Source: Escherichia coli (GTDB lineage: Bacteria; Pseudomonadota; Gammaproteobacteria; Enterobacterales; Enterobacteriaceae). From it: a stretch of 64,000 bases of DNA. Shown here in pieces: positions 1 through 64,000 of the stretch; positions within the stretch are counted from its first letter, which is position 1, and every line of letters starts with the position of its first letter. Location: the NCBI RefSeq assembly GCF_024298765.1, contig NZ_CP101210.1; one strand, written 5' to 3'. A program made the position numbers and the translations under genes. The notes under the pieces are model-generated. The model had not been told where the DNA came from and did no database searches. It saw nothing but the letters and a program-made list of their open reading frames with translations.

Positions 1-21
1 ACGCAGATTGCCAATAACGTG

Positions 22-130
22 CTGCCGGATGATCCTGCCTACGGTTCTGGGCTGGGGACTTGTAAGCCTGATAAGACGCGTCAAGCGTCGTATCAGGCGC
101 TGAATGTCGGATGTGGCGTGCAGCCTACAA
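22..130. repeat. REP/BIME palindromic elements
   Basis: Imperfect palindromes of the GCCTGATAAGACGCG...CGTATCAGGC / GCCGGATG type, characteristic of enterobacterial REP elements; lie downstream of the ygcP stop. Confidence 0.6.
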
Positions 131-163
131 ATCACACAAATTCAACTCGTTACGAGTATCCCG

Positions 164-739
164 TCAAAGCAATTTTTTCGCTAACGTCCAGACCCCGGTA
201 TTCGTGGTGGAAAGCGCCACAACACCCGCGTTAATCGCATTACGCGCATCTTCTTCATCGCACACCAGCCCGCCGGCAATCAGCGGTTGGCGGATTTTCT
301 CCGTCACCCAGCCCAGCACTTTAGGCATACAGCCTGGCAGGATCTCAATACAATCCGGATTCGATTGCGCAACTTGCTTATCAATGTTGTGAAACGAAAT
401 CGAATCAACAATAAACAGGCGATGAATACAGAAAAAACCTTCCGCTCTTGCCGCTTTCAACATTGAGGCTTTGGTACTGATAATGCCGTCCGCCTCAGTC
501 ACCAGTTTCAAAAACTGAATCACCACTTCTTTATTTGACGCGCCTTCCAGCAAATCAACATGAATAAAAGCATATTTTCCGGCATTTTTAATCTTTTTAA
601 CGATTTGACTAATGGTGCAGATATTGCCGTACAACACGGAAATAAACTGGCATTCAGAGTCGATTGCCAGTTGCAGGCTGGCATTATCTTTAACGGCAGC
701 AATCACCGGATTCTGGCGGAGCAGGTGTAAGAGGGGCAT
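164..739 (-). CDS. ygcP: GlpP-like glycerol-3-phosphate responsive antiterminator family protein YgcP
   Basis: 191-aa ORF from track; sequence and length recognised as E. coli YgcP; synteny with ygcN/ygcO. Confidence 0.8.
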   Translation of the reverse strand: MPLLHLLRQNPVIAAVKDNASLQLAIDSECQFISVLYGNICTISQIVKKIKNAGKYAFIHVDLLEGASNKEVVIQFLKLVTEADGIISTKASMLKAARAEGFFCIHRLFIVDSISFHNIDKQVAQSNPDCIEILPGCMPKVLGWVTEKIRQPLIAGGLVCDEEDARNAINAGVVALSTTNTGVWTLAKKLL

Positions 740-755
740 AAATTATCCTTATTAT

Positions 756-1016
756 TTATCCAAAACGGTAGGTGATGCCGAATCCGGAAGGCGGATAGCG
801 CCACTGTTGTAGTGTTGATTCGTCGCACAGCAAACGGCAGGTGCCACACTCCAGGCAGCCGCGATAATCAACGCGTAAGTCACCTTCCGGTGTGAGCGAA
901 AAAAGACCAGCCGGACAAGCGTTAATCAACCGTTGTACCGTCTGACGCTCAACGGAGTCAGCCGGTACAATGTGCGGCGCATCGGCAACGCGCCAGAGAT
1001 TACGGGCTACAGACAT
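756..1016 (-). CDS. ygcO: FixX-like ferredoxin-like protein YgcO
   Basis: Track ORF 756..1052 (98 aa) contains cysteine cluster CLECGTC; likely true start is the internal Met giving 86 aa (MSVARNLW...); start position inferred. Confidence 0.7.
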   Translation of the reverse strand: MSVARNLWRVADAPHIVPADSVERQTVQRLINACPAGLFSLTPEGDLRVDYRGCLECGTCRLLCDESTLQQWRYPPSGFGITYRFG

Positions 1017-2278
1017 CGCAGACTCCTGATAACATCGCCCGCCAGATGCCACAGGCCGTGACGACGTAAATGACGCCAGAATAACTGGCGCAGCGGTGGA
1101 ACAGGTTTATCACCCTGATCCCATAAATCGCGGGAAATATCCTGCATTAACGCAGGCCACGCACGGTACCATCCAGGGCGTTGCAAAAGCGCCGGAACAT
1201 GCTGATAACGTTGTAGAACATCCCATAGCAGGCTGCGCTCGACGTTGTGATGATAAAGCGCAAACAGATTTTGCGGCTCGCGGTGCTGGCAGGCGCTTAT
1301 CAGCGTTTGTGCCGCCGCCTGCGTGCCAGTCAGCGCCATATCCATGCCGCGCACGGAAATTCCGGTATTGACGCAACTGCGCAACGCATCGCCCAGCAGC
1401 AGCCAGCCGTTACCGGCGTATTGCACCGGCATACTGTGCAAGCCACCTTCTGGCACCAGATGCGCACCATACTCCAGTGATTCCGTGTTTTTGATAAGCG
1501 GGCGCACTGCCGGATGCGTTTTAAAGCGAGCCAGCAGCTCGCTTGCCGGAACACGACTTTGCGTAAGGGAAGAGAGCGGGCAAACAATCCCTAACGAGAG
1601 CGTTTGTTGATTAGTATAAAGAAATGCGCCGCCGGGTAAGTCATCACAGATCCCGCCGCTGAACAGCAACGCTGCGCCTTCGTTATTCTCCAGATGAAAA
1701 CGTTCTTCAATAGCGGATGTTTCCAGCGACAGCACTTCTTTGATCCCCAACGCCATCGCTTCGCCAGCAGGACGAGTCACTAACCCGTGACGTTCAGCCA
1801 GGACGCTGTTGGCACCTTCTGCCAGCACCACATAACGGGCGCGAAGAATATCGTCACCACAAATGACACCACACACCCTGCCGTTTTCTTCATACAGTGC
1901 ATCTACCGTCGCACCGGGGATGCATTCGACACCTTCTTTTTCGGCTTCGGCAACCAGCCACGGATCGAATCGTGCACGTAATACACTCCAGGATTCACCG
2001 CCGGGCTGTAAGCTGGAAAACGTCGTTGCGCCATCTGGCGTTAACAGAGAAAGACTTTCGTGAGTGATGCGTCGTTCAAGGGGCGCGGTCAGGTGAAATT
2101 GTGGGAGGAGTTCCGCGAGCGCATGGGTGTATAGCCGCCCGCCGGAAAGATTTTTGCTGCCGGGAATTTCCGCTCGTTCCACTAACAAAACGGATAAACC
2201 CGCTCGCGCGCAGCGTAACGCGCAAGCGGTGCCAGCAATTCCGGCACCGATAATAATAATGTCGCAGTCGTCTTCCAT
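1007..2278 (-). CDS. ygcN: FixC-like FAD-dependent oxidoreductase YgcN
   Basis: Track ORF 1007..2308; N-terminal DIIIIGAGIAG Rossmann FAD motif; likely start at MEDDCD (423 aa). Confidence 0.8.
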   Translation of the reverse strand: MEDDCDIIIIGAGIAGTACALRCARAGLSVLLVERAEIPGSKNLSGGRLYTHALAELLPQFHLTAPLERRITHESLSLLTPDGATTFSSLQPGGESWSVLRARFDPWLVAEAEKEGVECIPGATVDALYEENGRVCGVICGDDILRARYVVLAEGANSVLAERHGLVTRPAGEAMALGIKEVLSLETSAIEERFHLENNEGAALLFSGGICDDLPGGAFLYTNQQTLSLGIVCPLSSLTQSRVPASELLARFKTHPAVRPLIKNTESLEYGAHLVPEGGLHSMPVQYAGNGWLLLGDALRSCVNTGISVRGMDMALTGTQAAAQTLISACQHREPQNLFALYHHNVERSLLWDVLQRYQHVPALLQRPGWYRAWPALMQDISRDLWDQGDKPVPPLRQLFWRHLRRHGLWHLAGDVIRSLRCL

Positions 2279-2355
2279 GTCATGCCCCAGATATCCAGAA
2301 CACAACACCCTAACATAGCGTTACTTAAGGGAAATTGACCGCCGACACACTCTTA

Positions 2356-2721
2356 TCATTCGCCGCGATAGATACAACCTGCGGTGCAGGTTTCTTTTAC
2401 CATCACCGCACTTAACAGCGGCACAACCGGTTTAACTTGATCCCAAATCCATTTTGCTAAAATTTCGCTGGTTGGGTTTTCCAGACCTGGAATATCATTG
2501 AGATAATGGTGATCGAGACGCTCGTAGGTTGGCTTAAACGCCGCTTTCAGTTCAGCGAAATCGATAATCCAGCCCGTATGCGGATCGACTTCCCCGGTAA
2601 TTTCCAGTCGCACCATAAAGGAATGCCCGTGCAGGCGACCACATTTATGCCCTTCCGGGACGTGTGGTAAGCGGTGAGCGGCTTCGAAGGTGAAATCTTT
2701 AAATAACGTGGTGGACATCAT
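2356..2721 (-). CDS. queD: 6-carboxy-5,6,7,8-tetrahydropterin synthase QueD
   Basis: Track ORF 2356..2805; 121-aa core from [18 protein letters not shown] recognised as QueD (PTPS family, CGRLHGHS zinc-binding motif); divergent from cysJ as in E. coli. Confidence 0.85.
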
Positions 2722-3036
2722 AATTTCTCTACATGACGATAAAACCGCCGTAGAGTACCGGAAAGGCTGTTTTTTCGCATTATCTAAAACGACTTTGTTG
2801 CGCAAAATCGCTGATTTATCTTAATGATTGGCTAAATTCATTTGTTTTTCATTGGGTTGGTTAATCTGTTTTGTTGTTAAAGACTATTGCTAAAACAGGT
2901 TAGTCGATTTGGTTATTAGTTATCGCTATCCCGTCTTTAATCCACACCGTTCACCCCGTTAACCTTACCTTCTCTTCTGTTTTATGGGCGCTGACAGGGC
3001 GCAGAAACAGCTTTGCTTACTGGAACATAACGACGC

Positions 3037-4836
3037 ATGACGACACAGGTCCCACCTTCCGCGTTGCTTCCGTTGAACCCGGAGCAACTGGCACGCCTTC
3101 AGGCGGCCACGACCGATTTAACTCCTACCCAGCTTGCCTGGGTTTCTGGCTATTTCTGGGGCGTGCTCAACCAGCAGCCTGCTGCGCTTGCAGCGACGCC
3201 AGCGCCCGCCGCAGAAATGCCGGGTATAACTATTATCTCCGCTTCGCAAACCGGCAATGCGCGCCGGGTTGCTGAAGCATTACGCGATGATTTATTAGCG
3301 GCAAAACTGAACGTTAAGCTGGTGAACGCGGGCGACTATAAATTCAAACAAATCGCCAGCGAAAAACTGCTCATCGTGGTGACGTCAACGCAAGGGGAAG
3401 GGGAACCGCCGGAAGAAGCCGTCGCGCTGCATAAGTTCCTGTTCTCCAAAAAAGCGCCAAAGCTGGAAAACACTGCATTTGCCGTGTTTAGCCTCGGCGA
3501 TAGCTCTTATGAATTTTTCTGCCAGTCCGGGAAAGATTTTGACAGCAAGCTGGCGGAACTGGGCGGTGAACGCCTGCTCGACCGTGTCGATGCCGACGTT
3601 GAATACCAGGCTGCTGCCATCGAGTGGCGCGCCCGCGTGGTTGATGCGCTTAAATCGCGTGCGCCTGTCACGGCACCTTCGCAATCCGTCGCTACTGGCG
3701 CGGTAAATGAAATCCACACCAGCCCGTACAGCAAAGACGCGCCGCTGGTGGCGAGCCTTTCGGTTAACCAGAAAATTACCGGGCGTAACTCTGAAAAAGA
3801 CGTTCGCCATATCGAAATTGACTTAGGTGACTCTGGCCTGCGTTACCAGCCGGGTGACGCGCTGGGCGTCTGGTATCAGAACGATCCGGCACTGGTGAAA
3901 GAACTTGTCGAACTGCTGTGGCTGAAAGGCGATGAACCTGTCACCGTTGACGGCAAAACGCTGACCCTGAGCGAAGCGCTACAGTGGCACTTTGAACTGA
4001 CCGTCAACACCGCGAATATTGTTGAGAACTACGCCACGCTTACCCGCAGCGAAACGCTGCTGCCGCTGGTGGGCGATAAAGCGAAGTTACAGCATTACGC
4101 CGCGACCACGCCGATTGTTGACATGGTGCGTTTCTCTCCGGCGCAACTGGATGCCGAAGCGCTGATTAACCTGCTGCGCCCGCTGACCCCGCGCCTGTAT
4201 TCCATCGCCTCCTCGCAGGCGGAAGTCGAGAACGAAGTACACGTCACCGTTGGCGTGGTGCGTTACGACGTGGAAGGCCGCGCCCGTGCCGGTGGTGCCT
4301 CCAGCTTCCTTGCGGACCGCGTGGAAGAAGAGGGCGAAGTCCGCGTATTTATCGAACATAACGACAACTTCCGCCTGCCAGCCAACCCAGAAACCCCGGT
4401 GATTATGATTGGCCCAGGCACCGGCATCGCGCCGTTCCGCGCCTTTATGCAGCAACGCGCCGCCGACGAAGCGCCGGGGAAAAACTGGCTGTTCTTTGGC
4501 AACCCGCACTTTACGGAAGATTTCCTCTACCAGGTGGAATGGCAGCGCTACGTCAAAGAGGGCGTGCTGACGCGTATCGATCTTGCCTGGTCGCGCGATC
4601 AAAAAGAAAAAATTTACGTACAAGACAAACTGCGCGAACAGGGCGCGGAGCTGTGGCGCTGGATCAATGACGGTGCCCATATTTATGTCTGCGGCGACGC
4701 TAATCGCATGGCGAAAGACGTTGAGCAGGCACTTCTGGAAGTGATTGCCGAATTTGGTGGCATGGACACCGAAGCGGCGGATGAATTTTTAAGTGAGCTG
4801 CGCGTAGAGCGCCGTTATCAGCGAGATGTCTACTAA
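3037..4836 (+). CDS. cysJ: sulfite reductase [NADPH] flavoprotein alpha subunit
   Basis: 599-aa ORF; recognised CysJ sequence; flavodoxin and FAD/NADPH domains; followed by overlapping cysI (TAATG). Confidence 0.95.
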
Positions 4837-6548
4837 TGAGCGAAAAACATCCAGGGCCTTTAGTGGTCGAAGGAAAACTGACAGACGCCGAGCGCATGAA
4901 GCTTGAAAGCAACTACCTGCGCGGCACCATTGCGGAAGATTTAAACGACGGTCTGACCGGCGGCTTTAAGGGCGACAACTTCCTGCTGATCCGCTTCCAC
5001 GGCATGTATCAGCAGGATGACCGCGACATCCGCGCCGAACGTGCTGAACAGAAGCTGGAGCCGCGCCACGCGATGCTGTTGCGCTGCCGTCTGCCGGGTG
5101 GCGTGATCACCACCAAACAGTGGCAGGCGATAGACAAATTTGCCGGTGAAAACACCATCTATGGCAGCATTCGCCTGACCAACCGCCAGACGTTTCAGTT
5201 CCACGGCATTCTGAAAAAGAACGTCAAACCGGTGCACCAGATGCTGCACTCGGTCGGCCTTGATGCGCTGGCGACTGCTAACGACATGAACCGTAACGTA
5301 CTCTGCACCTCGAACCCTTACGAGTCGCAACTGCACGCGGAAGCATATGAATGGGCGAAGAAAATCTCTGAACATCTGCTGCCTCGTACCCGCGCGTATG
5401 CGGAGATCTGGCTCGATCAGGAAAAAGTCGCCACTACTGATGAAGAGCCGATCCTTGGTCAGACCTACCTGCCGCGTAAGTTCAAAACCACGGTAGTGAT
5501 CCCGCCGCAGAACGATATCGATCTGCACGCCAACGACATGAACTTCGTGGCAATCGCCGAAAACGGCAAGCTGGTGGGCTTTAACCTGCTGGTGGGCGGT
5601 GGGCTTTCCATCGAACATGGCAACAAGAAAACCTACGCCCGCACGGCGAGTGAGTTTGGCTATCTGCCGCTGGAGCATACGTTGGCAGTGGCGGAAGCCG
5701 TCGTGACAACTCAGCGTGACTGGGGTAACCGAACCGATCGTAAAAATGCCAAAACCAAATACACGCTGGAGCGCGTAGGGGTTGAGACGTTTAAAGCGGA
5801 AGTTGAACGTCGCGCGGGGATCAAATTCGAGCCGATTCGCCCGTATGAGTTTACCGGACGCGGCGATCGTATTGGCTGGGTTAAGGGCATTGATGATAAC
5901 TGGCACCTGACGCTGTTTATCGAAAATGGTCGCATTCTTGATTATCCGGGACGTCCGCTGAAAACCGGCTTGCTGGAGATCGCGAAGATCCACAAAGGTG
6001 ATTTCCGCATTACGGCGAACCAGAATCTGATCATCGCCGGCGTGCCGGAAAGCGAGAAAGCGAAGATCGAGAAGGTCGCCAAAGAAAGCGGGTTAATGAA
6101 TGCCGTCACGCCGCAGCGTGAAAACTCAATGGCCTGCGTGTCATTCCCGACTTGCCCGCTGGCGATGGCGGAAGCGGAGCGTTTCCTACCGTCTTTTATC
6201 GACAACATCGATAATTTAATGGCGAAACATGGTGTCAGCGATGAGCATATCGTGATGCGTGTAACAGGCTGCCCGAACGGTTGTGGTCGCGCGATGCTGG
6301 CGGAAGTGGGTCTGGTGGGGAAAGCGCCGGGTCGCTACAACCTGCATCTTGGCGGCAACCGCATTGGGACACGTATCCCACGGATGTATAAAGAAAACAT
6401 CACCGAGCCGGAAATCCTGGCGTCGCTTGATGAACTGATAGGGCGCTGGGCGAAAGAGCGCGAAGCGGGTGAAGGCTTCGGCGACTTTACGGTGCGTGCG
6501 GGCATCATTCGCCCGGTGCTCGATCCGGCGCGCGATTTGTGGGATTAA
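4836..6548 (+). CDS. cysI: sulfite reductase hemoprotein beta subunit
   Basis: 570-aa ORF; recognised CysI sequence with siroheme/4Fe-4S cysteine motifs ([19 protein letters not shown]). Confidence 0.95.
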
Positions 6549-6564
6549 CCATTAGCCCGGTCTT

Positions 6565-6600
6565 GTAGGCCTGATAAGACGCGTGAGCGTCGCATCAGGC
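6565..6600. repeat. REP palindromic element
   Basis: Palindrome GCCTGATAAGACGCGTGAGCGTCGCATCAGGC in the cysI-cysH intergenic region. Confidence 0.6.
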
Positions 6601-6621
6601 AAGGCAAACAGTGAGGAATCT

Positions 6622-7356
6622 ATGTCCAAACTCGATCTAAACGCCCTGAACGAACTGCCGAAGGTAGATCGCATTCTGGCGCTGGCGGAAACTAACGCCG
6701 AACTGGAAAAACTGGACGCTGAAGGCCGCGTTGCCTGGGCGCTGGATAATCTGCCCGGTGAATATGTACTTTCTTCCAGCTTTGGCATTCAGGCGGCGGT
6801 GAGCCTGCATCTGGTGAATCAGATTCGCCCGGATATTCCGGTGATCCTCACCGATACCGGCTATCTGTTCCCAGAAACCTACCGCTTTATTGACGAGTTA
6901 ACGGACAAACTCAAGCTCAACCTGAAAGTGTACCGCGCTACCGAAAGCGCCGCCTGGCAGGAAGCGCGCTACGGTAAACTGTGGGAGCAGGGTGTTGAGG
7001 GGATTGAGAAGTACAACGAGATCAACAAAGTCGAACCGATGAACCGGGCGCTGAAAGAACTGAATGCGCAAACCTGGTTTGCTGGCCTGCGCCGTGAACA
7101 ATCCGGCAGCCGCGCCAATTTACCGGTGCTGGCAATTCAGCGTGGCGTATTTAAAGTGCTGCCGATTATCGACTGGGATAACCGAACTATTTATCAGTAC
7201 CTGCAAAAACATGGCCTGAAATATCACCCATTATGGGACGAAGGATATTTATCGGTCGGTGATACCCATACAACCCGTAAATGGGAACCCGGCATGGCGG
7301 AAGAAGAAACGCGTTTCTTTGGCTTAAAAAGAGAATGTGGGTTACACGAAGGGTAA
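6622..7356 (+). CDS. cysH: phosphoadenosine phosphosulfate (PAPS) reductase
   Basis: Track ORF 6583..7356; 244-aa protein from [17 protein letters not shown] recognised as CysH; ATG at 6622 preceded by GAGGAA. Confidence 0.9.
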
Positions 7357-7373
7357 ATATTGCCGGATAAATT

Positions 7374-7410
7374 AAACGCCCCTGTCAGAAATGATGGGGC
7401 GTTTTTATTT
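7374..7410 (+). terminator. Rho-independent terminator after cysH
   Basis: Hairpin AAACGCCCC / GGGGCGTTT followed by a T-run, read directly from the sequence. Confidence 0.6.
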
Positions 7411-7524
7411 TGCGAGCAGCATTCCGGCATTTAAAGGTGAACATCGCAGGGAGAATTAACAGGTATAGAATGGAGTTGGGTGCTTGAGGCTGTCTGGCGT
7501 TAAGCATTCGCGAGGTTCCAGATG

Positions 7525-7582
7525 GACAAAAGCCCCAGGCGATATTTCTATCAACCTGAGGCCAGCGTTCGAACCTAAGCAA
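7525..7582 (-). ncRNA. Sok-like antisense RNA of a hok/sok-type locus (predicted)
   Basis: On the minus strand: candidate -35 TTGCCT (plus 7611-7616) and -10 TAACAT (plus 7588-7593) with 17-bp spacing, then a ~57-nt transcript ending in hairpin GCCUCAGG...CCUGGGGC plus CUUUUGU. Size matches the Sok antisense RNA family; boundaries inferred. Confidence 0.4.
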
Positions 7583-7619
7583 TTCGAATGTTAGTCTCTT
7601 CTTTGCAGGGAGGCAAGAC

Positions 7620-7772
7620 ATGCTGACAAAATATGCCCTTGTGGCAATCATCGTACTGTGTTGTACAGTACTGGGATTCACGCTGATGGTAGGCGACTCG
7701 TTGTGTGAGTTGAGTATCAGAGAACGTGGTATGGAGTTTAAGGCAGTTCTCGCTTACGAATCGAAGAAGTAG
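7620..7772 (+). CDS. Hok/Gef family small membrane toxin (type I toxin)
   Basis: 50-aa ORF below the track length cutoff, read by hand: [50 protein letters not shown]. Hydrophobic N-terminal helix plus the conserved DSLCEL...AYES pattern of Hok family toxins; RBS GGGAGG upstream. Confidence 0.7.
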
Positions 7773-7778
7773 CCACCA

Positions 7779-7798
7779 CGCGGGGGTAAAACCCCGCG
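7779..7798 (+). other. Stable stem-loop at the 3' end of the hok-like mRNA (possible fold-back element)
   Basis: CGCGGGG-TAAAA-CCCCGCG perfect hairpin a few nt after the hok stop codon. Confidence 0.4.
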
Positions 7799-8009
7799 TA
7801 CTGAATTGTGATGGTTTGGTCTCCTGCACCCTTTTTTAATTTATATTGTTTATGTGAATATTATGCCTATGTTTATTATTTATATATATTATGGATGAAA
7901 ATCATTTAATTATTCACAATGTAAATATTTTATTGAAAGATATATGTCACAGATAATTTTTAATATATGCGTGAATATCCTTTAAGTTTTACTGAAGGAT
8001 AAAAATATT

Positions 8010-10667
8010 GTGACTTTCTTTTATTTCTGGGGAAAAACCCGACGCGGCGAGAAAGACGGGGGCGAAGACTATCACCTTCTTTGCTGGCATTCGCTGGATG
8101 TAGCCGCGATGGGCTATTTAATGGTTAAAAGCAATTGCTTCGGACTGGCTGGCTATTTTCGTCAATTAGGTTTCGCTGACACGGAGCTGGCAGCACAATT
8201 TTTCGCCTGGCTGCTGTGCTGGCACGATATTGGAAAATTTGCCCGCTCTTTTCAGCAACTTTACCTGCACCCACAACTCAAGGTTCCGGAAGGCGCAAGA
8301 AAGAATTACGAAAAGATCTCTCATTCAACGCTGGGCTACTGGTTGTGGAACCATTATTTAAGTGAATGTCAGGAGTTGCTTCCTTCATCTTCACTCTCTC
8401 CGCGCAAACTTAAACGGGTGATGGAGATGTGGATGCCCATGACTACCGGGCATCATGGTCGACCCCCTGAGCGTATGGATGAACTGGATAATTTTCTGCC
8501 TGAAGACAAAGGTGCCGCACGAGATTTTCTCCTTGCAATCAAGGTACTGTTTCCGCTCATAGAGATCCCCACATTCTGGGATGATGACGAGGGCGTTGAA
8601 CTTATAAAACAACTTTCCTGGTATATCTCTGCAACCGTCGTACTTGCAGACTGGACGGGATCGTCAACGCGATATTTTCCACGCGTTGCACAGGCAATGG
8701 ATATTGAAGATTACTGGCAGAAAACTTTAGTTCAGGCTCAAAACGCCTTAACCGTCTTTCCTCCAAAAGCAGAAAGCGCGCCTTTCACCGGAATTAATAC
8801 GCTGTTTCCTTTTATTGAGAATCCGACACCGCTACAGCAAAAGGTGCTGGATCTGGATATCAGCCAGCCGGGACCACAGTTATTTATTCTGGAGGATGTA
8901 ACCGGCGCAGGTAAAACAGAAGCGGCGCTTATCCTGGCGCACAGGTTGATGGCTGCGGGGAAAGCGCAGGGTTTGTTTTTTGGCCTGCCAACAATGGCAA
9001 CGGCCAATGCCATGTACGATCGACTGGTCAAAACCTGGCTTGCTTTCTATTCGCCAGAGTCCCGCCCCAGCCTGGTGCTGGCACACAGTGCCCGAACATT
9101 AATGGACCGCTTTAATGAATCACTCTGGTCCGGTGATTTAGTCGGGTCAGAAGAACCGGATGAACAAACGTTCAGTCAGGGATGTGCGGCCTGGTTTGCC
9201 GACAGTAACAAGAAGGCGCTACTGGCTGAAATTGGCGTCGGCACGCTGGATCAGGCGATGATGGCTGTGATGCCGTTCAAACATAATAATCTGCGGCTTC
9301 TGGGACTGAGTAACAAAATCCTGCTGGCTGATGAGATCCATGCCTGTGACGCTTACATGTCATGCATTCTTGAAGGGCTGATCGAGCGGCAGGCGCGTGG
9401 CGGAAACAGCGTCATTTTGCTTTCTGCCACGTTATCTCAACAGCAGCGCGACAAACTCGTCGCCGCCTTTGCGCGTGGTATAGAGGGCCAGCAAGAAGCT
9501 CCGTTGCTGGAAAAGGATGATTACCCCTGGCTGACGCACGTTACGAAATCCGATGTGCATTCACACCGGGTAGCGACGCGCAAAGACGTTGAGCGCAGCG
9601 TGAGTGTGGGTTGGCTTCATAGCGAACAAGAGTGTATTGCGCGTATCGAATCGGCGGTAAGTCAGGGGAAATGTATCGCCTGGATCCGAAATTCTGTCGA
9701 TGACGCCATCCAGGTTCATCGTCAGTTACTTGCCCGCGGCGTCATTCCTGCTTCCAGCCTTTCACTTTTTCATAGCCGCTTTGCTTTTAGCGATCGCCAG
9801 CGAATTGAAACGGAGACGCTGGCACGCTTTGGTAAAGAAGACTGTTCACAGCGTGCCGGAAAAGTCCTCATTTGTACTCAAGTCCTGGAGCAGAGCGTTG
9901 ACTGCGACCTGGACGAAATGATTTCCGACCTTGCCCCTGTTGATTTACTGATCCAGCGGGCGGGGCGATTACAGCGGCATATCCGCGATATTAATGGTCT
10001 GTTAAAGCGTGACGGAAAAGACGAGCGTTCCCCTCCTGAATTTCTGATTCTGGCTCCCGTCTGGGACGACTCTCCGGGTGACGAATGGTTTGGCAGCGCC
10101 ATGCGTAACAGTGCATATGTCTACCCCGATCATGGGCGAATCTGGCTGACGCAGCGTGTGCTGCGTGAGCAAGGCGCTATTCAGATGCCACACGCAGCCC
10201 GGCTTCTTATTGAATCAGTCTACGGTGAAGACGTGGCAATGCCGGAAGGATTTGCCCGCAGTGAGCAGGAGCAAGTGGGCAAATATTACTGCGATCGCGC
10301 AATGGCTAAAAAGTTTGTCCTGAACTTCAAGCCTGGCTATGCCGCCAATATCAACGATTACCTTCCGGAAAAGCTGTCGACACGTCTGGCTGAGGAATCT
10401 GTTTCCCTGTGGCTGGCTACCTGTATTGACGGTGTGGTGAAGCCTTATGCCACCGGTGCTCACGCATGGGAAATGAGCGTTGTCAGAGTGCGTCGAAGCT
10501 GGTGGAAAAAACATCGGGATGAGTTTTCTTTACTGGAAGGGGATGCGTTCAGGCAGTGGTGCATTGAACAGCGGCAAGATCCGGAGATGGCAAACGTGAT
10601 TTTAGTCACCGATGACGAAAGTTGCGGGTATTCGGCTATGGAAGGATTGACTGGCAAGGTTGGTTGA
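8010..10667 (+). CDS. cas3: CRISPR-associated helicase/nuclease Cas3 (type I-E)
   Basis: 885-aa ORF starting at GTG 8010 (AAGGA 10 nt upstream); HD-nuclease-like N-terminus (H..LDVAA, HDIGK) and DEAD/DEAH helicase motifs (GAGKTEAA, DEIH); first gene of the cas operon. Confidence 0.9.
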   Translation: MTFFYFWGKTRRGEKDGGEDYHLLCWHSLDVAAMGYLMVKSNCFGLAGYFRQLGFADTELAAQFFAWLLCWHDIGKFARSFQQLYLHPQLKVPEGARKNYEKISHSTLGYWLWNHYLSECQELLPSSSLSPRKLKRVMEMWMPMTTGHHGRPPERMDELDNFLPEDKGAARDFLLAIKVLFPLIEIPTFWDDDEGVELIKQLSWYISATVVLADWTGSSTRYFPRVAQAMDIEDYWQKTLVQAQNALTVFPPKAESAPFTGINTLFPFIENPTPLQQKVLDLDISQPGPQLFILEDVTGAGKTEAALILAHRLMAAGKAQGLFFGLPTMATANAMYDRLVKTWLAFYSPESRPSLVLAHSARTLMDRFNESLWSGDLVGSEEPDEQTFSQGCAAWFADSNKKALLAEIGVGTLDQAMMAVMPFKHNNLRLLGLSNKILLADEIHACDAYMSCILEGLIERQARGGNSVILLSATLSQQQRDKLVAAFARGIEGQQEAPLLEKDDYPWLTHVTKSDVHSHRVATRKDVERSVSVGWLHSEQECIARIESAVSQGKCIAWIRNSVDDAIQVHRQLLARGVIPASSLSLFHSRFAFSDRQRIETETLARFGKEDCSQRAGKVLICTQVLEQSVDCDLDEMISDLAPVDLLIQRAGRLQRHIRDINGLLKRDGKDERSPPEFLILAPVWDDSPGDEWFGSAMRNSAYVYPDHGRIWLTQRVLREQGAIQMPHAARLLIESVYGEDVAMPEGFARSEQEQVGKYYCDRAMAKKFVLNFKPGYAANINDYLPEKLSTRLAEESVSLWLATCIDGVVKPYATGAHAWEMSVVRVRRSWWKKHRDEFSLLEGDAFRQWCIEQRQDPEMANVILVTDDESCGYSAMEGLTGKVG

Positions 10668-10764
10668 GATGCCTGCGACAGGGCTCTCTGAATAGTTGAT
10701 ACACAGAAAAAGATGGAAGGATGGACAACCGGCCAGGGATGGTCTTTTTTACGAGAGGATGCGT

Positions 10765-12327
10765 ATGAACTCGTTTTCACTTCTGACAACCCCGTGGTTG
10801 CCCGTTCGTTTTAAAGACGGAACAACAGGCAAACTGGCGCCAGTCCATCTGGCGGATGAAAATGTTGTCGATATAGCTGCGCCGCGGGCAGATCTCCAGG
10901 GGGCGGCATGGCAGTTTTTGCTGGGGCTACTACAAACCAGCTTCGCGCCAAAAGATCATCGTCGTTGGGATGATATCTGGGAAGACGGACTGGAAGCTGA
11001 AAAGCTACGGGAGGCATTGCTGCCATTAGAGCACGCTTTCCAGTTTGGGCCAGATTCCCCTTCATTTATGCAGGATTTTGAGGCGCTCACGGGAGATAAA
11101 GTTCCGGTCGCTTCGCTACTGCCTGAGATTCCCGGCGTTCAAACAACAAAGTTTAATAAAGACCACTTTATCAAGCGTGGTGTAACGGAACACCTGTGCC
11201 CACAGTGTTCTGCACTAGCCTTGTTCTCTCTACAGTTAAATGCGCCGTCAGGCGGCAAAGGCTATCGCACCGGCTTACGCGGCGGTGGGCCGATGACTAC
11301 TCTGATTGAATTACAGGAATATCAGGGCAATCAACAAACTCCCTTGTGGCGCAAAATGTGGCTCAACGTGATGCCGCAGGATGAAGCCGACTTACCGCTA
11401 CCCAAAAAATTTGACGGTCTGGTTTTCCCCTGGCTTGGCCCGACGCGCACCAGCGAACTGGCCGGTGCGGTGGTAACCGATGATCAGGTTAATAAACTCC
11501 AGGCGTACTGGGGAATGCCGCGGCGTATTCGTATTGATTTTAATACCACGACAGTCGGCAACTGCGATATTTGCGGCGAGCAGAACGACGCGCTCCTGAG
11601 CCTGATGACGACCAAAAATTACGGTGCGAATTATGCCATGTGGCAGCATCCTTTAACGCCTTACCGTATACCACTTAAAGAGGGTGGCGAGTTTTACTCG
11701 GTCAAACCACAACCGGGCGGTTTAATCTGGCGCGACTGGTTAGGCCTTATCGAAACGGGTAAGTCAGAAAACAATACGGAACTTCCTGCACTGGTGGTGA
11801 AACTCTTTAATGCCAGCAGTCTGAAACAGGCAAAAGTGGGCCTATGGGGATTTGGTTATGATTTTGACAACATGAAAGCGCGCTGTTGGTACGAACACCA
11901 TTTCCCGCTACTGCTCAATAAAAAAGAAGGCCAGATACCGAAGCTGCGGCTGGCTGCGCAAACGGCTTCACGGATTCTGAGTCTGTTACGGAGTGCATTG
12001 AAAGAAGCATGGTTCTCCGATCCAAAAGGTGTAAGGGGTGATTTCAGTTTTGTGGATATCGACTTCTGGAACAAAACTCAGCATCGCTTCCTGAGGTTAG
12101 TGCGCCAAATTGAAGAAGGTCAGGATGCGGATGAATTACTCGGCAAATGGCAAAAGGAAATTTGGTTATTCGCGCGTCAGGATTTTGACGAGCGTGTATT
12201 CACTAATCCTTATGAGCCCGTTGATTTGAAACGCGTCATGACCGCGCGCAAGAAATATTTTACAACATCGGCGGAGAAGCAAAGTGCTAAAGCCGCCAGG
12301 GAGAAAAAGCAGGAGGCTGCTGAATGA
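10765..12327 (+). CDS. casA: Cascade large subunit Cse1/CasA (Cas8e)
   Basis: Track ORF 10696..12327; likely start ATG 10765 (MNSFSLLTTPWLPV) preceded by GAGAGG; position and size match the Cascade large subunit. Confidence 0.8.
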   Translation: MNSFSLLTTPWLPVRFKDGTTGKLAPVHLADENVVDIAAPRADLQGAAWQFLLGLLQTSFAPKDHRRWDDIWEDGLEAEKLREALLPLEHAFQFGPDSPSFMQDFEALTGDKVPVASLLPEIPGVQTTKFNKDHFIKRGVTEHLCPQCSALALFSLQLNAPSGGKGYRTGLRGGGPMTTLIELQEYQGNQQTPLWRKMWLNVMPQDEADLPLPKKFDGLVFPWLGPTRTSELAGAVVTDDQVNKLQAYWGMPRRIRIDFNTTTVGNCDICGEQNDALLSLMTTKNYGANYAMWQHPLTPYRIPLKEGGEFYSVKPQPGGLIWRDWLGLIETGKSENNTELPALVVKLFNASSLKQAKVGLWGFGYDFDNMKARCWYEHHFPLLLNKKEGQIPKLRLAAQTASRILSLLRSALKEAWFSDPKGVRGDFSFVDIDFWNKTQHRFLRLVRQIEEGQDADELLGKWQKEIWLFARQDFDERVFTNPYEPVDLKRVMTARKKYFTTSAEKQSAKAAREKKQEAAE

Positions 12328-12860
12328 GTATTGTAAAAGAGGAGCACAAAGCCACGCTGCGTAAATGGCACGAAGAGTTGCAGGAAAAACGCGGCAATCG
12401 TGCCAGTCTGCGGCGTAGCACAACGGTTAATGATGTTTGTCTGTCAGAAGGGTTTCGTTCTCTGCTGATGCAGACCCACACGTTGTGGAAAATTGAATCA
12501 CAGGAGTGGCGTTTTACCGCACTGGCGCTGGTTGCCGCCGTTGCCGCCAATGTAAAAGCCATTGATGAACGGCAGCCTTTTGCCGCGCAGTTGGCGGCGG
12601 TAATGTCTGAGGGGCGTTTTACTCGCCTGTCGGCAGTCAAAACGCCGGATGAATTACTGCGCCAGTTACGTCGCGCGGTCAAATTATTAAATGGTTCCGT
12701 CAATCTTATCTCTTTGGCAGACGATATTTTCCGCTGGTGCCAGGAGAGCGACGATCTGCTCAATCATCACCGCCGCCAGCAGCGGCCAACAGAATTTATC
12801 CGTATCCGCTGGGCGCTGGAATATTACCAGGCTGGCGACGCCGATAACGAACAAAATTAA
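12324..12860 (+). CDS. casB: Cascade small subunit Cse2/CasB (Cas11)
   Basis: 178-aa ORF; start overlaps the cse1 stop (ATGA); AGGAGG RBS; position in operon. Confidence 0.8.
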   Translation: MSIVKEEHKATLRKWHEELQEKRGNRASLRRSTTVNDVCLSEGFRSLLMQTHTLWKIESQEWRFTALALVAAVAANVKAIDERQPFAAQLAAVMSEGRFTRLSAVKTPDELLRQLRRAVKLLNGSVNLISLADDIFRWCQESDDLLNHHRRQQRPTEFIRIRWALEYYQAGDADNEQN

Positions 12861-12874
12861 TAAAGGACTATCTC

Positions 12875-13930
12875 ATGACGACATTTATTCAGCTTCATTT
12901 GTTAACCGCTTACCCTGCTGCCAACCTTAACCGTGATGACACCGGTGCGCCAAAAACTGTGGTACTGGGTGGAGCAACGCGTCTGCGCGTTTCCTCACAA
13001 AGTCTGAAACGTGCGTGGCGCACTTCTGCACTTTTTGAACAGGCACTGGCGGGCCATATTGGTATTCGCAGTGGGCGTATTGCGCGTGAGGCGGCAACTA
13101 TCCTGATTGAGAAAGGCATCGAAGAGAAAAAAGCCATCGAATGGGCGGCAAAAATTGCGGATTATCTTGGGAAAGCTAAAAACGACAAAAAACCAAAAGA
13201 TCCGCTCACTAACGCCGAAACTGAACAGCTAGTCCATATCAGCCCGGCAGAATTTGACGCCGTAAAAGCGCTGGCCCATCAACTGGCCGAAGAAAAGCGC
13301 GCGCCAAAAGAGGAAGATCTCGCTTTGTTACGTAAAGATCGCATGGCGGTAGATATCGCTATGTTTGGTCGTATGCTGGCGAATAAACCCGAATTTAATG
13401 TTGAAGCCGCCTGCCAGGTCGCGCATGCATTTGGTGTCAGTGAAACGATTGTCGAAGATGATTTTTTCACCGCCGTTGATGATTTGCGCCAGGCTTCTGA
13501 AGATGCCGGTGCCGGGCATCTTGGTGAAACCGGATTCGGTTCTGCGCTGTTCTACACCTATATCTGCATCGATAAAGATCTGCTGGTCGAAAACCTCGGC
13601 GGTGACGAAGCGTTAGCTAATCAGACCTTGCGCGCCTTTACGGAAGCCGCACTTAAAGTCTCCCCAACCGGCAAACAGAACAGCTTTGCCAGCCGTGCCT
13701 ACGCCTCCTGGGCGCTGGCAGAAAAAGGCACTGAACAACCACGCTCTCTGGCGGCGGCTTTCTATGAACCCATTAATGGCACCCTCCAGTTAGATGTGGC
13801 GGTGCAGCGTATTACAACGCTTCGCGAAAATATGAATACGGTCTATGAACAGAAGACCGAATGTGCAAGCTTTGACGTGATGAACAAACAGGGAAGCATG
13901 AAGGACGTGCTGGACTTTATCTGCGCGTAA
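12875..13930 (+). CDS. casC: Cascade backbone subunit Cas7e/CasC
   Basis: 351-aa ORF; N-terminus MTTFIQLHLLTAYPAANLNRDDTGAPKT recognised as the CasC family. Confidence 0.9.
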   Translation: MTTFIQLHLLTAYPAANLNRDDTGAPKTVVLGGATRLRVSSQSLKRAWRTSALFEQALAGHIGIRSGRIAREAATILIEKGIEEKKAIEWAAKIADYLGKAKNDKKPKDPLTNAETEQLVHISPAEFDAVKALAHQLAEEKRAPKEEDLALLRKDRMAVDIAMFGRMLANKPEFNVEAACQVAHAFGVSETIVEDDFFTAVDDLRQASEDAGAGHLGETGFGSALFYTYICIDKDLLVENLGGDEALANQTLRAFTEAALKVSPTGKQNSFASRAYASWALAEKGTEQPRSLAAAFYEPINGTLQLDVAVQRITTLRENMNTVYEQKTECASFDVMNKQGSMKDVLDFICA

Positions 13931-13940
13931 GGGGCGGCTA

Positions 13941-14687
13941 ATGAGCCAATATTTGATTTTTCAGCTTCATGGGCCAATGGCATCCTGGGGCGTCGATGCC
14001 CCTGGCGAAGTGCGTCATACCCATGAACTGCCTTCGCGCTCAGCATTGCTGGGGCTGCTGGCTGCCGGGGTAGGGATTCGGCGTGATGATACCGAACGAT
14101 TAAACGCGTTTAACCGCCACTATTCACTGGTGGTTTGCGCCAGCCGTAACCCGCGCTGGGCACGGGATTATCACACGGTCCAGATGCCAAAAGAGGTGCG
14201 TAAAGCGCGTTATTTCAGCCGTCGCGAAGAGTTGAGCGCCCCTGATCTTCTGAGCGCGATTATCTCCCGGCGCGACTACTACACCGATGCCTGGTGGATG
14301 GTGGCGGTGGCAACAACCCCCGATGCGCCTTACAGCCTTGAACAGTTGCAGGACGGTTTACGTCATCCGGTTTTTCCGCTTTATCTGGGGCGAAAAAGTC
14401 ATCCGCTGGCGTTACCACTTGCGCCGTTACTGCTCGAAGGCAACGCGTCTGATGTCTTACGTAACGCATACCAACAGTATCAGGATAGTTTCCGCGAACT
14501 GAAAGTCTCACTCCCGAAACTTCAGGATGAATGCTGGTGGGAAGGGGAACACGACGGCCTGGTCGCGAGCAAAATATTACGTCGCCGGGATGTTCCTTTA
14601 AATCGTCAGCAGTGGCTGTTTGGGGAACGCACCATCAATCAGGGGCCGTGGCTCAGCAAGGAGGAACCATGTACCTCTCAAGAATAA
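13941..14687 (+). CDS. casD: Cascade subunit Cas5e/CasD
   Basis: 248-aa ORF; N-terminus MSQYLIFQLHGPMASWG recognised as the Cas5e family. Confidence 0.85.
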   Translation: MSQYLIFQLHGPMASWGVDAPGEVRHTHELPSRSALLGLLAAGVGIRRDDTERLNAFNRHYSLVVCASRNPRWARDYHTVQMPKEVRKARYFSRREELSAPDLLSAIISRRDYYTDAWWMVAVATTPDAPYSLEQLQDGLRHPVFPLYLGRKSHPLALPLAPLLLEGNASDVLRNAYQQYQDSFRELKVSLPKLQDECWWEGEHDGLVASKILRRRDVPLNRQQWLFGERTINQGPWLSKEEPCTSQE

Positions 14688-15315
14688 CCTTACATACCGG
14701 CCAGCTTTCCCCAGCGCAGTTGCTGCATCTGGTGGATCGCGGTGAATATGTAATGCATCAGTGGCTGTGGGATCTTTTTCCTGGCGGCAAAGAAAGGCAA
14801 TTTCTTTATCGTCGGGAAGAACTCCAGGGGGCGTTTCGCTTTTTTGTCCTGTCGCAGGAACGCCCGGCGGAAAGTGATATTTTCACCATCGAATGCCGAC
14901 CATTTGCGCCAGAGTTGCGTACCGGACAATCCCTTTGTTTCAACCTGCGGGCGAATCCAACAATTTGTAAAGCGGGCAAACGCCACGACTTGCTGATGGA
15001 GGCGAAACGGCAGGTGAGGGGGCAGGTGGAAGGAAGTGATGTCTGGTTGCATCAACAACAGGCTGCGCTGGACTGGCTGGCAGCGCAGGGGGAGAGAAGC
15101 GGTTTTACACTGCTGGATACTTCGGTTGATGCCTACCGACAACAGCAACTGCGGCGGGAAAACTCCCGGCAACTGATCCAGTTCAGTAGCGTGGATTATA
15201 CGGGGATGCTTACGGTCACCGATCCTGGGTTATTTCTGCAACGTCTCAGTCAGGGGTATGGCAAAAGCCGGGCGTTCGGTTGTGGTCTGATGCTGATCAA
15301 ACCCGGAGCAGAGGC

Positions 15316-15319
<4 letters not shown>
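14669..15319 (+). CDS. casE: CRISPR RNA endoribonuclease Cas6e/CasE
   Basis: Track ORF 14531..15319; likely start ATG 14669 (MYLSRITL) with AAGGAGG RBS; glycine-rich C-terminal GCGLM loop typical of Cas6e. Confidence 0.85.
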
Positions 15320-16529
<1,210 letters not shown>

Positions 16530-16625
16530 GTTATCCGTTCTTTAAAAATAAGGAAATGTTTTAATTTAGTTGGTAGATTGTTGATGCGGAATAAATTTGT
16601 TTAAAAACAGTTATGTATGCTTAGT
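16530..16625 (+). promoter_or_regulatory. CRISPR leader (AT-rich, array promoter and integration site)
   Basis: About 96-bp AT-rich segment between the cas2 stop and the first repeat. Confidence 0.6.
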
Positions 16626-17935
16626 GTGTTCCCCGCGCCAGCGGGGATAAACCGCATTGAAAACATTGCCTTTATTTTATTTTTTGGTGTTCCCCGCGCC
16701 AGCGGGGATAAACCGGTGCCGCCGCTGGGCACTTCCTTCCCGTGAGTGTGTTCCCCGCGCCAGCGGGGATAAACCGCCCTGATAGCGTCCAGTTGAATGC
16801 GCGCCCGCGTGTTCCCCGCGCCAGCGGGGATAAACCGGCAGGCACGGGCAATATCAGACTCGGTCAAAGGTGTTCCCCGCGCCAGCGGGGATAAACCGCT
16901 CGGTTGTTTTCATATTACCGGCCTGCCACTGTGTTCCCCGCGCCAGCGGGGATAAACCGACAATATCCCGGACCGGGCGCTGATTTAGTCAGTGTTCCCC
17001 GCGCCAGCGGGGATAAACCGCGGACGGTGGGAATATAGAAAATCCGTCCACCGTGTTCCCCGCGCCAGCGGGGATAAACCGTTATACTCTTTTCATCGAC
17101 TAAGGAGGGGAGGGTGTTCCCCGCGCCAGCGGGGATAAACCGCAATAACGCAGCATCCAGGAAGCTGTTTCCGCGTGTTCCCCGCGCCAGCGGGGATAAA
17201 CCGCGATCGGTGAAGAGGTCCGCGAAATACTCACTGTGTTCCCCGCGCCAGCGGGGATAAACCGGCGATAGTTGATTCAGCCGCGCCAGCGAATGTGTGT
17301 TCCCCGCGCCAGCGGGGATAAACCGGGGCCGCCGCGAATTTACACACGATTCAATACGTGTTCCCCGCGCCAGCGGGGATAAACCGAACTGGTGCGCGAC
17401 GGCTGGCTAACAAAACGAGTGTTCCCCGCGCCAGCGGGGATAAACCGCGTGGCTGCGCTGGCCGTTGCAGCAGTTTGATGTGTTCCCCGCGCCAGCGGGG
17501 ATAAACCGCGTAAACGCCCCGTCGCCATTAATTTCGGGGTGTGTTCCCCGCGCCAGCGGGGATAAACCGTGGGATGAGCAAATAACGTCGTTTCCTAGAA
17601 AGTGTTCCCCGCGCCAGCGGGGATAAACCGCCGCCGTGCCAGTGATCCTCATACGGCCTGTTGTGTTCCCCGCGCCAGCGGGGATAAACCGAAATTAAGA
17701 ACGGCGTAAACGACGGCAGCATGGTGTTCCCCGCGCCAGCGGGGATAAACCGGTGATGATTCAGAGCAGACATTAGCCCGCGCTGTGTTCCCCGCGCCAG
17801 CGGGGATAAACCGGGTAAAAACACGGTCTGAACCGACATTCATGTGTGTTCCCCGCGTCAGCGGGGATAAACCGGACGCACTGGATGCGATGATGGATAT
17901 CACTTAGAATTCCCCGCCCCTGCGGTAGAACTCCC
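16626..17935 (+). CRISPR. Type I-E CRISPR array: 21 repeats of GTGTTCCCCGCGCCAGCGGGGATAAACCG plus a degenerate terminal repeat, 21 spacers of 32 nt
   Basis: Repeats counted by hand at 16626, 16687, 16748 ... 17846 with an exact 61-bp period. Repeat 21 (17846-17874) carries one substitution (GCGTCAGCG); the terminal repeat 17907-17935 (GAATTCCCCGCCCCTGCGGTAGAACTCCC) matches about 18/29. Confidence 0.97.
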
Positions 17936-17955
17936 AACTCCCATTTTCATACCCA

Positions 17956-18993
17956 TCAAGACGCCTTCGCCAGCTCCTTCACCAGCGGTAGCATTATCCG
18001 CATAACATCACGGCAGCGACGTTCTATTCTTCCTGGAAGTGCCTTATCAATATGTTGTTGATTATCCAGTCTTACGTCATGCCAGCTATTTCCCGCAGGG
18101 AATGCAGCTGTTTTTGCGCGTTGCTGATAACCATCCTTATTCCCAAGATTCCAATTTGTTGCTTCTACCGAAAGTACGGCAATACCGGCTTTGTCGAAAA
18201 CTTCGGCGTCATTACAACAGCCAGTACCCTTCGGATAATTTTTATTCAAACCCGGATTGGTCGTTGCGGCAATTCCATGACTACGCGCAATTGCCAGCGC
18301 CCTGTCGTGCGTTAATTTCCTTACTGCTTCAGGGGTTTTTACACCGCTGTTGAAATACAATTTATCGCCAACAATTAAGTTATCGAGATTAATCACCAGC
18401 AGCGTATTTTTCTTTTCGGTGTCACTCATCCGCTTGAGTAAATTCTCAGCGCCTAATTTTCCTTCCTCTTCGCCGCTGGTCGCCACAAATCGAATACCAT
18501 ACTCGGTAGGCGTATTTTTCAGGCGTTCAGCCAGTTCCAGCATGACACCTAAACCTGCGGCGTTATCATCCATTCCTTGTAACGTTAGCCCGCCGAGATT
18601 GGCATCGGCGTCAGCATCGCTCAGCGGGGCGTAAGTATCCAGATGCGCCATAATGATGATCTGCTGCGGCGCTTTGCCTTCATGAGCGGCAATCACCGTA
18701 CTTCCCGTCACGTTATGCCAGCTCTTGCGATTATCGCGGGCGGTATAAATATACCGACTATTAAATGTCCGAATATCACTGCGATAACCCATTTGCTGAA
18801 ACTGCTGGCGAATATAATCGGCAGATAACATTTCTGCAGGAGTTCCGGTCATGCGTCCCGGAAAGAAAGTAGCAATATGTCGTGCCTGGGTATTAGCAAA
18901 ATCGCCAGGTTTAGGTGACGAGGCGTGTACGGGGAGAATAAAGCATACGCCGAGCGCCAGGGCAGCGGTACGGTGGCGCAATGCGGAAAACAT
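17956..18993 (-). CDS. iap: alkaline phosphatase isozyme conversion aminopeptidase
   Basis: 345-aa ORF with signal peptide; recognised as Iap; convergent with the CRISPR array as in E. coli. Confidence 0.9.
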   Translation of the reverse strand: MFSALRHRTAALALGVCFILPVHASSPKPGDFANTQARHIATFFPGRMTGTPAEMLSADYIRQQFQQMGYRSDIRTFNSRYIYTARDNRKSWHNVTGSTVIAAHEGKAPQQIIIMAHLDTYAPLSDADADANLGGLTLQGMDDNAAGLGVMLELAERLKNTPTEYGIRFVATSGEEEGKLGAENLLKRMSDTEKKNTLLVINLDNLIVGDKLYFNSGVKTPEAVRKLTHDRALAIARSHGIAATTNPGLNKNYPKGTGCCNDAEVFDKAGIAVLSVEATNWNLGNKDGYQQRAKTAAFPAGNSWHDVRLDNQQHIDKALPGRIERRCRDVMRIMLPLVKELAKAS

Positions 18994-19244
18994 AGTGAGT
19001 CCTTAAATACCATGCAAATTTTTTTACCGCCATAGTATGAAACTGCCGCTGCGCTAAAACAATTTCAAATCTTCCTAAACGCCCGAAATCCGGTGCCTTA
19101 AGCACTTTTTGATATTAGCTTTGCCAAATCGTTATTCCGTTAAGGAACTACTCATTCTAATTGGTAATTTCATTCGTTCTCTTACGCTCCCTATAGTCGA
19201 AACATCTGATGGCAAGAAAATAGCGGTATTGCAAAGGAACGGTT

Positions 19245-20153
19245 ATGGATCAAAAACGACTTACTCACCTGCGGCAACTGGAGGCGGAAAGCATCCACAT
19301 TATTCGCGAGGTGGCGGCAGAATTCTCAAATCCGGTGATGCTCTACTCTATCGGTAAAGATTCCAGCGTCATGCTGCATCTGGCGCGCAAGGCGTTTTAT
19401 CCAGGTACGCTGCCTTTCCCGTTGCTGCATGTCGATACCGGCTGGAAATTCCGCGAGATGTATGAGTTCCGCGATCGTACGGCTAAAGCCTACGGCTGCG
19501 AGCTGCTGGTGCATAAAAACCCGGAAGGCGTGGCGATGGGGATTAATCCATTCGTTCATGGCAGCGCGAAACATACCGATATTATGAAAACTGAAGGCCT
19601 GAAACAGGCGCTGAATAAATACGGTTTTGATGCCGCCTTCGGTGGTGCGCGCCGTGACGAAGAGAAATCCCGCGCTAAAGAGCGAATCTACTCTTTCCGT
19701 GACCGCTTCCATCGCTGGGATCCGAAAAATCAGCGCCCGGAGCTGTGGCACAACTACAACGGGCAAATTAACAAAGGCGAAAGCATTCGCGTCTTCCCGC
19801 TCTCTAACTGGACCGAGCAGGATATCTGGCAATACATCTGGCTGGAAAATATCGACATTGTTCCGCTGTATCTCGCTGCGGAACGTCCGGTTCTGGAACG
19901 CGACGGTATGTTGATGATGATTGATGACAACCGTATCGACCTGCAACCGGGCGAAGTGATCAAAAAACGGATGGTGCGTTTCCGTACGCTGGGCTGCTGG
20001 CCGCTGACCGGTGCGGTGGAGTCAAATGCACAAACACTGCCGGAGATCATCGAAGAGATGCTGGTTTCCACCACCAGTGAACGTCAGGGCCGCGTGATTG
20101 ACCGCGACCAGGCGGGGTCTATGGAGCTGAAAAAACGTCAGGGGTATTTTTAA
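19245..20153 (+). CDS. cysD: sulfate adenylyltransferase subunit 2
   Basis: 302-aa ORF recognised as CysD (PAPS reductase-like fold, SIGKDSSV motif). Confidence 0.95.
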
Positions 20154-20154
20154 G

Positions 20155-21582
20155 ATGAACACCGCACTTGCACAACAAATCGCCAATGAAGGCGGCGTCG
20201 AAGCCTGGATGATTGCGCAACAACATAAAAGCCTGCTGCGTTTTCTGACCTGTGGTAGCGTCGATGACGGCAAAAGTACCCTGATTGGTCGCCTGCTGCA
20301 CGATACCCGCCAAATCTACGAAGATCAGCTCTCATCGCTGCATAACGACAGTAAGCGTCACGGCACCCAGGGCGAAAAGCTGGATCTGGCACTGCTGGTG
20401 GACGGCCTGCAAGCTGAGCGCGAACAGGGCATCACTATTGATGTGGCCTACCGCTATTTCTCTACCGAGAAGCGTAAATTTATTATCGCCGACACCCCAG
20501 GGCACGAGCAGTACACCCGCAATATGGCGACTGGCGCATCGACATGTGAACTGGCGATCTTACTGATCGATGCCCGTAAAGGCGTGCTCGATCAGACCCG
20601 TCGTCACAGTTTTATCTCCACACTGTTGGGGATCAAACATCTGGTCGTGGCGATCAACAAAATGGATCTGGTGGATTACAGTGAAGAGACGTTCACCCGT
20701 ATTCGTGAAGATTATCTGACTTTTGCCGGGCAGCTGCCGGGTAATCTGGATATCCGCTTTGTGCCGCTCTCCGCACTGGAAGGCGACAACGTGGCTTCGC
20801 AAAGTGAAAGTATGCCGTGGTACAGCGGTCCGACACTGCTCGAAGTGCTGGAAACCGTGGAGATCCAGCGAGTGGTGGATGCTCAGCCAATGCGCTTCCC
20901 GGTGCAGTACGTTAACCGTCCGAATCTCGATTTTCGTGGCTACGCCGGAACGCTGGCATCCGGTCGCGTGGAAGTCGGGCAACGTGTCAAAGTGCTGCCC
21001 TCTGGTGTGGAATCAAACGTCGCGCGGATCGTGACTTTTGATGGCGATCGCGAAGAAGCCTTTTCCGGAGAAGCGATCACCCTGGTGCTGACGGATGAGA
21101 TCGACATCAGCCGTGGCGATCTGCTGCTGGCGGCAGACGAAGCGTTACCGGCTGTGCAGAGCGCGTCGGTGGATGTGGTATGGATGGCGGAACAGCCGCT
21201 TTCCCCGGGCCAGAGTTATGACATCAAAATTGCCGGTAAGAAGACGCGTGCTCGTGTTGATGGCATTCGTTATCAGGTTGATATCAATAACCTTACCCAA
21301 CGCGAAGTTGAAAACCTGCCGCTGAACGGCATCGGCCTGGTAGATCTCACCTTTGACGAGCCACTGGTGTTAGATCGTTATCAGCAAAACCCGGTTACAG
21401 GTGGGCTGATTTTTATCGATCGCCTGAGTAATGTGACCGTAGGTGCCGGTATGGTGCACGAACCAGTTAGCCAGGCAACTGCTGCGCCATCTGAATTCAG
21501 TGCATTCGAACTGGAATTGAATGCCCTGGTTCGCCGCCATTTCCCGCATTGGGGTGCGCGCGATTTACTGGGAGATAAATAA
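20155..21582 (+). CDS. cysN: sulfate adenylyltransferase subunit 1 (GTPase)
   Basis: 475-aa ORF; GTPase motifs [18 protein letters not shown]; recognised as CysN. Confidence 0.95.
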
Positions 21583-22187
21583 TGGCTCTGCATGACGAAA
21601 ACGTCGTCTGGCATAGCCACCCAGTAACTCCGCAACAACGCGAACAGCACCACGGTCATCGTGGTGTTGTGCTGTGGTTTACCGGCCTCTCTGGTTCCGG
21701 TAAATCAACCGTCGCGGGGGCGCTGGAGGAGGCGTTACATAAACTTGGCGTCAGTACGTATCTGCTGGATGGCGACAATGTTCGCCACGGATTATGCAGC
21801 GATCTCGGTTTTAGCGATGCCGATCGTAAAGAGAATATCCGTCGCGTCGGTGAAGTGGCGAATTTGATGGTTGAAGCCGGACTGGTGGTGCTGACCGCAT
21901 TCATCTCGCCACACCGCGCCGAACGCCAGATGGTTCGTGAACGCGTAGGAGAAGGGCGCTTTATCGAAGTGTTTGTCGATACGCCGCTGGCGATTTGCGA
22001 AGCCCGCGATCCAAAAGGCTTATATAAGAAAGCGCGTGCCGGTGAACTGCGCAACTTTACGGGAATAGATTCCGTTTACGAAGCGCCTGAATCGGCAGAA
22101 ATTCATCTCAATGGTGAACAATTAGTAACAAATTTGGTACAGCAATTATTAGATCTGTTGAGACAGAACGATATTATCAGATCCTGA
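21582..22187 (+). CDS. cysC: adenylyl-sulfate (APS) kinase
   Basis: 201-aa ORF; P-loop GLSGSGKST; recognised as CysC. Confidence 0.95.
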
Positions 22188-22236
22188 GACACCACCGGGT
22201 TTCCATGCCCGGTTCGTCAAAGTAACAGGATCAAAT

Positions 22237-22560
22237 ATGCGTAATAGCCATAACATTACACTAACAAATAACGACAGCCTTACTGAGGATGAAGAAACCA
22301 CATGGTCACTGCCTGGTGCCGTGGTCGGTTTTATCTCATGGTTATTTGCGCTGGCGATGCCGATGTTGATTTATGGCTCTAACACGCTGTTCTTCTTTAT
22401 CTACACCTGGCCTTTCTTTCTGGCACTGATGCCTGTCGCGGTAGTGGTGGGGATTGCGCTGCATTCATTGATGGACGGAAAGCTACGCTACAGTATTGTT
22501 TTCACCCTGGTGACAGTAGGCATTATGTTTGGCGCACTGTTTATGTGGCTACTGGGCTAA
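22237..22560 (+). CDS. ygbE: inner membrane protein YgbE (DUF3561)
   Basis: 107-aa hydrophobic ORF in the conserved position between cysC and ftsB. Confidence 0.75.
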   Translation: MRNSHNITLTNNDSLTEDEETTWSLPGAVVGFISWLFALAMPMLIYGSNTLFFFIYTWPFFLALMPVAVVVGIALHSLMDGKLRYSIVFTLVTVGIMFGALFMWLLG

Positions 22561-22753
22561 TTTGTACTTTCTTGTCTCCTCTGTTCATAATTCAAACCGT
22601 AACTAATAATGAGATTATGTTCTGCACGCCCTGGGTATACGTAACAATGGACAAATGTGGTACATTTGCCCGCGTTGTCGCGGTATCCCCAACAGAGGAT
22701 GTAGAGTCGTCTTCGGATGCATGGGATGATGATGCCGTTTTTCAGGGGGCAGG

Positions 22754-23065
22754 ATGGGTAAACTAACGCTGCTGTTGCTGGCTATTCTGGTCTGGCTACA
22801 GTATTCGCTGTGGTTCGGTAAGAACGGTATACATGACTATACTCGCGTCAATAATGATGTGGCGGCACAGCAAGCTACAAACGCGAAACTTAAAGCGCGA
22901 AACGATCAGCTTTTTGCCGAAATTGACGATCTCAATGGCGGCCAGGAGGCGCTCGAAGAGCGTGCGCGTAATGAACTCAGCATGACCAGGCCGGGCGAAA
23001 CTTTTTATCGTCTGGTGCCTGACGCGTCGAAGCGCGCACAGTCTGCGGGGCAAAACAATCGATAA
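22754..23065 (+). CDS. ftsB: cell division protein FtsB
   Basis: 103-aa ORF; N-terminal TM segment plus coiled coil; recognised as FtsB. Confidence 0.9.
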
Positions 23066-23083
23066 ATCAGCCCGGGAATTAAC

Positions 23084-23794
23084 ATGGCAACCACTCATTT
23101 GGATGTTTGCGCCGTGGTTCCGGCGGCCGGATTTGGCCGTCGAATGCAAACGGAATGTCCTAAGCAATATCTCTCAATCGGTAATCAAACCATTCTTGAA
23201 CACTCGGTGCATGCGCTGCTGGCGCATCCCCGGGTGAAACATGTCGTCATTGCCATAAGTCCTGGCGATAGCCGCTTTGCACAACTTCCTCTGGCGAATC
23301 ATCCACAAATCACGGTTGTTGATGGTGGTGAAGAGCGTGCCGATTCCGTGCTGGCAGGTCTGAAAGCCGCTGGCGACGCGCAGTGGGTATTGGTGCATGA
23401 CGCCGCTCGTCCTTGTCTGCATCAGGATGACCTCGCGCGATTGTTGGCGTTGAGCGAAACCAGCCGCACGGGAGGGATCCTCGCCGCGCCGGTGCGCGAT
23501 ACGATGAAACGCGCCGAGACGGGTAAAAATGCCATTGCTCACACCGTTGATCGCAATGGCTTATGGCACGCACTGACGCCGCAATTTTTCCCTCGTGAGT
23601 TGTTACATGACTGTCTGACTCGCGCTTTAAATGAAGGCGCTACCATTACCGATGAGGCCTCGGCGCTGGAATATTGCGGTTTTCATCCGCAACTTGTTGA
23701 AGGCCGCGCGGATAACATCAAGGTAACGCGTCCGGAGGATTTGGCGCTGGCCGAATTTTACCTCACCCGAACCATCCATCAGGAGAATACATAA
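23084..23794 (+). CDS. ispD: 2-C-methyl-D-erythritol 4-phosphate cytidylyltransferase
   Basis: 236-aa ORF recognised as IspD. Confidence 0.95.
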
Positions 23795-24273
23795 TGCGAA
23801 TTGGACACGGTTTTGACGTACACGCCTTTGGCGGTGAAGGCCCAATTATCATTGGTGGCGTGCGCATTCCTTACGAAAAAGGGCTGCTGGCGCATTCTGA
23901 TGGCGACGTGGCGCTGCATGCGTTGACCGATGCATTGCTTGGCGCGGCGGCGCTGGGAGATATCGGCAAGCTGTTCCCGGATACCGATCCGGCATTTAAA
24001 GGTGCCGACAGCCGCGAGCTGTTGCGCGAAGCCTGGCGTCGTATTCAGGCGAAAGGTTATGCCCTCGGCAACGTCGATGTCACTATCATCGCGCAGGCGC
24101 CGAAGATGCTGCCGCATATCCCACAAATGCGCGTGTTTATTGCCGAAGACCTCGGCTGCCATATGGATGATGTTAACGTGAAAGCCACTACTACGGAAAA
24201 ACTGGGATTTACCGGACGTGGGGAAGGGATTGCCTGTGAAGCGGTGGCGCTACTCATTAAGGCAACAAAATGA
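23794..24273 (+). CDS. ispF: 2-C-methyl-D-erythritol 2,4-cyclodiphosphate synthase
   Basis: 159-aa [15 protein letters not shown]... recognised as IspF. Confidence 0.95.
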
Positions 24274-25299
24274 TTGAGTTTGATAATCTCACTTACCTCC
24301 ACGGTAAACCGCAAGGCACCGGGCTGCTGAAAGCCAATCCGGAAGACTTTGTGGTGGTGGAAGATTTGGGCTTTGAGCCTGATGGTGAAGGTGAGCATAT
24401 TTTGGTTAGAATCCTCAAAAACGGCTGCAATACCCGTTTTGTGGCGGATGCACTGGCGAAATTCCTGAAAATTCATGCCCGTGAAGTCAGCTTCGCTGGG
24501 CAAAAAGACAAACATGCTGTTACGGAACAGTGGTTATGTGCTCGCGTGCCGGGCAAGGAAATGCCCGATCTGAGCGCCTTTCAACTGGAAGGCTGCCAGG
24601 TGATGGAGTATGCGCGGCACAAGCGCAAGCTGCGTTTAGGCGCGCTGAAAGGTAACGCCTTTACCCTGGTTCTGCGCGAAGTGAGCAATCGCGATGACGT
24701 TGAACAACGTCTGATCGATATTTGCGTAAAAGGTGTACCGAACTACTTCGGTGCCCAACGTTTTGGGATTGGCGGTAGCAACTTGCAGGGCGCGCTGCGC
24801 TGGGCGCAAACCAATACTCCGGTGCGCGATCGCAATAAACGTAGTTTTTGGTTGTCGGCAGCCCGCAGTGCGTTGTTTAATCAGATTGTTGCTGAGCGCC
24901 TCAAAAAAGCAGACGTTAATCAAGTTGTTGACGGCGATGCGCTACAATTAGCCGGACGTGGTAGCTGGTTTGTCGCAACCACCGAAGAACTGGCGGAATT
25001 ACAGCGTCGCGTCAACGATAAAGAGCTGATGATAACCGCCGCATTGCCGGGCAGTGGCGAATGGGGAACTCAGCGTGAAGCGCTGGCATTCGAACAAGCA
25101 GCTGTCGCCGAAGAAACTGAATTACAAACCTTACTGGTGCGCGAAAAAGTTGAAGCCGCGCGCAGAGCGATGCTGCTGTATCCGCAACAATTAAGCTGGA
25201 ACTGGTGGGATGACGTCACCGTAGAAATCCGTTTCTGGCTTCCGGCGGGAAGTTTTGCAACCAGCGTTGTCAGGGAACTTATCAACACAACAGGTGATT

Positions 25300-25319
<20 letters not shown>
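24270..25319 (+). CDS. truD: tRNA pseudouridine(13) synthase
   Basis: 349-aa ORF recognised as TruD. Confidence 0.9.
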
Positions 25320-26681
<1,362 letters not shown>

Positions 26682-26820
26682 AACGTGAGGAAATACCTGG
26701 ATTTTTCCTGGTTATTTTGCCGCAGGTCAGCGTATCGTGAACATCTTTTCCAGTGTTCAGTATGGTGCCTTGCACGGTAATTATGTCACTGGTTATTAAC
26801 CAATTTTTCCTGGGGGATAA

Positions 26821-27960
26821 ATGAGCGCGGGAAGCCCAAAATTCACCGTTCGCCGCATTGCGGCTTTGTCACTGGTTTCGCTATGGCTGGCAGGCTGTTC
26901 TGACACTTCAAATCCACCGGCACCGGTCAGCTCCGTTAATGGCAATGCGCCTGCAAATACCAATTCTGGTATGTTGATTACGCCGCCGCCGAAAATGGGG
27001 ACGACGTCTACAGCGCAGCAACCGCAAATTCAGCCGGTACAGCAGCCACAAATTCAGGCTACTCAACAACCGCAAATCCAGCCAGTACAGCCAGTAGCTC
27101 AGCAGCCGGTACAGATGGAAAACGGACGCATCGTCTACAACCGTCAGTATGGGAACATTCCGAAAGGCAGTTATAGCGGCAGTACCTATACCGTGAAAAA
27201 AGGCGACACACTTTTCTATATCGCCTGGATTACTGGCAACGATTTCCGTGACCTTGCTCAGCGCAACAATATTCAGGCACCATATGCGCTGAACGTCGGT
27301 CAGACCTTACAGGTGGGTAATGCTTCCGGTACGCCAATCACTGGCGGAAATGCCATTACCCAGGCCGACGCAGCAGAGCAAGGAGTTGTGATCAAGCCTG
27401 CACAAAATTCCACCGTTGCTGTTGCGTCGCAACCGACAATTACGTATTCTGAGTCTTCGGGTGAACAGAGTGCTAACAAAATGTTGCCGAACAACAAGCC
27501 AACTGCGACCACGGTCACAGCGCCTGTAACGGTACCAACAGCAAGCACAACCGAGCCGACTGTCAGCAGTACATCAACCAGTACGCCTATCTCCACCTGG
27601 CGCTGGCCGACTGAGGGCAAAGTGATCGAAACCTTTGGCGCTTCTGAGGGGGGCAACAAGGGGATTGATATCGCAGGCAGCAAAGGACAGGCAATTATCG
27701 CGACCGCAGATGGCCGCGTTGTTTATGCCGGTAACGCGCTGCGCGGCTACGGTAATCTGATTATCATCAAACATAATGATGATTACCTGAGTGCCTACGC
27801 CCATAACGACACAATGCTGGTCCGGGAACAACAAGAAGTGAAGGCGGGGCAAAAAATAGCAACCATGGGTAGCACCGGAACCAGTTCAACACGCTTGCAT
27901 TTTGAAATTCGTTACAAGGGGAAATCCGTAAACCCGCTGCGTTATTTGCCGCAGCGATAA
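26821..27960 (+). CDS. nlpD: murein hydrolase activator lipoprotein NlpD (LysM + M23 domain)
   Basis: 379-aa ORF with lipoprotein signal (LAGCS), Q/P-rich repeat linker and LysM/M23 regions; the rpoS promoter is known to lie within this gene in E. coli. Confidence 0.9.
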
Positions 27961-28022
27961 ATCGGCGGAACCAGGCTTTTGCTTGAATGTTCCGTCAAGG
28001 GATCACGGGTAGGAGCCACCTT

Positions 28023-29015
28023 ATGAGTCAGAATACGCTGAAAGTTCATGATTTAAATGAAGATGCGGAATTTGATGAGAACGGAGTTGAGGTTTTTGAC
28101 GAAAAGGCCTTAGTAGAAGAGGAACCCAGTGATAACGATTTGGCCGAAGAGGAACTGTTATCGCAGGGAGCCACACAGCGTGTGCTGGACGCGACTCAGC
28201 TTTACCTTGGTGAGATTGGTTATTCACCACTGTTAACGGCCGAAGAAGAAGTTTATTTTGCGCGTCGCGCACTGCGTGGAGATGTCGCCTCTCGCCGCCG
28301 GATGATCGAGAGTAACTTGCGTCTGGTGGTAAAAATTGCCCGCCGTTATGGCAATCGTGGTCTGGCGTTGCTGGACCTGATCGAAGAGGGCAACCTGGGG
28401 CTGATCCGCGCGGTAGAGAAGTTTGACCCGGAACGTGGTTTCCGCTTCTCAACATACGCAACCTGGTGGATTCGCCAGACGATCGAACGGGCGATTATGA
28501 ACCAAACCCGTACTATTCGTTTGCCGATTCACATCGTAAAGGAGCTGAACGTTTACCTGCGAACCGCACGCGAGTTGTCCCATAAACTGGACCACGAACC
28601 AAGTGCGGAAGAGATCGCAGAGCAACTGGATAAGCCAGTTGATGACGTCAGCCGTATGCTTCGTCTTAACGAGCGCATTACCTCGGTAGACACCCCGCTG
28701 GGTGGTGATTCCGAAAAAGCGTTGCTGGACATCCTGGCCGATGAAAAAGAGAACGGTCCGGAAGATACCACGCAAGATGACGATATGAAGCAGAGCATCG
28801 TCAAATGGCTGTTCGAGCTGAACGCCAAACAGCGTGAAGTACTGGCACGTCGATTCGGTTTGCTGGGGTACGAAGCGGCAACACTGGAAGATGTAGGTCG
28901 TGAAATTGGCCTCACCCGTGAACGTGTTCGCCAGATTCAGGTTGAAGGCCTGCGCCGTTTGCGCGAAATCCTGCAAACGCAGGGGCTGAATATCGAAGCG
29001 CTGTTCCGCGAATAA
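28023..29015 (+). CDS. rpoS: RNA polymerase sigma factor RpoS (sigma-38)
   Basis: Track ORF 27987..29015; 330-aa protein from [21 protein letters not shown] recognised as RpoS; codon 33 is GAG (Glu). Confidence 0.95.
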
Positions 29016-29030
29016 GTAAGCATCTGTCAG

Positions 29031-29066
29031 AAAGGCCAGTCTCTTATGAGGCTGGCCTTTTTCTTT
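29031..29066 (+). terminator. Rho-independent terminator after rpoS
   Basis: 13-bp stem AAAGGCCAGTCTC / GAGGCTGGCCTTT with TTAT loop, followed by a T-run. Confidence 0.7.
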
Positions 29067-29092
29067 TGTATGGGGAGTTGGTATGTTTCGTC

Positions 29093-29125
29093 GCCTGGAT
29101 AAGACACGTCAGCGTCCCATCCGGC
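29093..29125. repeat. REP-like palindrome
   Basis: GCCTGGATAAGACACGTCAGCGTCCCATCCGGC, a REP-type imperfect palindrome between rpoS and hosA. Confidence 0.5.
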
Positions 29126-29135
29126 AATCAACATC

Positions 29136-29543
29136 CTATTTGCTCATCATCTTGCGCACCAGCTGCATAAACAGCTCCTGCTCTTCTCCACTCAAACGCC
29201 CCAAAAATTCCTCATCCACACTGTCACCTATCGGTATCGCCGCAGCAAGTATCTTTTCGCCTTCGGCAGTCAGCCAGACAAAGCGTCGCCGCTTGTCAGC
29301 GGCGTCATGTTCACGTCTGACTAAGCCACGATTTTCCATTCTTGCCAACATTTCTGCCAGCGTTGCTTTGGTGCTGACTGCTGCTTCTATCAGTGCCACC
29401 TGTTCGATACCAGGCTTATCAGCAATGGCGCGCATCACCGCGTACTGTGGTTTGGTCAGGTCAGGTAACTCGTGCTGCCAGCGAGCTGTATGCTGCTGAA
29501 AAAGCTGTCGTAACTGATGGAACGCTTTATTTCGTAACGCCAT
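29136..29543 (-). CDS. hosA: MarR/SlyA-family transcriptional regulator HosA
   Basis: Track ORF 29136..29576; likely 135-aa protein from MALRNKAFHQLRQLF; winged-helix MarR-like sequence; recognised as the SlyA homologue found next to rpoS in non-K-12 E. coli. Confidence 0.75.
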   Translation of the reverse strand: MALRNKAFHQLRQLFQQHTARWQHELPDLTKPQYAVMRAIADKPGIEQVALIEAAVSTKATLAEMLARMENRGLVRREHDAADKRRRFVWLTAEGEKILAAAIPIGDSVDEEFLGRLSGEEQELFMQLVRKMMSK

Positions 29544-29658
29544 GTAAACTCCGGGCAAACTATCTGCCGCTATCATAGCGGTTTTTCAGTGACGAAGAAG
29601 ATGTTGTTACTTTTCAGCGCTTGCCGCGATGAAAACAGAGGCGTATTTTAATAATAAC

Positions 29659-29672
29659 GTTCGTATACGAAC
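29659..29672. promoter_or_regulatory. Perfect 14-bp palindrome GTTCGTATACGAAC upstream of ecdB (candidate MarR-type operator)
   Basis: Perfect dyad read from the sequence, 17 bp upstream of the ecdB start, in the hosA/ecdB divergent region. Confidence 0.45.
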
Positions 29673-29689
29673 AATTTAGAGAGTAAGCA

Positions 29690-30283
29690 ATGAAACTGAT
29701 CGTCGGGATGACAGGGGCTACCGGTGCGCCTCTTGGTGTGGCATTACTGCAAGCGCTGCGGGAGATGCCGAATGTCGAGACTCATCTGGTGATGTCGACG
29801 TGGGCGAAAACCACCATTGAACTGGAAACGCCTTACAGCGCCCGCGATGTTGCTGCCCTCGCAGACTTCAGCCATAACCCGGCGGATCAGGCGGCGACCA
29901 TCTCCTCAGGTTCCTTTCGTACCGACGGCATGATCGTTATTCCGTGCAGTATGAAAACGCTCGCCGGTATCCGTGCCGGTTACGCCGATGGCCTGGTGGG
30001 GCGCGCGGCGGACGTCGTGCTCAAAGAAGGCCGCAAACTAGTGCTGGTGCCGCGTGAAATGCCGCTTAGCACCATCCATCTCGAAAATATGCTCGCACTT
30101 TCACGCATGGGCGTGGCGATGGTGCCGCCGATGCCTGCCTTTTATAACCATCCCGAAACGGTAGATGACATTGTCCACCACGTGGTAGCCCGCGTGCTGG
30201 ATCAATTTGGCCTCGAACATCCCCACGCCAGGCGCTGGCAAGGATTGCCGCAGGTCCGGAATTTTTCTCAGGAGAATGAATAA
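29690..30283 (+). CDS. ecdB: UbiX-family flavin prenyltransferase (Pad1-like; partner of a UbiD-type decarboxylase)
   Basis: 197-aa ORF MKLIVGMTGATGAPLG... typical UbiX/Pad1 fold; symbol from memory of E. coli O157-type annotation (also called pad1/kpdB). Confidence 0.8.
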   Translation: MKLIVGMTGATGAPLGVALLQALREMPNVETHLVMSTWAKTTIELETPYSARDVAALADFSHNPADQAATISSGSFRTDGMIVIPCSMKTLAGIRAGYADGLVGRAADVVLKEGRKLVLVPREMPLSTIHLENMLALSRMGVAMVPPMPAFYNHPETVDDIVHHVVARVLDQFGLEHPHARRWQGLPQVRNFSQENE

Positions 30284-31710
30284 TGGCATTTGATGATTTA
30301 CGCAGCTTTTTACAGGCGCTTGATGACCACGGCCAGTTACTGAAAATCAGCGAAGAGGTGAACGCGGAACCGGATCTGGCAGCCGCAGCCAACGCCACCG
30401 GGCGTATCGGCGACGGCGCGCCCGCGCTTTGGTTTGATAATATTCGCGGCTTTATCGATGCCCGCGTGGCAATGAACACCATCGGTTCCTGGCAGAACCA
30501 CGCGATTTCCCTCGGCCTGCCGCCAAACACCCCGGTTAAAAAACAGATTGATGAGTTTATCCGCCGCTGGGATAACTTCCCCATTGCCCCGGAGCGCCGC
30601 GCCAATCCAGCCTGGGCGCAGAACACCGTCGATGGCGACGAGATCAACCTGTTCGATATTCTGCCACTGTTTCGTTTAAACGACGGTGATGGCGGTTTCT
30701 ATCTCGACAAAGCGTGCGTGGTTTCCCGCGATCCGCTTGATCCGGATAACTTCGGCAAGCAGAACGTCGGCATCTACCGTATGGAAGTGAAGGGTAAGCG
30801 TAAGCTCGGTCTGCAACCGGTGCCGATGCACGATATCGCCCTGCATCTGCATAAAGCGGAAGAGCGCGGTGAAGATCTGCCGATTGCAATCACGCTCGGT
30901 AACGATCCGATCATCACCCTGATGGGGGCCACGCCGCTGAAATACGATCAGTCTGAGTATGAAATGGCAGGCGCGCTGCGCGAAAGCCCGTACCCGATCG
31001 CCACCGCCCCGCTGACCGGTTTTGATGTGCCGTGGGGCTCGGAAGTGATCCTCGAAGGGGTCATCGAAAGCCGTAAACGCGAAATCGAAGGGCCGTTCGG
31101 TGAGTTTACCGGGCACTACTCCGGCGGGCGTAATATGACCGTCGTGCGCATTGATAAAGTCTCTTATCGCAGCAAACCCATTTTTGAATCGCTCTATCTC
31201 GGGATGCCGTGGACGGAAATCGACTACCTGATGGGGCCAGCCACCTGCGTGCCGCTGTATCAGCAACTGAAAGCCGAGTTCCCGGAAGTGCAGGCGGTGA
31301 ACGCCATGTACACCCACGGCCTTCTGGCGATTATCTCCACCAAAAAACGCTACGGCGGCTTTGCCCGCGCGGTGGGCCTGCGTGCGATGACCACGCCGCA
31401 CGGTCTGGGCTACGTGAAGATGGTGATTATGGTCGATGAAGACGTTGATCCGTTCAACCTGCCGCAGGTGATGTGGGCGCTCTCCTCGAAAGTGAACCCG
31501 GCAGGGGATTTGGTGCAGTTGCCGAATATGTCCGTGCTGGAACTCGACCCCGGCTCAAGCCCGGCCGGTATCACCGACAAGCTGATTATCGACGCCACCA
31601 CGCCTGTCGCTCCGGACAACCGTGGTCACTACAGCCAGCCGGTGGTGGATTTACCGGAAACCAAAGCCTGGGCTGAAAAACTGACCGCTATGCTGGCCGC
31701 ACGTCAATAA
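30283..31710 (+). CDS. ecdC: UbiD-family (prenyl-FMN dependent) aromatic acid decarboxylase, catalytic subunit
   Basis: 475-aa ORF, start overlapping the ecdB stop; recognised as the UbiD family (yclC-like). Confidence 0.8.
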   Translation: MAFDDLRSFLQALDDHGQLLKISEEVNAEPDLAAAANATGRIGDGAPALWFDNIRGFIDARVAMNTIGSWQNHAISLGLPPNTPVKKQIDEFIRRWDNFPIAPERRANPAWAQNTVDGDEINLFDILPLFRLNDGDGGFYLDKACVVSRDPLDPDNFGKQNVGIYRMEVKGKRKLGLQPVPMHDIALHLHKAEERGEDLPIAITLGNDPIITLMGATPLKYDQSEYEMAGALRESPYPIATAPLTGFDVPWGSEVILEGVIESRKREIEGPFGEFTGHYSGGRNMTVVRIDKVSYRSKPIFESLYLGMPWTEIDYLMGPATCVPLYQQLKAEFPEVQAVNAMYTHGLLAIISTKKRYGGFARAVGLRAMTTPHGLGYVKMVIMVDEDVDPFNLPQVMWALSSKVNPAGDLVQLPNMSVLELDPGSSPAGITDKLIIDATTPVAPDNRGHYSQPVVDLPETKAWAEKLTAMLAARQ

Positions 31711-31720
31711 GGAGAACAAG

Positions 31721-31957
31721 ATGATTTGTCCACGTTGTGCCGATGAACAGATTGAAGTGATGGCGAAATCGCCGGTAAAAGATGTCTGGATGGTCTACCA
31801 GTGCCAGCATTGCCTCTATACCTGGCGCGATACCGAACCGCTACGCCGCACCAGCCGCGAACATTATCCCGAAGCGTTCCGCATGACGCAGAAAGATATT
31901 GATGACGCGCCGATGGTGCCGAGCATCCCGCCGCTGCTGGCGGAAGGTAAGCGCTAA
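31721..31957 (+). CDS. ecdD: small subunit of the phenolic acid decarboxylase (YclD-like, Cys-rich)
   Basis: 78-aa ORF with CxxC...CxxC spacing, directly downstream of the UbiD-like gene. Confidence 0.65.
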   Translation: MICPRCADEQIEVMAKSPVKDVWMVYQCQHCLYTWRDTEPLRRTSREHYPEAFRMTQKDIDDAPMVPSIPPLLAEGKR

Positions 31958-31958
31958 A

Positions 31959-31990
31959 TAAAAGGTCCGATGCCCATCGGACCTTTTATT
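31959..31990. terminator. Bidirectional Rho-independent terminator between convergent ecdD and ygbN
   Basis: Stem AAAGGTCCGATG / CATCGGACCTTT flanked by an A-run on one side and a T-run on the other. Confidence 0.65.
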
Positions 31991-31994
31991 AAGG

Positions 31995-33359
31995 TCAAAT
32001 TACCGCCCATACGCACCAGGTAATTAAGAATCCGGTAAAACCGAGAATGGTCGTTAACACTGTCCAGGTTTTCAGACCGTCTGCTACCGACAACCCCAGA
32101 TATTTGGTCACAATCCAGAACCCTGAGTCATTAATATGTGACGCACCAAGCCCACCAAAGCAGGCTGCCAGCGTCACCAATACGCACTGAATCGGATTCA
32201 ATCCCATCACCGCTTCTGAGAGTAACCCGCCGGTTGTCAGGATTGCTACGGTTGCTGATCCCTGCGATGCACGCAGCGCCAGTGAAATAATAAATGCGGC
32301 TGGTAACAGAGGCAGGTCAATCATTTGTAGCATGTTGGCAAGGGCTTTGCCGACGCCCGATTCCACCAGCACTTTGCCAAATACCCCTCCAGCACCAGTA
32401 ACCAAAATCACTACCGCCGCAGTGGGAAGGGCTGAGCCCATAATGTCGCTGGTGTGTTGTAAGCTCCAGCCGCGACGTAAAGCCAATAACCAGAATGCCA
32501 GCACCAGCGCAATCATTAGAGCTACCATTGGTGAGCCGATCAGCTGTAGCGTACCAAGCAGGGGATGCGAAGGCGGCATCAGTGTTGCGGAAACCGTACC
32601 CGCCATGATAATCGCGATAGGAATAACAATTAGCGAGGTGACCAGCGCGACGCCCGGTGGATTTATTTTATCGCTTAATTTTGTCGCGCCTTCCTCACTG
32701 GCCGGAGCCAGTTGCATCTGTTCCAGTACCTCGACCGACATCGCATATTGGCGCTTATTGATTATTTTCGCTGCAAAGTAGCCAACAATCCCTACGGGAA
32801 TAGAAATCGCAATACCGATGATGGTTAGCCAGCCGATGTCTGCGTGGAGTAACCCCGCTGCGGCGACAGGGCCTGGATGCGGCGGTACCGCCACGTGAAC
32901 AGTGAGCATGATCCCAGCGACAGGCAGGCCAAATTTGAGTGGTGATATTTTGGCAACCTTGGCAAAACCGTAAATGATTGGCGCAAGAATAATAAAGCCG
33001 ACATCAAAGAAGACGGGAATACCGAGGAAGAACGCTGCCAGAGTCAGCGCAGCGATAGTTCGTTTGTCGCCTAACTTGCGACTGAAATAATTAGCCAGTG
33101 ACTCTGCACCACCAGAGTGTTCGATCATACGCCCCAGCATAGCGCCCAGACCAATAATAATAGTGACGGAACCAAGCACACCGCCCATCCCGGCGATCAT
33201 CACTTTACCCACTTCGCCCGCCGGTATACCCGCCGCAAGTGCGACTAACAGGCTGACGAGGAGCAGAGCAACGAATGGTTGTACCTTTGCCTTGATGACC
33301 AGCAGCAACAGCATGATTACGCCAGCTAACGCAATGCATAACAATGTAATTGTGGACAT
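31995..33359 (-). CDS. ygbN: GntP-family permease YgbN
   Basis: 454-aa polytopic membrane ORF recognised as YgbN. Confidence 0.85.
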   Translation of the reverse strand: MSTITLLCIALAGVIMLLLLVIKAKVQPFVALLLVSLLVALAAGIPAGEVGKVMIAGMGGVLGSVTIIIGLGAMLGRMIEHSGGAESLANYFSRKLGDKRTIAALTLAAFFLGIPVFFDVGFIILAPIIYGFAKVAKISPLKFGLPVAGIMLTVHVAVPPHPGPVAAAGLLHADIGWLTIIGIAISIPVGIVGYFAAKIINKRQYAMSVEVLEQMQLAPASEEGATKLSDKINPPGVALVTSLIVIPIAIIMAGTVSATLMPPSHPLLGTLQLIGSPMVALMIALVLAFWLLALRRGWSLQHTSDIMGSALPTAAVVILVTGAGGVFGKVLVESGVGKALANMLQMIDLPLLPAAFIISLALRASQGSATVAILTTGGLLSEAVMGLNPIQCVLVTLAACFGGLGASHINDSGFWIVTKYLGLSVADGLKTWTVLTTILGFTGFLITWCVWAVI

Positions 33360-33447
33360 GGGAAACCCTGTCTGAAAGTTATAGTTAACCTACCCCATCC
33401 GTAGATGGGGGGATGTATGGGTACGTTGTAATTAGGGATTGAGCGAA

Positions 33448-34224
33448 TTAGCGCCAGGCGTCAAACCAGCCAAGCCCTTCTTCGGTGAGGCCACGAGGTT
33501 TGTATTCACAACCGATCCAGCCCTGATATCCCACTTCATCGAACAGGCGGAACAGCCACGGATAGTTGATTTCTCCATCGTCCGGTTCATGTCGATCAGG
33601 TAGTCCGGCAATTTGTACGTGCGCATATTTCCCGGCGTAGTCGCGGATTAAATGCGTCAGGTTGCCATCTACTTTTTGCGCATGGAAAGTATCTAGTTGA
33701 ATAAAAACGTTATCTCGCGCAACCTCTTCAACAATAGCCAGTGCCTGATACTGGCTGGAGAAGAGATAATGAGGCTTAACGCCGGGGCTGAGTGCTTCAA
33801 CCAATATTCGCTTGCCGTGTGGCGCAAAGTGGTCGGCAGCGTAGCGGAGATTATCAATAAATACTGCCCGGTACCGTTCAGCATCTTCGCCAGCGGGCAC
33901 GACGCCTGCCATCACATGGACTTGTTCACAATTGAGCGCCAATGCATATTCCAGTGCCAGGTCGATGTCTGCACGTGCTTCGTGCTCACGTCCGGGAAGG
34001 GCGGATAATCCCCATTCTCCCGCATTAATATCTCCGGGAGCGGTATTGAACAGCGCCAGCGTCAGGTGGTTTTGCGCCAGTTGCTGCTGGATTTGCTGGG
34101 GGGAGTAGTCATAGGGAAACAGAAACTCCACAGCATCGAACCCGGCTTTTCGCGCTGCGGCGAAGCGTTCAATAAAAGGCACTTCGGTGAACATCATGGA
34201 TAAATTAGCTGCAAAACGAGGCAT
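33448..34224 (-). CDS. ygbM: hydroxypyruvate isomerase-like / 2-oxo-tetronate isomerase YgbM
   Basis: 258-aa ORF, TIM-barrel sugar isomerase-like; conserved position in the ygbJKLMN cluster. Confidence 0.8.
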
Positions 34225-34228
34225 TGCA

Positions 34229-34867
34229 TTAACTCCTTAATTCCGCAATTTCACCTGCGGTCAGATAACGGATCGGGCGGTCACCGAGAATAAAAATCAG
34301 CTTTGCCGTTTCCTCCAGCTCTTCCATATTGTTGGCGGCTTCTTGCAGGCTTTCACCACAAACCACTGGGCCATGATTTGCCAGTAAAAAAGCCTGATTG
34401 TCTGCTGCCAGTTCCGCCAGATCCTGTGCGATGCGTTTATCGCCCGGTCGGTAATAAGGCACCAGCGGGATATTTCCCATCCGCATCACCACGTATGGTG
34501 TGAACGGACGAATAACGTTGCTGCTGTCCAGCCCTTGCAGGCAGGAAAGCGCCGTCGACCATGTGCTGTGCAAATGCACCACCGCTTTACAGCGCGGATT
34601 GTTGCGATACAGCGCCAGATGAAAGAGCACCTCTTTCGAGGGTTTGTCACCACTTAACCATTCGCCATCCGCGGCGACTTTGGAAAGCCGCTGCGGATCG
34701 AGATTGCCCAGGCATGAACCTGTCGGTGTCGCCAGTAAATTCCCGTCAGGTAAAAGCAGCGACAGATTGCCAGCCGAACCGGTTGCATAGCCGCGCTGAA
34801 AGAATGAACTGGCAATCCGCGTCATCTCCTCTCGCAAAGACTGCTCTACTTTTGCGAAATCGCTCAT
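34229..34867 (-). CDS. ygbL: class II aldolase/adducin family protein YgbL
   Basis: 212-aa ORF; synteny. Confidence 0.8.
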
Positions 34868-36126
34868 GATAAAAACTCTCTTTGGGCTCGTGAAAAAAAG
34901 GCTTCATCACCGAAGTTGCCAGATTTAAGGGCGAGTGAGACAGGCTTATCCAGTGCGTTTACCCACGGCACGCCGGGGGAAATGGTTGGGCCAATATGAA
35001 ACCCTTTTATTCCCAGGCTCTGTGTGACTACGCCGGAGGTCTCACCGCCTGCGACAATAAAGCGTGTCACGCCTTCCGCTGCTAACCGCGCCGCTAGTTG
35101 AGAAAACAGTGTTTCTACTGCCTGACTGGCTTTTTGTGCACCGTATTGCTGTTGAATTGCTGCCAATGCGTCAGTGCTGGCGGTGGCAAAAACCAGTGGA
35201 GCAAGTACACTTTCCTGGCCCAGAACCCACTCTGCCAGCTCGTGTGCATAAGCGGCCAGAGTTTCGGTTGAGAGGCAGCGTGCCACATCAACCTCACGGG
35301 CTGGTGCAATTTGACGGTAATGTGCCACCTGGCGGTTGGTCATTTGAGAGCATGAACCGGAGAGCACTACGCCGCGCCCAGCGAGCGGACGCCCTGCTTC
35401 GCGAGCCTGGTTACCGTTTTCTTGCGCCCACTGCCGGGCCAGGCCAATCGCCAGACCAGAACCGCCCGTTACCAGTGGGGCATCGCGCAAGGCTTCCCCC
35501 TGAATTTCCAGATGGTGTTCGGTCAGCGCATCAAGCACCGCGTAGCGATAGCCCTCTTGCTGTAAGCGAGCCAGCTCCTGACGAACGGCATCCACACCTT
35601 GTTCGAAAACATGTGCCGAAACGACGCCGCAGCGCCCTGTGGACTGCGCTTCAACCAGACGGGGAAGATAGCTGTCGGTCATGGGATTTACCGGGTGATG
35701 GCGCATTCCGGATTCGGCCAGCAGTTGATTCATTACGAACAAATACCCCTGATAAACCGTACGTCCGTTGACCGGCAGGGCCGGAGAGAAGACCGTAAAC
35801 GGCGTGTCGAGAGCATCCATTAATGCATCGGTAACCGGGCCGATATTACCTTTCGCAGTACTGTCGAAAGTAGAGCAGTATTTGAAATAGATCTGTTTGC
35901 AACCTTGCTGTTGCAACCAGCTCAGAGCCGCCAGCGATTGCTGTGTGGCTTCAACCACCGGACAGGAACGCGTTTTCAGGCTGATCACCAGTGCGTCGAT
36001 TGCTTCCGGCATTTTACCTGTTGGAACACCGTTAATTTGTACCGTTGGTAGACCGTTTTCCACCAGAAAACTGGCGATATCCGTCGCGCCGGTAAAATCA
36101 TCGGCGATAACGCCAATCTTGATCAT
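34864..36126 (-). CDS. ygbK: four-carbon acid sugar kinase family protein YgbK
   Basis: 420-aa ORF, N-terminus MIKIGVIADDFTGATD typical of the DUF1537 kinase family; synteny. Confidence 0.8.
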   Translation of the reverse strand: MIKIGVIADDFTGATDIASFLVENGLPTVQINGVPTGKMPEAIDALVISLKTRSCPVVEATQQSLAALSWLQQQGCKQIYFKYCSTFDSTAKGNIGPVTDALMDALDTPFTVFSPALPVNGRTVYQGYLFVMNQLLAESGMRHHPVNPMTDSYLPRLVEAQSTGRCGVVSAHVFEQGVDAVRQELARLQQEGYRYAVLDALTEHHLEIQGEALRDAPLVTGGSGLAIGLARQWAQENGNQAREAGRPLAGRGVVLSGSCSQMTNRQVAHYRQIAPAREVDVARCLSTETLAAYAHELAEWVLGQESVLAPLVFATASTDALAAIQQQYGAQKASQAVETLFSQLAARLAAEGVTRFIVAGGETSGVVTQSLGIKGFHIGPTISPGVPWVNALDKPVSLALKSGNFGDEAFFSRAQREFLS

Positions 36127-37031
36127 GATTTCGCTCCCGGTAGGGTGATGCCAGAGAAAATCTTGATAACTGCGCTATCGTCTTCTTTCCCGTAACCCGC
36201 GTTACTGGCGCTGGTGAACATATTCAATGCTGTTGAGGCCAATGGCAGCGGGAAGTGCAGGGCTTTGGCGGTATCGGCAACCAGACCAAGATCCTTAACA
36301 AAAATATCGACGGCTGAATGCGGGGTGTAATCGCCATCCACCACATGACGCATCCGGTTTTCGAACATCCATGAATTTCCGGCGGCATTGGTCACGACGT
36401 CATACATCACATCCAGCGGGATCCCCGCACGGGCTGCAAGTGCCATCGCTTCGGCTCCGGCAGCAATATGTACGCCCGCTAACAACTGGTGAATAATTTT
36501 TACGGTCGAACCCAGTCCCGGTTCTGAACCGATGCGATAAACTTTTCCGGCAACGGCTTCCAGCACGGGTGCCAGTCGTTCAAAGGCAATATCGCTACCG
36601 GAGGCCATGACAGTCATTTCACCGTTAGCGGCTTTTACTGCACCACCAGAAACTGGCGCATCCAGCATTTCCAGATCGAATCCAGCCAGAGCGGTAGCAA
36701 TTTCTTGCGCATCAGCACTGGCGATAGTGGAAGAAACCATTACTGCCGTACCGGGTTTCAGATGTTGTGCAACGCCTTTTCCACCAAACAGCACCTGTTT
36801 AACCTGGGTCGCATTGACCACCAGCACCAGCAGAGCGTCCAGTTTTTCGGCAAACGTCGCGGCGTTATCAGAAACCCCGCAAGCACCAGCCTCTTTCAAC
36901 GTAGCGCAGGCATTGCTGTTCAGGTCTGCGCCCCAGGTAGAAAGACCTGCGCGGACACATGACAGTGCTGCTCCCATTCCCATTGACCCTAAGCCAACGA
37001 TACCGACATGAAACTCCGATCCCGTTTTCAT
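36123..37031 (-). CDS. ygbJ: 3-hydroxyisobutyrate dehydrogenase-family NAD-dependent dehydrogenase YgbJ
   Basis: 302-aa ORF with N-terminal GxGxxG (VGIVGLGSMGMG). Confidence 0.85.
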   Translation of the reverse strand: MKTGSEFHVGIVGLGSMGMGAALSCVRAGLSTWGADLNSNACATLKEAGACGVSDNAATFAEKLDALLVLVVNATQVKQVLFGGKGVAQHLKPGTAVMVSSTIASADAQEIATALAGFDLEMLDAPVSGGAVKAANGEMTVMASGSDIAFERLAPVLEAVAGKVYRIGSEPGLGSTVKIIHQLLAGVHIAAGAEAMALAARAGIPLDVMYDVVTNAAGNSWMFENRMRHVVDGDYTPHSAVDIFVKDLGLVADTAKALHFPLPLASTALNMFTSASNAGYGKEDDSAVIKIFSGITLPGAKS

Positions 37032-37226
37032 CTGCTCTCCTTGTTAATTTAAGTGATATTTTGTTTGATGTTGTGAATATAAGCGCGGAAAGATAACGAT
37101 ATGGTGAGCTGATTCACAAAAATTAACATTGTGTGTTATTTTATGTGAACTAAGCGTTAGTTGCGCCGCGCACGTTTCGCAGGCAAATAGCGTAGAATGT
37201 CAGCAGGACAAAGGAAGGAGCAAAAG

Positions 37227-37994
37227 TTGATACCCGTAGAGCGTCGCCAAATCATCCTTGAGATGGTAGCTGAAAAAGGCATTGTTAGTATTGCTGAACT
37301 AACGGACAGAATGAATGTGTCACATATGACCATTCGTCGGGATTTACAAAAACTGGAGCAGCAGGGAGCCGTTGTGCTGGTGTCCGGGGGCGTCCAGTCT
37401 CCGGGACGGGTGGCGCATGAACCTTCTCATCAGGTAAAAACTGCGCTGGCAATGACGCAAAAAGCGGCTATTGGCAAGCTGGCGGCAAGTCTTGTTCAGC
37501 CGGGACGTTGTATCTATCTGGATGCGGGAACGACCACGTTAGCGATTGCACAGCATCTGATTCACATGGAGCCACTCACAGTGGTTACTAACGACTTCGT
37601 TATTGCGGACTACTTGCTCGACAACAGTAATTGCACAATTATTCACACTGGTGGCGCAGTGTGTCGGGAAAACCGTTCCTGTGTTGGGGAAGCCGCTGCG
37701 ACCATGCTGCGTAGCCTGATGATTGATCAGGCTTTTATTTCTGCATCGTCATGGAGTATGCGGGGGATCTCTACGCCAGCAGAAGATAAAGTCACGGTGA
37801 AAAGGGCGATTGCCAGTGCCAGCCGTCAGCGAGTTTTGGTCTGTGATGCGACGAAATATGGACAGGTGGCGACATGGCTGGCGTTACCATTAAGCGAGTT
37901 TGATCAGATCATTACTGACGACGGTCTGCCGGAGAGTGCCAGCCGCGCGCTGGCGAAGCTGGATCTCTCTTTGCTGATAGCGAAAAATGAATAA
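37227..37994 (+). CDS. ygbI: DeoR-family transcriptional regulator YgbI
   Basis: Track ORF 37197..37994; likely TTG start at 37227 (L-IPVERRQIILEMV) after AAGGAAGGAG; DeoR HTH plus sugar-binding domain. Confidence 0.75.
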   Translation: MIPVERRQIILEMVAEKGIVSIAELTDRMNVSHMTIRRDLQKLEQQGAVVLVSGGVQSPGRVAHEPSHQVKTALAMTQKAAIGKLAASLVQPGRCIYLDAGTTTLAIAQHLIHMEPLTVVTNDFVIADYLLDNSNCTIIHTGGAVCRENRSCVGEAAATMLRSLMIDQAFISASSWSMRGISTPAEDKVTVKRAIASASRQRVLVCDATKYGQVATWLALPLSEFDQIITDDGLPESASRALAKLDLSLLIAKNE

Positions 37995-38044
37995 TGACCT
38001 GCAATAACGCCGGGTTACTCATGCTTCACAGAAGAAGCATGAGA

Positions 38045-38701
38045 CTACTTTATTTTATAAAATGACAGCCGCCCGCTTTTCGGCGATCCGGTATCTATAT
38101 AAATCTGGTTAGCGAACGTCTGAATGTTATCAAACATCATATGTCCAAATATAAAATAATCAGCGCCGTTTATTTGTTGTAACTCGCCATTAAGCGATTT
38201 CTGCACACGATCAACAGGCCAGAGTAGTTCTCTCTCCGCTATTTCTTTGCCAAACTGATACTCCTTCCCCGGATAATCTGCATGTGCGATGACATATTTT
38301 ATGGTGTCGTTAGTGATTTCAATAATATGTGGAAGGTGATGGAATTTCAGCAACAGATCTATTGCCTCTTGTTGCTCTGAATCATTTAAATCGAAAAACC
38401 AGTCACCACCGCTGGCAAGCCACATATTGCCATCGCCGGTCGCGAACGCATCCAACGCCATCGCTTCGTGGTTGCCTTTGACGGAGATAAACCAGGGCTG
38501 GTTTAACAGGCGCAGCACGTTAAGACTCTCGGGCCCACGATCGATGTTATCGCCGACAGAAATAAGCAAGTCGGTTTCAGGACAAAAAGAGAGTTGATGT
38601 AAGCGGGATTGTAATAATTGATAGTCACCATGAATATCACCAACGGCCCATATATGGTGATAGTGATGGGCATTGATTTTTTGGTAGCGTGTAGATGGCA
38701 T
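38045..38701 (-). CDS. pphB: serine/threonine protein phosphatase 2
   Basis: 218-aa ORF with metallophosphatase motifs GDIHG, GDNIDRG, GNHE; recognised as PphB/PrpB. Confidence 0.85.
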   Translation of the reverse strand: MPSTRYQKINAHHYHHIWAVGDIHGDYQLLQSRLHQLSFCPETDLLISVGDNIDRGPESLNVLRLLNQPWFISVKGNHEAMALDAFATGDGNMWLASGGDWFFDLNDSEQQEAIDLLLKFHHLPHIIEITNDTIKYVIAHADYPGKEYQFGKEIAERELLWPVDRVQKSLNGELQQINGADYFIFGHMMFDNIQTFANQIYIDTGSPKSGRLSFYKIK

Positions 38702-38806
38702 GGTTTTACCCTGTAAAATAAGATTTCCTATTATACAGGGTATTTTTATTTGATTCGTCAGTTGTCGTTAATATTCCCGATAGCAAAAGACTATCGGGAA
38801 TTGTTA

Positions 38807-41368
38807 TTACACCAGACTCTTCAAGCGATAAATCCACTCCAGCGCCTGACGCGGGGTGAGTGAATCTGGGTCGAGATTTTCCAGTGCTTCGACCGCAGGC
38901 GACGTTTCTTCTGGCACTGACAGCAAAGACATTTGCGTACCATCCACTTGCGTCGCGGCGGCGTTCGGCGAAATGCTTTCCAGCTCACGCAGTTTTTGCC
39001 GTGCGCGCTTAATAACCTCTTTTGGCACGCCGGCCAGAGCTGCAACCGCCAGGCCGTAGCTTTTGCTCGCTGCGCCATCCTGCACGCTGTGCATAAAGGC
39101 AATGGTGTCGCCGTGCTCCAGTGCATCGAGATGCACGTTGGCGACGCCTTCCATTTTCTCCGGTAACTGGGTCAGCTCGAAATAGTGGGTAGCAAACAAC
39201 GTCAACGCTTTAATCTTATTCGCCAGATTTTCCGCGCACGCCCACGCCAGCGACAGACCATCGTAAGTGGACGTTCCACGCCCAATCTCATCCATCAGCA
39301 CCAGACTGTACTCGGTGGCGTTATGTAAAATATTGGCGGTTTCGGTCATTTCCACCATAAAGGTTGAACGCCCGGATGCCAGATCATCCGCTGCCCCTAC
39401 GCGGGTAAAGATGCGATCGATAGGTCCAATCTCGACTTTTTGTGCCGGTACATAGCTGCCGATGTAGGCCATCAGCGCAATCAGTGCGGTCTGGCGCATA
39501 TAGGTACTTTTACCGCCCATATTCGGACCGGTAATGATCAACATGCGACGCTGCGGCGACAGGTTCAGCGGGTTGGCGATAAACGGCTCATTCAGCACCT
39601 GTTCAACCACCGGATGGCGGCCTTCGGTGATGCGAATACCCGGTTTATCAATAAAGGTCGGGCAGGTGTAGTTCAGCGTATAGGCCCGTTCCGCCAGGTT
39701 CACCAGCACGTCGAGTTCCGCCAGCGCGCTCGCGCTCTGTTGCAACGCTTCCAGATGCGGCAACAGCAGGTCGAACAACTCTTCATAAAGCTGTTTTTCC
39801 AGTGCCAGTGCTTTGCCTTTTGAAGTGAGAACTTTGTCTTCGTACTCTTTTAGCTCTGGAATAATGTAGCGCTCGGCGTTTTTCAGCGTCTGGCGACGCA
39901 TGTAATTGATGGGTGCCAGATGGCTTTGTCCACGGCTGATCTGAATGTAATAACCATGAACCGCGTTAAAGCCGACTTTCAGGGTGTCCAGGCCAGTACG
40001 TTCACGCTCGCGGACTTCCAGACGCTCCAGATAATCGGTCGCGCCGTCAGCCAGCGCGCGCCATTCATCCAGTTCTTCGTTATAACCAGTCGCAATAACA
40101 CCACCGTCGCGTACCAGCACCGGCGGCGTGTCGATGATTGCTCGCTCCAGCAGGTCGCGCAGTTCGGCAAACTCGCCCATCTTCTCACGCAGTGCTTGTA
40201 CCGGGGCGCTATCGACACCTTCCAGTTGCGCGCGCAGCTCCGGCAGTTGCTGGAAAGCGTGACGCATACGGGCCAGATCGCGTGGACGAGCAGTTCGTAA
40301 AGCCAGACGCGCCAGAATACGTTCCAGGTCGCCGACCTGACGCAGTACCGGCTGCAGCTCGGCGGTGAAATCCTGCAATGCGCCAATAGTTTGCTGGCGC
40401 TCAAGCAACACGCGGGTATCGCGCACTGGCATATGCAGCCAGCGTTTCAGCATACGACTACCCATCGGCGTTACAGTACAGTCGAGCACTGAAGCCAGCG
40501 TATTTTCCGCACCGCCGGCCAGGTTCTGAGTAATTTCCAGGTTACGACGCGTCGCGGCATCCATAATGATGCTGTCCTGCTGACGTTCCATAGTGATAGA
40601 ACGAATATGCGGCAGGGTCGTGCGTTGGGTATCTTTCGCATACTGCAACAGACAACCGGCAGCACAAAGTCCGCGTGGTGCGTTCTCCACACCAAAACCG
40701 ACCAGATCTCGGGTGCCAAATTGCAGGTTCAATTGCTGGCGAGCGGTGTCGATTTCAAACTCCCACAGCGGGCGACGACGCAGGCCGCGGCGACCTTCAA
40801 TCAGCGACATCTCGGCGAAATCTTCCGCATACAGTAATTCCGCTGGATTCGTACGTTGCAGTTCTGCCGCCATCGTTTCGCGGTCCGCCGGTTCGCTCAG
40901 GCGAAAACGCCCGGAGCTGATATCCAGCGTGGCGTAGCCGAACCCCTTGCTGTCCTGCCAGATAGCCGCCAGCAGGTTGTCCTGACGTTCCTGCAACAGC
41001 GCTTCATCGCTGATGGTGCCCGGCGTAACGATACGGACAACTTTGCGCTCGACCGGCCCTTTGCTGGTCGCCGGATCGCCAATCTGTTCACAAATAGCAA
41101 CCGATTCGCCCTGATTCACCAGTTTGGCGAGGTAGTTTTCCACCGCATGGTAGGGAATCCCCGCCATCGGGATCGGCTCTCCCGCCGAAGCACCGCGTTT
41201 GGTCAGTGAAATATCCAGCAGTTGCGATGCGCGTTTTGCGTCGTCATAAAACAGTTCATAAAAATCACCCATCCGGTAAAACAGCAGGATCTCGGGATGC
41301 TGGGCTTTCAGCTTGAGATACTGCTGCATCATGGGCGTATGGGCATCGAAATTTTCTATTGCACTCAT
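38807..41368 (-). CDS. mutS: DNA mismatch repair protein MutS
   Basis: 853-aa ORF recognised as MutS (Walker [10 protein letters not shown]). Confidence 0.97.
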
Positions 41369-41612
41369 GGGGTTATGTCCGGTTCCCTGATATTAAATGG
41401 GGTGTGATGGTTTTTATTTTCGTTGTAATCACATAAGGCGCACATGATACCGGAGTTAATCATTTCAGGGGAAGAAGCGAACGGCGAGTTCTTGATGGTG
41501 ATTCCGGGAAAGATGCTGTTTTGCAGCTTTTGCGTGATGACGATGAAACAAGATCGCAAAATTCGTCGGTTGAAGAAACCTCCTCCTTCAGAGACATAGT
41601 CCCCTTTAAAAT

Positions 41613-41635
41613 TAAGTTGTAATATAAATGCACCT
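41613..41635. promoter_or_regulatory. Candidate NsrR-type operator upstream of ygbA
   Basis: Half-sites AAGTTGTAATA / AAATGCACCTT separated by 1 nt; the second half (reverse complement AAGGTGCATTT) matches 10/11 of the NsrR half-site consensus as I recall it. ygbA is a known NsrR target in E. coli. Confidence 0.35.
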
Positions 41636-41653
41636 TAAGAGTATGGAGGCAGC

Positions 41654-41998
41654 ATGTCCGGCAAGCGTATCTCTCGTGAAAAACTGACGATTAAAAAAAT
41701 GATCGATCTTTATCAAGCGAAATGCCCGCAGGCGTCAGCGGAGCCGGAGCATTACGAGGCGTTGTTTGTTTACGCGCAAAAGCGGCTGGATAAATGTGTG
41801 TTCGGCGAAGAGAAACCAGCCTGTAAGCAGTGTCCGGTGCACTGTTACCAGCCTGCAAAGCGTGAAGAGATGAAACAGATTATGCGTTGGGCCGGGCCGA
41901 GAATGCTGTGGCGTCATCCGATCTTAACCGTGCGTCATCTCATCGATGACAAGCGTCCGGTGCCGGAGTTGCCAGAAAAATATCGTCCAAAGAAATAA
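41654..41998 (+). CDS. ygbA: nitrous oxide-stimulated promoter family protein YgbA
   Basis: 114-aa Cys-rich ORF in conserved position divergent from mutS. Confidence 0.8.
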   Translation: MSGKRISREKLTIKKMIDLYQAKCPQASAEPEHYEALFVYAQKRLDKCVFGEEKPACKQCPVHCYQPAKREEMKQIMRWAGPRMLWRHPILTVRHLIDDKRPVPELPEKYRPKK

Positions 41999-42036
41999 AT
42001 CTGCCGGAGAGCCATACTCTCCGGCAAATACGGCGC

Positions 42037-42465
42037 TTACGCTTTGGTGGCAATCAGGATGGCTGATGCTTTGATCAATGCAATAACGCGCGAGCCAGTG
42101 GTGAGTTTCATTTCATCCTGACTTTCATTTGTTACCACTGCCACAATTTCAAAACCCGCATCCGTTTTGATATGGACAGTGGCGTTCACTGCGCCTTCGG
42201 TGATTGTCGACACGCTGCCAGCAAACTGGTTGCGAGCAGAGAATTTCAGTCCACAGTCTTCCGTTGCCAGCGTGACCCACGGGGCTTTAATCAGGGCAAT
42301 CGCTTCTTTCCCTTTCGCCAGACCCAGCGCTTGCTGGCTGCTGTGAGTCACAATTGCCACCAGCTTTGCACCACCTGCCAGCGTCAGTTCTACTTCGTCA
42401 TTCACCGCGCCCATTGCTACTGCGCTAACTGTTCCGGTTAATTGATTTCTTGCTGAAACTGCCAT
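42037..42465 (-). CDS. tandem TOBE-domain molybdate/molybdenum-pterin-binding (Mop-like) protein
   Basis: Track ORF 42037..42504; likely start at 42465 (MAVSARNQLTG) after AAAGGAGG. Two repeats of the SARNQ...G.V...ALIKA TOBE/Mop pattern. Confidence 0.65.
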   Translation of the reverse strand: MAVSARNQLTGTVSAVAMGAVNDEVELTLAGGAKLVAIVTHSSQQALGLAKGKEAIALIKAPWVTLATEDCGLKFSARNQFAGSVSTITEGAVNATVHIKTDAGFEIVAVVTNESQDEMKLTTGSRVIALIKASAILIATKA

Positions 42466-42509
42466 ACTGCCTCCTTTCATTGAATGTTGATCGAGTATAA
42501 CCACATCTG

Positions 42510-44588
42510 TTAAATCAATGCCGATTTATCAATTCCCAGTCGCTTCATTCGTGACAGCAGAGTCGTGCGTTTCAGCCCCAGACGTTGCGCAGCGCCTTTA
42601 GGCCCGGCAACCACGCCGTTTGTTTCTTTCAGCACGCGAACAATCAACTGATATTCATCTTCGCCCTCCTGGGCGACAACCGTTGCGGCAGGCGGCGTTT
42701 CAGGTTCTGGTAAAGCAATATCTGGCAATGACAGCTGCAGCACGTTGCCGCGTGTTAGCAATACCGCGCGCTCAATGACGTTTTCCAGCTCACGCACGTT
42801 GCCCGGCCATTCCATGTTGCTCAGGATGCGCAGCGTCTCGGCAGGAATGCTGTCGATATTGCGCCCCAGACGACGGGCAATTTTGAAGGTAAAGGCTTTC
42901 GCCAGCAGCGGAATATCTTCCGGACGCTCGCGTAGTGGCGGCAGGTGGATCGGGAATACGTTCAGACGGTAATAGAGATCGCTACGGAACTCTCGGTCGG
43001 CGACCATTTTTTTCAGATCGCGGTTAGTCGCGGCAATTAAACGTACGTCCGTCTGAATGATTTTGTTGCTGCCGAGACGTTCAAACTCCTGTTCCTGTAA
43101 TACACGCAGCAACTTCGGCTGTAACTCCAGCGGCATATCGCCCACTTCATCGAGGAATAGTGAGCTTTTATCCGCCAGTTCAAAACGACCAATGCGCTGA
43201 GCGCTGGCACCGGTAAAAGCCCCACGCTCATGACCAAATAGATCGCTTTCCAGCAATCCGGCAGGCATCGCCGCGCAGTTCATTTTGACCATGCGGCGAT
43301 TATTACGCCCACTGAGATTATGGATCGCGCGGGCAATCAGCTCTTTACCTGTACCAGTTTCACCGAGGATCAGAACGGTACTGTCACTTTGCGCCACCAT
43401 TTCAACTTGTTTAAGTACGCTGTACATGGCTTCGCTGCGGCCAATAATCTCGCCAAATTCACTATCAACATTGTTGAGCTGCTCGGTCAGGGCGAGGTTT
43501 TCATCAACCAGCCGTTCTTTCAGACGATGAATTTCCTGATAGGCGAGGGCGTTATCGACAGCGATTGCCACACGTTCGGCAATCTGGCGCAGTAAATTCA
43601 GATTGGTAGTGGTAAAGACTTTCTCTTCGCATTGCGCCAGTTTTAGCACGCCCAGCATAGTGTCGCCAGACATCAGCGGTAACAGGCACAAGGTTTGAAT
43701 CTGGTTGCCCCAGGTGTTGAACAACATGCGTTCATAGGGGGCTAAATCGTCCCGCTCGTGGAGATTAATCAACAGCATCTCTTTACTTTTGAAGACGCGT
43801 TCGGTGAGGGTTCCGGCTTCATCGACTTCGCTCTGTTCGTGGGCGGGATGCTGTTTATCAAGATAGTGAGTGGAGTAGATGTTGAGTTTGTTTTTACGGT
43901 GGCTGCGTAAGACGATGCTGATATCGTCAATGTCGAAATAGTAATGGATTTCTTTGGCGACTTCGCTGACCAGTTCGTCCATATCCAGGCGGGAAAGCAC
44001 CGCGTTAGTGATGGCGACCAGGATGCGGAAGTTATCGCGTTCCCGGCATAACAACTCATAGTCGACATTGTTAACGACGCGGCTCTGGATTTGTTCGGTG
44101 ACGACAGAAACGATCTGCGTAAATGTTTGCAGACGATTGAACTCTTTTTCGCTCCAGGGGCGATCGTCATGACGAATAAATTCACAGCCACCAAAAATAT
44201 GCCCTTCCGCCGCCAGTGGCATCAGGCAATAGTGACCAAATTTGGGGTATAGCCCACCTGTGGCCAGCTGCGGCCAGGTTTCACAAAATTCTTCGTAACT
44301 GCAATGCAGCGTATCAGGGCGCGACAAAATGCTGCGTACCGGACCGTGTGCCAGAACAGTTTCGTCTTCATATTTAATGGGGGTGTCTTTTTCACGCGAT
44401 GCGTAATAAGACGCACGTTGAGTCTGCGCTTGCCACAACACAATAGCCGCGTTGTCGGCGAGCGCAGAACGCTTTACCAGTTGCGAAAGAGCCTCACACA
44501 GCGAGGCCAGATCGGGCTGCTGCAATAGTGTCCGAGTGATGTCGAACAACCCTTGCTGTCCGAGATCACTCATCGGTGTATATGACAT
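42510..44588 (-). CDS. fhlA: formate hydrogenlyase transcriptional activator FhlA (sigma-54 dependent)
   Basis: Track ORF 42510..44624; likely 692-aa protein from MSYTPMSDLGQQGLF; AAA+ sigma-54 activator motifs (GETGTGKE, GAFTGA) and C-terminal HTH. Confidence 0.9.
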   Translation of the reverse strand: MSYTPMSDLGQQGLFDITRTLLQQPDLASLCEALSQLVKRSALADNAAIVLWQAQTQRASYYASREKDTPIKYEDETVLAHGPVRSILSRPDTLHCSYEEFCETWPQLATGGLYPKFGHYCLMPLAAEGHIFGGCEFIRHDDRPWSEKEFNRLQTFTQIVSVVTEQIQSRVVNNVDYELLCRERDNFRILVAITNAVLSRLDMDELVSEVAKEIHYYFDIDDISIVLRSHRKNKLNIYSTHYLDKQHPAHEQSEVDEAGTLTERVFKSKEMLLINLHERDDLAPYERMLFNTWGNQIQTLCLLPLMSGDTMLGVLKLAQCEEKVFTTTNLNLLRQIAERVAIAVDNALAYQEIHRLKERLVDENLALTEQLNNVDSEFGEIIGRSEAMYSVLKQVEMVAQSDSTVLILGETGTGKELIARAIHNLSGRNNRRMVKMNCAAMPAGLLESDLFGHERGAFTGASAQRIGRFELADKSSLFLDEVGDMPLELQPKLLRVLQEQEFERLGSNKIIQTDVRLIAATNRDLKKMVADREFRSDLYYRLNVFPIHLPPLRERPEDIPLLAKAFTFKIARRLGRNIDSIPAETLRILSNMEWPGNVRELENVIERAVLLTRGNVLQLSLPDIALPEPETPPAATVVAQEGEDEYQLIVRVLKETNGVVAGPKGAAQRLGLKRTTLLSRMKRLGIDKSALI

Positions 44589-44661
44589 TTTGTTCTTCCA
44601 GGAAAGCACCGCAAAGCGGTGCAAAAGGTCATTGACTAACTATAGGAGATTTAGAATTTTA

Positions 44662-45672
44662 TTAGCATATACGCGGAAGCGGTTCGGCGTGCGGTAGATC
44701 GAGGGTTCGTTTCACGCCATACAGACCGGCAAGACGAACACCTTTACGTTCTACTACTTCGCCAATCAGCGCCGCATCTTTTCCCAATGGATGGGAATGT
44801 AACGCCGCCAGCACTTGCTCTGCTGCGTTGCGTTCAACGGCGATCACCAGTTTGCCTTCGTTGGCAAAGTTAAGGGCGTCCAGTCCCAGCAGTTCGCAAA
44901 CGCCGCGCACAGCAGGTTTAACCGGCAGTGCCGCTTCTGAAAGTTCAATACCACAACCGCAGGCTGCCGCGAACTCATGAACCACCGCGTTTACACCACC
45001 ACGGGTGGCATCACGCAGCGCTTTCACGCCGGGAATGTCACGCAGCGTCTGAATAAGCGGCGTCAGCACCGCGCAGTCGCTGACCAGTTCTCCATCCAGC
45101 CCTAGTTGCTCACGCAGGTTAAGGATAGTCGCCCCATGGTCGCCGAGTGTACCGCTAACCAGCAATACATCGCCTGCGGTTAGCGTCTGTGCGCCCCAGT
45201 GAATATTCGCCGGAATTGCGCCCATGCCAGCGGTGTTGATAAACAGTTTATCTGCCGCGCCGCGCTGTACCACTTTGGTATCGCCAGTAACGATGGCAAT
45301 GCCTGCCGCGCGGGCGGTTTCTGCCATGCTGGTCACTACGGCTTTCAGTGTCTCCATCGGCAATCCTTCTTCGAGGATAAAGCCACAGGAGAGATAGCGC
45401 GGAATTGCGCCACTGACCGCAACGTCATTGGCGGTGCCGCAAATCGCCAGCTTGCCGATATTACCGCCAGGAAAGAACAGCGGGTCAATGACGTAACTGT
45501 CGGTTGAGAACGCCAGACGGTCGCCTTCCGCTACCAGCTGTGCCAAATCAAGACGGGCCTGATCTTCCTGCTCTGCCAGCCACGGGTTGGCAAAGGCTTC
45601 CATAAACAGGCTGTTGATTAATTGCTGCATCGCCTGGCCGCCGCTACCGTGGGCGAGTTGGATATTATTCAC
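44662..45672 (-). CDS. hypE: hydrogenase maturation carbamoyl dehydratase HypE
   Basis: 336-aa ORF ending in PRIC (C-terminal Cys). Confidence 0.9.
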   Translation of the reverse strand: MNNIQLAHGSGGQAMQQLINSLFMEAFANPWLAEQEDQARLDLAQLVAEGDRLAFSTDSYVIDPLFFPGGNIGKLAICGTANDVAVSGAIPRYLSCGFILEEGLPMETLKAVVTSMAETARAAGIAIVTGDTKVVQRGAADKLFINTAGMGAIPANIHWGAQTLTAGDVLLVSGTLGDHGATILNLREQLGLDGELVSDCAVLTPLIQTLRDIPGVKALRDATRGGVNAVVHEFAAACGCGIELSEAALPVKPAVRGVCELLGLDALNFANEGKLVIAVERNAAEQVLAALHSHPLGKDAALIGEVVERKGVRLAGLYGVKRTLDLPHAEPLPRIC

Positions 45673-46790
45673 GCTTCACTCTCCTGCTGACGATACTGAT
45701 ACCACGCGGCGCACGCTCCTTCGGAGGAAACCATCAGCGCACCAAACGCGGTTTGAGGATTACAGGTGTTACCAAACAGCGGGCATTGATGCGGCTTACA
45801 TTTGCCCGTCAAGACTTCGCCACAACGCGCACGCAGGTCATCGCAGACCTGCTGCGGTGCCGGGCGGAAATGTGTTTCGGCATCGAATCGTTGATAATCC
45901 GGCGTCAGGTGCACGCCAGAAGATTCAATCACGCCTAAGCCGCGCCATTCACTGTCGCCGTTGACACAGAACACATCGGCAATCGCCTGTTGCGCCAGCA
46001 GGTTACCGGCATCCGGTACCACCCGACGATACTGATTCTCTACCTTGCTGTGGGCCGCTATTTTCTGCTCCACCAGCATCACCACGCCTTGCAGTAGATC
46101 AAGGGGTTCGAAACCAGCGACCACCAGCGGGCGATGAAAATCGCTGGCGATAAAATTATAGGCATCAGTGCCGATAACCATACTGACGTGGCCCGGCGCG
46201 AGGAACGCGTCGATACCGTTATCTGGCTGTTCCAGCAAACTGCGCAGCGTCGGGATAAGCGTAATGTGCTGGCAGAAGAAGTAAAAATTCTGCACATCGC
46301 GGGCTTTCGCCTGTTGCAGAGTGATGGCGGTGGTCGGCATGGTGGTTTCAAAACCTAAGCCGAAGAATACCACTTTACGGGTTGGATTCTCCTGCGCCAG
46401 TTTTAACGCATCCATTGGCGAGTAAACGATGCGCACATCGGCACCGCGTGCTTTTGCCTGCAACAGCGACCCCTGTTTCCCTGGTACGCGCATGGCATCG
46501 CCAAAGGTACAGAAGATGACTTCCGGATGGCTGGCAATCTCCACGCAGGTGTCGATTCTACCCATTGGCAGTACGCACACCGGGCAACCCGGACCGTGGA
46601 TAAACTCAACGTTTTCCGGTAGCAACTGGTCGAGGCCGAATTTAAAAATGGCGTGGGTATGACCGCCACACACTTCCATAATCCGCAGAGGGCGTTCGGC
46701 GGTGTAAGAGAGATGTGAAGCACGTTCGCGCAGATGCTCAATTAACTGCATCACCTGTTCCGGCGCGCGATATTCATCAACAAAACGCAT
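45669..46790 (-). CDS. hypD: hydrogenase maturation factor HypD
   Basis: 373-aa ORF with CGxH and C-terminal Cys motifs. Confidence 0.9.
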   Translation of the reverse strand: MRFVDEYRAPEQVMQLIEHLRERASHLSYTAERPLRIMEVCGGHTHAIFKFGLDQLLPENVEFIHGPGCPVCVLPMGRIDTCVEIASHPEVIFCTFGDAMRVPGKQGSLLQAKARGADVRIVYSPMDALKLAQENPTRKVVFFGLGFETTMPTTAITLQQAKARDVQNFYFFCQHITLIPTLRSLLEQPDNGIDAFLAPGHVSMVIGTDAYNFIASDFHRPLVVAGFEPLDLLQGVVMLVEQKIAAHSKVENQYRRVVPDAGNLLAQQAIADVFCVNGDSEWRGLGVIESSGVHLTPDYQRFDAETHFRPAPQQVCDDLRARCGEVLTGKCKPHQCPLFGNTCNPQTAFGALMVSSEGACAAWYQYRQQESEA

Positions 46791-47062
46791 TATTTTTCCT
46801 CGCCATACAACAGCGCGCCGACATCTGGCTCAACGTCAAACATGTTTTGTAAGGCGTCGAGAGTGTCGCGTGCTTCGGCTTCATTAATTACGCTCATGGC
46901 AAAGCCAACGTGAACCAGTACCCACTGGCCCACGCGTGGCTGACCGTTTTCATCGCAGCTGCCGACTAACGTTAAATCGACATCGCGCTGAATGCCGCAG
47001 ACGTCGACTTTCGCCTGGTTGCCGTCAATAGTGCGGATCTGGCCGGGAACGCCTATGCACAT
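46790..47062 (-). CDS. hypC: hydrogenase maturation chaperone HypC
   Basis: Track ORF 46790..47089; true protein must start MCIGVPG (Cys2 essential), giving 90 aa. Confidence 0.85.
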
Positions 47063-47925
47063 CGCTGTGTCTCCAGCCAGTTCAGCCACTGGTCCATCCC
47101 TTCGCCGCTGGTGGCGGAAATAAGGATGATTTCAATTTCTGGATTGACTTCACGGGCGCAGGCGATGCACTTCTCAACGTCGAAATTGAGATACGGCAGC
47201 AAGTCAACTTTGTTGAGCAGCATCAGCGAGGCGGCGGCAAACATGTGCGGATATTTCAGCGGTTTGTCTTCACCTTCGGTAACGGAAAGCACCGCCACTT
47301 TGTGTTTTTCACCGAGATCGAAGCTGGCCGGGCAAACGAGGTTACCGACGTTTTCGATAAACAGAATACCGTTATCGTCCAGTGGCAGGCGCGGCGCGGC
47401 GTCGGCAATCATCTGTGCGTCAAGATGGCAGCCTTTACCGGTGTTCACCTGAATCGCTGGGGTGCCGGTAGCGCGAATGCGTGCGGCATCGTTCACGGTT
47501 TGCTGGTCACCTTCAATAACCGCGCACGGAACGCTGTCTTTCAGGCGCATTAAAGTTTCCGTCAGCAGGGTGGTTTTACCGGAACCAGGGCTGGAAACCA
47601 GGTTGAGCACCAGTTGCTTGCGGGCAGCAAAGCGCGCGCGGTTGCGTTCAGCCAGACGGTTATTTTTGTCCAGCACGTCAATTTCGACTTCCAGCATCCG
47701 ACGCTGGCTCATGCCCGGCGCGTGAGTGCCCGCTTCGCCATGACCGTAATGCAGGTCGCCTTCTTCAGTCTGGCTGGGGGTAAATTCAGGCGCTTTAATG
47801 CCGGTGATTTTCATCTTCGGGCGTGCCGCCGGGGCAAATGGCGCGCTACGAAACGCGGAATGAGGGTTATGTTCATCACCCTCAATATAGAGGTTGCCTT
47901 CACCGCAACCGCATGTTGTACACAT
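47053..47925 (-). CDS. hypB: hydrogenase nickel incorporation GTPase HypB
   Basis: 290-aa ORF with N-terminal MCTTCGC metal-binding motif and His-rich stretch; GTPase P-loop GSGKTT. Confidence 0.9.
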
Positions 47926-47928
47926 CGC

Positions 47929-48279
47929 TCACTCCTGGTCTATTTCTATCCGCCGAATCTGTAAACCGTCGTCTGCCACAATCTGTAGCATGTCACCATG
48001 ACACTGTGGACAGCGGCGGACGCGCTGGGTCAGTAGCGTCACATACTGTTGGCATGTTTCACACCAGCATTCGGCCTCTTGTTCTTCGAGGTGCAGTTTA
48101 CAACCTTCCGCCACGCTGCCGCGGCAAACCAGATCAAAACAAAAGGCAAGAGAGCTGGTTTCGACACAAGAAAATGCGCCAATTTTGAGCCAGACCCCAG
48201 TTACGCGTTTTGCGCCGTGTTTTGCGGCCTGCTGTTCGATCAATTCCAGTGCCCGTTGGCAGAGGGTTATTTCGTGCAT
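47929..48279 (-). CDS. hypA: hydrogenase nickel insertion protein HypA
   Basis: Track ORF 47929..48291; likely 116-aa protein from MHEITLCQ with CxxC...CxxC zinc site. Confidence 0.9.
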   Translation of the reverse strand: MHEITLCQRALELIEQQAAKHGAKRVTGVWLKIGAFSCVETSSLAFCFDLVCRGSVAEGCKLHLEEQEAECWCETCQQYVTLLTQRVRRCPQCHGDMLQIVADDGLQIRRIEIDQE

Positions 48280-48308
48280 ATCGCCTCCCATTAACTATTG
48301 CCAGCTAC

Positions 48309-48326
48309 AAGCAATAATTGTGCCAG
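48309..48326 (-). promoter_or_regulatory. sigma-54 promoter (-24/-12) of the hyp operon
   Basis: Minus-strand TGGCACAATTATTGCT matches the TGGCAC-N5-TTGC consensus. Confidence 0.6.
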
Positions 48327-48438
48327 TGTTGATTATCCCTGCGGTGAATAATGTCGATGATGTCGAAATGACACGTCGACACGGCGACGAAATTCATCTT
48401 TAGCTTAAAAATCGCTTTAATAACAATAAATTAAAAGT

Positions 48439-48454
48439 TGGCACAAAAAATGCT
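48439..48454 (+). promoter_or_regulatory. sigma-54 promoter (-24/-12) of the hyc operon
   Basis: TGGCACAAAAAATGCT, GG and GC elements 12 bp apart; about 37 bp upstream of the hycA ATG. Confidence 0.6.
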
Positions 48455-48490
48455 TAAAGCTGGCATCTCTGTTAAACGGGTAACCTGACA

Positions 48491-48952
48491 ATGACTATTT
48501 GGGAAATAAGCGAGAAAGCCGATTACATCGCACAGCGGCATCGTCGCCTACAGGACCAGTGGCACATCTACTGCAATTCGCTGGTTCAGGGAATCACGTT
48601 ATCGAAAGCGCGCCTGCATCACGCCATGAGCTGCGCGCCGGACAAAGAACTCTGTTTCGTCCTTTTTGAACATTTTCGTATTTACGTCACCCTGGCGGAT
48701 GGCTTTAACAGCCACACCATCGAGTATTACGTCGAAACAAAAGATGGTGAAGACAAACAGCGGATTGCGCAGGCGCAACTGAGCATTGACGGCATGATTG
48801 ATGGCAAGGTCAACATCCGCGATCGCGAACAGGTTCTGGAACACTATCTCGAAAAAATCGCTGGCGTTTACGACAGCTTATACACCGCCATTGAAAACAA
48901 TGTGCCGGTGAATTTAAGCCAACTGGTAAAGGGACAAAGCCCGGCAGCATGA
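48491..48952 (+). CDS. hycA: formate hydrogenlyase regulatory protein HycA
   Basis: 153-aa ORF recognised as HycA. Confidence 0.9.
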   Translation: MTIWEISEKADYIAQRHRRLQDQWHIYCNSLVQGITLSKARLHHAMSCAPDKELCFVLFEHFRIYVTLADGFNSHTIEYYVETKDGEDKQRIAQAQLSIDGMIDGKVNIRDREQVLEHYLEKIAGVYDSLYTAIENNVPVNLSQLVKGQSPAA

Positions 48953-49076
48953 GCTGAGGCTTTGCCCGTTTTGCAGGCGTTACGCCTGTTTGGGGATGGG
49001 CGTGTCGATGAGTGTCGAAAATGACATTTCATCGGCATGTTTTCGTCAAAAATGACAATCACCTGAGGAATGCCTG

Positions 49077-49688
49077 GTGAATCGTTTTGTAATTGCTGAC
49101 TCCACGCTCTGTATCGGCTGCCACACCTGTGAGGCCGCCTGTTCAGAGACGCATCGCCAGCACGGCCTGCAATCAATGCCGCGCCTGCGAGTGATGCTCA
49201 ATGAAAAAGAATCTGCGCCGCAGCTCTGTCACCACTGTGAAGATGCGCCCTGTGCGGTGGTTTGCCCGGTTAACGCCATCACCCGCGTTGATGGGGCCGT
49301 GCAGTTGAATGAAAGTCTGTGCGTAAGCTGCAAACTGTGCGGCATCGCCTGCCCGTTTGGCGCAATTGAATTTTCCGGCAGCCGTCCGCTGGATATTCCG
49401 GCAAACGCCAATACCCCGAAAGCGCCACCGGCACCGCCTGCTCCGGCGCGTGTCAGCACATTGCTTGACTGGGTGCCAGGTATTCGCGCGATCGCCGTCA
49501 AATGTGACCTTTGTAGCTTTGATGAACAAGGTCCGGCCTGCGTGCGGATGTGCCCGACTAAAGCCCTGCATCTGGTGGATAACACCGATATCGCCCGCGT
49601 CAGCAAACGTAAGCGTGAGCTGACTTTTAACACGGATTTTGGCGATCTCACCTTGTTTCAGCAGGCTCAAAGTGGAGAGGCTAAATGA
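49077..49688 (+). CDS. hycB: formate hydrogenlyase iron-sulfur subunit HycB
   Basis: 203-aa ORF with four CxxCxxCxxxCP ferredoxin motifs. Confidence 0.9.
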   Translation: MNRFVIADSTLCIGCHTCEAACSETHRQHGLQSMPRLRVMLNEKESAPQLCHHCEDAPCAVVCPVNAITRVDGAVQLNESLCVSCKLCGIACPFGAIEFSGSRPLDIPANANTPKAPPAPPAPARVSTLLDWVPGIRAIAVKCDLCSFDEQGPACVRMCPTKALHLVDNTDIARVSKRKRELTFNTDFGDLTLFQQAQSGEAK

Positions 49689-51511
49689 GCGCAATTTCCC
49701 TGATCAATAGCGGCGTGGCGTGGTTTGTCGCCGCCGCTGTTCTGGCATTTCTCTTTTCTTTTCAAAAGGCGCTAAGCGGCTGGATAGCCGGAATTGGCGG
49801 CGCGGTTGGTAGCCTGTATACGGCAGCCGCGGGCTTCACAGTGCTGACTGGCGCGGTTGGCGTGAGCGGTGCGCTGTCGCTGGTAAGCTACGATGTGCAA
49901 ATCTCTCCGCTTAATGCGATTTGGCTGATTACGCTCGGCCTATGCGGTCTGTTTGTCAGCCTCTACAACATTGACTGGCATCGCCACGCGCAGGTGAAGT
50001 GCAACGGCTTGCAGATCAATATGTTGATGGCTGCCGCCGTCTGCGCCGTCATCGCCAGCAACCTCGGCATGTTCGTGGTAATGGCCGAAATCATGGCCCT
50101 GTGTGCGGTGTTCCTCACCAGCAACAGCAAAGAGGGCAAACTGTGGTTTGCGCTGGGGCGTCTTGGCACTCTGCTGCTGGCGATTGCCTGCTGGCTGCTG
50201 TGGCAGCGTTACGGCACGCTGGATCTGCGCCTGCTGGATATGCGTATGCAACAGCTGCCGCTCGGTTCCGATATCTGGCTGCTCGGTGTGATTGGCTTTG
50301 GCCTGCTGGCCGGGATTATTCCGCTGCACGGCTGGGTGCCACAGGCACATGCCAACGCCTCTGCGCCAGCTGCCGCGCTGTTTTCCACGGTAGTCATGAA
50401 AATTGGCCTGCTGGGCATTTTAACTCTGTCACTACTGGGCGGTAATGCACCGCTGTGGTGGGGGATCGCACTGCTGGTACTCGGCATGATCACCGCATTC
50501 GTCGGCGGTCTGTATGCGTTGATGGAACATAATATCCAACGTCTGCTGGCTTACCACACCCTGGAAAATATCGGCATCATCCTGCTGGGGCTGGGCGCTG
50601 GCGTAACGGGTATCGCGCTCGAACAACCGGCGCTGATTGCCCTTGGTCTGGTTGGTGGTCTGTACCATCTGCTTAACCATAGCCTGTTCAAGAGCGTACT
50701 GTTCCTTGGTGCGGGGAGCGTCTGGTTCCGTACCGGTCATCGCGATATCGAAAAACTCGGTGGTATTGGCAAGAAAATGCCGGTTATCTCCATCGCCATG
50801 TTAGTCGGGCTGATGGCAATGGCTGCGCTGCCGCCGCTGAACGGGTTTGCCGGGGAATGGGTTATCTATCAATCCTTCTTCAAACTGAGCAATAGTGGCG
50901 CGTTTGTTGCCCGTCTTCTCGGGCCGCTGCTCGCCGTGGGGCTGGCAATTACCGGTGCGCTGGCGGTGATGTGTATGGCGAAAGTTTATGGCGTTACTTT
51001 CCTCGGCGCGCCGCGTACCAAAGAGGCCGAAAACGCCACCTGTGCGCCGCTCCTGATGAGCGTAAGCGTAGTGGCACTGGCGATTTGCTGCGTAATTGGC
51101 GGTGTTGCTGCGCCGTGGCTACTGCCGATGCTCTCTGCTGCTGTACCTCTGCCGCTGGAGCCTGCTAACACCACCGTTTCTCAACCCATGATCACGTTGC
51201 TGCTGATTGCCTGCCCGCTGCTGCCATTCATCATTATGGCGATTTGCAAAGGCGATCGTTTGCCGTCGCGTTCCCGCGGCGCGGCCTGGGTGTGCGGCTA
51301 CGATCATGAAAAATCAATGGTGATTACCGCTCACGGTTTTGCCATGCCGGTGAAACAGGCGTTTGCGCCGGTGCTGAAACTACGCAAATGGCTGAATCCG
51401 GTGTCGCTGGTGCCGGGCTGGCAGTGCGAGGGGAGTGCGTTGCTGTTCCGCCGGATGGCGCTGGTTGAACTGGCGGTACTGGTGGTGATTATTGTTTCAC
51501 GAGGAGCCTGA
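49685..51511 (+). CDS. hycC: formate hydrogenlyase membrane subunit HycC
   Basis: 608-aa polytopic membrane ORF (NuoL/M/N-like). Confidence 0.9.
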   Translation: MSAISLINSGVAWFVAAAVLAFLFSFQKALSGWIAGIGGAVGSLYTAAAGFTVLTGAVGVSGALSLVSYDVQISPLNAIWLITLGLCGLFVSLYNIDWHRHAQVKCNGLQINMLMAAAVCAVIASNLGMFVVMAEIMALCAVFLTSNSKEGKLWFALGRLGTLLLAIACWLLWQRYGTLDLRLLDMRMQQLPLGSDIWLLGVIGFGLLAGIIPLHGWVPQAHANASAPAAALFSTVVMKIGLLGILTLSLLGGNAPLWWGIALLVLGMITAFVGGLYALMEHNIQRLLAYHTLENIGIILLGLGAGVTGIALEQPALIALGLVGGLYHLLNHSLFKSVLFLGAGSVWFRTGHRDIEKLGGIGKKMPVISIAMLVGLMAMAALPPLNGFAGEWVIYQSFFKLSNSGAFVARLLGPLLAVGLAITGALAVMCMAKVYGVTFLGAPRTKEAENATCAPLLMSVSVVALAICCVIGGVAAPWLLPMLSAAVPLPLEPANTTVSQPMITLLLIACPLLPFIIMAICKGDRLPSRSRGAAWVCGYDHEKSMVITAHGFAMPVKQAFAPVLKLRKWLNPVSLVPGWQCEGSALLFRRMALVELAVLVVIIVSRGA

Positions 51512-51513
51512 GA

Positions 51514-52437
51514 ATGAGTGTTTTATATCCGTTAATTCAGGCGCTGGTGTTATTTGCCGTTGCGCCGCTGCTCTCCGGTATTACCCGCGTAGCGCGCGCC
51601 CGCTTGCATAACCGTCGTGGGCCGGGCGTGTTGCAGGAGTATCGCGACATTATCAAACTGCTGGGGCGTCAGAGCGTTGGCCCGGATGCCTCCGGCTGGG
51701 TGTTCCGCCTGACGCCGTATGTGATGGTGGGCGTCATGCTGACTATCGCCACTGCGCTGCCGGTGGTGACCGTCGGTTCTCCGCTGCCGCAACTGGGCGA
51801 TTTGATCACTTTACTGTATCTCTTTGCCATCGCGCGTTTCTTCTTTGCCATTTCTGGTCTGGATACCGGTAGCCCGTTTACCGCTATCGGCGCGAGCCGT
51901 GAAGCGATGCTTGGCGTGTTGGTTGAACCGATGCTGCTGCTTGGTCTGTGGGTTGCGGCGCAGGTTGCCGGTTCCACCAACATCAGCAACATCACCGACA
52001 CCGTTTATCACTGGCCGCTGAGCCAGAGCATCCCGCTGGTGCTGGCGCTTTGTGCCTGTGCATTCGCCACCTTTATCGAAATGGGCAAACTGCCGTTCGA
52101 CCTGGCGGAAGCCGAGCAGGAGTTGCAGGAAGGTCCGCTCTCTGAGTATAGCGGCAGCGGCTTTGGCGTCATGAAATGGGGCATCAGCCTGAAACAGCTG
52201 GTGGTGTTGCAGATGTTCGTCGGGGTGTTTATTCCGTGGGGACAAATGGAAACCTTCACCGTCGGTGGGCTGCTGCTGGCGCTGGTGATTGCCATCGTCA
52301 AACTGGTGGTTGGCGTCCTGGTTATCGCGCTGTTCGAAAACAGCATGGCCCGTCTGCGTCTTGATATTACTCCGCGCATTACCTGGGCCGGGTTTGGCTT
52401 TGCATTTTTAGCGTTCGTCTCCTTGCTGGCGGCGTGA
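51514..52437 (+). CDS. hycD: formate hydrogenlyase membrane subunit HycD
   Basis: 307-aa membrane ORF (NuoH-like). Confidence 0.9.
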   Translation: MSVLYPLIQALVLFAVAPLLSGITRVARARLHNRRGPGVLQEYRDIIKLLGRQSVGPDASGWVFRLTPYVMVGVMLTIATALPVVTVGSPLPQLGDLITLLYLFAIARFFFAISGLDTGSPFTAIGASREAMLGVLVEPMLLLGLWVAAQVAGSTNISNITDTVYHWPLSQSIPLVLALCACAFATFIEMGKLPFDLAEAEQELQEGPLSEYSGSGFGVMKWGISLKQLVVLQMFVGVFIPWGQMETFTVGGLLLALVIAIVKLVVGVLVIALFENSMARLRLDITPRITWAGFGFAFLAFVSLLAA

Positions 52438-52454
52438 TTAAAGAGAGTTTGAGC

Positions 52455-54164
52455 ATGTCTGAAGAAAAATTAGGTCAACATTATCTCGCCGCGCTGAATG
52501 AAGCATTTCCTGGCGTCGTGCTGGACCACGCCTGGCAGACCAAAGATCAGCTGACTGTCACCGTAAAGGTGAACTATCTGCCGGAAGTAGTGGAGTTTCT
52601 CTATTACAAGCAGGGTGGCTGGCTGTCGGTGCTGTTTGGTAACGACGAACGTAAACTGAATGGTCATTACGCCGTTTATTACGTGCTGTCGATGGAGAAG
52701 GGCACCAAATGCTGGATAACCGTGCGCGTTGAAGTTGACGCCAACAAACCGGAATATCCGTCCGTAACGCCGCGCGTTCCGGCGGCGGTATGGGGCGAGC
52801 GTGAAGTGCGCGATATGTACGGTTTGATTCCGGTAGGGCTGCCGGATGAACGTCGTCTGGTGCTGCCGGATGACTGGCCGGATGAACTTTATCCGCTGCG
52901 TAAAGACAGCATGGATTATCGTCAACGTCCGGCACCGACTACCGATGCTGAAACCTACGAGTTCATCAACGAACTGGGCGACAAGAAAAACAACGTCGTG
53001 CCGATTGGTCCGCTGCACGTTACTTCCGACGAACCGGGTCACTTCCGTCTGTTCGTCGATGGCGAAAACATTATCGACGCCGACTACCGCCTGTTCTATG
53101 TCCATCGCGGCATGGAAAAACTGGCGGAAACCCGCATGGGTTACAACGAAGTGACCTTCCTCTCTGACCGTGTGTGCGGGATCTGCGGCTTTGCTCACAG
53201 CACCGCCTACACCACGTCGGTGGAAAACGCGATGGGTATTCAGGTGCCAGAACGTGCGCAGATGATCCGCGCCATTCTGTTGGAGGTGGAACGCCTGCAC
53301 TCGCATCTGCTCAACCTCGGCCTCGCCTGTCACTTTACCGGCTTCGACTCCGGCTTTATGCAGTTCTTCCGCGTGCGTGAAACCTCCATGAAAATGGCAG
53401 AGATCCTTACCGGTGCACGTAAAACCTACGGCCTGAACCTGATCGGCGGGATTCGTCGCGATCTGCTGAAAGACGACATGATCCAGACCCGCCAGCTGGC
53501 ACAACAGATGCGTCGTGAAGTGCAGGAGCTGGTGGATGTGCTGCTGAGCACACCGAACATGGAACAGCGCACCGTCGGCATTGGTCGTTTGGACCCGGAA
53601 ATCGCCCGCGATTTCAGTAACGTTGGCCCGATGGTTCGCGCCAGCGGTCACGCCCGCGATACTCGCGCCGATCACCCGTTTGTCGGTTATGGCCTGCTGC
53701 CAATGGAAGTCCACAGCGAGCAGGGCTGCGACGTTATTTCCCGTCTGAAAGTGCGAATCAACGAGGTCTATACCGCGCTGAACATGATCGACTACGGTCT
53801 GGATAACCTGCCGGGCGGTCCGTTGATGGTAGAAGGTTTTACCTACATTCCGCACCGTTTTGCGCTGGGCTTTGCCGAAGCGCCGCGCGGCGACGATATC
53901 CACTGGAGCATGACCGGCGACAACCAGAAGCTGTACCGCTGGCGCTGCCGTGCCGCGACCTACGCGAACTGGCCGACCCTGCGCTACATGCTGCGCGGCA
54001 ACACCGTTTCCGATGCGCCGCTGATTATCGGTAGCCTGGACCCTTGCTACTCCTGTACCGACCGCATGACCGTGGTCGATGTGCGTAAGAAGAAGAGCAA
54101 AGTGGTGCCGTACAAAGAACTCGAGCGTTACAGCATTGAGCGTAAAAACTCGCCGCTGAAATAA
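52455..54164 (+). CDS. hycE: hydrogenase 3 large subunit HycE
   Basis: Track ORF 52434..54164; likely start ATG 52455 (MSEEKLGQHYL), 569 aa; NiFe-binding Cys motifs (RVCGICGFAH, DPCYSCTDR). Confidence 0.9.
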   Translation: MSEEKLGQHYLAALNEAFPGVVLDHAWQTKDQLTVTVKVNYLPEVVEFLYYKQGGWLSVLFGNDERKLNGHYAVYYVLSMEKGTKCWITVRVEVDANKPEYPSVTPRVPAAVWGEREVRDMYGLIPVGLPDERRLVLPDDWPDELYPLRKDSMDYRQRPAPTTDAETYEFINELGDKKNNVVPIGPLHVTSDEPGHFRLFVDGENIIDADYRLFYVHRGMEKLAETRMGYNEVTFLSDRVCGICGFAHSTAYTTSVENAMGIQVPERAQMIRAILLEVERLHSHLLNLGLACHFTGFDSGFMQFFRVRETSMKMAEILTGARKTYGLNLIGGIRRDLLKDDMIQTRQLAQQMRREVQELVDVLLSTPNMEQRTVGIGRLDPEIARDFSNVGPMVRASGHARDTRADHPFVGYGLLPMEVHSEQGCDVISRLKVRINEVYTALNMIDYGLDNLPGGPLMVEGFTYIPHRFALGFAEAPRGDDIHWSMTGDNQKLYRWRCRAATYANWPTLRYMLRGNTVSDAPLIIGSLDPCYSCTDRMTVVDVRKKKSKVVPYKELERYSIERKNSPLK

Positions 54165-54173
54165 GGAATCGCC

Positions 54174-54716
54174 ATGTTTACCTTTATCAAAAAAGTCATC
54201 AAAACCGGCACGGCGACCTCGTCTTATCCGCTGGAGCCGATTGCGGTTGATAAAAACTTCCGTGGTAAGCCAGAGCAGAACCCGCAGCAGTGCATCGGCT
54301 GCGCGGCCTGCGTCAATGCCTGCCCGTCAAACGCCTTAACGGTTGAAACCGACCTCGCCACAGGAGAGCTGGCCTGGGAGTTTAATCTCGGGCGCTGCAT
54401 CTTCTGTGGACGCTGCGAAGAAGTTTGCCCGACGGCGGCGATCAAACTGTCGCAAGAGTACGAACTGGCGGTGTGGAAGAAAGAAGACTTCCTCCAACAG
54501 TCCCGCTTCGCGCTGTGCAACTGCCGCGTCTGCAATCGTCCTTTCGCCGTCCAGAAAGAGATCGACTACGCCATTGCGCTGCTTAAGCACAACGGCGACA
54601 GCCGCGCGGAAAACCACCGCGAAAGCTTTGAGACTTGCCCGGAATGTAAGCGCCAGAAATGCCTGGTGCCGTCCGACCGTATTGAACTGACTCGCCATAT
54701 GAAAGAGGCCATCTGA
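54174..54716 (+). CDS. hycF: formate hydrogenlyase iron-sulfur subunit HycF
   Basis: 180-aa ORF with ferredoxin Cys clusters. Confidence 0.9.
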
Positions 54717-55483
54717 TGAGCAATTTATTAGGCCCCCGTGACGCCAACGGCATTCCGGTCCCGATGACGGTGGATGAATCCATCGCCAGCATGAAGGCGT
54801 CGTTACTGAAAAAAATCAAACGTTCTGCCTACGTTTACCGCGTGGACTGCGGCGGCTGCAACGGCTGCGAAATCGAAATTTTCGCCACGCTTTCGCCGCT
54901 GTTCGATGCAGAACGCTTCGGCATTAAAGTCGTCCCGTCACCGCGTCATGCGGATATTTTACTGTTTACCGGCGCGGTCACCCGTGCAATGCGATCCCCT
55001 GCGCTGCGTGCGTGGCAGTCCGCGCCGGACCCGAAAATCTGTATCTCTTACGGTGCCTGCGGTAACAGCGGCGGGATCTTCCACGATCTCTACTGCGTGT
55101 GGGGCGGTACGGATAAAATCGTTCCAGTGGATGTTTATATCCCTGGCTGCCCGCCAACGCCTGCCGCCACGCTGTACGGCTTTGCGATGGCGCTCGGCCT
55201 GCTGGAGCAGAAAATCCACGCCCGTGGGCCGGGTGAGCAGGATGAACAACCGGCGGAGATCCTGCATGGCGATATGGTGCAGCCGCTGCGCGTGAAAGTG
55301 GATCGCGAAGCACGCCGCCTGGCAGGTTATCGTTACGGTCGTCAGATTGCCGATGACTTCCTGACACAGTTAGGGCAGGGCGAAGAGCAGGTTGCACGCT
55401 GGCTGGAAGCGGAAAACGATCCGCGTCTGAACGAGATTGTCAGCCATCTGAATCATGTTGTTGAAGAGGCGCGTATCCGATGA
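54716..55483 (+). CDS. hycG: hydrogenase 3 small subunit HycG
   Basis: 255-aa ORF, NuoB-like Cys motifs. Confidence 0.9.
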
Positions 55484-55890
55484 GTGAAAAGGTGGTGTTC
55501 AGTCAACTGAGCCGTAAATTTATTGATGAGAACGATGCCACGCCCGCCGAGGCGCAGCAGGTGGTCTATTACAGCCTGGCGATTGGTCACCACCTTGGGG
55601 TTATCGATTGCCTGGAAGCGGCGCTCACCTGTCCGTGGGATGAATATCTGGCATGGATTGCCACTCTGGAGGCGGGCAGCGAAGCCCGCCGCAAAATGGA
55701 AGGCGTGCCGAAATATGGTGAGATCGTCATCGACATTAACCATGTGCCGATGCTGGCCAACGCATTCGATAAAGCCCGGGCAGCGCAAACTTCGCAGCAG
55801 AAGGAATGGAGTACAATGCTGTTAAGTATGCTGCATGATATTCATCAGGAAAACGCCATCTATTTGATGGTGAGGAGATTGCGTGACTGA
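55480..55890 (+). CDS. hycH: formate hydrogenlyase maturation protein HycH
   Basis: 136-aa ORF; synteny. Confidence 0.85.
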
Positions 55891-56353
55891 CGTTTTACTC
55901 TGTGTTGGCAATAGCATGATGGGCGATGATGGCGCAGGCCCGCTACTGGCGGAAAAGTGCGCCGCCGCGCCGAAAGGTCACTGGGTGGTGATTGACGGCG
56001 GTAGTGCACCGGAAAACGACATTGTCGCTATTCGCGAACTGCGCCCGACACGACTGCTGATTGTCGACGCCACGGATATGGGGCTAAACCCCGGCGAGAT
56101 CCGCATCATCGATCCGGATGATATCGCCGAGATGTTTATGATGACTACCCATAACATGCCGTTGAACTACCTTATCGACCAGTTAAAAGAAGACATTGGC
56201 GAAGTGATTTTCCTCGGCATCCAGCCGGATATCGTCGGCTTTTACTACCCGATGACCCAGCCGATTAAAGATGCGGTAGAAACCGTTTATCAACGACTGG
56301 AAGGCTGGGAAGGGAATGGCGGATTCGCGCAGTTAGCGGTGGAAGAAGAGTAG
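55883..56353 (+). CDS. hycI: hydrogenase 3 maturation endopeptidase HycI
   Basis: 156-aa [23 protein letters not shown]... typical of hydrogenase maturation proteases. Confidence 0.9.
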   Translation: MTDVLLCVGNSMMGDDGAGPLLAEKCAAAPKGHWVVIDGGSAPENDIVAIRELRPTRLLIVDATDMGLNPGEIRIIDPDDIAEMFMMTTHNMPLNYLIDQLKEDIGEVIFLGIQPDIVGFYYPMTQPIKDAVETVYQRLEGWEGNGGFAQLAVEEE

Positions 56354-56423
56354 TTTTTCAGTAAGGAATCAGGACAGGGATGTTCTTGATGAGGGAATCA
56401 GAACTGATAGCAAACGCCAGATT

Positions 56424-56502
56424 GCCCGATGCGCTGCGCTTATCGGGCCTACCTGGTTCGTGCGACATGTAGGCCGGATAAGGCGTTCACGCCGCATCCG
56501 GC
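56424..56502. repeat. BIME (two inverted REP elements)
   Basis: GCCCGATGCGCTGCGCTTATCGGGCCTAC and GTAGGCCGGATAAGGCGTTCACGCCGCATCCGGC between the convergent hycI and ascB ends. Confidence 0.65.
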
Positions 56503-56510
56503 ACTGTTAC

Positions 56511-59401
<2,891 letters not shown>

Positions 59402-59486
59402 CGGATTTTATCCTGTTATCAGTAGGGTAGATGTAGTAGTTATCAGTCGACGTGACGGAAAAATGCCGATGCTGAAACGGAATTAA

Positions 59487-59498
59487 GAAACCGGTTTC
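59487..59498. promoter_or_regulatory. Candidate AscG operator 1 (perfect palindrome GAAACCGGTTTC)
   Basis: 12-bp perfect dyad in the ascF/ascG divergent region, GalR/LacI-type operator shape. Confidence 0.5.
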
Positions 59499-59560
59499 AC
59501 AAAATCATGAATAGTTGTCACTAAATAAGCAAGAGAGTTAATTGTTCATTTTTTATATTT

Positions 59561-59574
59561 GTGAAACCGGTCAC
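59561..59574. promoter_or_regulatory. Candidate AscG operator 2 (GTGAAACCGGTCAC)
   Basis: Imperfect dyad related to the first site, 74 bp downstream. Confidence 0.45.
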
Positions 59575-59660
59575 CTGAATATTTTTCCCGCCGATTGCGC
59601 AAGGACAATCGGCAAACGGTGCAGTACACTGCGTTGATTACGTGTAAAGGGATGAAAATG

Positions 59661-60671
59661 ATGACGACGATGCTGGAAGTGGCGAAGCGCGCCGGGGTTT
59701 CAAAAGCGACCGTTTCCCGCGTGCTTTCAGGTAATGGCTACGTCAGCCAGGAGACTAAAGATCGCGTGTTTCAGGCGGTAGAAGAGAGCGGTTACCGTCC
59801 AAACTTGCTGGCGCGCAATCTGTCGGCGAAGAGTACTCAGACGCTGGGGCTGGTCGTGACCAACACGCTTTACCATGGCATTTATTTTAGTGAATTACTG
59901 TTTCATGCCGCGCGAATGGCGGAAGAGAAAGGGCGACAGTTGCTATTGGCAGATGGTAAACATAGCGCCGAAGAAGAGCGCCAGGCGATTCAGTATCTGC
60001 TGGATTTGCGCTGCGACGCCATCATGATTTACCCGCGCTTTTTAAGCGTGGATGAGATTGATGACATCATTGACGCACACAGTCAGCCGATAATGGTGCT
60101 TAATCGCCGCCTGCGCAAAAACAGCAGCCATAGCGTCTGGTGCGATCATAAACAGACCAGCTTTAACGCCGTGGCAGAGTTGATAACCGCCGGACATCAG
60201 GAGATTGCTTTCCTTACCGGCTCGATGGATTCCCCCACCAGCATTGAACGTCTTGCCGGATATAAAGACGCGCTGGCGCAGCATGGTATTGCGTTCAATG
60301 AAAAACTTATCGCTAACGGTAAATGGACGCCTGCCTGCGGGGCCGAAGGGGTAGAAACGTTGCTCGAACGTGGGGCTAAATTTAGCGCGTTAGTTGCCAG
60401 TAACGACGATATGGCGATAGGTGCGATGAAAGCGTTGCACGAGCGCGGCGTAGCGGTGCCAGAGCAGGTGTCAGTTATCGGATTCGATGATATCGCTATT
60501 GCCCCCTACACCGTTCCGGCGCTCTCCAGCGTAAAAATTCCGGTGACTGAGATGATTCAGGAAATAATTGGGCGGCTGATATTTATGCTCGATGGTGGTG
60601 CTTACACACCGCCGAAAACCTTCAGCGGAAAACTGATCCGCCGCGACTCCCTCATTGCTCTTTCGCGATAA
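59661..60671 (+). CDS. ascG: LacI/GalR-family repressor AscG
   Basis: Track ORF 59595..60671; likely start at MTTMLEVAKRAGVSKATVSRV (336 aa); ATG codons at 59652/59658/59661 make the exact start uncertain. Confidence 0.85.
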   Translation: MTTMLEVAKRAGVSKATVSRVLSGNGYVSQETKDRVFQAVEESGYRPNLLARNLSAKSTQTLGLVVTNTLYHGIYFSELLFHAARMAEEKGRQLLLADGKHSAEEERQAIQYLLDLRCDAIMIYPRFLSVDEIDDIIDAHSQPIMVLNRRLRKNSSHSVWCDHKQTSFNAVAELITAGHQEIAFLTGSMDSPTSIERLAGYKDALAQHGIAFNEKLIANGKWTPACGAEGVETLLERGAKFSALVASNDDMAIGAMKALHERGVAVPEQVSVIGFDDIAIAPYTVPALSSVKIPVTEMIQEIIGRLIFMLDGGAYTPPKTFSGKLIRRDSLIALSR

Positions 60672-60684
60672 ACATTGTCATCAC

Positions 60685-60719
60685 ATGTCATCGTCACTAG
60701 TGTCGATGACATCGTTTTT
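60685..60719 (+). other. 9-bp perfect inverted repeat ATGTCATCG...CGATGACAT followed by T-run (putative ascG terminator and/or regulatory site for hydN)
   Basis: Inverted repeat with 10-nt spacer and downstream TTTTT read from the sequence; function inferred. Confidence 0.35.
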
Positions 60720-60819
60720 CCTGCATTACAGAATTTAATTTCTTTAAATAACAGTAAATTAAAAACTGGCATGATTTGTGAATGTATCGGCGCATTAACT
60801 GTCATTGCTGGAGAATTTG

Positions 60820-61347
60820 ATGAACCGTTTCATCATTGCTGACGCGAGTAAATGTATTGGTTGCCGTACCTGTGAAGTGGCGTGCGTGGTTTCTCATCAG
60901 GAAAATCAGGACTGTGCATCGCTGACCCCGGAAACTTTTTTACCGCGAATCCATGTCATTAAAGGTGTGAACATTTCCACGGCGACAGTTTGCCGTCAGT
61001 GTGAAGATGCACCGTGCGCTAACGTCTGTCCGAATGGTGCTATCAGTCGTGATAAAGGGTTTGTTCATGTGATGCAGGAACGTTGTATTGGTTGCAAAAC
61101 CTGCGTTGTGGCTTGCCCGTATGGCGCGATGGAAGTGGTGGTACGTCCGGTGATTCGCAACAGCGGCGCGGGGCTGAATGTACGGGCTGACAAAGCCGAA
61201 GCCAATAAATGCGACCTCTGTAACCATCGTGAAGACGGCCCGGCGTGTATGGCGGCTTGCCCGACCCATGCGCTGATTTGTGTCGATCGTAATAAACTTG
61301 AACAACTGAGTGCAGAAAAACGTCGCCGTACGGCGCTGATGTTCTAA
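60820..61347 (+). CDS. hydN: electron transport protein HydN (4Fe-4S ferredoxin-type)
   Basis: Track ORF 60805..61347; likely start ATG 60820 ([22 protein letters not shown]), 175 aa. Confidence 0.9.
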
Positions 61348-61499
61348 AAATCTTACTGAACTGTTCTGGCATCAAAGGAATTCCCGGAAATATTCGTAGA
61401 ATACGGAGCGGGCGGTATCGCCGACCTGTGATTGCCGGATACGACGCTGTCGTGTCCGGCAGGGCGGGTTACGCAATTCATGATGGCGGGAATAACTCA

Positions 61500-63752
61500 A
61501 TGGCAAAAAACACATCTTGCGGTGTCCAACTGCGTATTCGTGGCAAAGTGCAGGGCGTCGGTTTTCGTCCGTTTGTCTGGCAGCTAGCACAGCAATTAAA
61601 TCTTCACGGCGATGTCTGTAATGACGGCGATGGAGTGGAAGTCCGGCTGCTGGAAGACCCGGAAACGTTTCTTGTGCAGTTGCATCAGCACTGCCCGCCG
61701 CTGGCGCGTATTGATAGCGTCGAGCGTGAGCCGTTTATCTGGTCACAACTGCCCACCGAGTTCACTATACGCCAGAGCACAGGCGGCACCATGAATACGC
61801 AAATTGTTCCCGATGCCGCGACTTGCCCTGCCTGTCTTGCCGAAATGAATACCCCAGGCGAACGACGCTGGCGTTATCCGTTTATCAACTGTACTCACTG
61901 TGGTCCGCGTTTCACCATTATTCGCGCGATGCCTTACGACCGCCCGTTTACCGTGATGGCGGCGTTTCCGCTGTGTCCGGCCTGTGACAAAGAATATCGC
62001 GACCCGCTCGATCGTCGCTTCCACGCCCAGCCGGTGGCCTGCCCGGAGTGTGGCCCACATCTTGAATGGGTAAGTCATGGTGAACATGCAGAACAAGAGG
62101 CGGCATTACAGGCAGCTATCGCACAGTTAAAAATGGGCAACATTGTCGCCATCAAAGGGATTGGCGGATATCATCTTGCCTGCGATGCACGTAACAGTAA
62201 CGCGGTGGCGACACTGCGGGCGCGCAAACATCGCCCGGCGAAACCGCTGGCGGTTATGTTGCCAGTGGCAGAAGGTTTACCAGACGCTGCCCGTCAGTTG
62301 CTTACCACACCCGCCGCGCCGATTGTGCTGGTGGATAAAAAATACGTTCCTGAGCTTTGTGATGATATCGCCCCTGGCCTTAACGAAGTTGGGGTGATGT
62401 TGCCTGCGAACCCGCTCCAGCATTTGCTGTTACAGGAACTGCAATGCCCGCTGGTGATGACCTCCGGCAACCTGAGCGGTAAACCACCGGCTATCAGCAA
62501 CGAACAGGCGCTGGCGGATTTGCAGGGCATTGCCGACGGATTCTTGATACATAACCGCGACATCGTGCAGCGGATGGATGATTCGGTGGTGCGCGAAAGC
62601 GGCGAAATGCTGCGCCGTTCGCGGGGGTATGTGCCGGATGCGCTGGCTTTGCCTCCGGGCTTTAAAAATGTTCCGCCTGTGCTGTGTCTCGGCGCGGATC
62701 TGAAAAATACCTTCTGCCTGGTGCGCGGTGAACAAGCGGTGTTGAGCCAGCATCTGGGCGATTTAAGTGACGATGGCATCCAGATGCAGTGGCGCGAAGC
62801 GTTACGCCTGATGCAAAACATCTACGATTTCACTCCGCAATACGTTGTGCATGACGCGCATCCGGGCTATGTCTCCAGCCAGTGGGCGCGCGAAATGAAT
62901 CTGCCGACGCAAACGGTGCTGCATCATCATGCTCATGCGGCGGCGTGTCTGGCAGAACATCACTGGCCGCTGGATGGCGGTGATGTCATTGCGTTGACGC
63001 TCGACGGTATCGGTATGGGGGAGAACGGCGCTTTATGGGGCGGCGAGTGCCTGCGGGTGAACTATCGCGAATGCCAGCACCTGGGCGGCTTGCCAGCGGT
63101 GGCGCTTGCTGGTGGCGATTTGGCGGCGAAGCAGCCGTGGCGTAACCTGCTGGCGCAGTGCCTGCGCTTTGTGCCGGAGTGGCAGAATTACCCTGAAACG
63201 GCAAGTGTGCAACAGCAAAACTGGAGCGTGCTGGCGCGGGCCATTGAGCGTGGAATTAACGCGCCGCTGGCGTCATCGTGTGGGCGTTTGTTCGATGCTG
63301 TGGCGGCGGGACTGGGCTGTGCGCCAGCCACGTTAAGTTATGAAGGTGAAGCGGCTTGTGCGCTGGAGGCGCTGGCGGCTTCGTGCCACGGCGTGACGCA
63401 TCCGGTGACGATGCCGCTGGTGGACAATCAACTGGATCTCGCCACTTTCTGGCAGCAGTGGCTGAGCTGGCAGGCTCCGGTTAATCAACGCGCGTGGGCG
63501 TTTCATGATGCGCTGGCGCAGGGTTTTGCCGCGTTGATGCGTGAGCAGGCCACGATGCGGGGTATCACTACGCTGGTATTTAGCGGCGGAGTTATTCATA
63601 ACCGTTTGCTGCGTGCACGTCTGGCGCATTATCTTGCTGATTTTACGTTGCTCTTCCCGCAGAGTTTACCGGCGGGCGATGGTGGATTGTCTCTGGGGCA
63701 GGGGGTTATTGCTGCGGCGCGCTGGTTAGCGGGTGAAGTCCAGAACGGATAA
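61500..63752 (+). CDS. hypF: carbamoyltransferase HypF (hydrogenase maturation)
   Basis: Track ORF 61428..63752; likely start ATG 61500 ([24 protein letters not shown]), 750 aa; acylphosphatase, zinc-finger CxxC pairs, YrdC and Kae1-like regions. Confidence 0.9.
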
Positions 63753-63776
63753 AGCGTGTTGCATTTGGACACCATT

Positions 63777-63960
<184 letters not shown>

Positions 63961-64000
63961 GGCACTGTAGCTCGCCTACACCGGCAACGTTTTCAACAAT

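Follow-up and report, generated by a model that had tools for sequence, protein, structure and literature searches.

Codon 33 of rpoS in a natural-type, non-K-12 Escherichia coli chromosome carries GAG (Glu), the ancestral allele

The rpoS gene in a 64,000-nucleotide stretch of an Escherichia coli chromosome (contig NZ_CP101210.1; hereafter, the window) differs from the K-12 reference at codon 33, and this raises the question of which of the two sequences is the oddity and what, if anything, the codon tells about the strain and its stress response. A sequence-only reading of the window had reported GAG (Glu) at this codon, stated that K-12 lineages commonly carry CAG or an amber TAG there, and concluded that the allele is wild-type-like and points to a non-laboratory background with an intact general stress response. 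Here we compare the gene and its surroundings with K-12, BL21(DE3), and the cystitis isolate MSHS 133, with complete E. coli genomes, and with other bacterial species. The features discussed are located in Table 1.

Table 1. Positions in the window of rpoS, its neighbors, and two segments that differ from reference strains
Feature	Position	Strand	Basis or remark
surE-pcm-nlpD-rpoS order	upstream of and including rpoS	+	window ORFs; annotation of the near-identical MSHS 133 locus and of K-12
nlpD	26821..27960	+	ORF and annotation; gene upstream of rpoS
presumed rpoS 5' leader	27456..28022	+	extent inferred from K-12 knowledge (567 nt in K-12)
rpoS CDS	28023..29015	+	330 codons plus stop, uninterrupted (translation); ATG at 28023, stop codon ends at 29015
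rpoS codon 33, GAG (Glu)	28119..28121	+	direct read and translation; starts at 28023 + 96
2,895-bp segment absent from K-12 and BL21	29062..31956	.	blastn breakpoints versus MG1655 and BL21
MarR/SlyA-like regulator	29136..29576	-	MSHS 133 annotation
hydroxyarylic acid decarboxylase subunit B	29690..30283		MSHS 133 annotation
hydroxyarylic acid decarboxylase subunit C	30283..31710		MSHS 133 annotation
hydroxyarylic acid decarboxylase subunit D	about 31721..31957		MSHS 133 annotation
ygbN (o454)	31995..33359	-	coordinates transferred from the MSHS 133 locus (+15999)
513-bp segment between ygbA and fhlA	41996..42508		replaces 47 bp of BL21
142-aa tandem TOBE-domain gene	42037..42465	-	inside the 513-bp segment

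The predicted product of the window gene scores 604.6 bits against the NCBIfam RpoS equivalog NF004207 (cutoff, 394), with residues 1-329 aligned to profile positions 1-329, and 480.7 bits against TIGR02394 (cutoff, 378.7). Sigma-70 regions 1.2, 2, 3, and 4 are placed by Pfam at residues 56-88, 94-163, 174-248, and 262-315, respectively, all within one open frame. With both equivalog cutoffs exceeded, all four regions present, and rpoS lying downstream of nlpD in the order surE-pcm-nlpD-rpoS, the gene belongs to the RpoS family by sequence and by position. Codon 33 is indeed GAG, by direct read and by translation alike, in the context gta gaa GAG gaa ccc (V31 E32 E33 E34 P35), which places the window in the 33E wild-type allele class. 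The residue falls in the N-terminal tail of sigma-S, which is acidic and poorly conserved, and precedes the Pfam Sigma70_r1_2 domain and all other conserved regions. TIGR02394, which models proteobacterial RpoS broadly, does not begin until residue 48, and a PDB search returned full-length, near-identical RpoS chains (presumably from E. coli) along with the more distant chains 7f0r and 7vf9, which align only from residue 52.

In direct alignments, the window rpoS differs from that of MG1655 and from that of W3110 at nine nucleotides each, namely, codon 33 and eight synonymous sites (codons 55, 119, 154, 183, 188, 191, 273, and 330). Codon 33 begins with G in the window, with C in MG1655 (CAG, Gln), and with T in W3110 (TAG, amber), and it is therefore polymorphic just as the sequence-only reading had stated. 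At the protein level, window RpoS is identical to MG1655 RpoS except for Q33E, and W3110 rpoS is marked in RefSeq as a pseudogene with an internal stop. The two K-12 alleles, 33Q (MG1655 type) and 33am (W3110 type), share the rest of the protein and the nlpD-rpoS arrangement with the window, but the amber allele truncates the protein, whereas the window frame is uninterrupted. The K-12 lineage is characterized at this codon by CAG or TAG (rarely TAT or GAG); the window carries neither CAG nor TAG. BL21(DE3) has GAG and an RpoS protein (WP_000081550.1) identical to that of the window, and the same accession is also the RpoS of MSHS 133; the BL21(DE3) gene differs from that of MG1655 at two nucleotides only, 97 and 942. 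Over its full nucleotide sequence, the window rpoS equals that of strains 104 and MSHS 133. Relative to the 33E (GAG) allele of natural isolates, the window thus has the same codon, amino acid, and protein, with no difference at the protein level, but its nucleotide sequence has the synonymous haplotype of the lineage to which it belongs, unlike K-12 at eight sites.

We surveyed codon 33 across 5,426 complete E. coli genomes with 55-nt megablast probes that carry the variant base at position 28, such that an exact 28-mer seed must span it. GAG was found in 5,058 of the 5,426 genomes (about 93%), CAG in 228, and TAG in 128; these counts total 5,414, which is the number of genomes with any rpoS match. 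For each of the two rarer alleles, carriers were checked by name in 60 rows (of 228 for CAG and of 128 for TAG). Among the rows listed, CAG carriers include MG1655 and its derivatives, BW25113, BW2952, MC4100, DH5alpha, DH1, XL1-Blue, Stbl4, EPI300, and HST04, and TAG carriers include W3110, EMG2, DSM 498, NCM3722, C600, J53 and its transconjugants, TG1, RP437, ET12567, and BLR(DE3). Nearly all of the carriers in these listed rows are K-12 derivatives or contain K-12 DNA, in agreement with the association of CAG and TAG with K-12 that the sequence-only reading had stated. The two exceptions are a single 28-nt partial CAG match in a 5.03-Mb genome and a TAG match in NCTC9008 that has 91.7% identity and an altered length; a few of the census genomes may be non-K-12 carriers of CAG or TAG or may have disrupted genes.

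Two observations on laboratory strains came out of the same survey. The K-12 amber rpoS is present in BLR(DE3), an expression strain of the B lineage (NZ_CP020368.1, 2691875..2691929), and its presence there has been explained by the transduction of about 85 kb of K-12 DNA together with a recA deletion (PMC5454202). Several CAG laboratory strains (DH5alpha, DH1, XL1-Blue, Stbl4, NEB5-alpha, and the TUM laboratory strains) match the 55-nt probe at 98.2%, which implies that these K-12 cloning strains share one extra substitution, absent in MG1655, no more than 27 nt from codon 33.

Beyond E. coli, we took a single genome from each bacterial species and searched it with a degenerate pattern beginning F-D-E-K-A-L, in which codons 31 and 33 were left free and the flanking residues were required. 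Among the matches listed, which come from 80 Enterobacteriaceae species representatives, every codon 33 encodes Glu (GAG in 78, GAA in 2), and the other free position, codon 31, varies (V, S, I, N). The listed matches span Escherichia (albertii, whittamii, and others), Salmonella, Citrobacter, Enterobacter, Leclercia, and Lelliottia, as well as Kosakonia, Pluralibacter, Atlantibacter, Cedecea, and Franconibacter. This uniformity argues that GAG/Glu is ancestral for the family and that the K-12 alleles are derived; on sequence comparison, then, GAG is the ancestral and normal allele of E. coli, and K-12 is the exception. The K-12 lineage would have gained the amber codon by GAG to TAG, and some K-12 stocks would then have passed from TAG to CAG (Gln), with each change requiring one step. 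Atlung 2002 reportedly proposed the amber allele as the earliest in K-12, with CAG, GAG, and TAT arising later by reversion; the presence of TAG in the early K-12 representatives EMG2, DSM 498, W3110, and NCM3722 fits this proposal. Given such changes within K-12, any comparison with a K-12 reference would differ at codon 33.

The codon 33 polymorphism is already known and has been in print since 2002-2004 (Atlung et al. 2002; Subbarayan & Sarkar 2004). The passage on K-12 in PMC2700278, which cites both of these studies, describes some K-12 strains with amber TAG at codon 33 and others with Glu, Tyr, or Gln. GAG is common in natural non-K-12 isolates and occurs in all VTEC strains studied by Dong et al. 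2009 (PMC2700278), 33E was found in every isolate analysed in PMC1852560, and C97G/Q33E was found in nearly every sequenced ECOR strain (Ferenci laboratory 2011, PMC3074542). These reports and the 5,058 GAG genomes of our census bear out the description of the window allele as wild-type-like. Strains with the amber codon have lowered sigma-S activity, for which they need a secondary translation start inside the gene (Subbarayan & Sarkar 2004, cited in a passage of PMC5454202); the window, whose codon is ancestral and unmutated, is not affected in this way.

We next consider the strain background. A 25-kb query centred on rpoS has 99.7% identity to MSHS 133, a Canadian cystitis isolate, and 98-99% identity to several avian and clinical strains. 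Flank identity to MSHS 133 is 99.99%, and over the whole 64 kb the window differs from it by 5 SNPs and three CRISPR spacers. Flanks shared with MG1655 have identities of 98.3% and 98.6% (119 + 67 mismatches over 12 kb), with 11 substitutions relative to K-12 upstream of rpoS. Directly after rpoS, where K-12 has ygbN, the 2,895-bp segment stands in place of 8 bp of K-12. The mutS-rpoS region, which is hypervariable, has reportedly been the subject of work by LeClerc, Herbelin, Kotewicz, and colleagues (1999-2003). In the classification of the o454-nlpD region by Ewers et al. 2014 (PMC4209514), K-12 represents pattern II; the window has neither the ygbN gene immediately downstream of rpoS nor the near-identical flanks that would mark K-12. 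It instead contains what defines pattern IV of the o454-nlpD (mutS-rpoS) region, a slyA/hosA-like MarR regulator with kpdB, kpdC, and kpdD between rpoS and o454/ygbN, with ygbN present; unlike pattern IV as published, it additionally has a longer ygbA-fhlA spacer with a TOBE-domain gene.

Because the eight synonymous differences in rpoS, the 2,895-bp insert, and the near-identity to MSHS 133 do not involve codon 33, they support the conclusion independently of it: as judged from these comparisons, the window is a natural-type, non-K-12 E. coli chromosome. An origin from a K-12 stock whose amber codon reverted to GAG would account for the codon, and K-12 strains with Glu at codon 33 do appear in the passage of PMC2700278 that cites Atlung 2002 and Subbarayan & Sarkar 2004. 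Such a revertant, however, would not explain eight synonymous rpoS differences, 11 substitutions upstream, 119 + 67 mismatches across flanks only 98.3-98.6% identical to MG1655, an insertion that K-12 is without, and 99.99% identity to a clinical isolate; we regard this origin as refuted, with a probability next to nil. The window rpoS is almost certainly the ordinary ancestral allele in a natural-type (non-K-12) chromosome. The proposal of a non-laboratory background consequently stands in part: non-K-12 is upheld by the eight synonymous sites, the insert, and the identity to MSHS 133, but GAG cannot serve as evidence of a non-laboratory strain, since GAG and an identical RpoS protein also occur in the laboratory strain BL21(DE3) and K-12 stocks with Glu33 have been published (in the same passage of PMC2700278).

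The sequence around rpoS also bears on whether the gene is likely to be used normally. In K-12, the main rpoS promoter lies inside nlpD, and the rpoS leader is a target of translational control by small RNAs. NlpD of the window is identical to K-12 NlpD across the 379-aa ORF, and the presumed leader differs from that of K-12 by only three substitutions, at -294, -183, and -162, all of them within nlpD and synonymous there. These positions presumably fall outside the DsrA/RprA/ArcZ pairing region near -100. From the full-length gene and the near-K-12 leader, we infer that rpoS would be expressed and that the sigma-S-dependent stress response would be normal. A weak general stress response despite an intact rpoS, through variation elsewhere (rssB, spoT/ppGpp, crl, hfq, or small RNAs), is unlikely but carries some weight: ECOR2 and ECOR22, with very low RpoS, share their RpoS amino acid sequence with ECOR69, which has the highest RpoS, and the levels of both RpoS and ppGpp are specific to the strain (PMC3074542). 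The gene map of the 64-kb window (ygcQ/cysJIH, cas, CRISPR, cysDNC, rpoS, mutS, hyp/hyc, and hypF) includes none of rssB, crl, hfq, spoT, or the ira genes, nor the small RNA regulators. Against a weak response stand the near-identity of the leader to that of K-12 and the exclusion here of nonsense and frameshift mutations in rpoS, which are the commonest cause of RpoS deficiency in isolates (PMC3074542, PMC2700278). With the regulators of RpoS level and activity located outside the window, and with the same RpoS sequence giving anything from very low to the highest levels in PMC3074542, the earlier claim of an intact general stress response holds only as far as an intact rpoS gene.

A functional meaning for residue 33 itself, in which Glu versus Gln would alter sigma-S activity or stability and the codon would predict a stress phenotype, is improbable. 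The Q33E difference "has similar functional activity" (PMC3074542), identical RpoS sequences span the range from very low to highest RpoS levels in the ECOR strains of the same study, and none of the conserved sigma-70 regions includes the residue; Glu33 sits in the N-terminal tail ahead of region 1.2 and is not known to have a special role. Codon 33 itself says little about function. A subtle role for Glu33 in the sigma-S tail, for example in the variability of RpoS-dependent phenotypes among 33E strains, seems more doubtful still, and we consider it very improbable. Were it true, K-12-based work with Gln33 would misrepresent the natural protein, and the window adds no evidence for such a role. 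The reading that we favor remains that of an ordinary ancestral allele.

Other features were noted elsewhere in the window. In the type I-E CRISPR array (16625..17889), spacers 4-6 counted from the cas2/leader side (16837..16990) are wholly unlike those of MSHS 133 and of the same length; such differences at internal rather than leader-end spacers are unusual for simple spacer acquisition. The three spacers of the window occur at 100% in four other genomes (14EC020, G12, CT282, and CT265), and we therefore rejected the difference as an anomaly and regard it as natural variation, probably the result of recombination between arrays. At cas3 (7967..10667), the MSHS 133 gene is annotated as "frameshifted", and its sequence is shared by the window, which has one long ORF (8010..10667; 885 aa; GTG start); this would limit the defect, if real, to the extreme 5' end. 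Near mutS, the segment between ygbA and fhlA gives a net gain of 466 bp, matching the longer of the two fhlA-mutS amplicons (1,673 versus 1,208 bp), and that longer amplicon, with its difference of 465 bp, was seen only in pattern III (B2) strains (PMC4209514). The combination of pattern IV at rpoS with, nevertheless, a long fhlA-mutS spacer suggests a mosaic. The 5' part of mutS and the mutS-ygbA spacer (40000..41995) have only 93.9% identity to BL21(DE3), whereas the nlpD-rpoS and ygbN segments reach about 99%. For a core gene of E. coli such divergence is unusually high, and it agrees with the horizontal exchange of mutS reported in PMC4209514.

As a discovery, the GAG codon matters very little, given that the polymorphism has long been documented and that GAG is the norm for the species and the family. 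Its use is practical: codon 33 is a quick genotyping marker, and GAG excludes nearly all K-12 stocks. In combination with the 2,895-bp insert, it assigns the window to a natural-type lineage near MSHS 133 and several avian and clinical isolates. For automated readers of genomes there is also a caution, that a mismatch to the K-12 reference at codon 33 of rpoS is an oddity of K-12 and not of the query.

Follow-up and report, generated by a model that had tools for sequence, protein, structure and literature searches.

Herbelin et al. 2000 and LeClerc et al. 1999 reportedly described a 2.9-kb slyA(hosA)-pad1-yclC segment in the mutS-rpoS region of Escherichia coli. In PMC5491219, the 2.9-kb hosA-pad1-yclC segment is placed downstream of rpoS, and in PMC4209514 the same arrangement is "pattern IV" of the o454-nlpD region. 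Two groups of enzymes offer the closest comparisons for what such a segment encodes. First, the VdcBCD, ShdBCD and BsdBCD decarboxylases of Sedimentibacter hydroxybenzoicus, Bacillus subtilis and Streptomyces (PDB 7AE4; PMC8379154) have the same B/C/D three-subunit architecture and gene order, and homologues of this type reversibly decarboxylate 4-hydroxybenzoate or vanillate (PMC8379154). Second, UbiX and UbiD of ubiquinone biosynthesis belong to the same superfamilies and perform the same chemistry, a prFMN synthase paired with a prFMN-dependent decarboxylase.

We analyzed a 64,000-nt stretch of E. coli DNA, hereafter the window, which matches many sequenced strains at 100% identity. One of these, E. 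coli strain 104 (NZ_CP029164), supplied the RefSeq annotation that we combined with open reading frames to establish the layout. At ~29064..31957 the window contains the chromosomal hosA-ecdBCD module, for which slyA-pad1-yclC and kpdRBCD are alternative names. As originally predicted, a MarR/SlyA-type regulator gene, hosA, is divergent from ecdB-ecdC-ecdD, which encode UbiX-like, UbiD-like and small subunits, and the whole set lies between the rpoS terminator and ygbN. The ecdD gene starts 10 nt past the ecdC stop. The prediction that the module occurs together with a complete ygbI-ygbN cluster is borne out by the annotation of the identical genome: ygbN is followed in order by ygbM, ygbL, otnK (ygbK), ltnD (ygbJ), ygbI, pphB and mutS, all intact. 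The published slyA-pad1-yclC segment of the EPEC E2348/69 type has the same genes, order, orientation and size, and likewise sits right after the rpoS terminator with the ygbI-ygbN cluster. Apart from allele divergence, nothing of substance is different in the window. The arrangement is ordinary and already known, with published descriptions going back to about 2000.

Table 1. Features of the rpoS-ygbN interval, in window coordinates.
Feature	Position	Strand	Basis or identity
rpoS	28023..29015	+	ORFs and RefSeq annotation of NZ_CP029164
rpoS intrinsic terminator, hairpin and T-run	29029..29062	+	terminator scan; fold -25.6 kcal/mol, z = -4.1
REP-like imperfect palindrome	~29092..29125	-	fold and alignment to REPs
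hosA/MarR	29136..29543	-	ORFs and RefSeq annotation of NZ_CP029164
putative ecdBCD sigma-70 promoter, TTGCCG / 17 nt spacer / TATTTT	29620..29648	+	putative, read from sequence
HosA operator, perfect 14-bp palindrome GTTCGTATACGAAC	29659..29672	.	match to published probe
ecdB (pad1/kpdB/vdcB)	29690..30283	+	UbiX-family flavin prenyltransferase
ecdC (yclC/kpdC/vdcC)	30283..31710	+	UbiD-family prFMN-dependent hydroxyarylic acid decarboxylase
ecdD (kpdD/vdcD)	31721..31957	+	78-aa zinc-ribbon subunit
bidirectional terminator shared by ecdD and ygbN	31957..31991	.	inverted repeat 19 nt, 95% complementary
ygbN	31995..33359	-	ORFs and RefSeq annotation of NZ_CP029164

Alignment to reference genomes located the edges of the segment at base level. 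K-12 MG1655 lacks the module, with only 93 nt between rpoS and ygbN, and its breakpoints correspond to ~29063/29064, just past the rpoS terminator, and 31957/31958, at the left edge of the bidirectional terminator. These breakpoints enclose 2894 bp. O157:H7 carries the module and lacks ygbI-N. We considered and rejected the O157 arrangement as a plain deletion of the long form: its 40-nt ecdD-pphB spacer has no counterpart in the window, so the junction sequence is different.

A census of 5426 complete E. coli genomes places the window within the known variation of the species. Four arrangements account for 5398 of the 5426 genomes (99.5%): the long form found in the window (1601, all sharing the ecdD-ygbN junction), an O157-like form (807), a K-12-like form (1950), and a B2-like form in which a flavodoxin and MBL-hydrolase cassette stands in place of the module (1040). 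These four are the published mutS-rpoS / o454-nlpD patterns I-IV. The window is pattern IV as defined in PMC4209514, with the segment abutting the rpoS terminator and ecdD contiguous with ygbN (o454). The expectations that the rpoS-mutS interval is polymorphic among E. coli and that K-12 lacks the module both held, and the module was not found at this position in K-12-like genomes. Overall, ~44% of E. coli genomes carry hosA-ecdBCD. The particular allele in the window is less common, reaching at least 99% identity in only 71 of the 5426 genomes, and it is 3-5% diverged from the alleles of O157 and of the common B1 type.

The decarboxylase genes belong to the three-subunit family. We assigned them using the NCBIfam VdcB/VdcC/VdcD profiles with curated cut-offs, together with PDB matches. 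EcdB scored 311.4 bits on VdcB (NF041206; cut-off 290) and matched O157 Pad1/EcdB over its full length (PDB 1SBZ, E = 3.9e-128). EcdC scored 788.5 bits on VdcC (NF041204; cut-off 650) and matched PDB 7AE4_A (E = 1e-159). EcdD scored 119.8 bits on VdcD (NF041205; cut-off 30) and matched ShdD (PDB 7AE4_a, E = 5e-11). The Glu-Arg-Glu (ERE) catalytic triad characteristic of the VdcBCD/ShdBCD/BsdBCD systems is conserved in EcdC, with R166 in the sequence NVGIYR and E269 and E274 in EGPFGEF; the two glutamates align with E273 and E278 of ShVdcC (PMC8379154). EcdD likewise has the four-cysteine zinc ribbon of subunit D, its two CXXC knuckles (Cys3, Cys6, Cys28, Cys31) occupying the same positions as in ShVdcD (PMC8379154). 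By analogy with these systems, EcdD is taken to be the obligate partner of subunit C. What sets the present module apart from VdcBCD/ShdBCD/BsdBCD is its occurrence in an enterobacterium with a divergent MarR-type repressor, HosA, and a defined operator.

These assignments suggest a mechanism. EcdB, as a UbiX-type enzyme, would prenylate reduced FMN to prFMN, which the UbiD-type EcdC would bind in complex with the zinc-ribbon subunit EcdD. EcdCD could then turn 4-hydroxybenzoate, vanillate and similar hydroxyarylic acids into phenols by reversible, non-oxidative decarboxylation, an activity that we take from the literature. Homologues and published work likewise supply the likely substrates of the E. 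coli enzyme.

EcdB and EcdC fall in the UbiX and UbiD superfamilies, and any UbiD enzyme could in principle be served by a UbiX-type prFMN synthase. Both points would fit a role as redundant UbiX/UbiD paralogues for ubiquinone biosynthesis, and not as enzymes that catabolize or detoxify free hydroxyarylic acids. We regard this role as extremely improbable. On the model for the UbiD equivalog, EcdC reached 173 bits (cut-off 788), well short of its VdcC score, and it has an extra, VdcD-type zinc-ribbon partner that UbiD lacks. Control by a 4-hydroxybenzoate (4-HBA)-responsive repressor (PMC6261655) also speaks against the idea. Moreover, unlike the core UbiX/UbiD enzymes, EcdBCD is accessory: the module is dispensable, missing from ~56% of genomes, and putatively acts on soluble, non-prenylated acids.

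The regulator and its binding site also have published counterparts. The hosA product is a 135-aa protein that RefSeq annotates as MarR-family, and its residues 1-134 match PDB 8AGA, "Transcriptional regulator HosA" (E = 2.9e-83). For the UMN026 protein, 4-HBA was shown to bind HosA and free it from DNA (PMC6261655). Between the likely ecdB promoter and the ecdB coding sequence lies the palindrome GTTCGTATACGAAC, 17 nt ahead of the start codon, and its flanks match the HosA binding-site probe published in the PMC6261655 supplement. The palindrome occurs once in the whole window and is unchanged in four aligned strains. The putative promoter was read directly from the sequence, and a consensus promoter scan made no call there. 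A bioRxiv preprint (10.1101/2024.04.24.590444) summarizes how the operon is derepressed and describes an operator that lies downstream of where transcription starts. HosA bound to GTTCGTATACGAAC, immediately past the ecdB promoter, would block transcription; 4-hydroxybenzoate would bind HosA, displace it from DNA and so induce the operon. On the strength of the ligand response and DNA binding reported in the literature, HosA of this allele is by analogy a 4-hydroxybenzoate-sensing repressor.

Hairpins mark both ends of the segment. On the rpoS side, alignment with K-12, O157 and B2 indicates that the rpoS terminator is common to all E. coli arrangements. On the ygbN side, the bidirectional terminator that had been predicted was recovered as a 15-bp stem flanked by an A-run and a T-run, one at each side. 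Its folding is about equal for either strand (-20.4 and -19.9 kcal/mol; z ~ -6.6), and the hairpin is kept in K-12. A REP-like palindrome had been proposed as the boundary on the rpoS side. Such a hairpin does lie next to hosA, ~10 nt downstream of its stop codon, but it falls inside the segment that varies relative to K-12, not outside it as a boundary marker. Its folding is stronger on the minus, hosA-sense strand (-26.7 kcal/mol, z = -5.2) than on the plus strand (-15.2 kcal/mol), and the element is probably the 3' stem-loop of the hosA transcript, with a presumed role in hosA mRNA 3' end formation or stability. It aligns to canonical REPs in the window at 56473 and 63777, and its counterparts in sister alleles are nearer the REP consensus than the window's copy. 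The element is missing in K-12, present in all module-bearing strains examined, and present in the B2 cassette at 32/38 identity. A hidden RNA element in the intergenic regions was also considered and rejected, since Rfam returned only sub-threshold chance matches there, on the rpoS terminator.

Over 29136..31957, GC content and codon usage deviate only mildly from the flanks. The module's GC content is 0.557, whereas the window averages 0.532 (sd 0.02); the GC3 of ecdBCD is 0.63-0.69, compared with 0.51-0.56 in flanking genes. Among E. coli strains, the module is 95-98% identical, compared with ~99% for rpoS, nlpD and ygbN. The higher GC3 of ecdBCD or the higher within-species divergence could reflect imported alleles instead of purely vertical descent.

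How did strains come to differ at this site? The rpoS-mutS interval houses the module in Salmonella, K. pneumoniae and K. aerogenes too. Nucleotide identity between the E. coli module and those of Salmonella and Klebsiella is 71-88%, and that of the flanking core genes is 75-93%. We found no annotated integrase, transposase or IS element and no direct repeats at the boundaries, and no RNA gene, tRNA included, was detected in or beside the segment by means other than a dedicated tRNA scan. Because outgroups hold the module in the same interval at core-like divergence, and mobility genes and repeats are absent, we conclude that the segment is ancestral and infer that the K-12 state arose by deletion, not insertion. 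We consider it very probable that hosA-ecdBCD, including the proposed decarboxylase and 4-HBA-repressor mechanism, is an ancestral enterobacterial set of the rpoS-mutS interval that survives in ~44% of E. coli and was deleted in the K-12 lineage. The interval has not been static, however: the Salmonella module has the opposite orientation with respect to rpoS, which implies at least one rearrangement. Herbelin et al. 2000 reportedly concluded that the long form is ancestral.

The opposite history, in which this lineage gained a horizontally acquired islet by insertion at the rpoS-ygbN junction and K-12 retains the ancestral empty site, would draw on the presence/absence variation among strains, the raised GC3 of ecdBCD and the within-species divergence above that of the flanks. 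The bioRxiv preprint (10.1101/2024.04.24.590444) argues further that hosA was "horizontally acquired" from Shigella. However, Shigella is phylogenetically E. coli, so an identity of 97.6% to S. dysenteriae does not point to transfer. Nor is overall GC an outlier, with 13% of equal-sized windows as GC-rich as the module. No target-site duplication was found, and among the 5426 genomes of the census the module was on no E. coli plasmid. Published phylogenetic work, as cited in PMC4209514 and PMC5491219, has the long form as ancestral. Together with the shared interval and core-like divergence in Salmonella and two Klebsiella species, these points make insertion very unlikely.

Two related candidates were set aside. 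A foreign island was rejected on the mild rise in GC and GC3, the lack of mobility genes, target duplications and RNA genes, and the interval shared with outgroups. Apparent plasmid copies, which came from tblastn "plasmid" matches in E. coli and K. pneumoniae, proved to be mislabelled chromosomes of 4.8-5.4 Mb. The "plasmid" matches in Salmonella and K. aerogenes were large chromosome pieces, and we used these chromosomal records as outgroup chromosomes.

The B2-type cassette raises a further alternative. It consists of flavodoxin and MBL-fold hydrolase genes and occupies the same slot, from the rpoS terminator to ygbN. Culham & Wood 2000 is reportedly the source for this "pattern III" cassette. 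Its gene content is unrelated to hosA-ecdBCD and it never co-occurs with the module (1040 genomes), yet the two share the REP-like block, which in the B2-type cassette ends at the first gene's stop codon. Because this block is common to two unrelated cassettes, and because module alleles differ by 3-5% where the flanks differ by ~1%, the slot after the rpoS terminator might be a cassette-exchange site, with recombination anchored on the REP-like and terminator sequences trading whole cassettes and alleles in place of simple lineage-specific deletions. We judge such exchange unlikely and favor an ancestral module that the K-12 lineage has lost by deletion.

The segment is a textbook case of the mosaic E. 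coli mutS-rpoS region and matters little beyond bookkeeping. It already has uses as a typing marker, through HosA as a 4-HBA biosensor, and through EcdB/EcdD as helper genes in muconate engineering. Our analysis adds a current census of the four arrangements and their breakpoints at base level. It also checks directly whether the module is ancestral to this interval in Enterobacteriaceae; the outcome, that it is, contradicts the preprint's claim that hosA came horizontally from Shigella.

The hosA-ecdBCD module between the rpoS terminator and ygbN is real, intact and, as judged from its sequence, functional-looking. Upstream of it, surE, pcm, nlpD and rpoS all lie on the plus strand in the ORF list for 26000..36000. 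A megablast search of 5426 complete E. coli genomes matched the entire segment at 100% in strain 104 (chicken, China). The RefSeq annotation of that genome identifies the four genes as a MarR-family regulator and subunits B, C and D of a non-oxidative hydroxyarylic acid decarboxylase, flanked by rpoS and, at the other end, by ygbN, ygbM, ygbL, otnK, ltnD, ygbI, pphB and mutS. Compared with other strains, none of the four ORFs is truncated. The original prediction was right in both its gene content and its interpretation.

Features of the module, its boundaries and the rest of the window
Feature	Coordinates	Strand	Basis or remark
sok antitoxin RNA	7478..7635		Rfam RF01794, 111.7 bits
Type I-E CRISPR-Cas locus	~8010..17874		from cas3 onward, adjoining iap
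24-nt tandem repeat in nlpD	27019..27083		QPQIQP-type proline/glutamine-rich linker
rpoS terminator	29029..29062		hairpin with 15-bp stem, then T-run; terminator scan and folding
REP-like imperfect palindrome	29092..29125		3' of hosA stop codon; folding and alignment
MarR-like ORF (hosA), 135/146 aa	29136..29543 with accepted start	minus	ORF list; next ORF after rpoS
13-bp palindrome CGCTAT-C-ATAGCG and T-run	29566..29582		hosA 5' leader, just upstream of accepted hosA start
Plausible ecdB promoter, TTGCCG-17-TATTTT	29620..29648		read from sequence
Perfect palindrome GTTCGTATACGAAC	29659..29672		hosA–ecdB intergenic region
ecdB, 197 aa	29690..30283	plus	ORF list
ecdC, 475 aa	30283..31710	plus	ORF list
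ecdD, 78 aa	31721..31957	plus	ORF list
Near-perfect hairpin between A-run and T-run	31957..31991		equal folding on both strands
ygbN	31995..33359	minus	ORF list; remaining ygb cluster beyond
otnK (ygbK), 420 aa	34864..36126		overlaps ygbL
Short ORF	41444..41622		annotated frameshifted
TOBE-domain (molybdenum-pterin-binding-like) gene	42037..42465		between ygbA and fhlA in matching genome

EcdB, EcdC and EcdD exceed the NCBIfam cut-offs for VdcB (311 bits vs 290), VdcC (788 vs 650) and VdcD (120 vs 30), and the ubiquinone UbiD equivalog model falls far under threshold (173 vs 788 bits). EcdB is practically the same protein as the crystallised O157 Pad1 (PDB 1SBZ, E = 4e-128), while EcdC and EcdD match chains A (E = 1e-159) and a (E = 5e-11) of the Sedimentibacter VdcCD/ShdCD structure 7AE4. 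EcdC keeps R166 (NVGIYR) and E269 and E274 (EGPFGEF); the two glutamates align with E273 and E278 of ShVdcC, the latter its catalytic glutamate (PMC8379154). EcdD cysteines 3, 6, 28 and 31 occupy the positions of the ShVdcD zinc ligands.

The regulator is HosA (PDB 8AGA, E = 3e-83). The palindrome GTTCGTATACGAAC occurs once in the window, and its surroundings match the UMN026-derived probe published for HosA binding (PMC6261655 supplement), from which 4-hydroxybenzoate releases HosA (Kd ~4.7 µM; PMC6261655). It is invariant in all four strains aligned, with the spacer around it down to 87% identity in one. The putative promoter, absent from the calls of a consensus scan, would place this operator at ~+4 to +18; earlier work, according to a preprint, puts the HosA site downstream of the transcription start and has 4-HBA derepressing the operon (bioRxiv 10.1101/2024.04.24.590444). 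Separately, the palindrome in the hosA leader is nearly invariant in four strains and bears no sequence relation to the operator. A scan picks it out as terminator-like on the plus strand; it may form a leader hairpin or serve as a second site of regulation.

Both predicted boundary elements held up. The REP-like element has a strong fold on the hosA-sense strand (-26.7 kcal/mol, z = -5.2) and a weak one on the opposite strand. Its label is fair, since it aligns with two canonical REP copies elsewhere in the window and sister strains carry a version nearer the REP consensus. On the ygbN side, the hairpin is the predicted bidirectional terminator for the convergent ecdD and ygbN.

The rpoS-mutS interval is polymorphic, as predicted. 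Junction-spanning queries of the 5426 genomes recovered four arrangements: K-12-like, with rpoS joined directly to ygbN (1950); the long form, with the ecdD–ygbN junction of the window (1601); B2-like, where a flavodoxin gene and an MBL-fold hydrolase gene, unrelated to the module, fill its slot (1040); and O157-like, with an ecdD–pphB junction (807). Together these account for 5398 genomes. The module is present at a coverage of at least 80% in 2380, with no plasmid copies among the E. coli genomes searched. These states correspond to patterns I–IV of the o454–nlpD/mutS–rpoS region, the window being pattern IV (PMC4209514), and in EPEC a "2.9 Kb sequence harboring hosA, pad1 and yclC" downstream of rpoS has been described (PMC5491219, citing Herbelin et al. 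2000).

Comparison with reference genomes confirmed that K-12 MG1655 lacks the module and O157:H7 has it. K-12 has 93 nt from the rpoS stop codon to ygbN and keeps both terminators with 8 nt between them (CTGTGCAC), so its breakpoints fall at ~29063/29064 and 31957/31958 in window coordinates, a difference of 2.9 kb. In O157:H7 the module is 95.7% identical, pphB comes directly after ecdD, and ygbI–ygbN are missing; no counterpart of its ecdD–pphB spacer was found in the window. In a B2-type sequence (L004), ~85 additional bases separate the rpoS terminator from a REP-like block (9144..9181) identical at 32/38 positions to window 29096..29133, ending at the first gene's stop codon in both cassettes. 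Because this block is common to both, the B2 replacement breakpoint lies to its right; the K-12 deletion, unlike the B2 replacement, took out the REP-like element.

Two further features of the window differ from K-12. The TOBE-domain gene, missing at the ygbA-fhlA position in K-12 and O157, corresponds to c3292, another polymorphism already described (PMC4209514). Because otnK is 420 aa in the window and other strains and annotated as 388 aa with a gap before ygbL in K-12 MG1655, the K-12 allele appears C-terminally altered. The RF01794 match marks a chromosomal locus of the hok/sok type that lies between cysJIH and cas3, and the CRISPR array has 29-nt repeats (GTGTTCCCCGCGCCAGCGGGGATAAACCG).

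Is the module ancestral or imported? Composition deviates only mildly: module GC is 0.557 where the window averages 0.532 (sd 0.02), with 13% of equal-sized windows at least as GC-rich, and GC3 of ecdBCD is 0.63–0.69 against 0.51–0.56 in neighbours. No mobility genes, boundary direct repeats or RNA genes were found within the segment or next to it. K. pneumoniae and K. aerogenes have the module between rpoS and mutS, oriented as in E. coli; in Salmonella Senftenberg it adjoins rpoS directly but inverted, with a ygb-like cluster farther out. Three outgroup records labelled plasmids are chromosomes or chromosome pieces. In the Senftenberg record (L007, 7833..11712), module and cluster are each inverted relative to E. 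coli with order kept, and ecdD and rpoS are convergent. In K. pneumoniae, a Hok/Gef gene separates ecdD from mutS.

Nucleotide identity of the four genes to these genera (71–88%) falls in the range of the flanking core genes ispF, truD, surE, pcm, nlpD, rpoS and mutS (75–93%), as vertical inheritance from a common ancestor would predict. The preprint instead derives hosA from Shigella by horizontal transfer (bioRxiv 10.1101/2024.04.24.590444), a claim countered by the outgroup position and core-like divergence. Within E. coli, the module shows 95–98% identity against ~99% for rpoS, nlpD and ygbN, and the window's allele occurs at 99% identity or above in only 71 genomes, many of them avian isolates. 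Herbelin et al. (2000) reportedly regarded the long form as ancestral. The hosA-ecdBCD segment is an already known, thoroughly described and common polymorphism, its components already characterised biochemically and structurally, and its outgroup position and divergence agree with the published view of the long form as the ancestral state, from which the K-12 and O157 forms arose by deletion.

Follow-up and report, generated by a model that had tools for sequence, protein, structure and literature searches.

In the MarR/marO-type design of gene control, the regulator is a winged-helix dimer whose binding site, a short palindrome, lies in the spacer that separates its gene from a divergent target operon; it represses sterically and is relieved by a phenolic ligand. 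HosA, whose name stands for 'homologue of SlyA', shares the fold of the MarR/SlyA superfamily with SlyA. The HosA protein discussed here reaches 28.9 bits against the NCBIfam SlyA model, for which the cut-off is 120, and is therefore not a SlyA orthologue; the SlyA consensus site, which we take to be TTAGCAAGCTAA, is unrelated to the motif GTTCG-N4-CGAAC described below. PcaV of Streptomyces coelicolor is a MarR-family regulator of hydroxybenzoate-type aromatic acid metabolism. Its structures (PDB 4FHT/4G9Y) are among the closest solved relatives besides HosA itself (E 9e-16); PcaV is a distant homologue from another phylum, and the comparison covers the proteins.

The system closest to the one analysed here is the hosA-HAD locus of Escherichia coli UMN026, whose decarboxylase genes go by the names yclBCD, ecdBCD or vdcBCD, and the source for its HosA operator is reportedly Roy & Ranjan, Biochemistry 2016 (55:1120; PMID 26818787). 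HosA binds a 14-bp palindromic site of this locus in electrophoretic mobility shift assays (EMSA) and biolayer interferometry (BLI) and is released from it by 4-hydroxybenzoate (4-HBA) (Sci Adv 2018, PMC6261655; Nat Commun 2019, PMC6694116). A KD of ~4.7 uM for 4-HBA was reported on a sequence identical to the one found here. According to the summary of a preprint, the palindromic HosA site lies downstream of the transcription start, which points to a steric block, and 4-HBA induces the operon. A second preprint reports, second-hand, that HosA inhibits its own expression in UMN026.

The hosA-ecdB locus and the HosA operator

The window, that is the whole 64-kb stretch of DNA that was analysed, represents the rpoS region of the Escherichia coli chromosome, with nlpD and rpoS on the plus strand, the rpoS stop at 29015 and a strong rpoS terminator at 29029-29062. 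The gene hosA (29136..29543, minus strand) encodes a MarR-family winged-helix repressor of 135 amino acids and is divergent, across a spacer of 146 bp, from ecdBCD/vdcBCD (29690..31957, plus strand), which NCBIfam and the RefSeq annotation identify as a non-oxidative hydroxyarylic acid decarboxylase operon. The products of ecdB/vdcB (29690-30283), ecdC/vdcC (30283-31710) and ecdD/vdcD (31721-31957), all on the plus strand, score 311, 788 and 120 bits with the NCBIfam models VdcB, VdcC and VdcD, compared to cut-offs of 290, 650 and 30, respectively. For the hosA product the NCBIfam hits were to MarR-family models only, and a phmmer search against the PDB matched residues 1-134 to 'Transcriptional regulator HosA' (8AGA/8PQ4, E 2.9e-83), so that the gene names hosA and ecdB, which an initial annotation had assigned from the sequence alone, were right. 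RefSeq gives the same coordinates for strain 104, which is 100% identical, with the order rpoS, MarR gene, B, C, D, ygbN, and calls the products 'MarR family winged helix-turn-helix transcriptional regulator' and 'non-oxidative hydroxyarylic acid decarboxylases subunit B/C/D'. A segment of 1.2 kb from this region was found in 2404 of 5426 complete E. coli genomes and was always chromosomal.

The hosA start used by RefSeq is the ATG at 29543->29541. It is preceded at a distance of 5 nt by the Shine-Dalgarno sequence GGAG (29549..29552, minus strand), as read from the sequence, and the plus-strand ACTCC that covers it is conserved in the orthologue alignment. A Shine-Dalgarno-like GAGAG precedes ecdB (29679..29683, plus strand), with AGG conserved at the aligned position. 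A further in-frame ATG on the minus strand (29576->29574), in the centre of the palindrome discussed in the following section, lengthens the mechanically called hosA reading frame to 146 amino acids. This longer form was rejected because RefSeq takes the start of the 135-amino-acid form, GGAG stands before that start, and the cross-genus tblastn homology sets in at residue 1 to 3 of the 135-amino-acid form.

Two perfect palindromes are found in the spacer, referred to here as dyad 1 (next to ecdB) and dyad 2 (next to hosA). Dyad 1 (GTTCGTATACGAAC, 29659..29672) is a 7+7 palindrome that is separated by 17 nt (29673-29689) from the ecdB ATG at 29690, and the position and spacing initially assigned to it were exact. 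Perfect 7+7 palindromes occur three times in the window without a spacer and five times with a spacer of 1 nt, while shuffled sequences contained 4.1 +/- 1.6 and 4.5 +/- 1.9, respectively; within the 146-bp spacer, ~0.01 of each kind would be expected by chance. As such palindromes are not enriched in the window, palindromy alone is weak evidence, and position together with conservation across species must decide. Conservation strongly supports dyad 1 and gives no support to dyad 2 as a dyad of 15 bp.

Dyad 1 is the HosA operator of ecdBCD, which is already experimentally established and published. The gene pair, the sequence GTTCGTATACGAAC, the upstream flank CAGAGGCGTATTTTAATAATAAC and the position before subunit B are the same as in UMN026 (PMC6261655, PMC6694116), with only allelic differences in the 17 nt between operator and ATG, which read AATTTAGAGAGTAAGCA here and AATTAAGAGAATAAACA in the published oligonucleotide. 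The published flanks CAGAGGCGTATTTTAATAATAAC...AATTAAGAG match the window at 29636-29681, and the supplementary oligonucleotides carry the site between CAGAGGCGTATTTTAATAATAAC and AATTAAGAGAATAAAC, which equal the flanks in the window bar a few allelic differences. The machine-read supplementary table gives a 15-letter site with an extra T. This was treated as an artefact because both strands are printed with the same string, the text of the paper describes the site as 14 bp long and palindromic, oligonucleotide T_H carries GTTCGTATACGAAC verbatim, and a 59-mer rebuilt with the 14-bp site finds matches of 100% identity over its full 59 nt in 490 E. coli genomes, where they fall at the 5' edge of subunit B. 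The proposal that dyad 1 is a dimer operator of the MarR-family protein HosA that controls ecdBCD is thus borne out by a published 14-bp site with the same flanks that is bound in EMSA and BLI. The 64-kb window contains GTTCGTATACGAAC in this one exact copy, and a search of the window for other HosA targets using GTTCGNNNNCGAAC with one mismatch gave three extra matches compared to 2.75 expected, which is the level of chance.

Conservation was assessed using a protein-based search with one genome per species, which yielded 80 hosA loci (Escherichia, Klebsiella, Citrobacter, Salmonella, Enterobacter, Kluyvera, Kosakonia, Leclercia, Lelliottia, Phytobacter, Atlantibacter, Rahnella and others). 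Of these, 74 have a divergent ecdB, and 72 clean spacers from about 20 genera were obtained. GTTCG-N4-CGAAC is present in all 72 orthologous spacers, with an A for the first G in three Rahnella loci, and its distance to the ecdB ATG is 15-21 nt in Enterobacteriaceae, 24 nt in Entomohabitans and 35-36 nt in Rahnella. Of the 68 non-Escherichia loci, 65-68 retain complementarity in each of the five outer pairs, while the two central pairs vary freely (TATA, TGTA, TACA, TATG, CATA). Over 73 spacers, the ten outer positions show a conservation of 0.996 compared to 0.634 for the remaining spacer. The functional motif is accordingly GTTCG-N4-CGAAC, in which a HosA dimer would recognise the half-sites GTTCG and CGAAC across four tolerant bases.

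Some loci of the set deviate from this layout. Six hosA homologues from Pluralibacter, Superficieibacter, Cedecea and two Rahnella (L053, L066, L067, L072, L077 and L081) have no ecdB within the fetched flank, and in L070 a gap of 599 bp separates hosA from ecdB; these may be paralogues or rearranged loci. A metagenome-assembled genome (MAG) labelled 'Citrobacter sp.' carries, on a contig of 6 kb (DXKH01000072.1, L002), a HosA that is 99% identical to the E. coli protein, and the MAG has a second, Citrobacter-like copy with 77% identity (L018). The L002 contig is probably Escherichia DNA that was mis-binned into the MAG.

A simple sigma-70 scan with a threshold of 9 of 12 detected no site, the predicted ecdB promoter reaching 8 of 12; promoters were therefore scored with a position weight matrix (PWM) across the orthologues. 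The top ecdB-sense match in the window (score 9.6) combines a predicted -35 element TTGCCG (29621..29626, plus strand) over a spacer of 17 nt with a predicted -10 element TATTTT (29644..29649, plus strand). TTG is invariant in the alignment and T1, A2 and T6 of the -10 element are conserved at 0.9 or more, which places a conserved TTG-17-TAnnTT directly upstream of dyad 1. Among the 73 loci, 59 have their best ecdB-sense match in the corresponding position, with the -10 element ending 37-44 nt before the ecdB ATG. Dyad 1 starts 9 nt past the predicted -10 element, and with a transcription start predicted at ~29656-29658 it would occupy ~+3 to +16 of the ecdBCD transcript, which agrees with the statement in the literature. 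HosA on dyad 1 would hence block RNA polymerase at, or just past, initiation at ecdB, and 4-hydroxybenzoate, a substrate of the decarboxylase, binds HosA and causes its release. The divergent layout is that of the general MarR-family design; the E. coli spacer differs in that its one site lies just past the predicted transcription start and not over the -35 and -10 elements.

The palindrome upstream of hosA

Dyad 2 (CCGCTATCATAGCGG) is a perfect 7+1+7 palindrome that is followed on the plus strand by TTTTT and lies 23 nt upstream of the RefSeq hosA start. The palindrome, its location in the hosA 5' region and the T-run had been described correctly in the initial annotation, but the coordinates 29577..29591 were ten too high, the true position being 29567..29581. 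Its symmetry is lost in other genera: of 68 non-Escherichia loci, 59-65 keep the inner three pairs (TAT/ATA) complementary, while for the outer four pairs the numbers are 30, 10, 1 and 40, and only the core CTAT-S-ATAGC is conserved. Within the 13 Escherichia alleles the right arm ATAGCGG is unchanged, and the left arm varies (T at 29567, T at 29568 or A at 29570) with no compensating change. The perfect allele of the window is present in at least 936 complete E. coli genomes, and an imperfect allele, TCGCTATCATAGCGG, occurs as an exact 41-mer in at least 1124. No 14-mer inside dyad 2 exceeds 5 of 10 positions of the HosA motif, and its arms, CCGCTAT, are unlike GTTCG. The proposed role of dyad 2 as a HosA site is therefore not supported, as neither the sequence of its arms nor their conservation across genera and within E. 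coli agrees with it and its core appears to act as a -10 hexamer.

Most likely, this core is the -10 element (TATGAT, 29577->29572, minus strand) of a proximal hosA promoter, P1, with a predicted transcription start at ~29563-29566 on the minus strand. TATGAT agrees with the sigma-70 consensus TATAAT in 5 of 6 positions, and the hosA-strand profile of the orthologues is T A T n A T, with T1, A2, T3, A5 and T6 at 0.92-0.99 and a free centre base. The sigma-70 PWM ranks TTAAAA-17-TAT[G/C]AT at the core of dyad 2 first among the hosA-sense matches of 54 of 73 loci, and the -10 element of this match ends 27-31 nt before the hosA ATG. The cross-genus pattern of the core thus agrees with a sigma-70 -10 element, whereas the -35 element of the window itself is weak and degenerate (TTCTTC, 29594-29599, 16-nt spacer, score 4.9), since the spacer of Escherichia lacks ~25 bp relative to other genera. 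For this reason the assignment leans mainly on the other genera. A TATnAT followed by A is self-complementary by construction, which accounts for the palindromic core, and the outer CCGC/GCGG arms with the T-run look like an accidental, Escherichia-specific and polymorphic extension. A plus-strand promoter with TATCAT (29571-29576) as its -10 element was considered as well and rejected, since its -35 element would fall into the hosA ribosome-binding site and scores poorly.

The account as a whole, with dyad 1 as the HosA operator and the core of dyad 2 as the proximal hosA -10 element rather than a HosA site, is in our judgement likely to be correct. That both dyads are HosA operators instead, with dyad 2 acting in autoregulation over the hosA promoter and dyad 1 acting on ecdB, seems very improbable. 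MarR proteins commonly autoregulate. In favour of this model, dyad 2 combines perfect symmetry with a location in the hosA 5' region and with overlap of the predicted hosA -10 element, which is a classic place for a repressor, and there is the second-hand report of HosA autorepression in the second preprint. This is opposed by the half-site CCGCTAT, and the best secondary 14-mer of the spacer matches 7 of 10 positions, which is the chance level, and lies outside dyad 2. Dyad 1 (hereafter O1) is invariant over ~20 genera, so the specificity of HosA is conserved, yet the outer pairs of dyad 2 are complementary in just 1 to 40 of 68 loci. Moreover, the second HosA-like site of other genera (see below) adjoins the ecdB -35 element and not dyad 2, and the literature describes a single 14-bp site. 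Dyad 2 and the T-run (29582..29586, plus strand) also resemble a weak intrinsic terminator, which, as an Escherichia-specific element of the plus strand, could insulate ecdBCD from read-through or antisense transcription that arrives across hosA from the rpoS side. A terminator scan matched 29566-29582 with a 7-bp stem, a 3-nt loop and TTTTT, the T-run is shared by each of the 13 Escherichia alleles, and of the three variants of the left arm two exchange C for T, so that G-U pairs would still form in a plus-strand RNA. We regard such a function as quite unlikely: the hairpin has -9.1 kcal/mol (z -1.8, with 13 of 200 shuffles as good) while the rpoS terminator, which lies 500 bp upstream, reaches -25.1 kcal/mol (z -7.3), dyad 2 is not at the end of any plus-strand transcription unit, and arms and T-run are absent outside Escherichia, though many of the loci there share the divergent hosA-ecdB layout. 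Allele E1V33 breaks the stem, and C-to-T is the commonest mutation anyway. Palindromes beside AT-rich promoter DNA readily trigger the scan, which flagged dyad 1 too, on the minus strand.

The core CTAT-S-ATAGC might instead be the site of a different regulator that is common to these Enterobacteriaceae, and not merely a -10 element. It is a 4+1+4 palindrome in most genera, and its right arm ATAGCSG and the T at 29583 are conserved past the hexamer (C29579 at 0.95, G29581 at 0.90, T29583 at 0.95), which a plain -10 element explains only in part. The T A T n A T pattern with a -35 element at 17 nt in most genera is, however, explained by a promoter, the conserved G at -14 would fit a partial extended -10 element, and the conserved flank is one-sided, unlike a dimeric site. 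We know of no candidate factor for this core and hold its recognition by another regulator to be rather improbable. For dyad 1, it could be argued that the palindrome functions at the RNA level, through a hairpin of the ecdB 5' leader or through termination on the minus strand, and not as a protein-binding DNA site, as it lies inside the predicted 5' UTR and is called terminator-like on the minus strand by the scan. Its hairpin has just -4.9 kcal/mol (z -1.4), and the stem is invariant in 73 sequences without any compensatory change, which argues for base-specific protein contact and not for RNA pairing. An Rfam scan of 28900-29800 with E up to 1 gave no match in the spacer, and the sub-threshold matches fell on the rpoS terminator or were noise. 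The published EMSA and BLI data on HosA binding effectively refute a pure RNA function of dyad 1, the probability of which we consider negligible.

Proposed route of autoregulation and the shorter spacer of Escherichia

With dyad 2 read as part of a promoter, the question of hosA autoregulation comes back to O1. The autoregulation that had been suggested from the two palindromes is in line with the second-hand report on UMN026; a route through dyad 2 is not supported, as this dyad is not a HosA-like site. A search of the E. coli spacer for a second, degenerate operator returned as the best 14-mer TTTCAGTGACGAAG at 29584, with 7 of 10 positions, for which ~0.5 occurrences are expected by chance and which lies outside dyad 2. 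Since O1 is the only HosA-like site in the E. coli spacer, any autoregulation must run through it. The top hosA-sense PWM match in the window (score 9.2) is a candidate distal promoter, P2 (29645..29674, minus strand), with the -35 element TTGTTC (29674->29669), a spacer of 18 nt and the -10 element TAAAAT (29650->29645). Its -35 element overlaps the right half of O1, and its transcript would be expected to start near 29638. P2 recurs in many orthologues, but its bases are already constrained by O1 and the ecdB -10 element, so that this recurrence is not independent evidence. Plausibly, HosA on O1 would occlude the -35 element TTGTTC of P2 and might in this way repress hosA, which we tentatively propose as the route of autoregulation. 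A search of the literature for the hosA promoter or a second HosA site found nothing further.

In 35 of 73 orthologous spacers, a second HosA-operator-like site (O2) was detected that typically reads GATCG-N4-CGAAC and matches 8-9 of the 10 outer positions. It is located 72-77 nt upstream of the ecdB start codon, at a distance of 56-57 bp to O1, with the ecdB -35 element following 4 nt downstream, and is present in Klebsiella, Kluyvera, Enterobacter, Leclercia, Lelliottia, Pseudocitrobacter and Pluralibacter (loci L007, L010, L015, L019-L021, L023, L026, L028, L032, L034-L036, L038, L039, L041, L043, L045-L052, L054-L060, L063, L064 and L068). Among the 73 spacers, O2 is absent from all Escherichia, the Citrobacter freundii group, Salmonella, Kosakonia and Rahnella. 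The region of the window that aligns to O2 (~29600-29616) contains no equivalent site. The Escherichia spacer measures 145-146 bp compared to 151-174 bp in most other genera, the difference falling at 29582-29620 of the window, and the ~25 bp that are missing include the TTAAAA -35 element of the otherwise conserved hosA promoter.

These differences could be read as a rewiring, in which the ancestral state is a two-operator switch with a strong proximal hosA promoter and Escherichia represents a derived form that has lost O2 and the proximal -35 element, with O1 alone controlling both divergent promoters, and in which the extension of dyad 2 could have gained a role. We consider this scenario conceivable, although doubtful. 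If it were true, O1 would act as a roadblock at +3 of ecdB and at the same time occlude the -35 element of the distal hosA promoter, and the hairpin of dyad 2 with the T-run could either terminate transcription of the plus strand and thereby insulate, or form a hairpin within a long hosA leader.

Within E. coli, the spacer (29520-29715) varies far more than the genes on either side. A query with this 196-bp segment retrieved 1216 genomes at 90-95% identity and 157 at 80-90%, compared to 2260 genomes at 95-99% for the 1.2-kb query, and two main allele classes can be distinguished, one like the window and O157:H7 and one like O104:H4. The mutS-rpoS region is known to be prone to recombination, and the polymorphism of the spacer fits this. 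The block GATGTTGTTACTTTTC at 29600-29615 is near-invariant in the 13 Escherichia alleles, with one substitution in E. albertii. Two genomes carry disrupted versions of the locus. In E. coli 15.TR.026_OXA (NZ_CP032145.1, 1-5110; L090), IS26 and a class 1 integron (intI1, dfrA17) replace the hosA side; the match to the window begins at query base 87, the ecdB promoter and operator are kept, hosA is gone and ecdC is split by IS10A. In E. coli JBEHAAB-19-0176 (171-196; L086), ecdB is annotated as a frameshifted pseudogene and the operator is intact.

Implications for annotation and HosA-based sensors

The HosA operator, its ligand and the way in which the decarboxylase operon is repressed have been in the literature since 2016 and already serve in biosensors for 4-hydroxybenzoate, so that the present findings are not new in kind. 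Their value lies in annotation: for ~44% of complete E. coli genomes and for ~20 related genera, dyad 1 can with high confidence be labelled as a HosA operator, while dyad 2 should be annotated neither as an operator nor as a terminator. As by-products, the comparison provides a cross-genus HosA motif, GTTCG-N4-CGAAC, with a tolerant centre, and, from Klebsiella, Enterobacter, Kluyvera and related genera, a putative second operator of natural origin, GATCG-N4-CGAAC, that may be of interest where HosA-based sensors are tuned.

Follow-up and report, generated by a model that had tools for sequence, protein, structure and literature searches.

NsrR is a dimeric transcription factor of the Rrf2 family which, as described in PMC4432287, PMC5411485 and PMC4861436, binds DNA tightly only when it carries its Fe-S cluster and loses this binding when the cluster is nitrosylated. 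The ygbA gene has long been recognised as a member of the NsrR nitrosative-stress regulon, and the NsrR operator in front of it is already published. In Escherichia coli K-12, ygbA was identified as an NsrR target (Bodenmiller and Spiro 2006, as cited in PMC5320621) and its promoter was found to be bound by NsrR in ChIP-chip (Partridge et al. 2009, as cited in PMC5320621), while in a Salmonella nsrR mutant the ygbA mRNA was raised 31.8-fold. For the strain CFT073, Mehta et al. (2015, PMC5320621 Table 4) predicted NsrR sites genome-wide and listed the ygbA site as AAGGTGCATTTATATTACAACTT, which passed the cut-off of their PatSer scan (ln(P) of -16.65 for a cut-off of -14.28). The same authors named ygbA among the NsrR-regulated genes with raised expression in CFT073 grown on nitrate, but their top-50 table has no entry under that name (PMC5320621). 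Mutagenesis of the repeat has been reported for ytfE, not for ygbA, and we did not find any footprinting or mutagenesis of the ygbA 23-mer in the literature covered, where Bodenmiller and Spiro (2006) and Partridge et al. (2009) enter through their citation in PMC5320621.

Here we describe the corresponding site in a 64-kb stretch of E. coli DNA (hereafter the window). An earlier note on this DNA had pointed out the resemblance of the site to an NsrR operator and had found its position consistent with nitric-oxide-responsive repression of ygbA. The first reading is upheld by the weight matrix, by identity to the published CFT073 site and by conservation across genera; the second agrees with the literature, namely the regulation and ChIP-chip data from K-12 and the derepression of ygbA in the Salmonella nsrR mutant. 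Our best overall explanation, to which we assign a probability of about 0.9, is that positions 41614-41636 form the operator through which NsrR controls ygbA, presumably by occluding the putative -10 and start region of its promoter.

The site and its genomic setting

The sequence AAGTTGTAATATAAATGCACCTT occurs a single time in the window, at 41614-41636, within the 285-bp intergenic region that separates the divergent genes mutS (38807-41368, minus strand) and ygbA (41654-41998, plus strand). The regulated gene encodes 114 amino acids that match the Pfam family YgbA_NO (PF11756, E = 1.1e-40), bears the name ygbA in annotated E. coli genomes, and is preceded by a Shine-Dalgarno sequence, GGAGG (41645-41649, plus strand), which was read from the sequence and belongs to a moderately conserved purine block. 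Seventeen bases lie between the 23-mer and the ygbA ATG, which places the site at -40 to -18, counted from the A of that codon. The earlier note had placed it at 41613-41635, which is one base too low, while the distance it gave from the ygbA start, about 20-40 bp, matches the observed 18-40 bp.

The operator is of the 11-1-11 type, AAGTTGTAATA-T-AAATGCACCTT, is assigned to neither strand in particular, and has two unequal halves. The strong right half (41626-41636, minus strand), whose reverse complement is AAGGTGCATTT, shares 10 of 11 positions with AAGATGCATTT, the half of the perfect ytfE palindrome, as had been noticed before for one half-site, and scores 14.5 bits with a half-site matrix. 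The weak left half (41614-41624, plus strand) shares 7 of 11 positions with the same sequence and scores 7.2 bits. Taken together, the two halves agree with the ytfE half at 17 of 22 positions, which is the maximum for the window, the runner-up having 15. The arms of the 23-mer are self-complementary at only 7 of 11 positions, and asymmetry of this order is frequent among published NsrR sites (PMC5320621). Since 550 frames in the window equal this degree of complementarity, dyad symmetry was dropped as evidence; it is the match to the NsrR matrix, and not the bare inverted-repeat character, that makes the site more than a chance occurrence.

Other features were observed around the site. Ahead of ygbA there is an ORF of 51 amino acids (41444-41599, plus strand), the counterpart of which is called a 'hypothetical protein' in RefSeq E. 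coli records. We considered it as a part of the ygbA unit and rejected it, as it has no Pfam match, is shifted in frame by a 1-bp indel relative to K-12 and lies in a region that lacks conservation beyond Escherichia; in all likelihood it does not represent a genuine gene. On the other side of ygbA, between this gene and fhlA, a 155 amino acid ORF (42037-42504, minus strand) encodes two TOBE domains of the molybdate-binding type (PF03459, E = 1.3e-34). K-12 lacks this ORF, which is found in 1892 of the 5426 complete E. coli genomes, CFT073 among them. A GC-rich hairpin with a 14-bp stem (41999-42029) directly follows the ygbA stop codon, and because its T-run is found on the minus strand only, it resembles a terminator for the convergent TOBE gene, which ygbA may share. 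Finally, the E. coli strain 21F61 (NZ_CP147038.1, 4052724-4054102), which is 100% identical to the segment, carries an IS200C-family insertion within the equivalent of 41369-42036, where the window has none.

Matrix match and conservation across enterobacterial genera

Leaving ygbA out, we derived a palindromic weight matrix from the remaining 25 distinct 23-mers in Table 4 of Mehta et al. (2015, PMC5320621). A scan of this kind had been suggested as a check on the site, and the ygbA 23-mer came out first among about 64,000 window positions with a score of 22.1 bits, which falls inside the 12.5-32.6 bits covered by the training sites. When the window was simulated 300 times with an order-1 Markov model, four matches reached 22.1 bits, or about 0.013 per window, and the expectation under independent, identically distributed bases was 0.0013 per 64 kb (0.06 with a background of 64% A+T). 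A chance match to the NsrR motif is excluded by this score together with the conservation described below.

The matrix also found a second match, AAATGACATTTCATCGGCATGTT, at 49019-49041 (16.9 bits), between hycA (48491-48952) and hycB (49077-49688). This sequence is identical to the 'hycB' site of CFT073, which is positive in ChIP-seq, and since it belonged to the training set its score is not an independent one.

We scanned for ygbA with one genome per species and obtained 80 loci, spread over at least 18 genera of enterobacteria (Escherichia, Citrobacter, Salmonella, Enterobacter, Klebsiella, Raoultella, Kluyvera, Lelliottia, Leclercia, Pluralibacter, Phytobacter, Trabulsiella and Rahnella, among others). 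The matrix was run over the 300 bp ahead of each gene, and in all 80 loci the best match falls 12-22 bp before the ATG, most often at 18 bp. These sites have a median score of 21.2 bits, compared with 2.0 for shuffled upstream regions. Because anchoring on the best match could inflate conservation, we also made a MAFFT alignment of the 90 bp preceding the ATG, independently of the matrix. The alignment (82 enterobacterial promoters) shows a conserved block, with 1.4-2.0 bits of information in most columns of 41614-41636 and close to zero at 41600-41611, as well as a small isolated block at 41597-41599. The ATGCA and CTT columns of the right half are nearly invariant across genera, and among Escherichia sequences variation inside the site is confined to positions 4, 16, 17 and 20, of which 4, 17 and 20 are degenerate in the matrix.

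These observations bear on the identity of the regulator. The dyad could in principle be bound by another protein, either a different Rrf2 factor such as IscR, or FNR, NarL or NarP acting on nitrate and nitrite signals, given that ygbA responds when cells grow anaerobically on nitrate and that FNR and the NarXL and NarQP systems are engaged under this condition too. The match is specific to the NsrR matrix, however, ygbA is derepressed in nsrR mutants, and the orthologue alignment contains no further conserved block in the 50 bp that precede the -35 region. The 23-mer does not appear to carry the FNR pattern, TTGAT-N4-ATCAA, or NarL heptamers. We therefore give hardly any credence to a regulator other than NsrR.

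A few orthologous upstream regions (L067, L076) have a degraded NsrR match at the conserved position (4.0 bits in the MAG UBA5654 and 11.5 bits in Escherichia sp. ESNIH1), with GCC or ACC in place of GCA, and NsrR control may be weakened in such promoters. One further locus came from a record titled 'Chryseobacterium sp. 18061' (L080, CACSKA010000005.1). It is an enterobacterial ygbA locus, encoding a protein that is 82% identical to that of E. coli, and its promoter is about the same as that of 'Citrobacter sp. 18056' from the same project (L058); the record is probably a mislabelled or contaminated assembly.

A putative promoter overlapping the operator

Part of the conservation in the 23-mer is not accounted for by the NsrR matrix. 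The AA at positions 1-2, the G at position 6, ATGCA at 15-19 and CTT at 21-23 are what the matrix demands, but positions 7, 11 and 12 are an invariant T, A and T where the matrix prefers C or T, T, and any base, respectively. We attribute these three bases to a putative sigma-70 -10 hexamer, TAATAT (41620-41625, plus strand), lying in the left half of the operator. Its T1, A2, A5 and T6 are 99-100% conserved across genera whereas positions 3-4 vary (TATTAT, TAATAT, TAGAAT, TAAAAT and others), and T-A-n-n-A-T is the conservation pattern typical of a sigma-70 -10 hexamer. With a 17-bp spacer, a weak candidate -35 hexamer, TAGTCC (41597-41602, plus strand; 3/6 to consensus), would coincide with the isolated Y-T/A-G block at 41597-41599, where the G is present in 93% of the sequences and the neighbouring columns are not conserved. 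Past the -10, a CA dinucleotide at 41631-41632 is conserved (C in 100% and A in 95% of the orthologues), and from the geometry of the -10 its A, at 41632 on the plus strand and seven nucleotides after the hexamer, is the predicted transcription start.

A consensus promoter scan of 41300-42100 called no promoter-like site, which we explain by the match of the -35 at only 3/6 and of the -10 at only 4/6 positions, and the ygbA promoter is thus assigned from comparative conservation only. No measured ygbA transcription start was found in a text search of the literature, in the Cappable-seq data (PMC4782308, part below 2.86 Mb) or in the supplements of Kim 2012, where b2732 figures in an orthologue table only. 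The putative ygbA promoter would consist of TAGTCC, TAATAT and a start near 41632.

Placed on this promoter, the operator would span about -18 to +5, a geometry that implies repression by occlusion. In the mechanism that we propose, a holo-NsrR dimer (NsrR being an Rrf2-family Fe-S repressor) would bind the 11-1-11 site through the near-consensus right half AAATGCACCTT and the weaker left half, which would double as the -10 TAATAT. With NsrR in place, RNA polymerase would have no access to the -10 and the start, and once nitric oxide had nitrosylated the cluster, NsrR would lose its affinity for DNA and ygbA would be transcribed. The weakness of the left half-site would follow from its having to serve as a -10 hexamer as well.

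This double use raises the question of how much of the block is read by NsrR. It could be that NsrR effectively reads the right half only (41626-41636), that the operator is functionally a single 11-bp site adjoining the core promoter, and that the left half is conserved purely as a -10. The gap between the two half-site scores points in this direction, as do T7, A11 and T12, which suit a -10 hexamer and not the NsrR matrix, and a weakly occupied single site would fit the missing ChIP-seq peak in CFT073. However, the AA at positions 1-2 and the G at position 6 of the left half are 99-100% conserved, match the matrix and have no role in a -10, and the full 23-mer passes the threshold of the palindromic matrix. 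The invariance of AA and G argues for a contribution of both halves, and although a site reduced to its right half is the most credible of the rival readings, we consider it unlikely.

Conversely, the conserved block could be the core promoter of ygbA and nothing more, its likeness to an NsrR site being coincidental and NsrR acting indirectly or elsewhere. The conservation of TAnnAT and of the CA at the expected start would be explained in this way, and so would the lack of a ChIP-seq peak in CFT073, but a promoter has no need of the NsrR-specific columns, AA-n3-G ahead of the -10 and ATGCAnCTT across the start. In addition, a score of 22.1 bits is expected only about 0.013 times per window, the orthologue upstream regions hold no other NsrR-like match once the site is removed (best scores with a median of 2.8 and a maximum of 13.0 bits), and the K-12 promoter was positive in the ChIP-chip study as cited in PMC5320621. 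A promoter without an operator is for these reasons very improbable, and we retain the reading in which NsrR binds both halves of the 23-mer over the putative -10 and start of ygbA.

Comparison with the CFT073, K-12 and ytfE operators

The site published for CFT073 is the exact reverse complement of the window 23-mer. In the CFT073 record, ygbA occupies 3137620-3137964 on the minus strand, so that the published coordinate, 3137982, corresponds to the lowest-numbered base in the 23-mer. The two sequences are identical from about 41559 to about 41700, that is from the promoter through the ygbA start, and the spacing between the ygbA site and the next listed site (hycB) is the same, 7405 bp. About 14 positions differ in the mutS-proximal part of the intergenic region, none of them inside the 23-mer.

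At the same position relative to the ATG, the K-12 ygbA promoter carries AAGATGTAATATAAATACATCTT, which scores 23.1 bits compared with 22.1 for the window; the comparison with K-12, which had been put forward as a second check, thus yields an orthologous site. Three bases set the K-12 sequence apart, at positions 4 (A to T), 17 (A to G) and 20 (T to C); the NsrR matrix tolerates each of these changes, and the TAATAT core is retained. Its dyad is more symmetric, with 9 of 11 positions compared with 7 of 11 in the window. Of 5426 complete E. coli genomes, 5418 carry the 60-bp promoter segment, 1086 of them in identical form.

We also observed that the mutS-ygbA intergenic region of the window has a mosaic relationship to these two strains. 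From 41369 to about 41497 it is identical to K-12 and has 8 differences from CFT073, while from about 41540 it resembles CFT073 (with full identity from about 41559) and departs from K-12, which suggests a recombination junction near 41500-41540.

The ChIP-seq study of CFT073 found no NsrR peak at ygbA, where the sequence is identical to that of the window, and its authors regarded this as a probable false negative (PMC5320621). Were the negative real, NsrR would be absent in vivo from the ygbA operator of the CFT073-type allele, another factor would read the same conserved dyad, and induction by nitric oxide or nitrate would pass through that factor under a control that is lineage-specific within E. 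coli, a scenario that we regard as highly improbable.

Beyond the correct annotation of the site, the importance of these results is small. What they may add, modestly, is a reason for the weak left half, which would be under the second constraint of an invariant TAnnAT -10 hexamer, and the operator and core promoter would together make up a single conserved footprint with sharp boundaries, present in no fewer than 18 genera of enterobacteria, a clear case in nature of a repressor site merged with a putative -10 element. The ytfE operator, AAGATGCATTT-A-AAATGCATCTT, is also of the 11-1-11 type, has 17 of 22 positions in common with the ygbA site and is one base apart from it in the right half. 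It is a perfect palindrome scoring 32.6 bits, in contrast to the ygbA site, whose left half is degenerate and contains the putative -10 hexamer. Such an overlap would offer a possible reason why occupancy by NsrR is harder to detect at ygbA than at ytfE or hcp.

Follow-up and report, generated by a model that had tools for sequence, protein, structure and literature searches.

A stand-alone tandem-Mop gene between fhlA and ygbA of Escherichia coli, ancestral in Enterobacteriaceae and absent from K-12-type strains

The interval between fhlA and mutS of E. coli K-12 holds ygbA as its sole gene (PMC7232297). In the stretch of E. coli DNA analyzed here, which measures 64,000 nucleotides (contig NZ_CP101210.1; hereafter the window), a further reading frame of 142 codons is found between fhlA and ygbA, and its presence raises two questions: what does this frame encode, and was it gained by the strain at hand or lost by the K-12 lineage? 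An initial annotation, made from the letters of the sequence alone, had described an extra gene with two TOBE/Mop repeats and a strong ribosome binding site, and had suggested, from the formate hydrogenlyase genes nearby, a role in the buffering or sensing of molybdate. Subsequent analysis, detailed below, identifies the product as a protein composed of two Mop domains (di-Mop) and assigns the difference from K-12 to a loss rather than a gain.

Reading frame, neighboring genes and expression signals

The di-Mop coding sequence occupies positions 42037..42465 on the minus strand, exactly where it was first placed, with its ATG at 42465-42463 and its stop codon at 42039-42037 (142 codons plus stop). 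Its designation as a tandem-TOBE, ModG-type molbindin draws upon the open reading frame itself, profile searches, the match to ModG, an AlphaFold2 model, and the RefSeq annotation of a 429-nt coding sequence at the same place in other strains, strain S6 among them. The proposed ribosome binding site was borne out, as the Shine-Dalgarno sequence AAGGAGG (42470..42476, minus strand), read directly from the sequence, lies 4 nt upstream of the ATG, with GGAGG at 42474-42470, and GGAG(G) is kept in the spacer between fhlA and the di-Mop gene at all 39 of the 39 orthologous loci examined. A longer reading of 155 amino acids from a GTG at 42504 was rejected, since it is the ATG at 42465 that is served by GGAGG and since both RefSeq and the orthologs give 142 amino acids.

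The gene had been annotated before, as c3292 of strain CFT073, and it corresponds to RefSeq WP_000301062.1, a "TOBE domain-containing protein." As c3292 it has been used as a PCR target under the description "putative molybdenum-pterin-binding protein" (PMC4209514). Naming is inconsistent across sources, which offer "transporter," "molybdopterin-binding protein," "molybdate transport system regulatory protein," and "TOBE domain-containing protein"; the first and third of these are over-annotations. Within NCBIfam only the domain model TIGR00638 applies, and ModG-type proteins lack a model at the equivalog level.

Directly upstream, on the same strand, lies fhlA (42510..44588, minus strand), encoding the transcriptional activator of formate hydrogenlyase (FHL), separated from the di-Mop start by a spacer of 44 nt (42466..42509, minus strand) that contains no terminator and holds the sequence TATACT (42499-42494). 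On the other side, an intrinsic terminator with a 14-bp stem and a T-rich tail (41999..42029, minus strand) follows the di-Mop gene and faces the convergent ygbA (41654..41998, plus strand), such that this hairpin probably ends the transcripts of both genes; mutS lies beyond ygbA at 38807-41368.

A search for promoters identified a single perfect sigma-54 consensus site in the window (0 mismatches; 48310..48325, minus strand), located upstream of hypA. Its position, together with the known hyc and hyp promoters, makes it the likely distal promoter of a hypABCDE-fhlA transcript that may extend through the di-Mop gene. Back-to-back with it in the divergent hycA-hypA region is a second sigma-54 site with one mismatch (48439-48454, plus strand) that faces hycA, and we take the pair to be the expected FhlA-dependent hyp and hyc promoters. 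Near the di-Mop gene the sigma-54 scan returned only chance-level sites inside the gene itself, a sigma-70 consensus scan of positions 41500-42900 returned no promoter, and inspection by hand of the TATACT sequence (42494-42499) found neither an acceptable -35 element at 16-18 nt nor a TG extension. Pentamer repeats of the ModE type (TATAT-N7-TAYAT) are likewise absent from the vicinity of the gene, and their count in the window as a whole is at chance level. Because the 44-nt spacer thus contains neither a terminator nor a recognizable promoter, the di-Mop gene most likely forms the last cistron of the hypABCDE-fhlA transcript.

Similar spacers are found in related bacteria. In most genera the distance between fhlA and the di-Mop gene is 36-56 nt, and in most the spacer has little tendency to fold (-1 to -10 kcal/mol). 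Three loci (L010, L032, and L033) have spacers that are longer and structured, in one case like a terminator, indicating that co-transcription with fhlA is not universal. In Escherichia, Citrobacter, Kluyvera, and Pluralibacter (loci L003-L012, L015, L020, L022, L026-L029, L034, L036, and L046) the spacer repeatedly contains a motif reading (G)CTATACT or GCTATAA, while the rest of its sequence diverges; this motif may serve as a weak -10 box of an internal promoter, or alternatively as a signal for processing or translation.

Distribution of the gene and polarity of the difference from K-12

The absence of the gene from K-12, which had been anticipated, was confirmed by direct comparison: in a K-12-like laboratory strain the di-Mop gene is missing and 36 nt separate fhlA from ygbA, in agreement with the published description of the interval (PMC7232297). 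Among 5426 complete E. coli genomes, 1892 carry the gene, always as a single chromosomal copy and in no case on a plasmid. When a 1.1-kb probe spanning the interval was used, the full arrangement was recovered in 1889 of the 5426, with the remainder matching the two flanks only, and a 121-nt probe laid over the K-12-type junction matched at full length in 3505. The 3505 genomes with the junction and the 1892 gene carriers make up nearly all of the 5426, and the locus is thus essentially biallelic.

Which of these two alleles is the older can be read from other species. A scan of one genome per species, in which HypE, FhlA, YgbA, and MutS were placed by tblastn, provided 49 loci, and at approximately 36 of these hypE, fhlA, and the di-Mop gene follow one another on one strand, usually with ygbA next. 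This order is shared by Escherichia albertii and a cryptic Escherichia clade, and by species of Citrobacter, Pseudocitrobacter, Klebsiella, Raoultella, Kluyvera, Pluralibacter, Yokenella, Lelliottia, Enterobacter, and Kosakonia. Across the loci from different species, the di-Mop protein (80-99%) diverges in step with the products of the flanking genes. Synteny in many genera, combined with a single deletion junction, points to a loss in the K-12 lineage and not to a gain in the strain analyzed here. The di-Mop gene is therefore ancestral in Enterobacteriaceae, K-12-type E. coli carry one shared deletion, and the description of the gene as "extra" had the polarity reversed.

The deletion was accompanied by changes on the ygbA side, as the K-12-type allele also differs in the last codons of ygbA, which encodes 114 amino acids in the window and 117, with a different 3' end, in the K-12-type allele, as well as in the terminator hairpin. 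The terminator stems of the two alleles, compared between positions 41990-42035 of the window and 4395-4442 of locus L002, differ in sequence (GCCGGACAG...CTGTCCGGC versus GCCGGAGAG...CTCTCCGGC). An altered ygbA end together with an altered hairpin stem indicates a replacement or an imprecise deletion, as opposed to a clean excision.

The reading against which this polarity must be weighed is that of a strain-specific islet acquired by horizontal transfer, or of a decaying or spurious reading frame. Such a reading could appeal to the interval between fhlA and mutS as a known hot spot for the gain of islands, including SPI-1 (PMC7232297), and to the 65% of complete E. coli genomes in which the gene is missing. 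This reading is, however, difficult to reconcile with a position and orientation conserved in many genera, with divergence that follows the flanks, with the lack of plasmid-borne or additional copies, and with the single shared deletion junction; no mobility genes or repeats were found at the di-Mop locus. Furthermore, dN/dS values of the gene against orthologs from other genera lie between 0.02 and 0.085, a range indicative of strong purifying selection and of a reading frame far beyond chance. Taken together, conserved synteny, single-copy chromosomal occurrence, dN/dS, and the single junction effectively refute both the island and the spurious-frame versions, to which we assign a negligible probability.

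Two further observations concern the locus within E. coli. Rare secondary disruptions were seen in strains 21F61 (NZ_CP147038.1) and FDAARGOS_1285 (NZ_CP070152.1): one of the two is otherwise identical to the window and carries an IS200C-family transposase gene within the 1.1-kb interval, and in the other the di-Mop gene is reduced to its first ~126 nt (the 5' end, on the fhlA side). Elsewhere in the window, positions 28900-32100, beside rpoS, encode subunits B, C, and D of a hydroxyarylic acid decarboxylase along with a MarR-family regulator. This interval represents the "kpd/yclC-slyA" type of the polymorphic region between mutS and rpoS, a type present in 2378 of the 5426 complete E. coli genomes, and its presence here indicates that the di-Mop gene is not confined to strains with the CFT073-type (pattern III) arrangement.

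In a minority of the species surveyed the gene is uncoupled from fhlA. In Raoultella sp. BIGb0138 (L014) and Enterobacter sp. BIGb0383 (L030) the whole hyc-hyp-fhlA block is missing and the di-Mop gene is kept; at these two loci asc-like PTS and beta-glucosidase genes lie upstream of it, and sitABCD-like genes or ygbA come after. At three loci of Phytobacter and Kosakonia sp. (L035, L040, and L047) hypB, hypD, and hypE are followed directly by the di-Mop gene, with fhlA lacking in Phytobacter. The loci in Raoultella sp. BIGb0138, Enterobacter sp. BIGb0383, and Phytobacter indicate that the gene is retained independently of FhlA. In Serratia, Cedecea, and Edwardsiella, the gene stands among unrelated genes (dapA/bcp/perM-like genes, an aldehyde dehydrogenase, and transporters), and a search for molybdenum-related neighbors in these three genera found none.

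Domains, fold and oxyanion-ligand positions

The presence of two TOBE/Mop repeats, as first proposed, was upheld by profile searches. Two Pfam TOBE domains (PF03459) were detected at residues 4-66 (1.6e-17) and 76-137 (6.2e-16), and the NCBIfam model TIGR00638 ("Mop," molybdenum-pterin binding domain) was matched in two stretches at 142 bits versus a cut-off of 55. The two domains fully cover the 142 amino acids of the protein, leaving room for no other, and the halves are 42.9% identical to each other.

Of all sequences in the PDB, the closest is ModG of Azotobacter vinelandii (1H9J/1H9K/1H9M; E=5e-33), itself a stand-alone protein of ~140 amino acids with two Mop/TOBE domains, to which residues 1-140 align with 48.6% identity over 140 residues. 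Both proteins contain the SARN, GAVN, and KA motifs in both halves. An AlphaFold2 model built with 27 homologs is predicted with high confidence (pLDDT 96.5, pTM 0.88) and superimposes on 1H9J with a TM score of 0.95 and an rmsd of 1.3 A. The genomic settings of the two genes differ, as work cited in PMC11980592 describes A. vinelandii modG as residing in the mod locus under ModE control and serving nitrogenase, whereas the enterobacterial gene lies behind fhlA, in the region of the hyp operon, and neither mod genes nor a ModE-like operator occur nearby.

Second among PDB matches is the C-terminal di-Mop domain of E. coli ModE (1B9M, 1O7L, 1H9R/S; E ~1e-15, 39.0% identity), which has the same tandem-Mop fold (TM 0.88-0.90 to the model) and whose first half shares the SARNQ and KAPWV motifs. 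In contrast to ModE, the di-Mop protein is devoid of an N-terminal winged-helix DNA-binding domain: profile searches of the protein for a helix-turn-helix or other DNA-binding domain found none, and its match to the ModE model NF007957 is confined to model positions 124-261, at 88 bits versus a cut-off of 369. The second half of ModE has, moreover, lost both SARN (replaced by NADNQ) and KA (replaced by NA), and neither ModE half contains GAVN (DDVQ and GAEQ at the aligned positions), while ModG contains this motif twice and the di-Mop protein keeps every motif in both halves. The lack of GAVN from ModE, together with the loss of SARN and KA from its second half, groups the di-Mop protein with ModG, and by both sequence and fold it is nearer to ModG than to ModE or to the TOBE regions of ModC.

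The third group of PDB matches consists of the single-domain Mop/Tub proteins, which form hexamers (MopII of Clostridium pasteurianum, 1GUG; Mop of Sporomusa ovata, 1FR3; Tub of Eubacterium limosum, 9BEB). Each half of the di-Mop protein aligns to these (E ~1e-9), with 40% identity between half 2 and Tub, and the ligand positions carry the same numbers (S4, R6, A20-V21-N22, S/T40, K60, and A61). As two domains are fused here in one chain, a trimer, rather than a hexamer, would give the eight-site particle. A weaker similarity links half 2 to the C-terminal regulatory TOBE domain of the ABC ATPases ModC and WtpC (E 1e-12 to 1e-13), far below the cut-offs for these families: only the C-terminal ~65 model positions are matched, at 25-49 bits versus cut-offs of 285-440, and an ABC ATPase domain was not found. 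Unlike ModC and WtpC, the protein therefore is not a transporter component, as one of its database names would have it.

The residues that hold the oxyanion in molbindins have been defined in a 2025 study of Tub. In the type-1 site, on the three-fold axis, the ligands are the backbones of A20, V21, and N22; in the type-2 site S4 and K60 contribute through their side chains and R6 and A61 through their backbones, with S40 supplied by a neighboring domain (PMC11980592). In the di-Mop protein the equivalents in the first half are, with the same numbering, S4, R6, A20-V21-N22, T40, K60, and A61, and those in the second half are S76, R78, A92-V93-N94, T112, K132, and A133. Across 41 full-length orthologs each of these positions, for both site types and in both halves, is either invariant or retained in 40 of the 41, with 40-41 of the orthologs preserving the type-1 loops G19-A20-V21-N22 and G91-A92-V93-N94. 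That both halves contain the GAVN loop, a feature of ModG and not of ModE, favors a ModG-like assembly. ModG has been described as a trimer whose di-Mop chains form two type-1 and six type-2 sites (PMC11980592), and a trimer with eight sites is, for the di-Mop protein, an expectation drawn from this homology. On the same comparative grounds, a role in molybdate binding draws strong support from the homology to ModG and from the complete retention of ligand positions.

The resemblance to ModE bears upon a second possibility, namely that the protein is not a store but a regulatory partner, contacting the di-Mop domain of ModE or FhlA and thereby tuning molybdate-dependent expression of modABC, hyc, fdhF, or nar. 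In its favor are the fold and the 39% identity shared with the ModE C-terminal domain, and in most Enterobacteriaceae the gene sits directly behind that of the FHL activator. Expression of hyc and fdhF in E. coli depends on molybdate and ModE, and in Rhodobacter capsulatus a small Mop protein reportedly interacts with a ModE-like regulator. The protein nevertheless lacks any DNA-binding domain and corresponds to only part of ModE, it is clearly nearer to ModG, and its type-1 loops, missing in ModE, imply a different, three-fold assembly. In addition, the gene persists at loci without fhlA, and molybdate-dependent control is present in K-12 without it. For these reasons a regulatory partnership is considered unlikely, and the sensing role once suggested for the gene finds no direct support in a protein without a DNA-binding domain and a locus without a ModE-type operator.

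Probable function and significance

The explanation that we regard as probable, and with good confidence, is that the product is a ModG-type molbindin, cytoplasmic and made up of two Mop domains standing alone, that its gene is the last of the hypABCDE-fhlA operon, that the protein buffers molybdate or tungstate, and that the gene is ancestral and was lost in K-12-type strains. Each half of the chain would fold as a TOBE/Mop beta-barrel, and three chains, by analogy with A. vinelandii ModG, would assemble into a pseudo-hexamer with room for as many as eight oxyanions of molybdate or tungstate. Two type-1 sites would lie on the three-fold axis, formed by the backbone of the G-A-V-N loops, and six buried type-2 sites would lie at domain interfaces, formed by the S-A-R-N and K-A motifs together with a Thr or Ser from the neighboring domain. 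The gene would be transcribed behind fhlA and translated from its own strong ribosome binding site, and the protein could serve as a buffer or store of molybdate made under fermentative, formate-induced conditions alongside the molybdoenzyme FDH-H. A search of the accessible literature for experimental work on binding, oligomeric state, or expression of the enterobacterial gene returned no such study, only two papers that touch on the gene in passing.

Of the role proposed from the FHL neighborhood, then, it is the binding of molybdate that has gained substance. The connection to FHL itself is a possible one, suggested by position and probable co-transcription, and the gene is kept in two species devoid of hyc-hyp-fhlA. 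Moreover, as K-12 runs FHL without the di-Mop gene, the gene is dispensable for FHL.

As molbindins bind both oxyanions, the preferred ligand could also be tungstate, a poison of E. coli molybdoenzymes, in which case the protein would act as a trap that protects FDH-H and other such enzymes in the gut. It is consistent with this proposal that E. limosum, a gut bacterium, stores tungstate in a TOBE protein and that the "TudG/ModG" architecture occurs in more gut species predicted to use tungsten than molybdenum (PMC11980592), and the alignment of half 2 with Tub noted above can be counted in its favor. No feature of the sequence discriminates tungsten from molybdenum, however, Enterobacteriaceae are molybdenum users, and tup genes are not found near the di-Mop gene, such that a dedicated tungstate trap appears very unlikely.

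The kind of protein, the fold, and the chemistry of di-Mop molbindins are already well established, and the importance of the buffer preferred here is correspondingly modest: a conserved gene of enterobacterial molybdenum homeostasis, present in strains such as CFT073, ST131, and IAI39 and in most related genera, is missing from K-12. A bolder proposal, which we hold to be rather unlikely and put forward tentatively, is that the protein, produced along with FhlA and the Hyp maturases, is a dedicated, operon-encoded gatekeeper of molybdate (or tungstate) for FHL, setting the pool of free molybdate seen by ModE, MoeA, and FhlA. If this were true, the molybdenum and tungsten physiology of gene-bearing E. 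coli and most Enterobacteriaceae would differ systematically from that of the K-12/O157-type deletion lineages, for example in FDH-H activity at low molybdenum or in sensitivity to tungstate treatment of the gut, and K-12 would represent this part of metal homeostasis poorly. In the inflamed gut, enterobacterial blooms are driven by molybdoenzymes, including formate dehydrogenases and nitrate reductases, and the use of tungstate as an intervention has been proposed. Since these blooms rely on molybdoenzymes, a cytoplasmic buffer of molybdenum and tungsten that varies between lineages could modulate the phenotypes in question.

Follow-up and report, generated by a model that had tools for sequence, protein, structure and literature searches.

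Divergent sigma-54 promoters and a conserved FhlA-type enhancer block in the hypA-hycA control region of Escherichia coli

Genomic context

The control region described here lies in a 64,000-nucleotide stretch of Escherichia coli DNA (the window, always taken at its full length), in which the annotated gene order runs mutS, ygbA, fhlA, hypEDCBA, hycABCDEFGHI, ascBFG, hydN and hypF, in the orientation opposite to that of K-12 MG1655. The divergent genes hypA and hycA are separated by a gap of 211 bp, inside which the segment 48292-48490 falls, and the identity of both genes, as named in the original prediction made from the sequence, is borne out by RefSeq annotation and Pfam (Table 1). The open reading frame of fhlA carries the Pfam domains GAF, Sigma54_activat (E=1.1e-72) and AAA lid, together with an HTH_8 match of 21.0 bits, just under the Pfam cut-off of 22; FhlA, with its GAF, AAA+ and HTH parts, is the cognate sigma-54 enhancer-binding protein of the locus.

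A query of 1,061 bp spanning the gap had a match in 5,425 of the 5,426 complete genomes of E. coli, often at 100% identity, and the matched genomes carry the hypB, hypA and hycA annotation at that place. The hycA-hypA region of K-12 is the same locus, with a 211-bp gap in which both promoter 17-mers and all the other elements are identical to those of the window. The gap holds a single substitution relative to K-12 (48414, G here and T in K-12), located in non-conserved AT-rich spacer and outside all of the regulatory elements, and the hycA genes of the two strains show a few differences of synonymous type, none of them in a regulatory element. The formate hydrogenlyase locus in the window is thus a normal one for E. 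coli, its classical control region being intact, and the annotation is supported. Three features collected in Table 1, namely UAS2, the IHF-like site and a third sigma-54-like match within hycA, lie outside the account given in the original prediction.

Table 1. Genes and regulatory features, observed or predicted, of the hyc-hyp control region (positions in the window).
Feature	Position	Strand	Remarks
fhlA	42510-44588	-	last gene of hyp transcription unit; annotated formate hydrogenlyase transcriptional activator
hypA	47929-48279	-	first gene of hypABCDE-fhlA; Pfam HypA E=7.6e-31; RefSeq annotation
Predicted hyp transcription start	48299	-	20-nt leader to hypA ATG at 48279
hyp operon sigma-54 promoter TGGCACAATTATTGCT	48310-48325	-	-24 TGGCAC / -12 TTGCT
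UAS1, TGTCG/TGACA-type FhlA half-site cluster	48343-48398		predicted enhancer; conservation and FhlA matrix
UAS1 element TGTCGATGATGTCG	48352-48365		
UAS1 element TGTCGAAATGACA	48361-48373		
UAS1 dyad CGTCG...CGACG	48374-48389		CGTCG at 48374 pairs with CGACG at 48385
UAS1 element GTCGAC	48375-48380		read directly in sequence
UAS1 element CGACGAAATTC	48386-48396		
IHF-like site TAACAATAAATTA	48421-48433	+	WATCAANNNNTTR with 1 mismatch; directly upstream of hyc -24
hyc operon sigma-54 promoter TGGCACAAAAAATGCT	48439-48454	+	1 mismatch to TGGCAC-N5-TTGCW
Predicted hyc transcription start (48465) and hycA leader	48465-48490	+	26-nt leader
hycA	48491-48952	+	first gene of hyc operon; Pfam HycA_repressor E=1.3e-90; RefSeq annotation
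Sigma-54-like match TGGCACATCTACTGCA	48560-48575	+	inside hycA
UAS2, predicted FhlA-type enhancer	49003-49057		in 124-bp hycA-hycB gap
UAS2 element TGTCGATGAGTGTCGAAAATGACA	49003-49026		
UAS2 element CGTCAAAAATGACA	49044-49057		

Divergent sigma-54 promoters

Two sigma-54 motifs stand back to back in the gap, one on each strand and with 114 bp between their -24 elements, in agreement with the claim of the original prediction that -24/-12 elements occur here in both orientations. The hyp promoter is an exact match to TGGCAC-N5-TTGCW, and the hyc promoter has one mismatch, in which an A replaces the T ahead of GC; in both, the GG and GC dinucleotides are exactly 10 bp apart. The pattern TGGCAC-N5-WTGCT occurs only twice in the 64 kb, at hyp and at hyc, against 0.12 occurrences expected, and a count of two was attained in 1 of 100 shuffles.

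The whole 64-kb window was scored with an RpoN matrix built from 186 promoters (Table 2 of PMC7658346). This was one of the checks proposed along with the prediction, and it placed the hyp promoter first (19.09 of a possible 21.0) and the hyc promoter second (15.35). Taken by itself the hyc score lies within the range of chance, as the best match in simulated 64-kb sequences averages 15.8, and the support for this promoter accordingly comes from its position, its conservation and published ChIP data.

For this locus of K-12, Bonocora et al. 2015 tabulate two sigma-54 ChIP-seq sites (their Table 1), OS28 CTGGCACAATTATTGCT for hypA, with a fold-above-threshold of 201 that is jointly the strongest among the rows of that table considered here, and OS27 TTGGCACAAAAAATGCT for hycA, with a fold of 91. 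Both are flagged in that publication as experimentally confirmed in EcoCyc, and the hyp and hyc motifs of the window are letter-for-letter identical to OS28 and OS27, respectively. The rule of the same authors that transcription begins 19 bp downstream from the centre of the motif predicts the two starts of Table 1 of the present text, and since the leaders derived by it for hypA and hycA equal the distances in the published table, the mapping of coordinates is secure. In the other check proposed, comparison with published promoter maps, motifs and predicted leader lengths were in accord with this table. The hypA leader contains a Shine-Dalgarno sequence, GGAGG, at 48284-48288 on the minus strand.

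Genomic SELEX with the sigma-54 holoenzyme likewise gave a peak in the hypA-hycA gap, and divergent sigma-54 (NtrA) promoters at hyc/hyp were already described in 1990 (Lutz et al., as represented in the citing paper PMC3844500). Judged by their identity to the K-12 sites, both motifs can be taken as sites that sigma-54 binds in vivo in K-12, and the earlier assessment that the arrangement matches known FhlA/sigma-54 control and is not novel was correct on both the ChIP-seq and the historical side.

The third-best RpoN matrix match in the window, TGGCACATCTACTGCA, scores 15.13, little below the hyc promoter, and has the orientation of the hyc operon. It might be a functional internal promoter for transcription of the remainder of hycA and of hycB, and intragenic sigma-54 sites are described as common in E. 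coli by Bonocora et al. 2015; this is nevertheless quite improbable, given that the match is absent from the ChIP-seq sites in the main-text tables of that paper and that only about half of the orthologous loci retain a sigma-54-like pattern. The match coincides with the hycA codons Trp-His-Ile-Tyr-Cys, and in other genera CGT or CAG takes the place of the His codon and Cys is encoded by either TGC or TGT. In view of this codon variation, conservation at the site follows the protein and not a promoter, and TGGCACATCTACTGCA was rejected as a conserved promoter and appears to be a coding coincidence.

The predicted enhancer block between the promoters

The original prediction had noted inverted repeats of the TGTCG...CGACA type between the promoters and had taken them as plausible upstream activating sites for FhlA. 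Such repeats do exist. TGTCG at 48352 and at 48361 has an inverted partner in CGACA at 48377, and the segment 48345-48400 holds five inverted pairs with 5-nt arms where 0.95 are expected (p about 0.013). Arms of 5 nt are weak evidence taken alone, and stronger evidence is provided by conservation and by the match to an FhlA matrix. That matrix has 14 positions, was derived from 13 characterised sites (Schlensog 1994, Leonhartsberger 2000) and reads TGWC-RAWRAT-GWCA; it gives 16.04 at 48352-48365, the second-best score in the window, relative to a simulated chance level at which the best match averages 13.8 and reaches 16.25 at most. These scores are partly circular, as the UAS1 and UAS2 sites probably contributed to the matrix. 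On conservation and matrix together, the placement and the pentamers of the earlier reading stand, and its wording is only an approximation of the published FhlA site, TGWC-N6-GWCA.

Across about 20 genera the UAS1 block is conserved and its flanks are not. The orthologues yield the consensus GTGACGATGTCGACGCTGACGAAATGACATGTCGTCAC, and a profile built from non-Escherichia UAS1 sequences recovers 48351-48382 in the window at E=1.8e-9. The same profile finds UAS2 only at E=0.1 and the hydN upstream region only at E=4, and for that reason it is unusable as a regulon-wide model. With respect to the predicted starts, UAS1 extends from -69 to -113 on the hyc side and from -53 to -97 on the hyp side; for enhancers of sigma-54 promoters the typical upstream distance is roughly 70-150 bp (PMC3844500).

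The idealised 16-bp FhlA palindrome CATTTCGTACGAAATG (Leonhartsberger 2000, in the form quoted in PMC4987338) found no match at up to 3 mismatches in the whole window, the hydN upstream region included. Half-sites are present in UAS1 as CGAAATG (48364-48370) and CGAAATT (48388-48394), and natural sites are not singled out by the idealised palindrome in this window. The density of TGWCR/YGWCA pentamers ranks the three expected regions first, with counts of 4-5 per 60 bp where simulated maxima average 3.9, and is too weak as evidence by itself.

Dyad arms of only 5 nt, a pentamer density barely above simulation, the missing match to the idealised palindrome and a terminator-like hairpin called at 48374-48389 would all be in keeping with dyads that are chance repeats, a hairpin or terminator, or the sites of some regulator other than FhlA. 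Such an origin is extremely improbable in the face of a block that is preserved across about 20 genera while its flanks vary, and of top FhlA matrix matches that fall precisely in UAS1 and in its near-duplicate UAS2. The dyads moreover lie between divergent promoters, where transcription is not expected, the terminator scan returned a chance count (1 found, 0.9 expected), and a search of 47900-49200 against Rfam gave only a meaningless microRNA match (E=0.95). The hairpin called as a terminator is the enhancer dyad itself. The placing of an FhlA enhancer in the dyad region is thus supported; FhlA binding upstream of hyc is stated in secondary literature, and on this literature and the sequence we infer that FhlA may occupy these very bases.

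IHF-like site and other signals

Between UAS1 and the hyc promoter lies the IHF-like site, the only match to the IHF consensus in the gap with one mismatch or fewer. Its column consensus across genera, AATCAATAAATTAAAA / AATCAATAAATTA, is the exact IHF consensus and is embedded in poorly conserved AT-rich DNA. PMC2636881, citing Hopper 1994, lists IhfAB among the activators for both hyc and hyp, and occupancy of 48421-48433 by IHF would be in line with this literature.

A scan for sigma-70 promoters gave counts at the level of chance. Screening of the gap for FNR sites returned nothing convincing, the sole match at up to 2 mismatches being one that overlaps the IHF-like site. A candidate ModE site at ATCGCT (48411-48416) was dropped, as the G at 48414 is the strain difference from K-12, which has T at that position.

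A second block in the hycA-hycB gap

UAS2, the predicted second enhancer of FhlA type, contains the best FhlA matrix match in the whole window (17.48 of 17.7, at 49013-49026) and a further match of 12.24 at 49044-49057. A string of 22-24 nt, TGTCGATGA(N)TGTCGAAA(N)TGACA, occurs in near-duplicate at 48352-48373 and 49003-49026, an event of which none are expected by chance. The GTGTCGA..GTGTCGA motif of UAS2 and TTTCGTCAAAAATGAC are kept in all 80 of the orthologous loci. No sigma-54 motif was found adjoining UAS2, and the block must therefore act at a distance.

Conservation and spacing across Enterobacteriaceae

The orthologue set comprised one genome per species, giving 80 other Enterobacteriaceae loci from about 20 genera. 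In every one of them hypA and hycA are divergent, across gaps of 188-223 bp, and exactly one sigma-54 match was found on each strand; the UAS1 core and the IHF-like site are likewise retained across the 80 loci. Column conservation is high at the two -24/-12 elements, the central block, the AT-rich site beside the hyc -24 element, the hycA leader and the hypA ribosome-binding site, and low between these five features. The hycA leader measures 24-27 nt in every orthologue and is well conserved in sequence.

The distance between the two -24 elements, counted with the window included, is 114-116 bp in 58 sequences, 102-103 bp in 19, 92 bp in 3 and 112 bp in 1. The UAS1 core motif was found in 72 sequences, where its distance to the hyp -24 element is 36-38 bp in the majority and 48-49 bp in the rest, and its distance to the hyc -24 element is 43, 54-57 or 65-66 bp. 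Spacing between genera thus changes mostly in steps of about 11 bp, or about one helical turn, and these steps represent few independent insertion or deletion events, in at least four lineages. Such helical-turn spacing is suggestive of, and would fit, stereospecific looping among activator, IHF bend and closed complex.

Proposed mechanism and significance

Taken together, the region is almost certainly the E. coli hyc-hyp control region, in which divergent sigma-54 promoters flank a conserved FhlA-type enhancer. In the proposed sequence of events, RNA polymerase with sigma-54 would sit at each promoter as a closed complex that is unable to start alone. As formate builds up under fermentation, FhlA in its formate-bound form would bind UAS1 and UAS2; a bend introduced by IHF at its site would bring the FhlA bound at UAS1 onto the hyc promoter by DNA looping, and ATP hydrolysis by FhlA would then open the promoters. 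HycA is an anti-activator of FhlA. Since hycA starts the hyc operon and fhlA ends the hyp unit, the region would drive both a positive feedback, through fhlA, and a negative feedback, through the antagonism of HycA towards FhlA.

The assignments of enhancers to promoters considered here are drawn from the arrangement of the elements or from the literature. One refinement of the main explanation, which does not replace it, divides the labour such that UAS1 with IHF activates hyc only and UAS2 activates hyp from a distance of about 700 bp. It is favoured by the rank of UAS2 as the best FhlA matrix match and its likeness to UAS1, by its retention in 80 of 80 loci without a sigma-54 promoter of its own, by the presence of the single IHF-like site only on the hyc side of UAS1, and by the assignment of a site between hycA and hycB to hyp activation, which was reportedly made in earlier work. 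On the other hand, the fixed distance of the UAS1 core from the hyp -24 element (36-38 bp or one turn more) suggests a constraint relative to hyp, the position of UAS1 at -53 to -97 is within reach of the hyp promoter, and the sequence is compatible with UAS2 acting on hyc from downstream. We regard the chances of this division of labour as evenly divided.

A rather unlikely, though more far-reaching, arrangement would have UAS1 as a single bidirectional enhancer for both promoters, with helix face mattering for each of them, as the one-turn steps in the distances of the UAS1 core to both -24 elements might suggest. In that case UAS2 could act as a third, cooperating site, looping in to assist assembly of the FhlA oligomer. 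If true, a bidirectional UAS1 would revise the textbook picture of one enhancer per promoter at this locus.

The main explanation, that of divergent promoters around an FhlA-type enhancer, concerns a control region that is already known, and the mildly new points of the present work are comparative only, namely the universal conservation of both enhancers and the helical-turn spacing. The latter is a small new comparative observation that fits known looping mechanics and leaves the understanding of the system unchanged. Fermentative hydrogen production is governed by this region, which also serves in the bioengineering of hydrogen and formate; for such work it is useful to know that its elements are identical to those of K-12, and constructs that replace hycA could disturb UAS2 inside the operon.

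Comparison with known systems

The hycA/hypA region of Salmonella Typhimurium LT2 is likewise a divergent pair bound by the sigma-54 holoenzyme, as seen by ChIP-chip, with the same 114 bp between the 5' ends of the motifs, and its hyc and hyp transcripts are sigma-54-dependent, by 26-fold and 5.6-fold, respectively (Samuels et al. 2013). Its -24 elements read TGGCAT where those of the window read TGGCAC, and the spacers differ as well (TGGCATGGAAAATGCT and TGGCATAAATATTGCT).

The literature names FhlA as the protein that activates hyc, hyp, hydN and fdhF in response to formate, and clusters of TGTCA/TGTCG/CGTCA occur upstream of both hydN and fdhF, where the FhlA matrix gives modest scores of 6.9 and 8.2. 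The hydN-hypF promoter lies in the same window (60675-60782) and shows a cluster of TGTCA/TGTCG/TGACA followed by TAACAGTAAATTAAAAACTGGCA, as at hyc. This hydN module differs little from its hyc counterpart TAACAATAAATTAAAAGTTGGCA, and an IHF-like module stands upstream of hydN too. The hydN promoter is the known sigma-54 site OS26, for which the distance of 27 given in the table of Bonocora et al. 2015 was reproduced. It differs from the hypA-hycA region in being a single promoter and not a divergent pair, with a weak -12 element (TGTGAA).

In K-12, fdhF has a sigma-54 promoter, TGGCATAAAAGATGCA, preceded by TGTCA/CGTCA/TGACG repeats, and shares the same activator according to the literature. 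Its half-sites are arranged differently, in a large dyad GCTGTC...GACAGC, and there is no obvious IHF-like module beside its -24 element. When hyc, the hycA-hycB gap, hydN and fdhF were aligned four ways, the IHF and -24/-12 modules aligned and the enhancers did not.

ZraR binds between the zraP and zraSR promoters. Although absent from the window, this E. coli locus offers another back-to-back sigma-54 pair, OS38/OS39, with about 154 bp between the motif centres in the tables of Bonocora et al. 2015. It resembles the hypA-hycA region in that arrangement, and differs in its activator (ZraR), in its zinc signal and in the sequence of its enhancer.

Spacing and leader conservation in the hypA-hycA region

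The distance between the -24 elements of the divergent hyp and hyc promoters, compared between the window (48325-48439) and 80 orthologous Enterobacteriaceae loci (L002-L081), was found to fall into discrete classes of 92, 102-103 and 114-116 bp, with 112 bp in one locus, and the distances from enhancer core to promoter likewise shift by steps of about 11 bp between genera. Together, these spacing classes and steps suggest that helical phasing is preserved across the hypA-hycA gaps of different genera. The sole difference of this gap from K-12 MG1655 lies at 48414 (G in the window, T in K-12), in a poorly conserved spacer flanked by the enhancer on one side and the IHF-like site on the other.

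The hycA leader is unusually conserved, reading ATCTC..TTAA.CGGGTAACCTGAC ahead of the ATG with only a weak Shine-Dalgarno sequence; contacts close to the promoter, or control of translation, could account for this conservation. In the hypA leader, conservation is confined to GGAGG. The segment preceding hycB, near-invariant in 80/80 loci, carries both an FhlA-type site and the ribosome-binding site of hycB, which places enhancer and translation signals in close overlap.

Features in and around the formate hydrogenlyase loci
Feature	Position	Strand	Remarks
TOBE domain-containing protein gene (annotation)	42037-42504	-	142-155 aa; directly 3' of fhlA
hycA leader	48465-48490	+	short in every genus (24-27 nt)
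Third near-consensus sigma-54 motif, TGGCACATCTACTGCA	48560-48575	+	within hycA
TTTCGTCAAAAATGAC(N)ATCACCTGAGGA	49034-49076	+	immediately 5' of hycB
TGTCA/TGTCG/TGACA cluster	60675-60714	+	upstream of hydN
TAACAGTAAATTA	60749-60761	+	after the hydN cluster
CTGGCATGATTTGTGAA	60766-60782	+	hydN promoter, ChIP-seq site OS26

Neighbouring gene and annotation

A TOBE domain is a typical feature of molybdate-binding proteins; such a protein would be of interest beside a molybdenum-dependent regulon. The TOBE-domain gene is accessory; 1,892 out of 5,426 complete E. coli genomes carry it. Separately, RefSeq labels the formate hydrogenlyase activator gene of another locus (L083 8611-10689, NZ_CP029164.1) 'flhA', with product 'FlhA'; this looks like fhlA with its letters transposed, giving a name that already belongs to the flagellar export gene.

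Further sigma-54 motifs

The motif inside hycA overlaps the codons W-H-I-Y-C and reaches an RpoN matrix score of 15.13, just under that of the hyc promoter. Its sigma-54 pattern is kept in only about half of the 80 orthologues, and the site is not among the ChIP-seq sites in the main-text tables of Bonocora 2015. The hydN-hypF promoter region (60675-60782, plus strand) shows the same arrangement as hyc, and the hydN leader is predicted at 27 nt, which equals the distance published for OS26.

Follow-up and report, generated by a model that had tools for sequence, protein, structure and literature searches.

An Escherichia coli ascF-ascG control region with an intact ascG repressor gene, one AscG palindrome and a putative composite CRP/AscG site

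The regulatory region between ascG and ascFB of E. coli K-12 was reportedly described by Hall & Xu 1992 and by Ishida, Kori & Ishihama 2009. The asc locus, its repressor, its operator and the role of CRP are already known, in K-12 for decades. According to the classical literature, asc of K-12 stays silent on arbutin, salicin and cellobiose until ascG has been inactivated. Activation by insertion of IS186 into ascG has been reported, and no inducer of the operon is known (PMC3505978). The AscG site of PascF is given as TGAAACCGGTTTCT in Table S3 of Guharajan et al. 2021, where AscG placed on a synthetic promoter repressed strongly when bound at +1 and almost not at all when bound at -61 (PMC8667592).

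The window, i.e. the whole stretch of 64,000 nucleotides that was analysed, belongs to the chromosome of E. coli and is collinear with strain 104 (NZ_CP029164) at 99.9% identity. At the asc locus the genes follow the order hycI, ascB and ascF (both on the minus strand), ascG (plus strand), hydN and hypF, which is the K-12 arrangement on the opposite strand. The genes and the region between them are:

56511-57935, minus strand: ascB, 6-phospho-beta-glucosidase of 474 aa, intact (ORF, Pfam and comparison with K-12 b2716)
57944-59401, minus strand: ascF, PTS IIBC transporter for beta-glucosides, 485 aa, intact (ORF, Pfam and comparison with K-12)
59402-59660, no strand: ascF-ascG divergent control region, 259 bp, exactly between the ascF and ascG start codons
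59661-60671, plus strand: ascG, LacI/GalR-family repressor of 336 aa, intact (uninterrupted 336-codon ORF, Pfam and comparison with K-12)

The ascB product matched Glyco_hydro_1 of Pfam (E=8e-134), and the corresponding gene of the near-identical strain 104 is annotated as ascB; the ascF product matched PTS_EIIB and PTS_EIIC. Both proteins have the length of their K-12 counterparts, with 10 amino acid substitutions relative to b2716 in AscB and 6 relative to b2715 in AscF, and the synonymous divergence of the asc genes from K-12 is fairly high (dS 0.08-0.15). The control region is also of equal length in K-12 and differs from it by 4 substitutions, none of which falls in either of the two dyads discussed below. 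The preliminary description of this DNA had taken ascG to be full length and undisrupted, and both statements stand: the 336-codon ORF has the length of K-12 b2714 with 8 amino acid differences, and alignment to the K-12 gene revealed no frameshift. Over 8.4 kb, only 2 bases distinguish strain 104 from the window, both within asc genes; at 57979 (ascF codon 475) Gln of the window corresponds to a stop in strain 104, and at 60336 (ascG codon 226) Cys of the window corresponds to Ser.

The N-terminus of AscG carries the LacI helix-turn-helix of Pfam (PF00356, residues 3-48, E=1.8e-21, above cut-off), and its C-terminus matched PF13377 and PF00532 (residues 60-330, above their cut-offs), a periplasmic-binding-protein-like effector domain. 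The top matches in the PDB were two closely related entries, 3DBI, entered simply as a LacI-family regulator, and 3BRQ, entered as HTH-type transcriptional regulator ascG (E=2e-187), with CcpA, PurR and LacI as more relatives. These two domains, together with a palindrome of ~14 bp with a central CG adjoining the regulated genes, place the protein among the LacI/GalR repressors. In a search of NCBIfam no AscG-specific model reached its cut-off and the best-scoring models, GalR and GalS, remained far below theirs; the name AscG therefore rests on identity and synteny, namely near-identity to b2714, divergent orientation to ascFB and the flanking genes hycI and hydN-hypF.

A scan of one genome per species retrieved 80 loci with an AscG orthologue of 66-98% identity, 81 with the window, from Escherichia, Citrobacter, Enterobacter, Klebsiella, Raoultella, Kluyvera, Leclercia and Lelliottia and, further, from Phytobacter, Pseudocitrobacter, Aeromonas, Sodalis and others. 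Every one of these 80 has ascF and ascB divergent from ascG. Values of dN/dS for ascG, ascF and ascB lie between 0.04 and 0.11, within E. coli as well as between genera, and on these values the three genes are under strong purifying selection. Full-length ascG was found in 4699 of 5426 complete E. coli genomes and the 259-bp control region in 4698 of them; where the locus exists, full-length ascG is nearly universal and disruptions are rare. Two rare natural disruptions of the control region were encountered, an IS1 in the ascF leader of E. coli 04A19CPO007, between operator and ascF start (~59449 in the window), and an IS621 at the 5' end of ascG in strain WL164.

The neighbouring hydN is present in 5425 of the 5426 complete genomes, which leaves ~13% of E. 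coli without asc. In strain 21221 the gap between hycI and hydN holds a gene with an HTH domain and two small ORFs in place of asc; the HTH protein is the same as the one encoded beside higB in RIVM_C019217, where the higB-HTH pair occurs together with asc. On the other side of ascG, the ascG-hydN spacer (60672-60804 in the window) carries in K-12 a sigma-54 (RpoN) promoter for hydN-hypF (PMC8743547).

Elsewhere in the window, 7478-7635 matched the sok antitoxin RNA of Rfam (111.7 bits), and the corresponding region of strain 104 has an annotated Hok/Gef toxin gene immediately downstream of cysH. The segment at ~8000-17600 corresponds to the type I-E CRISPR-Cas genes of strain 104, among which the annotation marks cas3 as frameshifted and casA as interrupted by a stop, and is the part of the window least similar to that strain (98.85% identity, 45 gap openings). 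In the rpoS-mutS variable region (~29100-32000), where window and strain 104 are 99.9% identical, strain 104 has genes for a MarR-family regulator and for hydroxyarylic acid decarboxylase B, C and D.

Returning to the asc control region, the elements recognised or predicted in it are the following:

59486-59499, no strand: primary AscG operator (dyad A), AGAAACCGGTTTCA, reverse complement of the published PascF site
59504-59509, minus strand: predicted -10 of PascF, CATGAT, placed by conservation
59527-59532, minus strand: predicted -35 of PascF, TTGCTT (conserved CAAG block at 59530-59533 and conserved 17-bp spacing)
59560-59575, no strand: CRP box TGTGA-AACCGG-TCACC, TGTGAAACCGGTCACC, centre 59567.5 (arm match and conservation)
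59562-59575, no strand: AscG-like 14-mer TGAAACCGGTCACC, overlapping the CRP box
59602-59630, plus strand: predicted ascG promoter, -35 AGGACA (59602-59607), 17 bp, -10 TACACT (59625-59630), placed by conserved blocks

A perfect 12-bp palindrome had been claimed for the divergent region. Such a palindrome, GAAACCGGTTTC, indeed lies at 59487-59498, identical to K-12 and in its sole exact copy within the 64 kb, and it turned out to be the published AscG site: the enclosing 14-mer at 59486-59499 (AGAAACC-GGTTTCA, with a central CG), between ascF and ascG, is the exact reverse complement of the site listed in Table S3. The operator core AACCGGTT is found in 81 of 81 orthologous loci from Escherichia to Aeromonas (window counted), and the flanks of the dyad are largely unalignable across the same loci. 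Moreover, the 12-mer is invariant in 11 aligned intergenic regions of E. coli and Escherichia, and the sole common polymorphism near it, A/G at 59486, concerns the outermost base of the 14-mer. It is because of this identity to the published site, its location between the divergent asc genes and its invariant core that dyad A is significant. By sequence, dyad A is the AscG operator already published for PascF, and since neither the site nor the DNA-binding domain differs from K-12, AscG of this strain would be expected to bind it. Near-matches to the operator at 13526 (1 mismatch, within the CRISPR-Cas gene cluster) and at 57775 in ascB were treated as chance. Just downstream of the operator in the direction of ascF, a motif resembling an AscG half-site, TGAAAC, is found at 59473-59478; many genera have this motif in the equivalent position, where Citrobacter, Kluyvera and Aeromonas read ATGAAAC.

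The predicted PascF has weak hexamers, with 4/6 and 3/6 matches to consensus, and a pattern TTGnnn-17 bp-[CG]ATGAT recurs in ~70 of the 81 loci. A consensus promoter and terminator scan of 59300-59760 found nothing; the weakness of both hexamers accounts for that silence and is the reason why CRP would be needed. Transcription of ascF is predicted to start near 59497 (59496-59497), inside dyad A, which puts the centre of the CRP box at -71.5 or -70.5. A box of the form GTGA-N6-TCNC is present in 79 of the 81 loci, its distance to the centre of dyad A being 74-75 bp, or 65 bp in 4 loci, one helical turn shorter; in loci with this ~10-bp shorter spacing the CRP centre falls at -61.5 or -60.5 from the predicted start. 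Class I CRP sites occupy positions near -61.5 or -71.5, and from the predicted start PascF would have a class I geometry.

On the other strand, ascG is predicted to be transcribed from a start near 59637, its promoter being marked by the conserved blocks GACAA (59604-59608) and GGTGCAGTACACTGCG (59618-59633) in an alignment of 31 loci from many genera. The latter block, 16 nt long and almost invariant across the alignment, Aeromonas included, holds the predicted -10 TACACT together with a near-palindrome, GCAGT-AC-ACTGC. It is conserved beyond what a -10 element needs and may be a candidate site for another regulator; no meaningful second copy of it was found elsewhere in the window. In addition, an 8-bp inverted repeat, GCCGATTG...CAATCGGC with an 8-nt spacer (59590-59613), overlaps the predicted -35 of ascG, and it is not conserved outside Escherichia. 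A hairpin was also considered in the ascF leader, where the Shine-Dalgarno sequence and the AUG (59399-59413) pair with 59457-59471 in the minimum-energy fold; it was rejected as a regulatory element, the fold being no stabler than shuffled sequences (z = -0.09) and the upstream arm unconserved.

Taken together, the sequence identities, the intactness of the genes and the conservation across loci, along with the published repression from the first site, make it very probable that this is a wild-type asc control region with AscG on the palindrome, a CRP-dependent PascF and a composite second site. In this model, an AscG dimer would bind the perfect palindrome at 59487-59498, which would cover the transcription start of the weak sigma-70 promoter of ascFB, and bound AscG would thereby block RNA polymerase directly. 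PascF would depend on cAMP-CRP at the box centred on 59567.5, at ~-70.5 and in a class I position. In Escherichia, where the inner six bases of this box have turned into AACCGG, they would provide a second, weaker site at which AscG competes with CRP and excludes it. A conserved promoter of its own would drive ascG in the opposite direction. Because ascG is undamaged and neither site departs from its K-12 form, tight repression of ascFB is to be expected on the classical beta-glucosides, in line with K-12.

The preliminary description had gone further and called the operon likely cryptic or repressed, and here the two words have to be separated. By analogy with K-12, repression of asc under standard conditions is well supported, and on arbutin, salicin and cellobiose it should hold because both sites and the DNA-binding domain are those of K-12. 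The term cryptic is doubtful, as the literature is divided. In fact, Desai et al. 2015 reported growth on cellobionic acid of MG1655, BL21(DE3), XL-1 Blue and AL17, and in AL17, whose asc was sequenced and found unmutated, this growth needs ascB (PMC4403981). Growth of unmutated strains that depends on ascB implies that repression is not absolute. Furthermore, the low dN/dS values suggest that the asc genes are used and argue against a permanently silent relic; further arguments are the control elements kept across genera, an ascG that is full length in all 4699 complete E. coli genomes carrying it, and an ascB promoter reported within ascF (PMC4488073). Hence the repressed part of the claim agrees with the sites and with the DNA-binding domain of AscG, and the cryptic part is not established, with growth on cellobionic acid and purifying selection arguing against it.

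These data lead to the likeliest alternative, namely that asc is an ordinary inducible operon with a natural inducer outside the trio of arbutin, salicin and cellobiose, one candidate being cellobionic acid or some phosphorylated form of it; the intact AscG and its operators would then form a working switch and not a permanent lock. Besides the cellobionic acid growth of the four strains, with its requirement for ascB in AL17, and the selection on ascG, ascF and ascB, this reading is favoured by the conservation of the divergent arrangement, the operator, the CRP box and the promoters in 80 other species, and by the near-universal presence of full-length ascG wherever the locus exists. Yet no effector of AscG has been identified (PMC3505978), and the ascB promoter that Parisutham & Lee 2015 located inside ascF (PMC4488073) may express ascB with no release of AscG. 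The locus has also been lost from ~13% of complete E. coli genomes. On balance we consider ordinary inducibility to fall slightly short of an even chance.

A second dyad, related to the first, had also been claimed, and GTGAAACCGGTCAC is present at 59561-59574, identical to K-12; its resemblance to the operator, however, is confined to six interior bases, and it is primarily a CRP box. The arms of the box match the consensus TGTGA-N6-TCACA at 9 of 10 positions, with 1 mismatch, and the symmetry of the dyad comes from these arms (GTGA/TCAC). Read as an AscG site, the dyad agrees with the symmetric consensus at 11 of 14 positions, 7/7 in the left half and 4/7 in the right. Across the 81 loci, the interior 6-mer of the box takes 36 different forms; since the arms are conserved and the interior is not, the conserved feature at this place is the CRP box. 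The form AACCGG is found in the four Escherichia sequences and in no other of the 81 loci, and AACCGA in six loci, five of Kluyvera and one of an Enterobacteriaceae isolate. A degenerate consensus detected one AscG-like site in 70 of the 81 loci and two in 11. Judged from these comparisons, the second dyad is mainly a CRP box and would represent a composite CRP/AscG site rather than another palindromic operator like the first.

It could be argued that AscG has no part in the second dyad at all, the resemblance being incidental and AscG acting through the single palindrome. Conservation limited to the GTGA/TCAC arms, the prevalence of a single AscG-like site among the loci and the poor right half-site all point that way, as does the near absence of an AscG effect from -61 in the synthetic promoter (PMC8667592). 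Against it stand the complete left half-site and a 32-mer around the site that is identical in 4555 E. coli genomes. The abstract of Ishida 2009 is said to place one of two AscG sites over a CRP box. Another article cites two AscG sites at ascFB (PMC3505978), even though the LacI-AscG chimera results in the same article are unlike what two sites would predict. A purely CRP-binding second dyad is held to be unlikely, and AscG would occupy the composite site.

How the composite site may have arisen can be proposed tentatively, and we regard the following as doubtful. The second AscG site would be a recent gain specific to Escherichia, with something close to it in Kluyvera, made when the interior of an ancestral, conserved CRP box changed to AACCGG; AscG would thereby shut off activation by CRP besides blocking the start site. 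If this is true, the gain of the second site could explain the behaviour of asc in E. coli that has been called cryptic, and where asc has a single operator, as in Citrobacter, Enterobacter, Klebsiella and Aeromonas, it might respond normally to an inducer. A lineage-specific AscG site over a conserved CRP box may exceed the accessible literature, as a modest refinement.

A further possibility is that AscG of this strain is weakened by its substitutions (L212F, S226C, DFS314-316AYT and others), leaving asc partly derepressed despite the intact ORF. The protein does differ from its K-12 counterpart at eight positions (328 of 336 residues identical), F212 is outside the five commonest residues at its position among 77 orthologues from outside Escherichia, and the allele is uncommon, only 70 records being at least 99% identical. 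Nonetheless, none of the 8 differences comes before residue 176 or touches the DNA-binding domain and hinge, and residues 1-60, which contain the helix-turn-helix and the hinge, equal those of K-12. Within these 60 residues 33 are invariant across 83 aligned sequences, and the recognition segment VSKATVSRVLSG is identical in the window, in K-12 and in eight displayed orthologues of other genera. The substitutions mostly affect positions that vary among the 77 orthologues, where several of the window residues are common: T233 occurs in 51 and is the commonest, T316 in 26, C226 in 20 and A314 in 13. In addition, 7 of the 8 substitutions are shared with the closest genome, strain 104, and dN/dS against K-12 is 0.11. 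A weakened AscG therefore appears very improbable. Finally, the view that the palindromes arose by chance in an AT-rich intergenic region deserves practically no credence. Perfect 12-bp palindromes do occur in the window at the chance rate (15 vs ~15.6 expected), for which reason rarity was rejected as evidence. But dyad A coincides exactly with the published site, all 81 loci keep its core unchanged amid diverged flanks, and it stands at a fixed distance from the CRP box, so that the conservation data already refute such a reading.

As regards significance, the locus shows the standard asc arrangement, as in ~87% of complete E. coli genomes, and matters little for discovery. The useful result is one of annotation, with one true AscG palindrome, one putative composite CRP/AscG site and two predicted promoters, to which the lineage-specific second AscG site would bring a small testable addition to knowledge. 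A caution is also in place: an intact repressor should not be equated with a cryptic operon, because selection and the published growth data suggest that the system is used.

Compared to the described systems, the closest is asc of K-12 itself, with which the window shares the genes, their order and lengths, the 259-bp region, both dyads and the DNA-binding domain of AscG, and from which it differs by the 4 intergenic SNPs outside the dyads and by 8, 6 and 10 amino acid substitutions in AscG, AscF and AscB, respectively. No functional distinction separates the two; this is the same region and not a variant. Next comes gal with GalR/GalS, which has in common with asc a dimeric LacI/GalR repressor, a palindromic operator of 14-16 bp with a central CG, two sites tens of bp apart and an interplay with a CRP site at a weak promoter. 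However, the operator sequence differs, the second gal operator lies inside galE and its looping needs HU, whereas in asc the second site sits on the CRP box, 76 bp upstream of the first; the chimera results contrast with a two-site expectation (PMC3505978) and so give no basis for assuming looping by AscG. A looser likeness is to CytR and CRP at deoP2/cdd, where a LacI-family repressor at or next to CRP sites cancels CRP activation; yet CytR binds between two CRP dimers and needs contact with CRP, while the proposal for asc is one of competition for overlapping DNA. The bgl operon, lastly, resembles asc in encoding a PTS IIBC transporter and a phospho-beta-glucosidase for aryl beta-glucosides, and insertion elements can switch on either operon, both being silent in laboratory strains, but bgl is silenced by H-NS and governed by the antiterminator BglG, whereas asc has a LacI-type repressor and no antiterminator gene.
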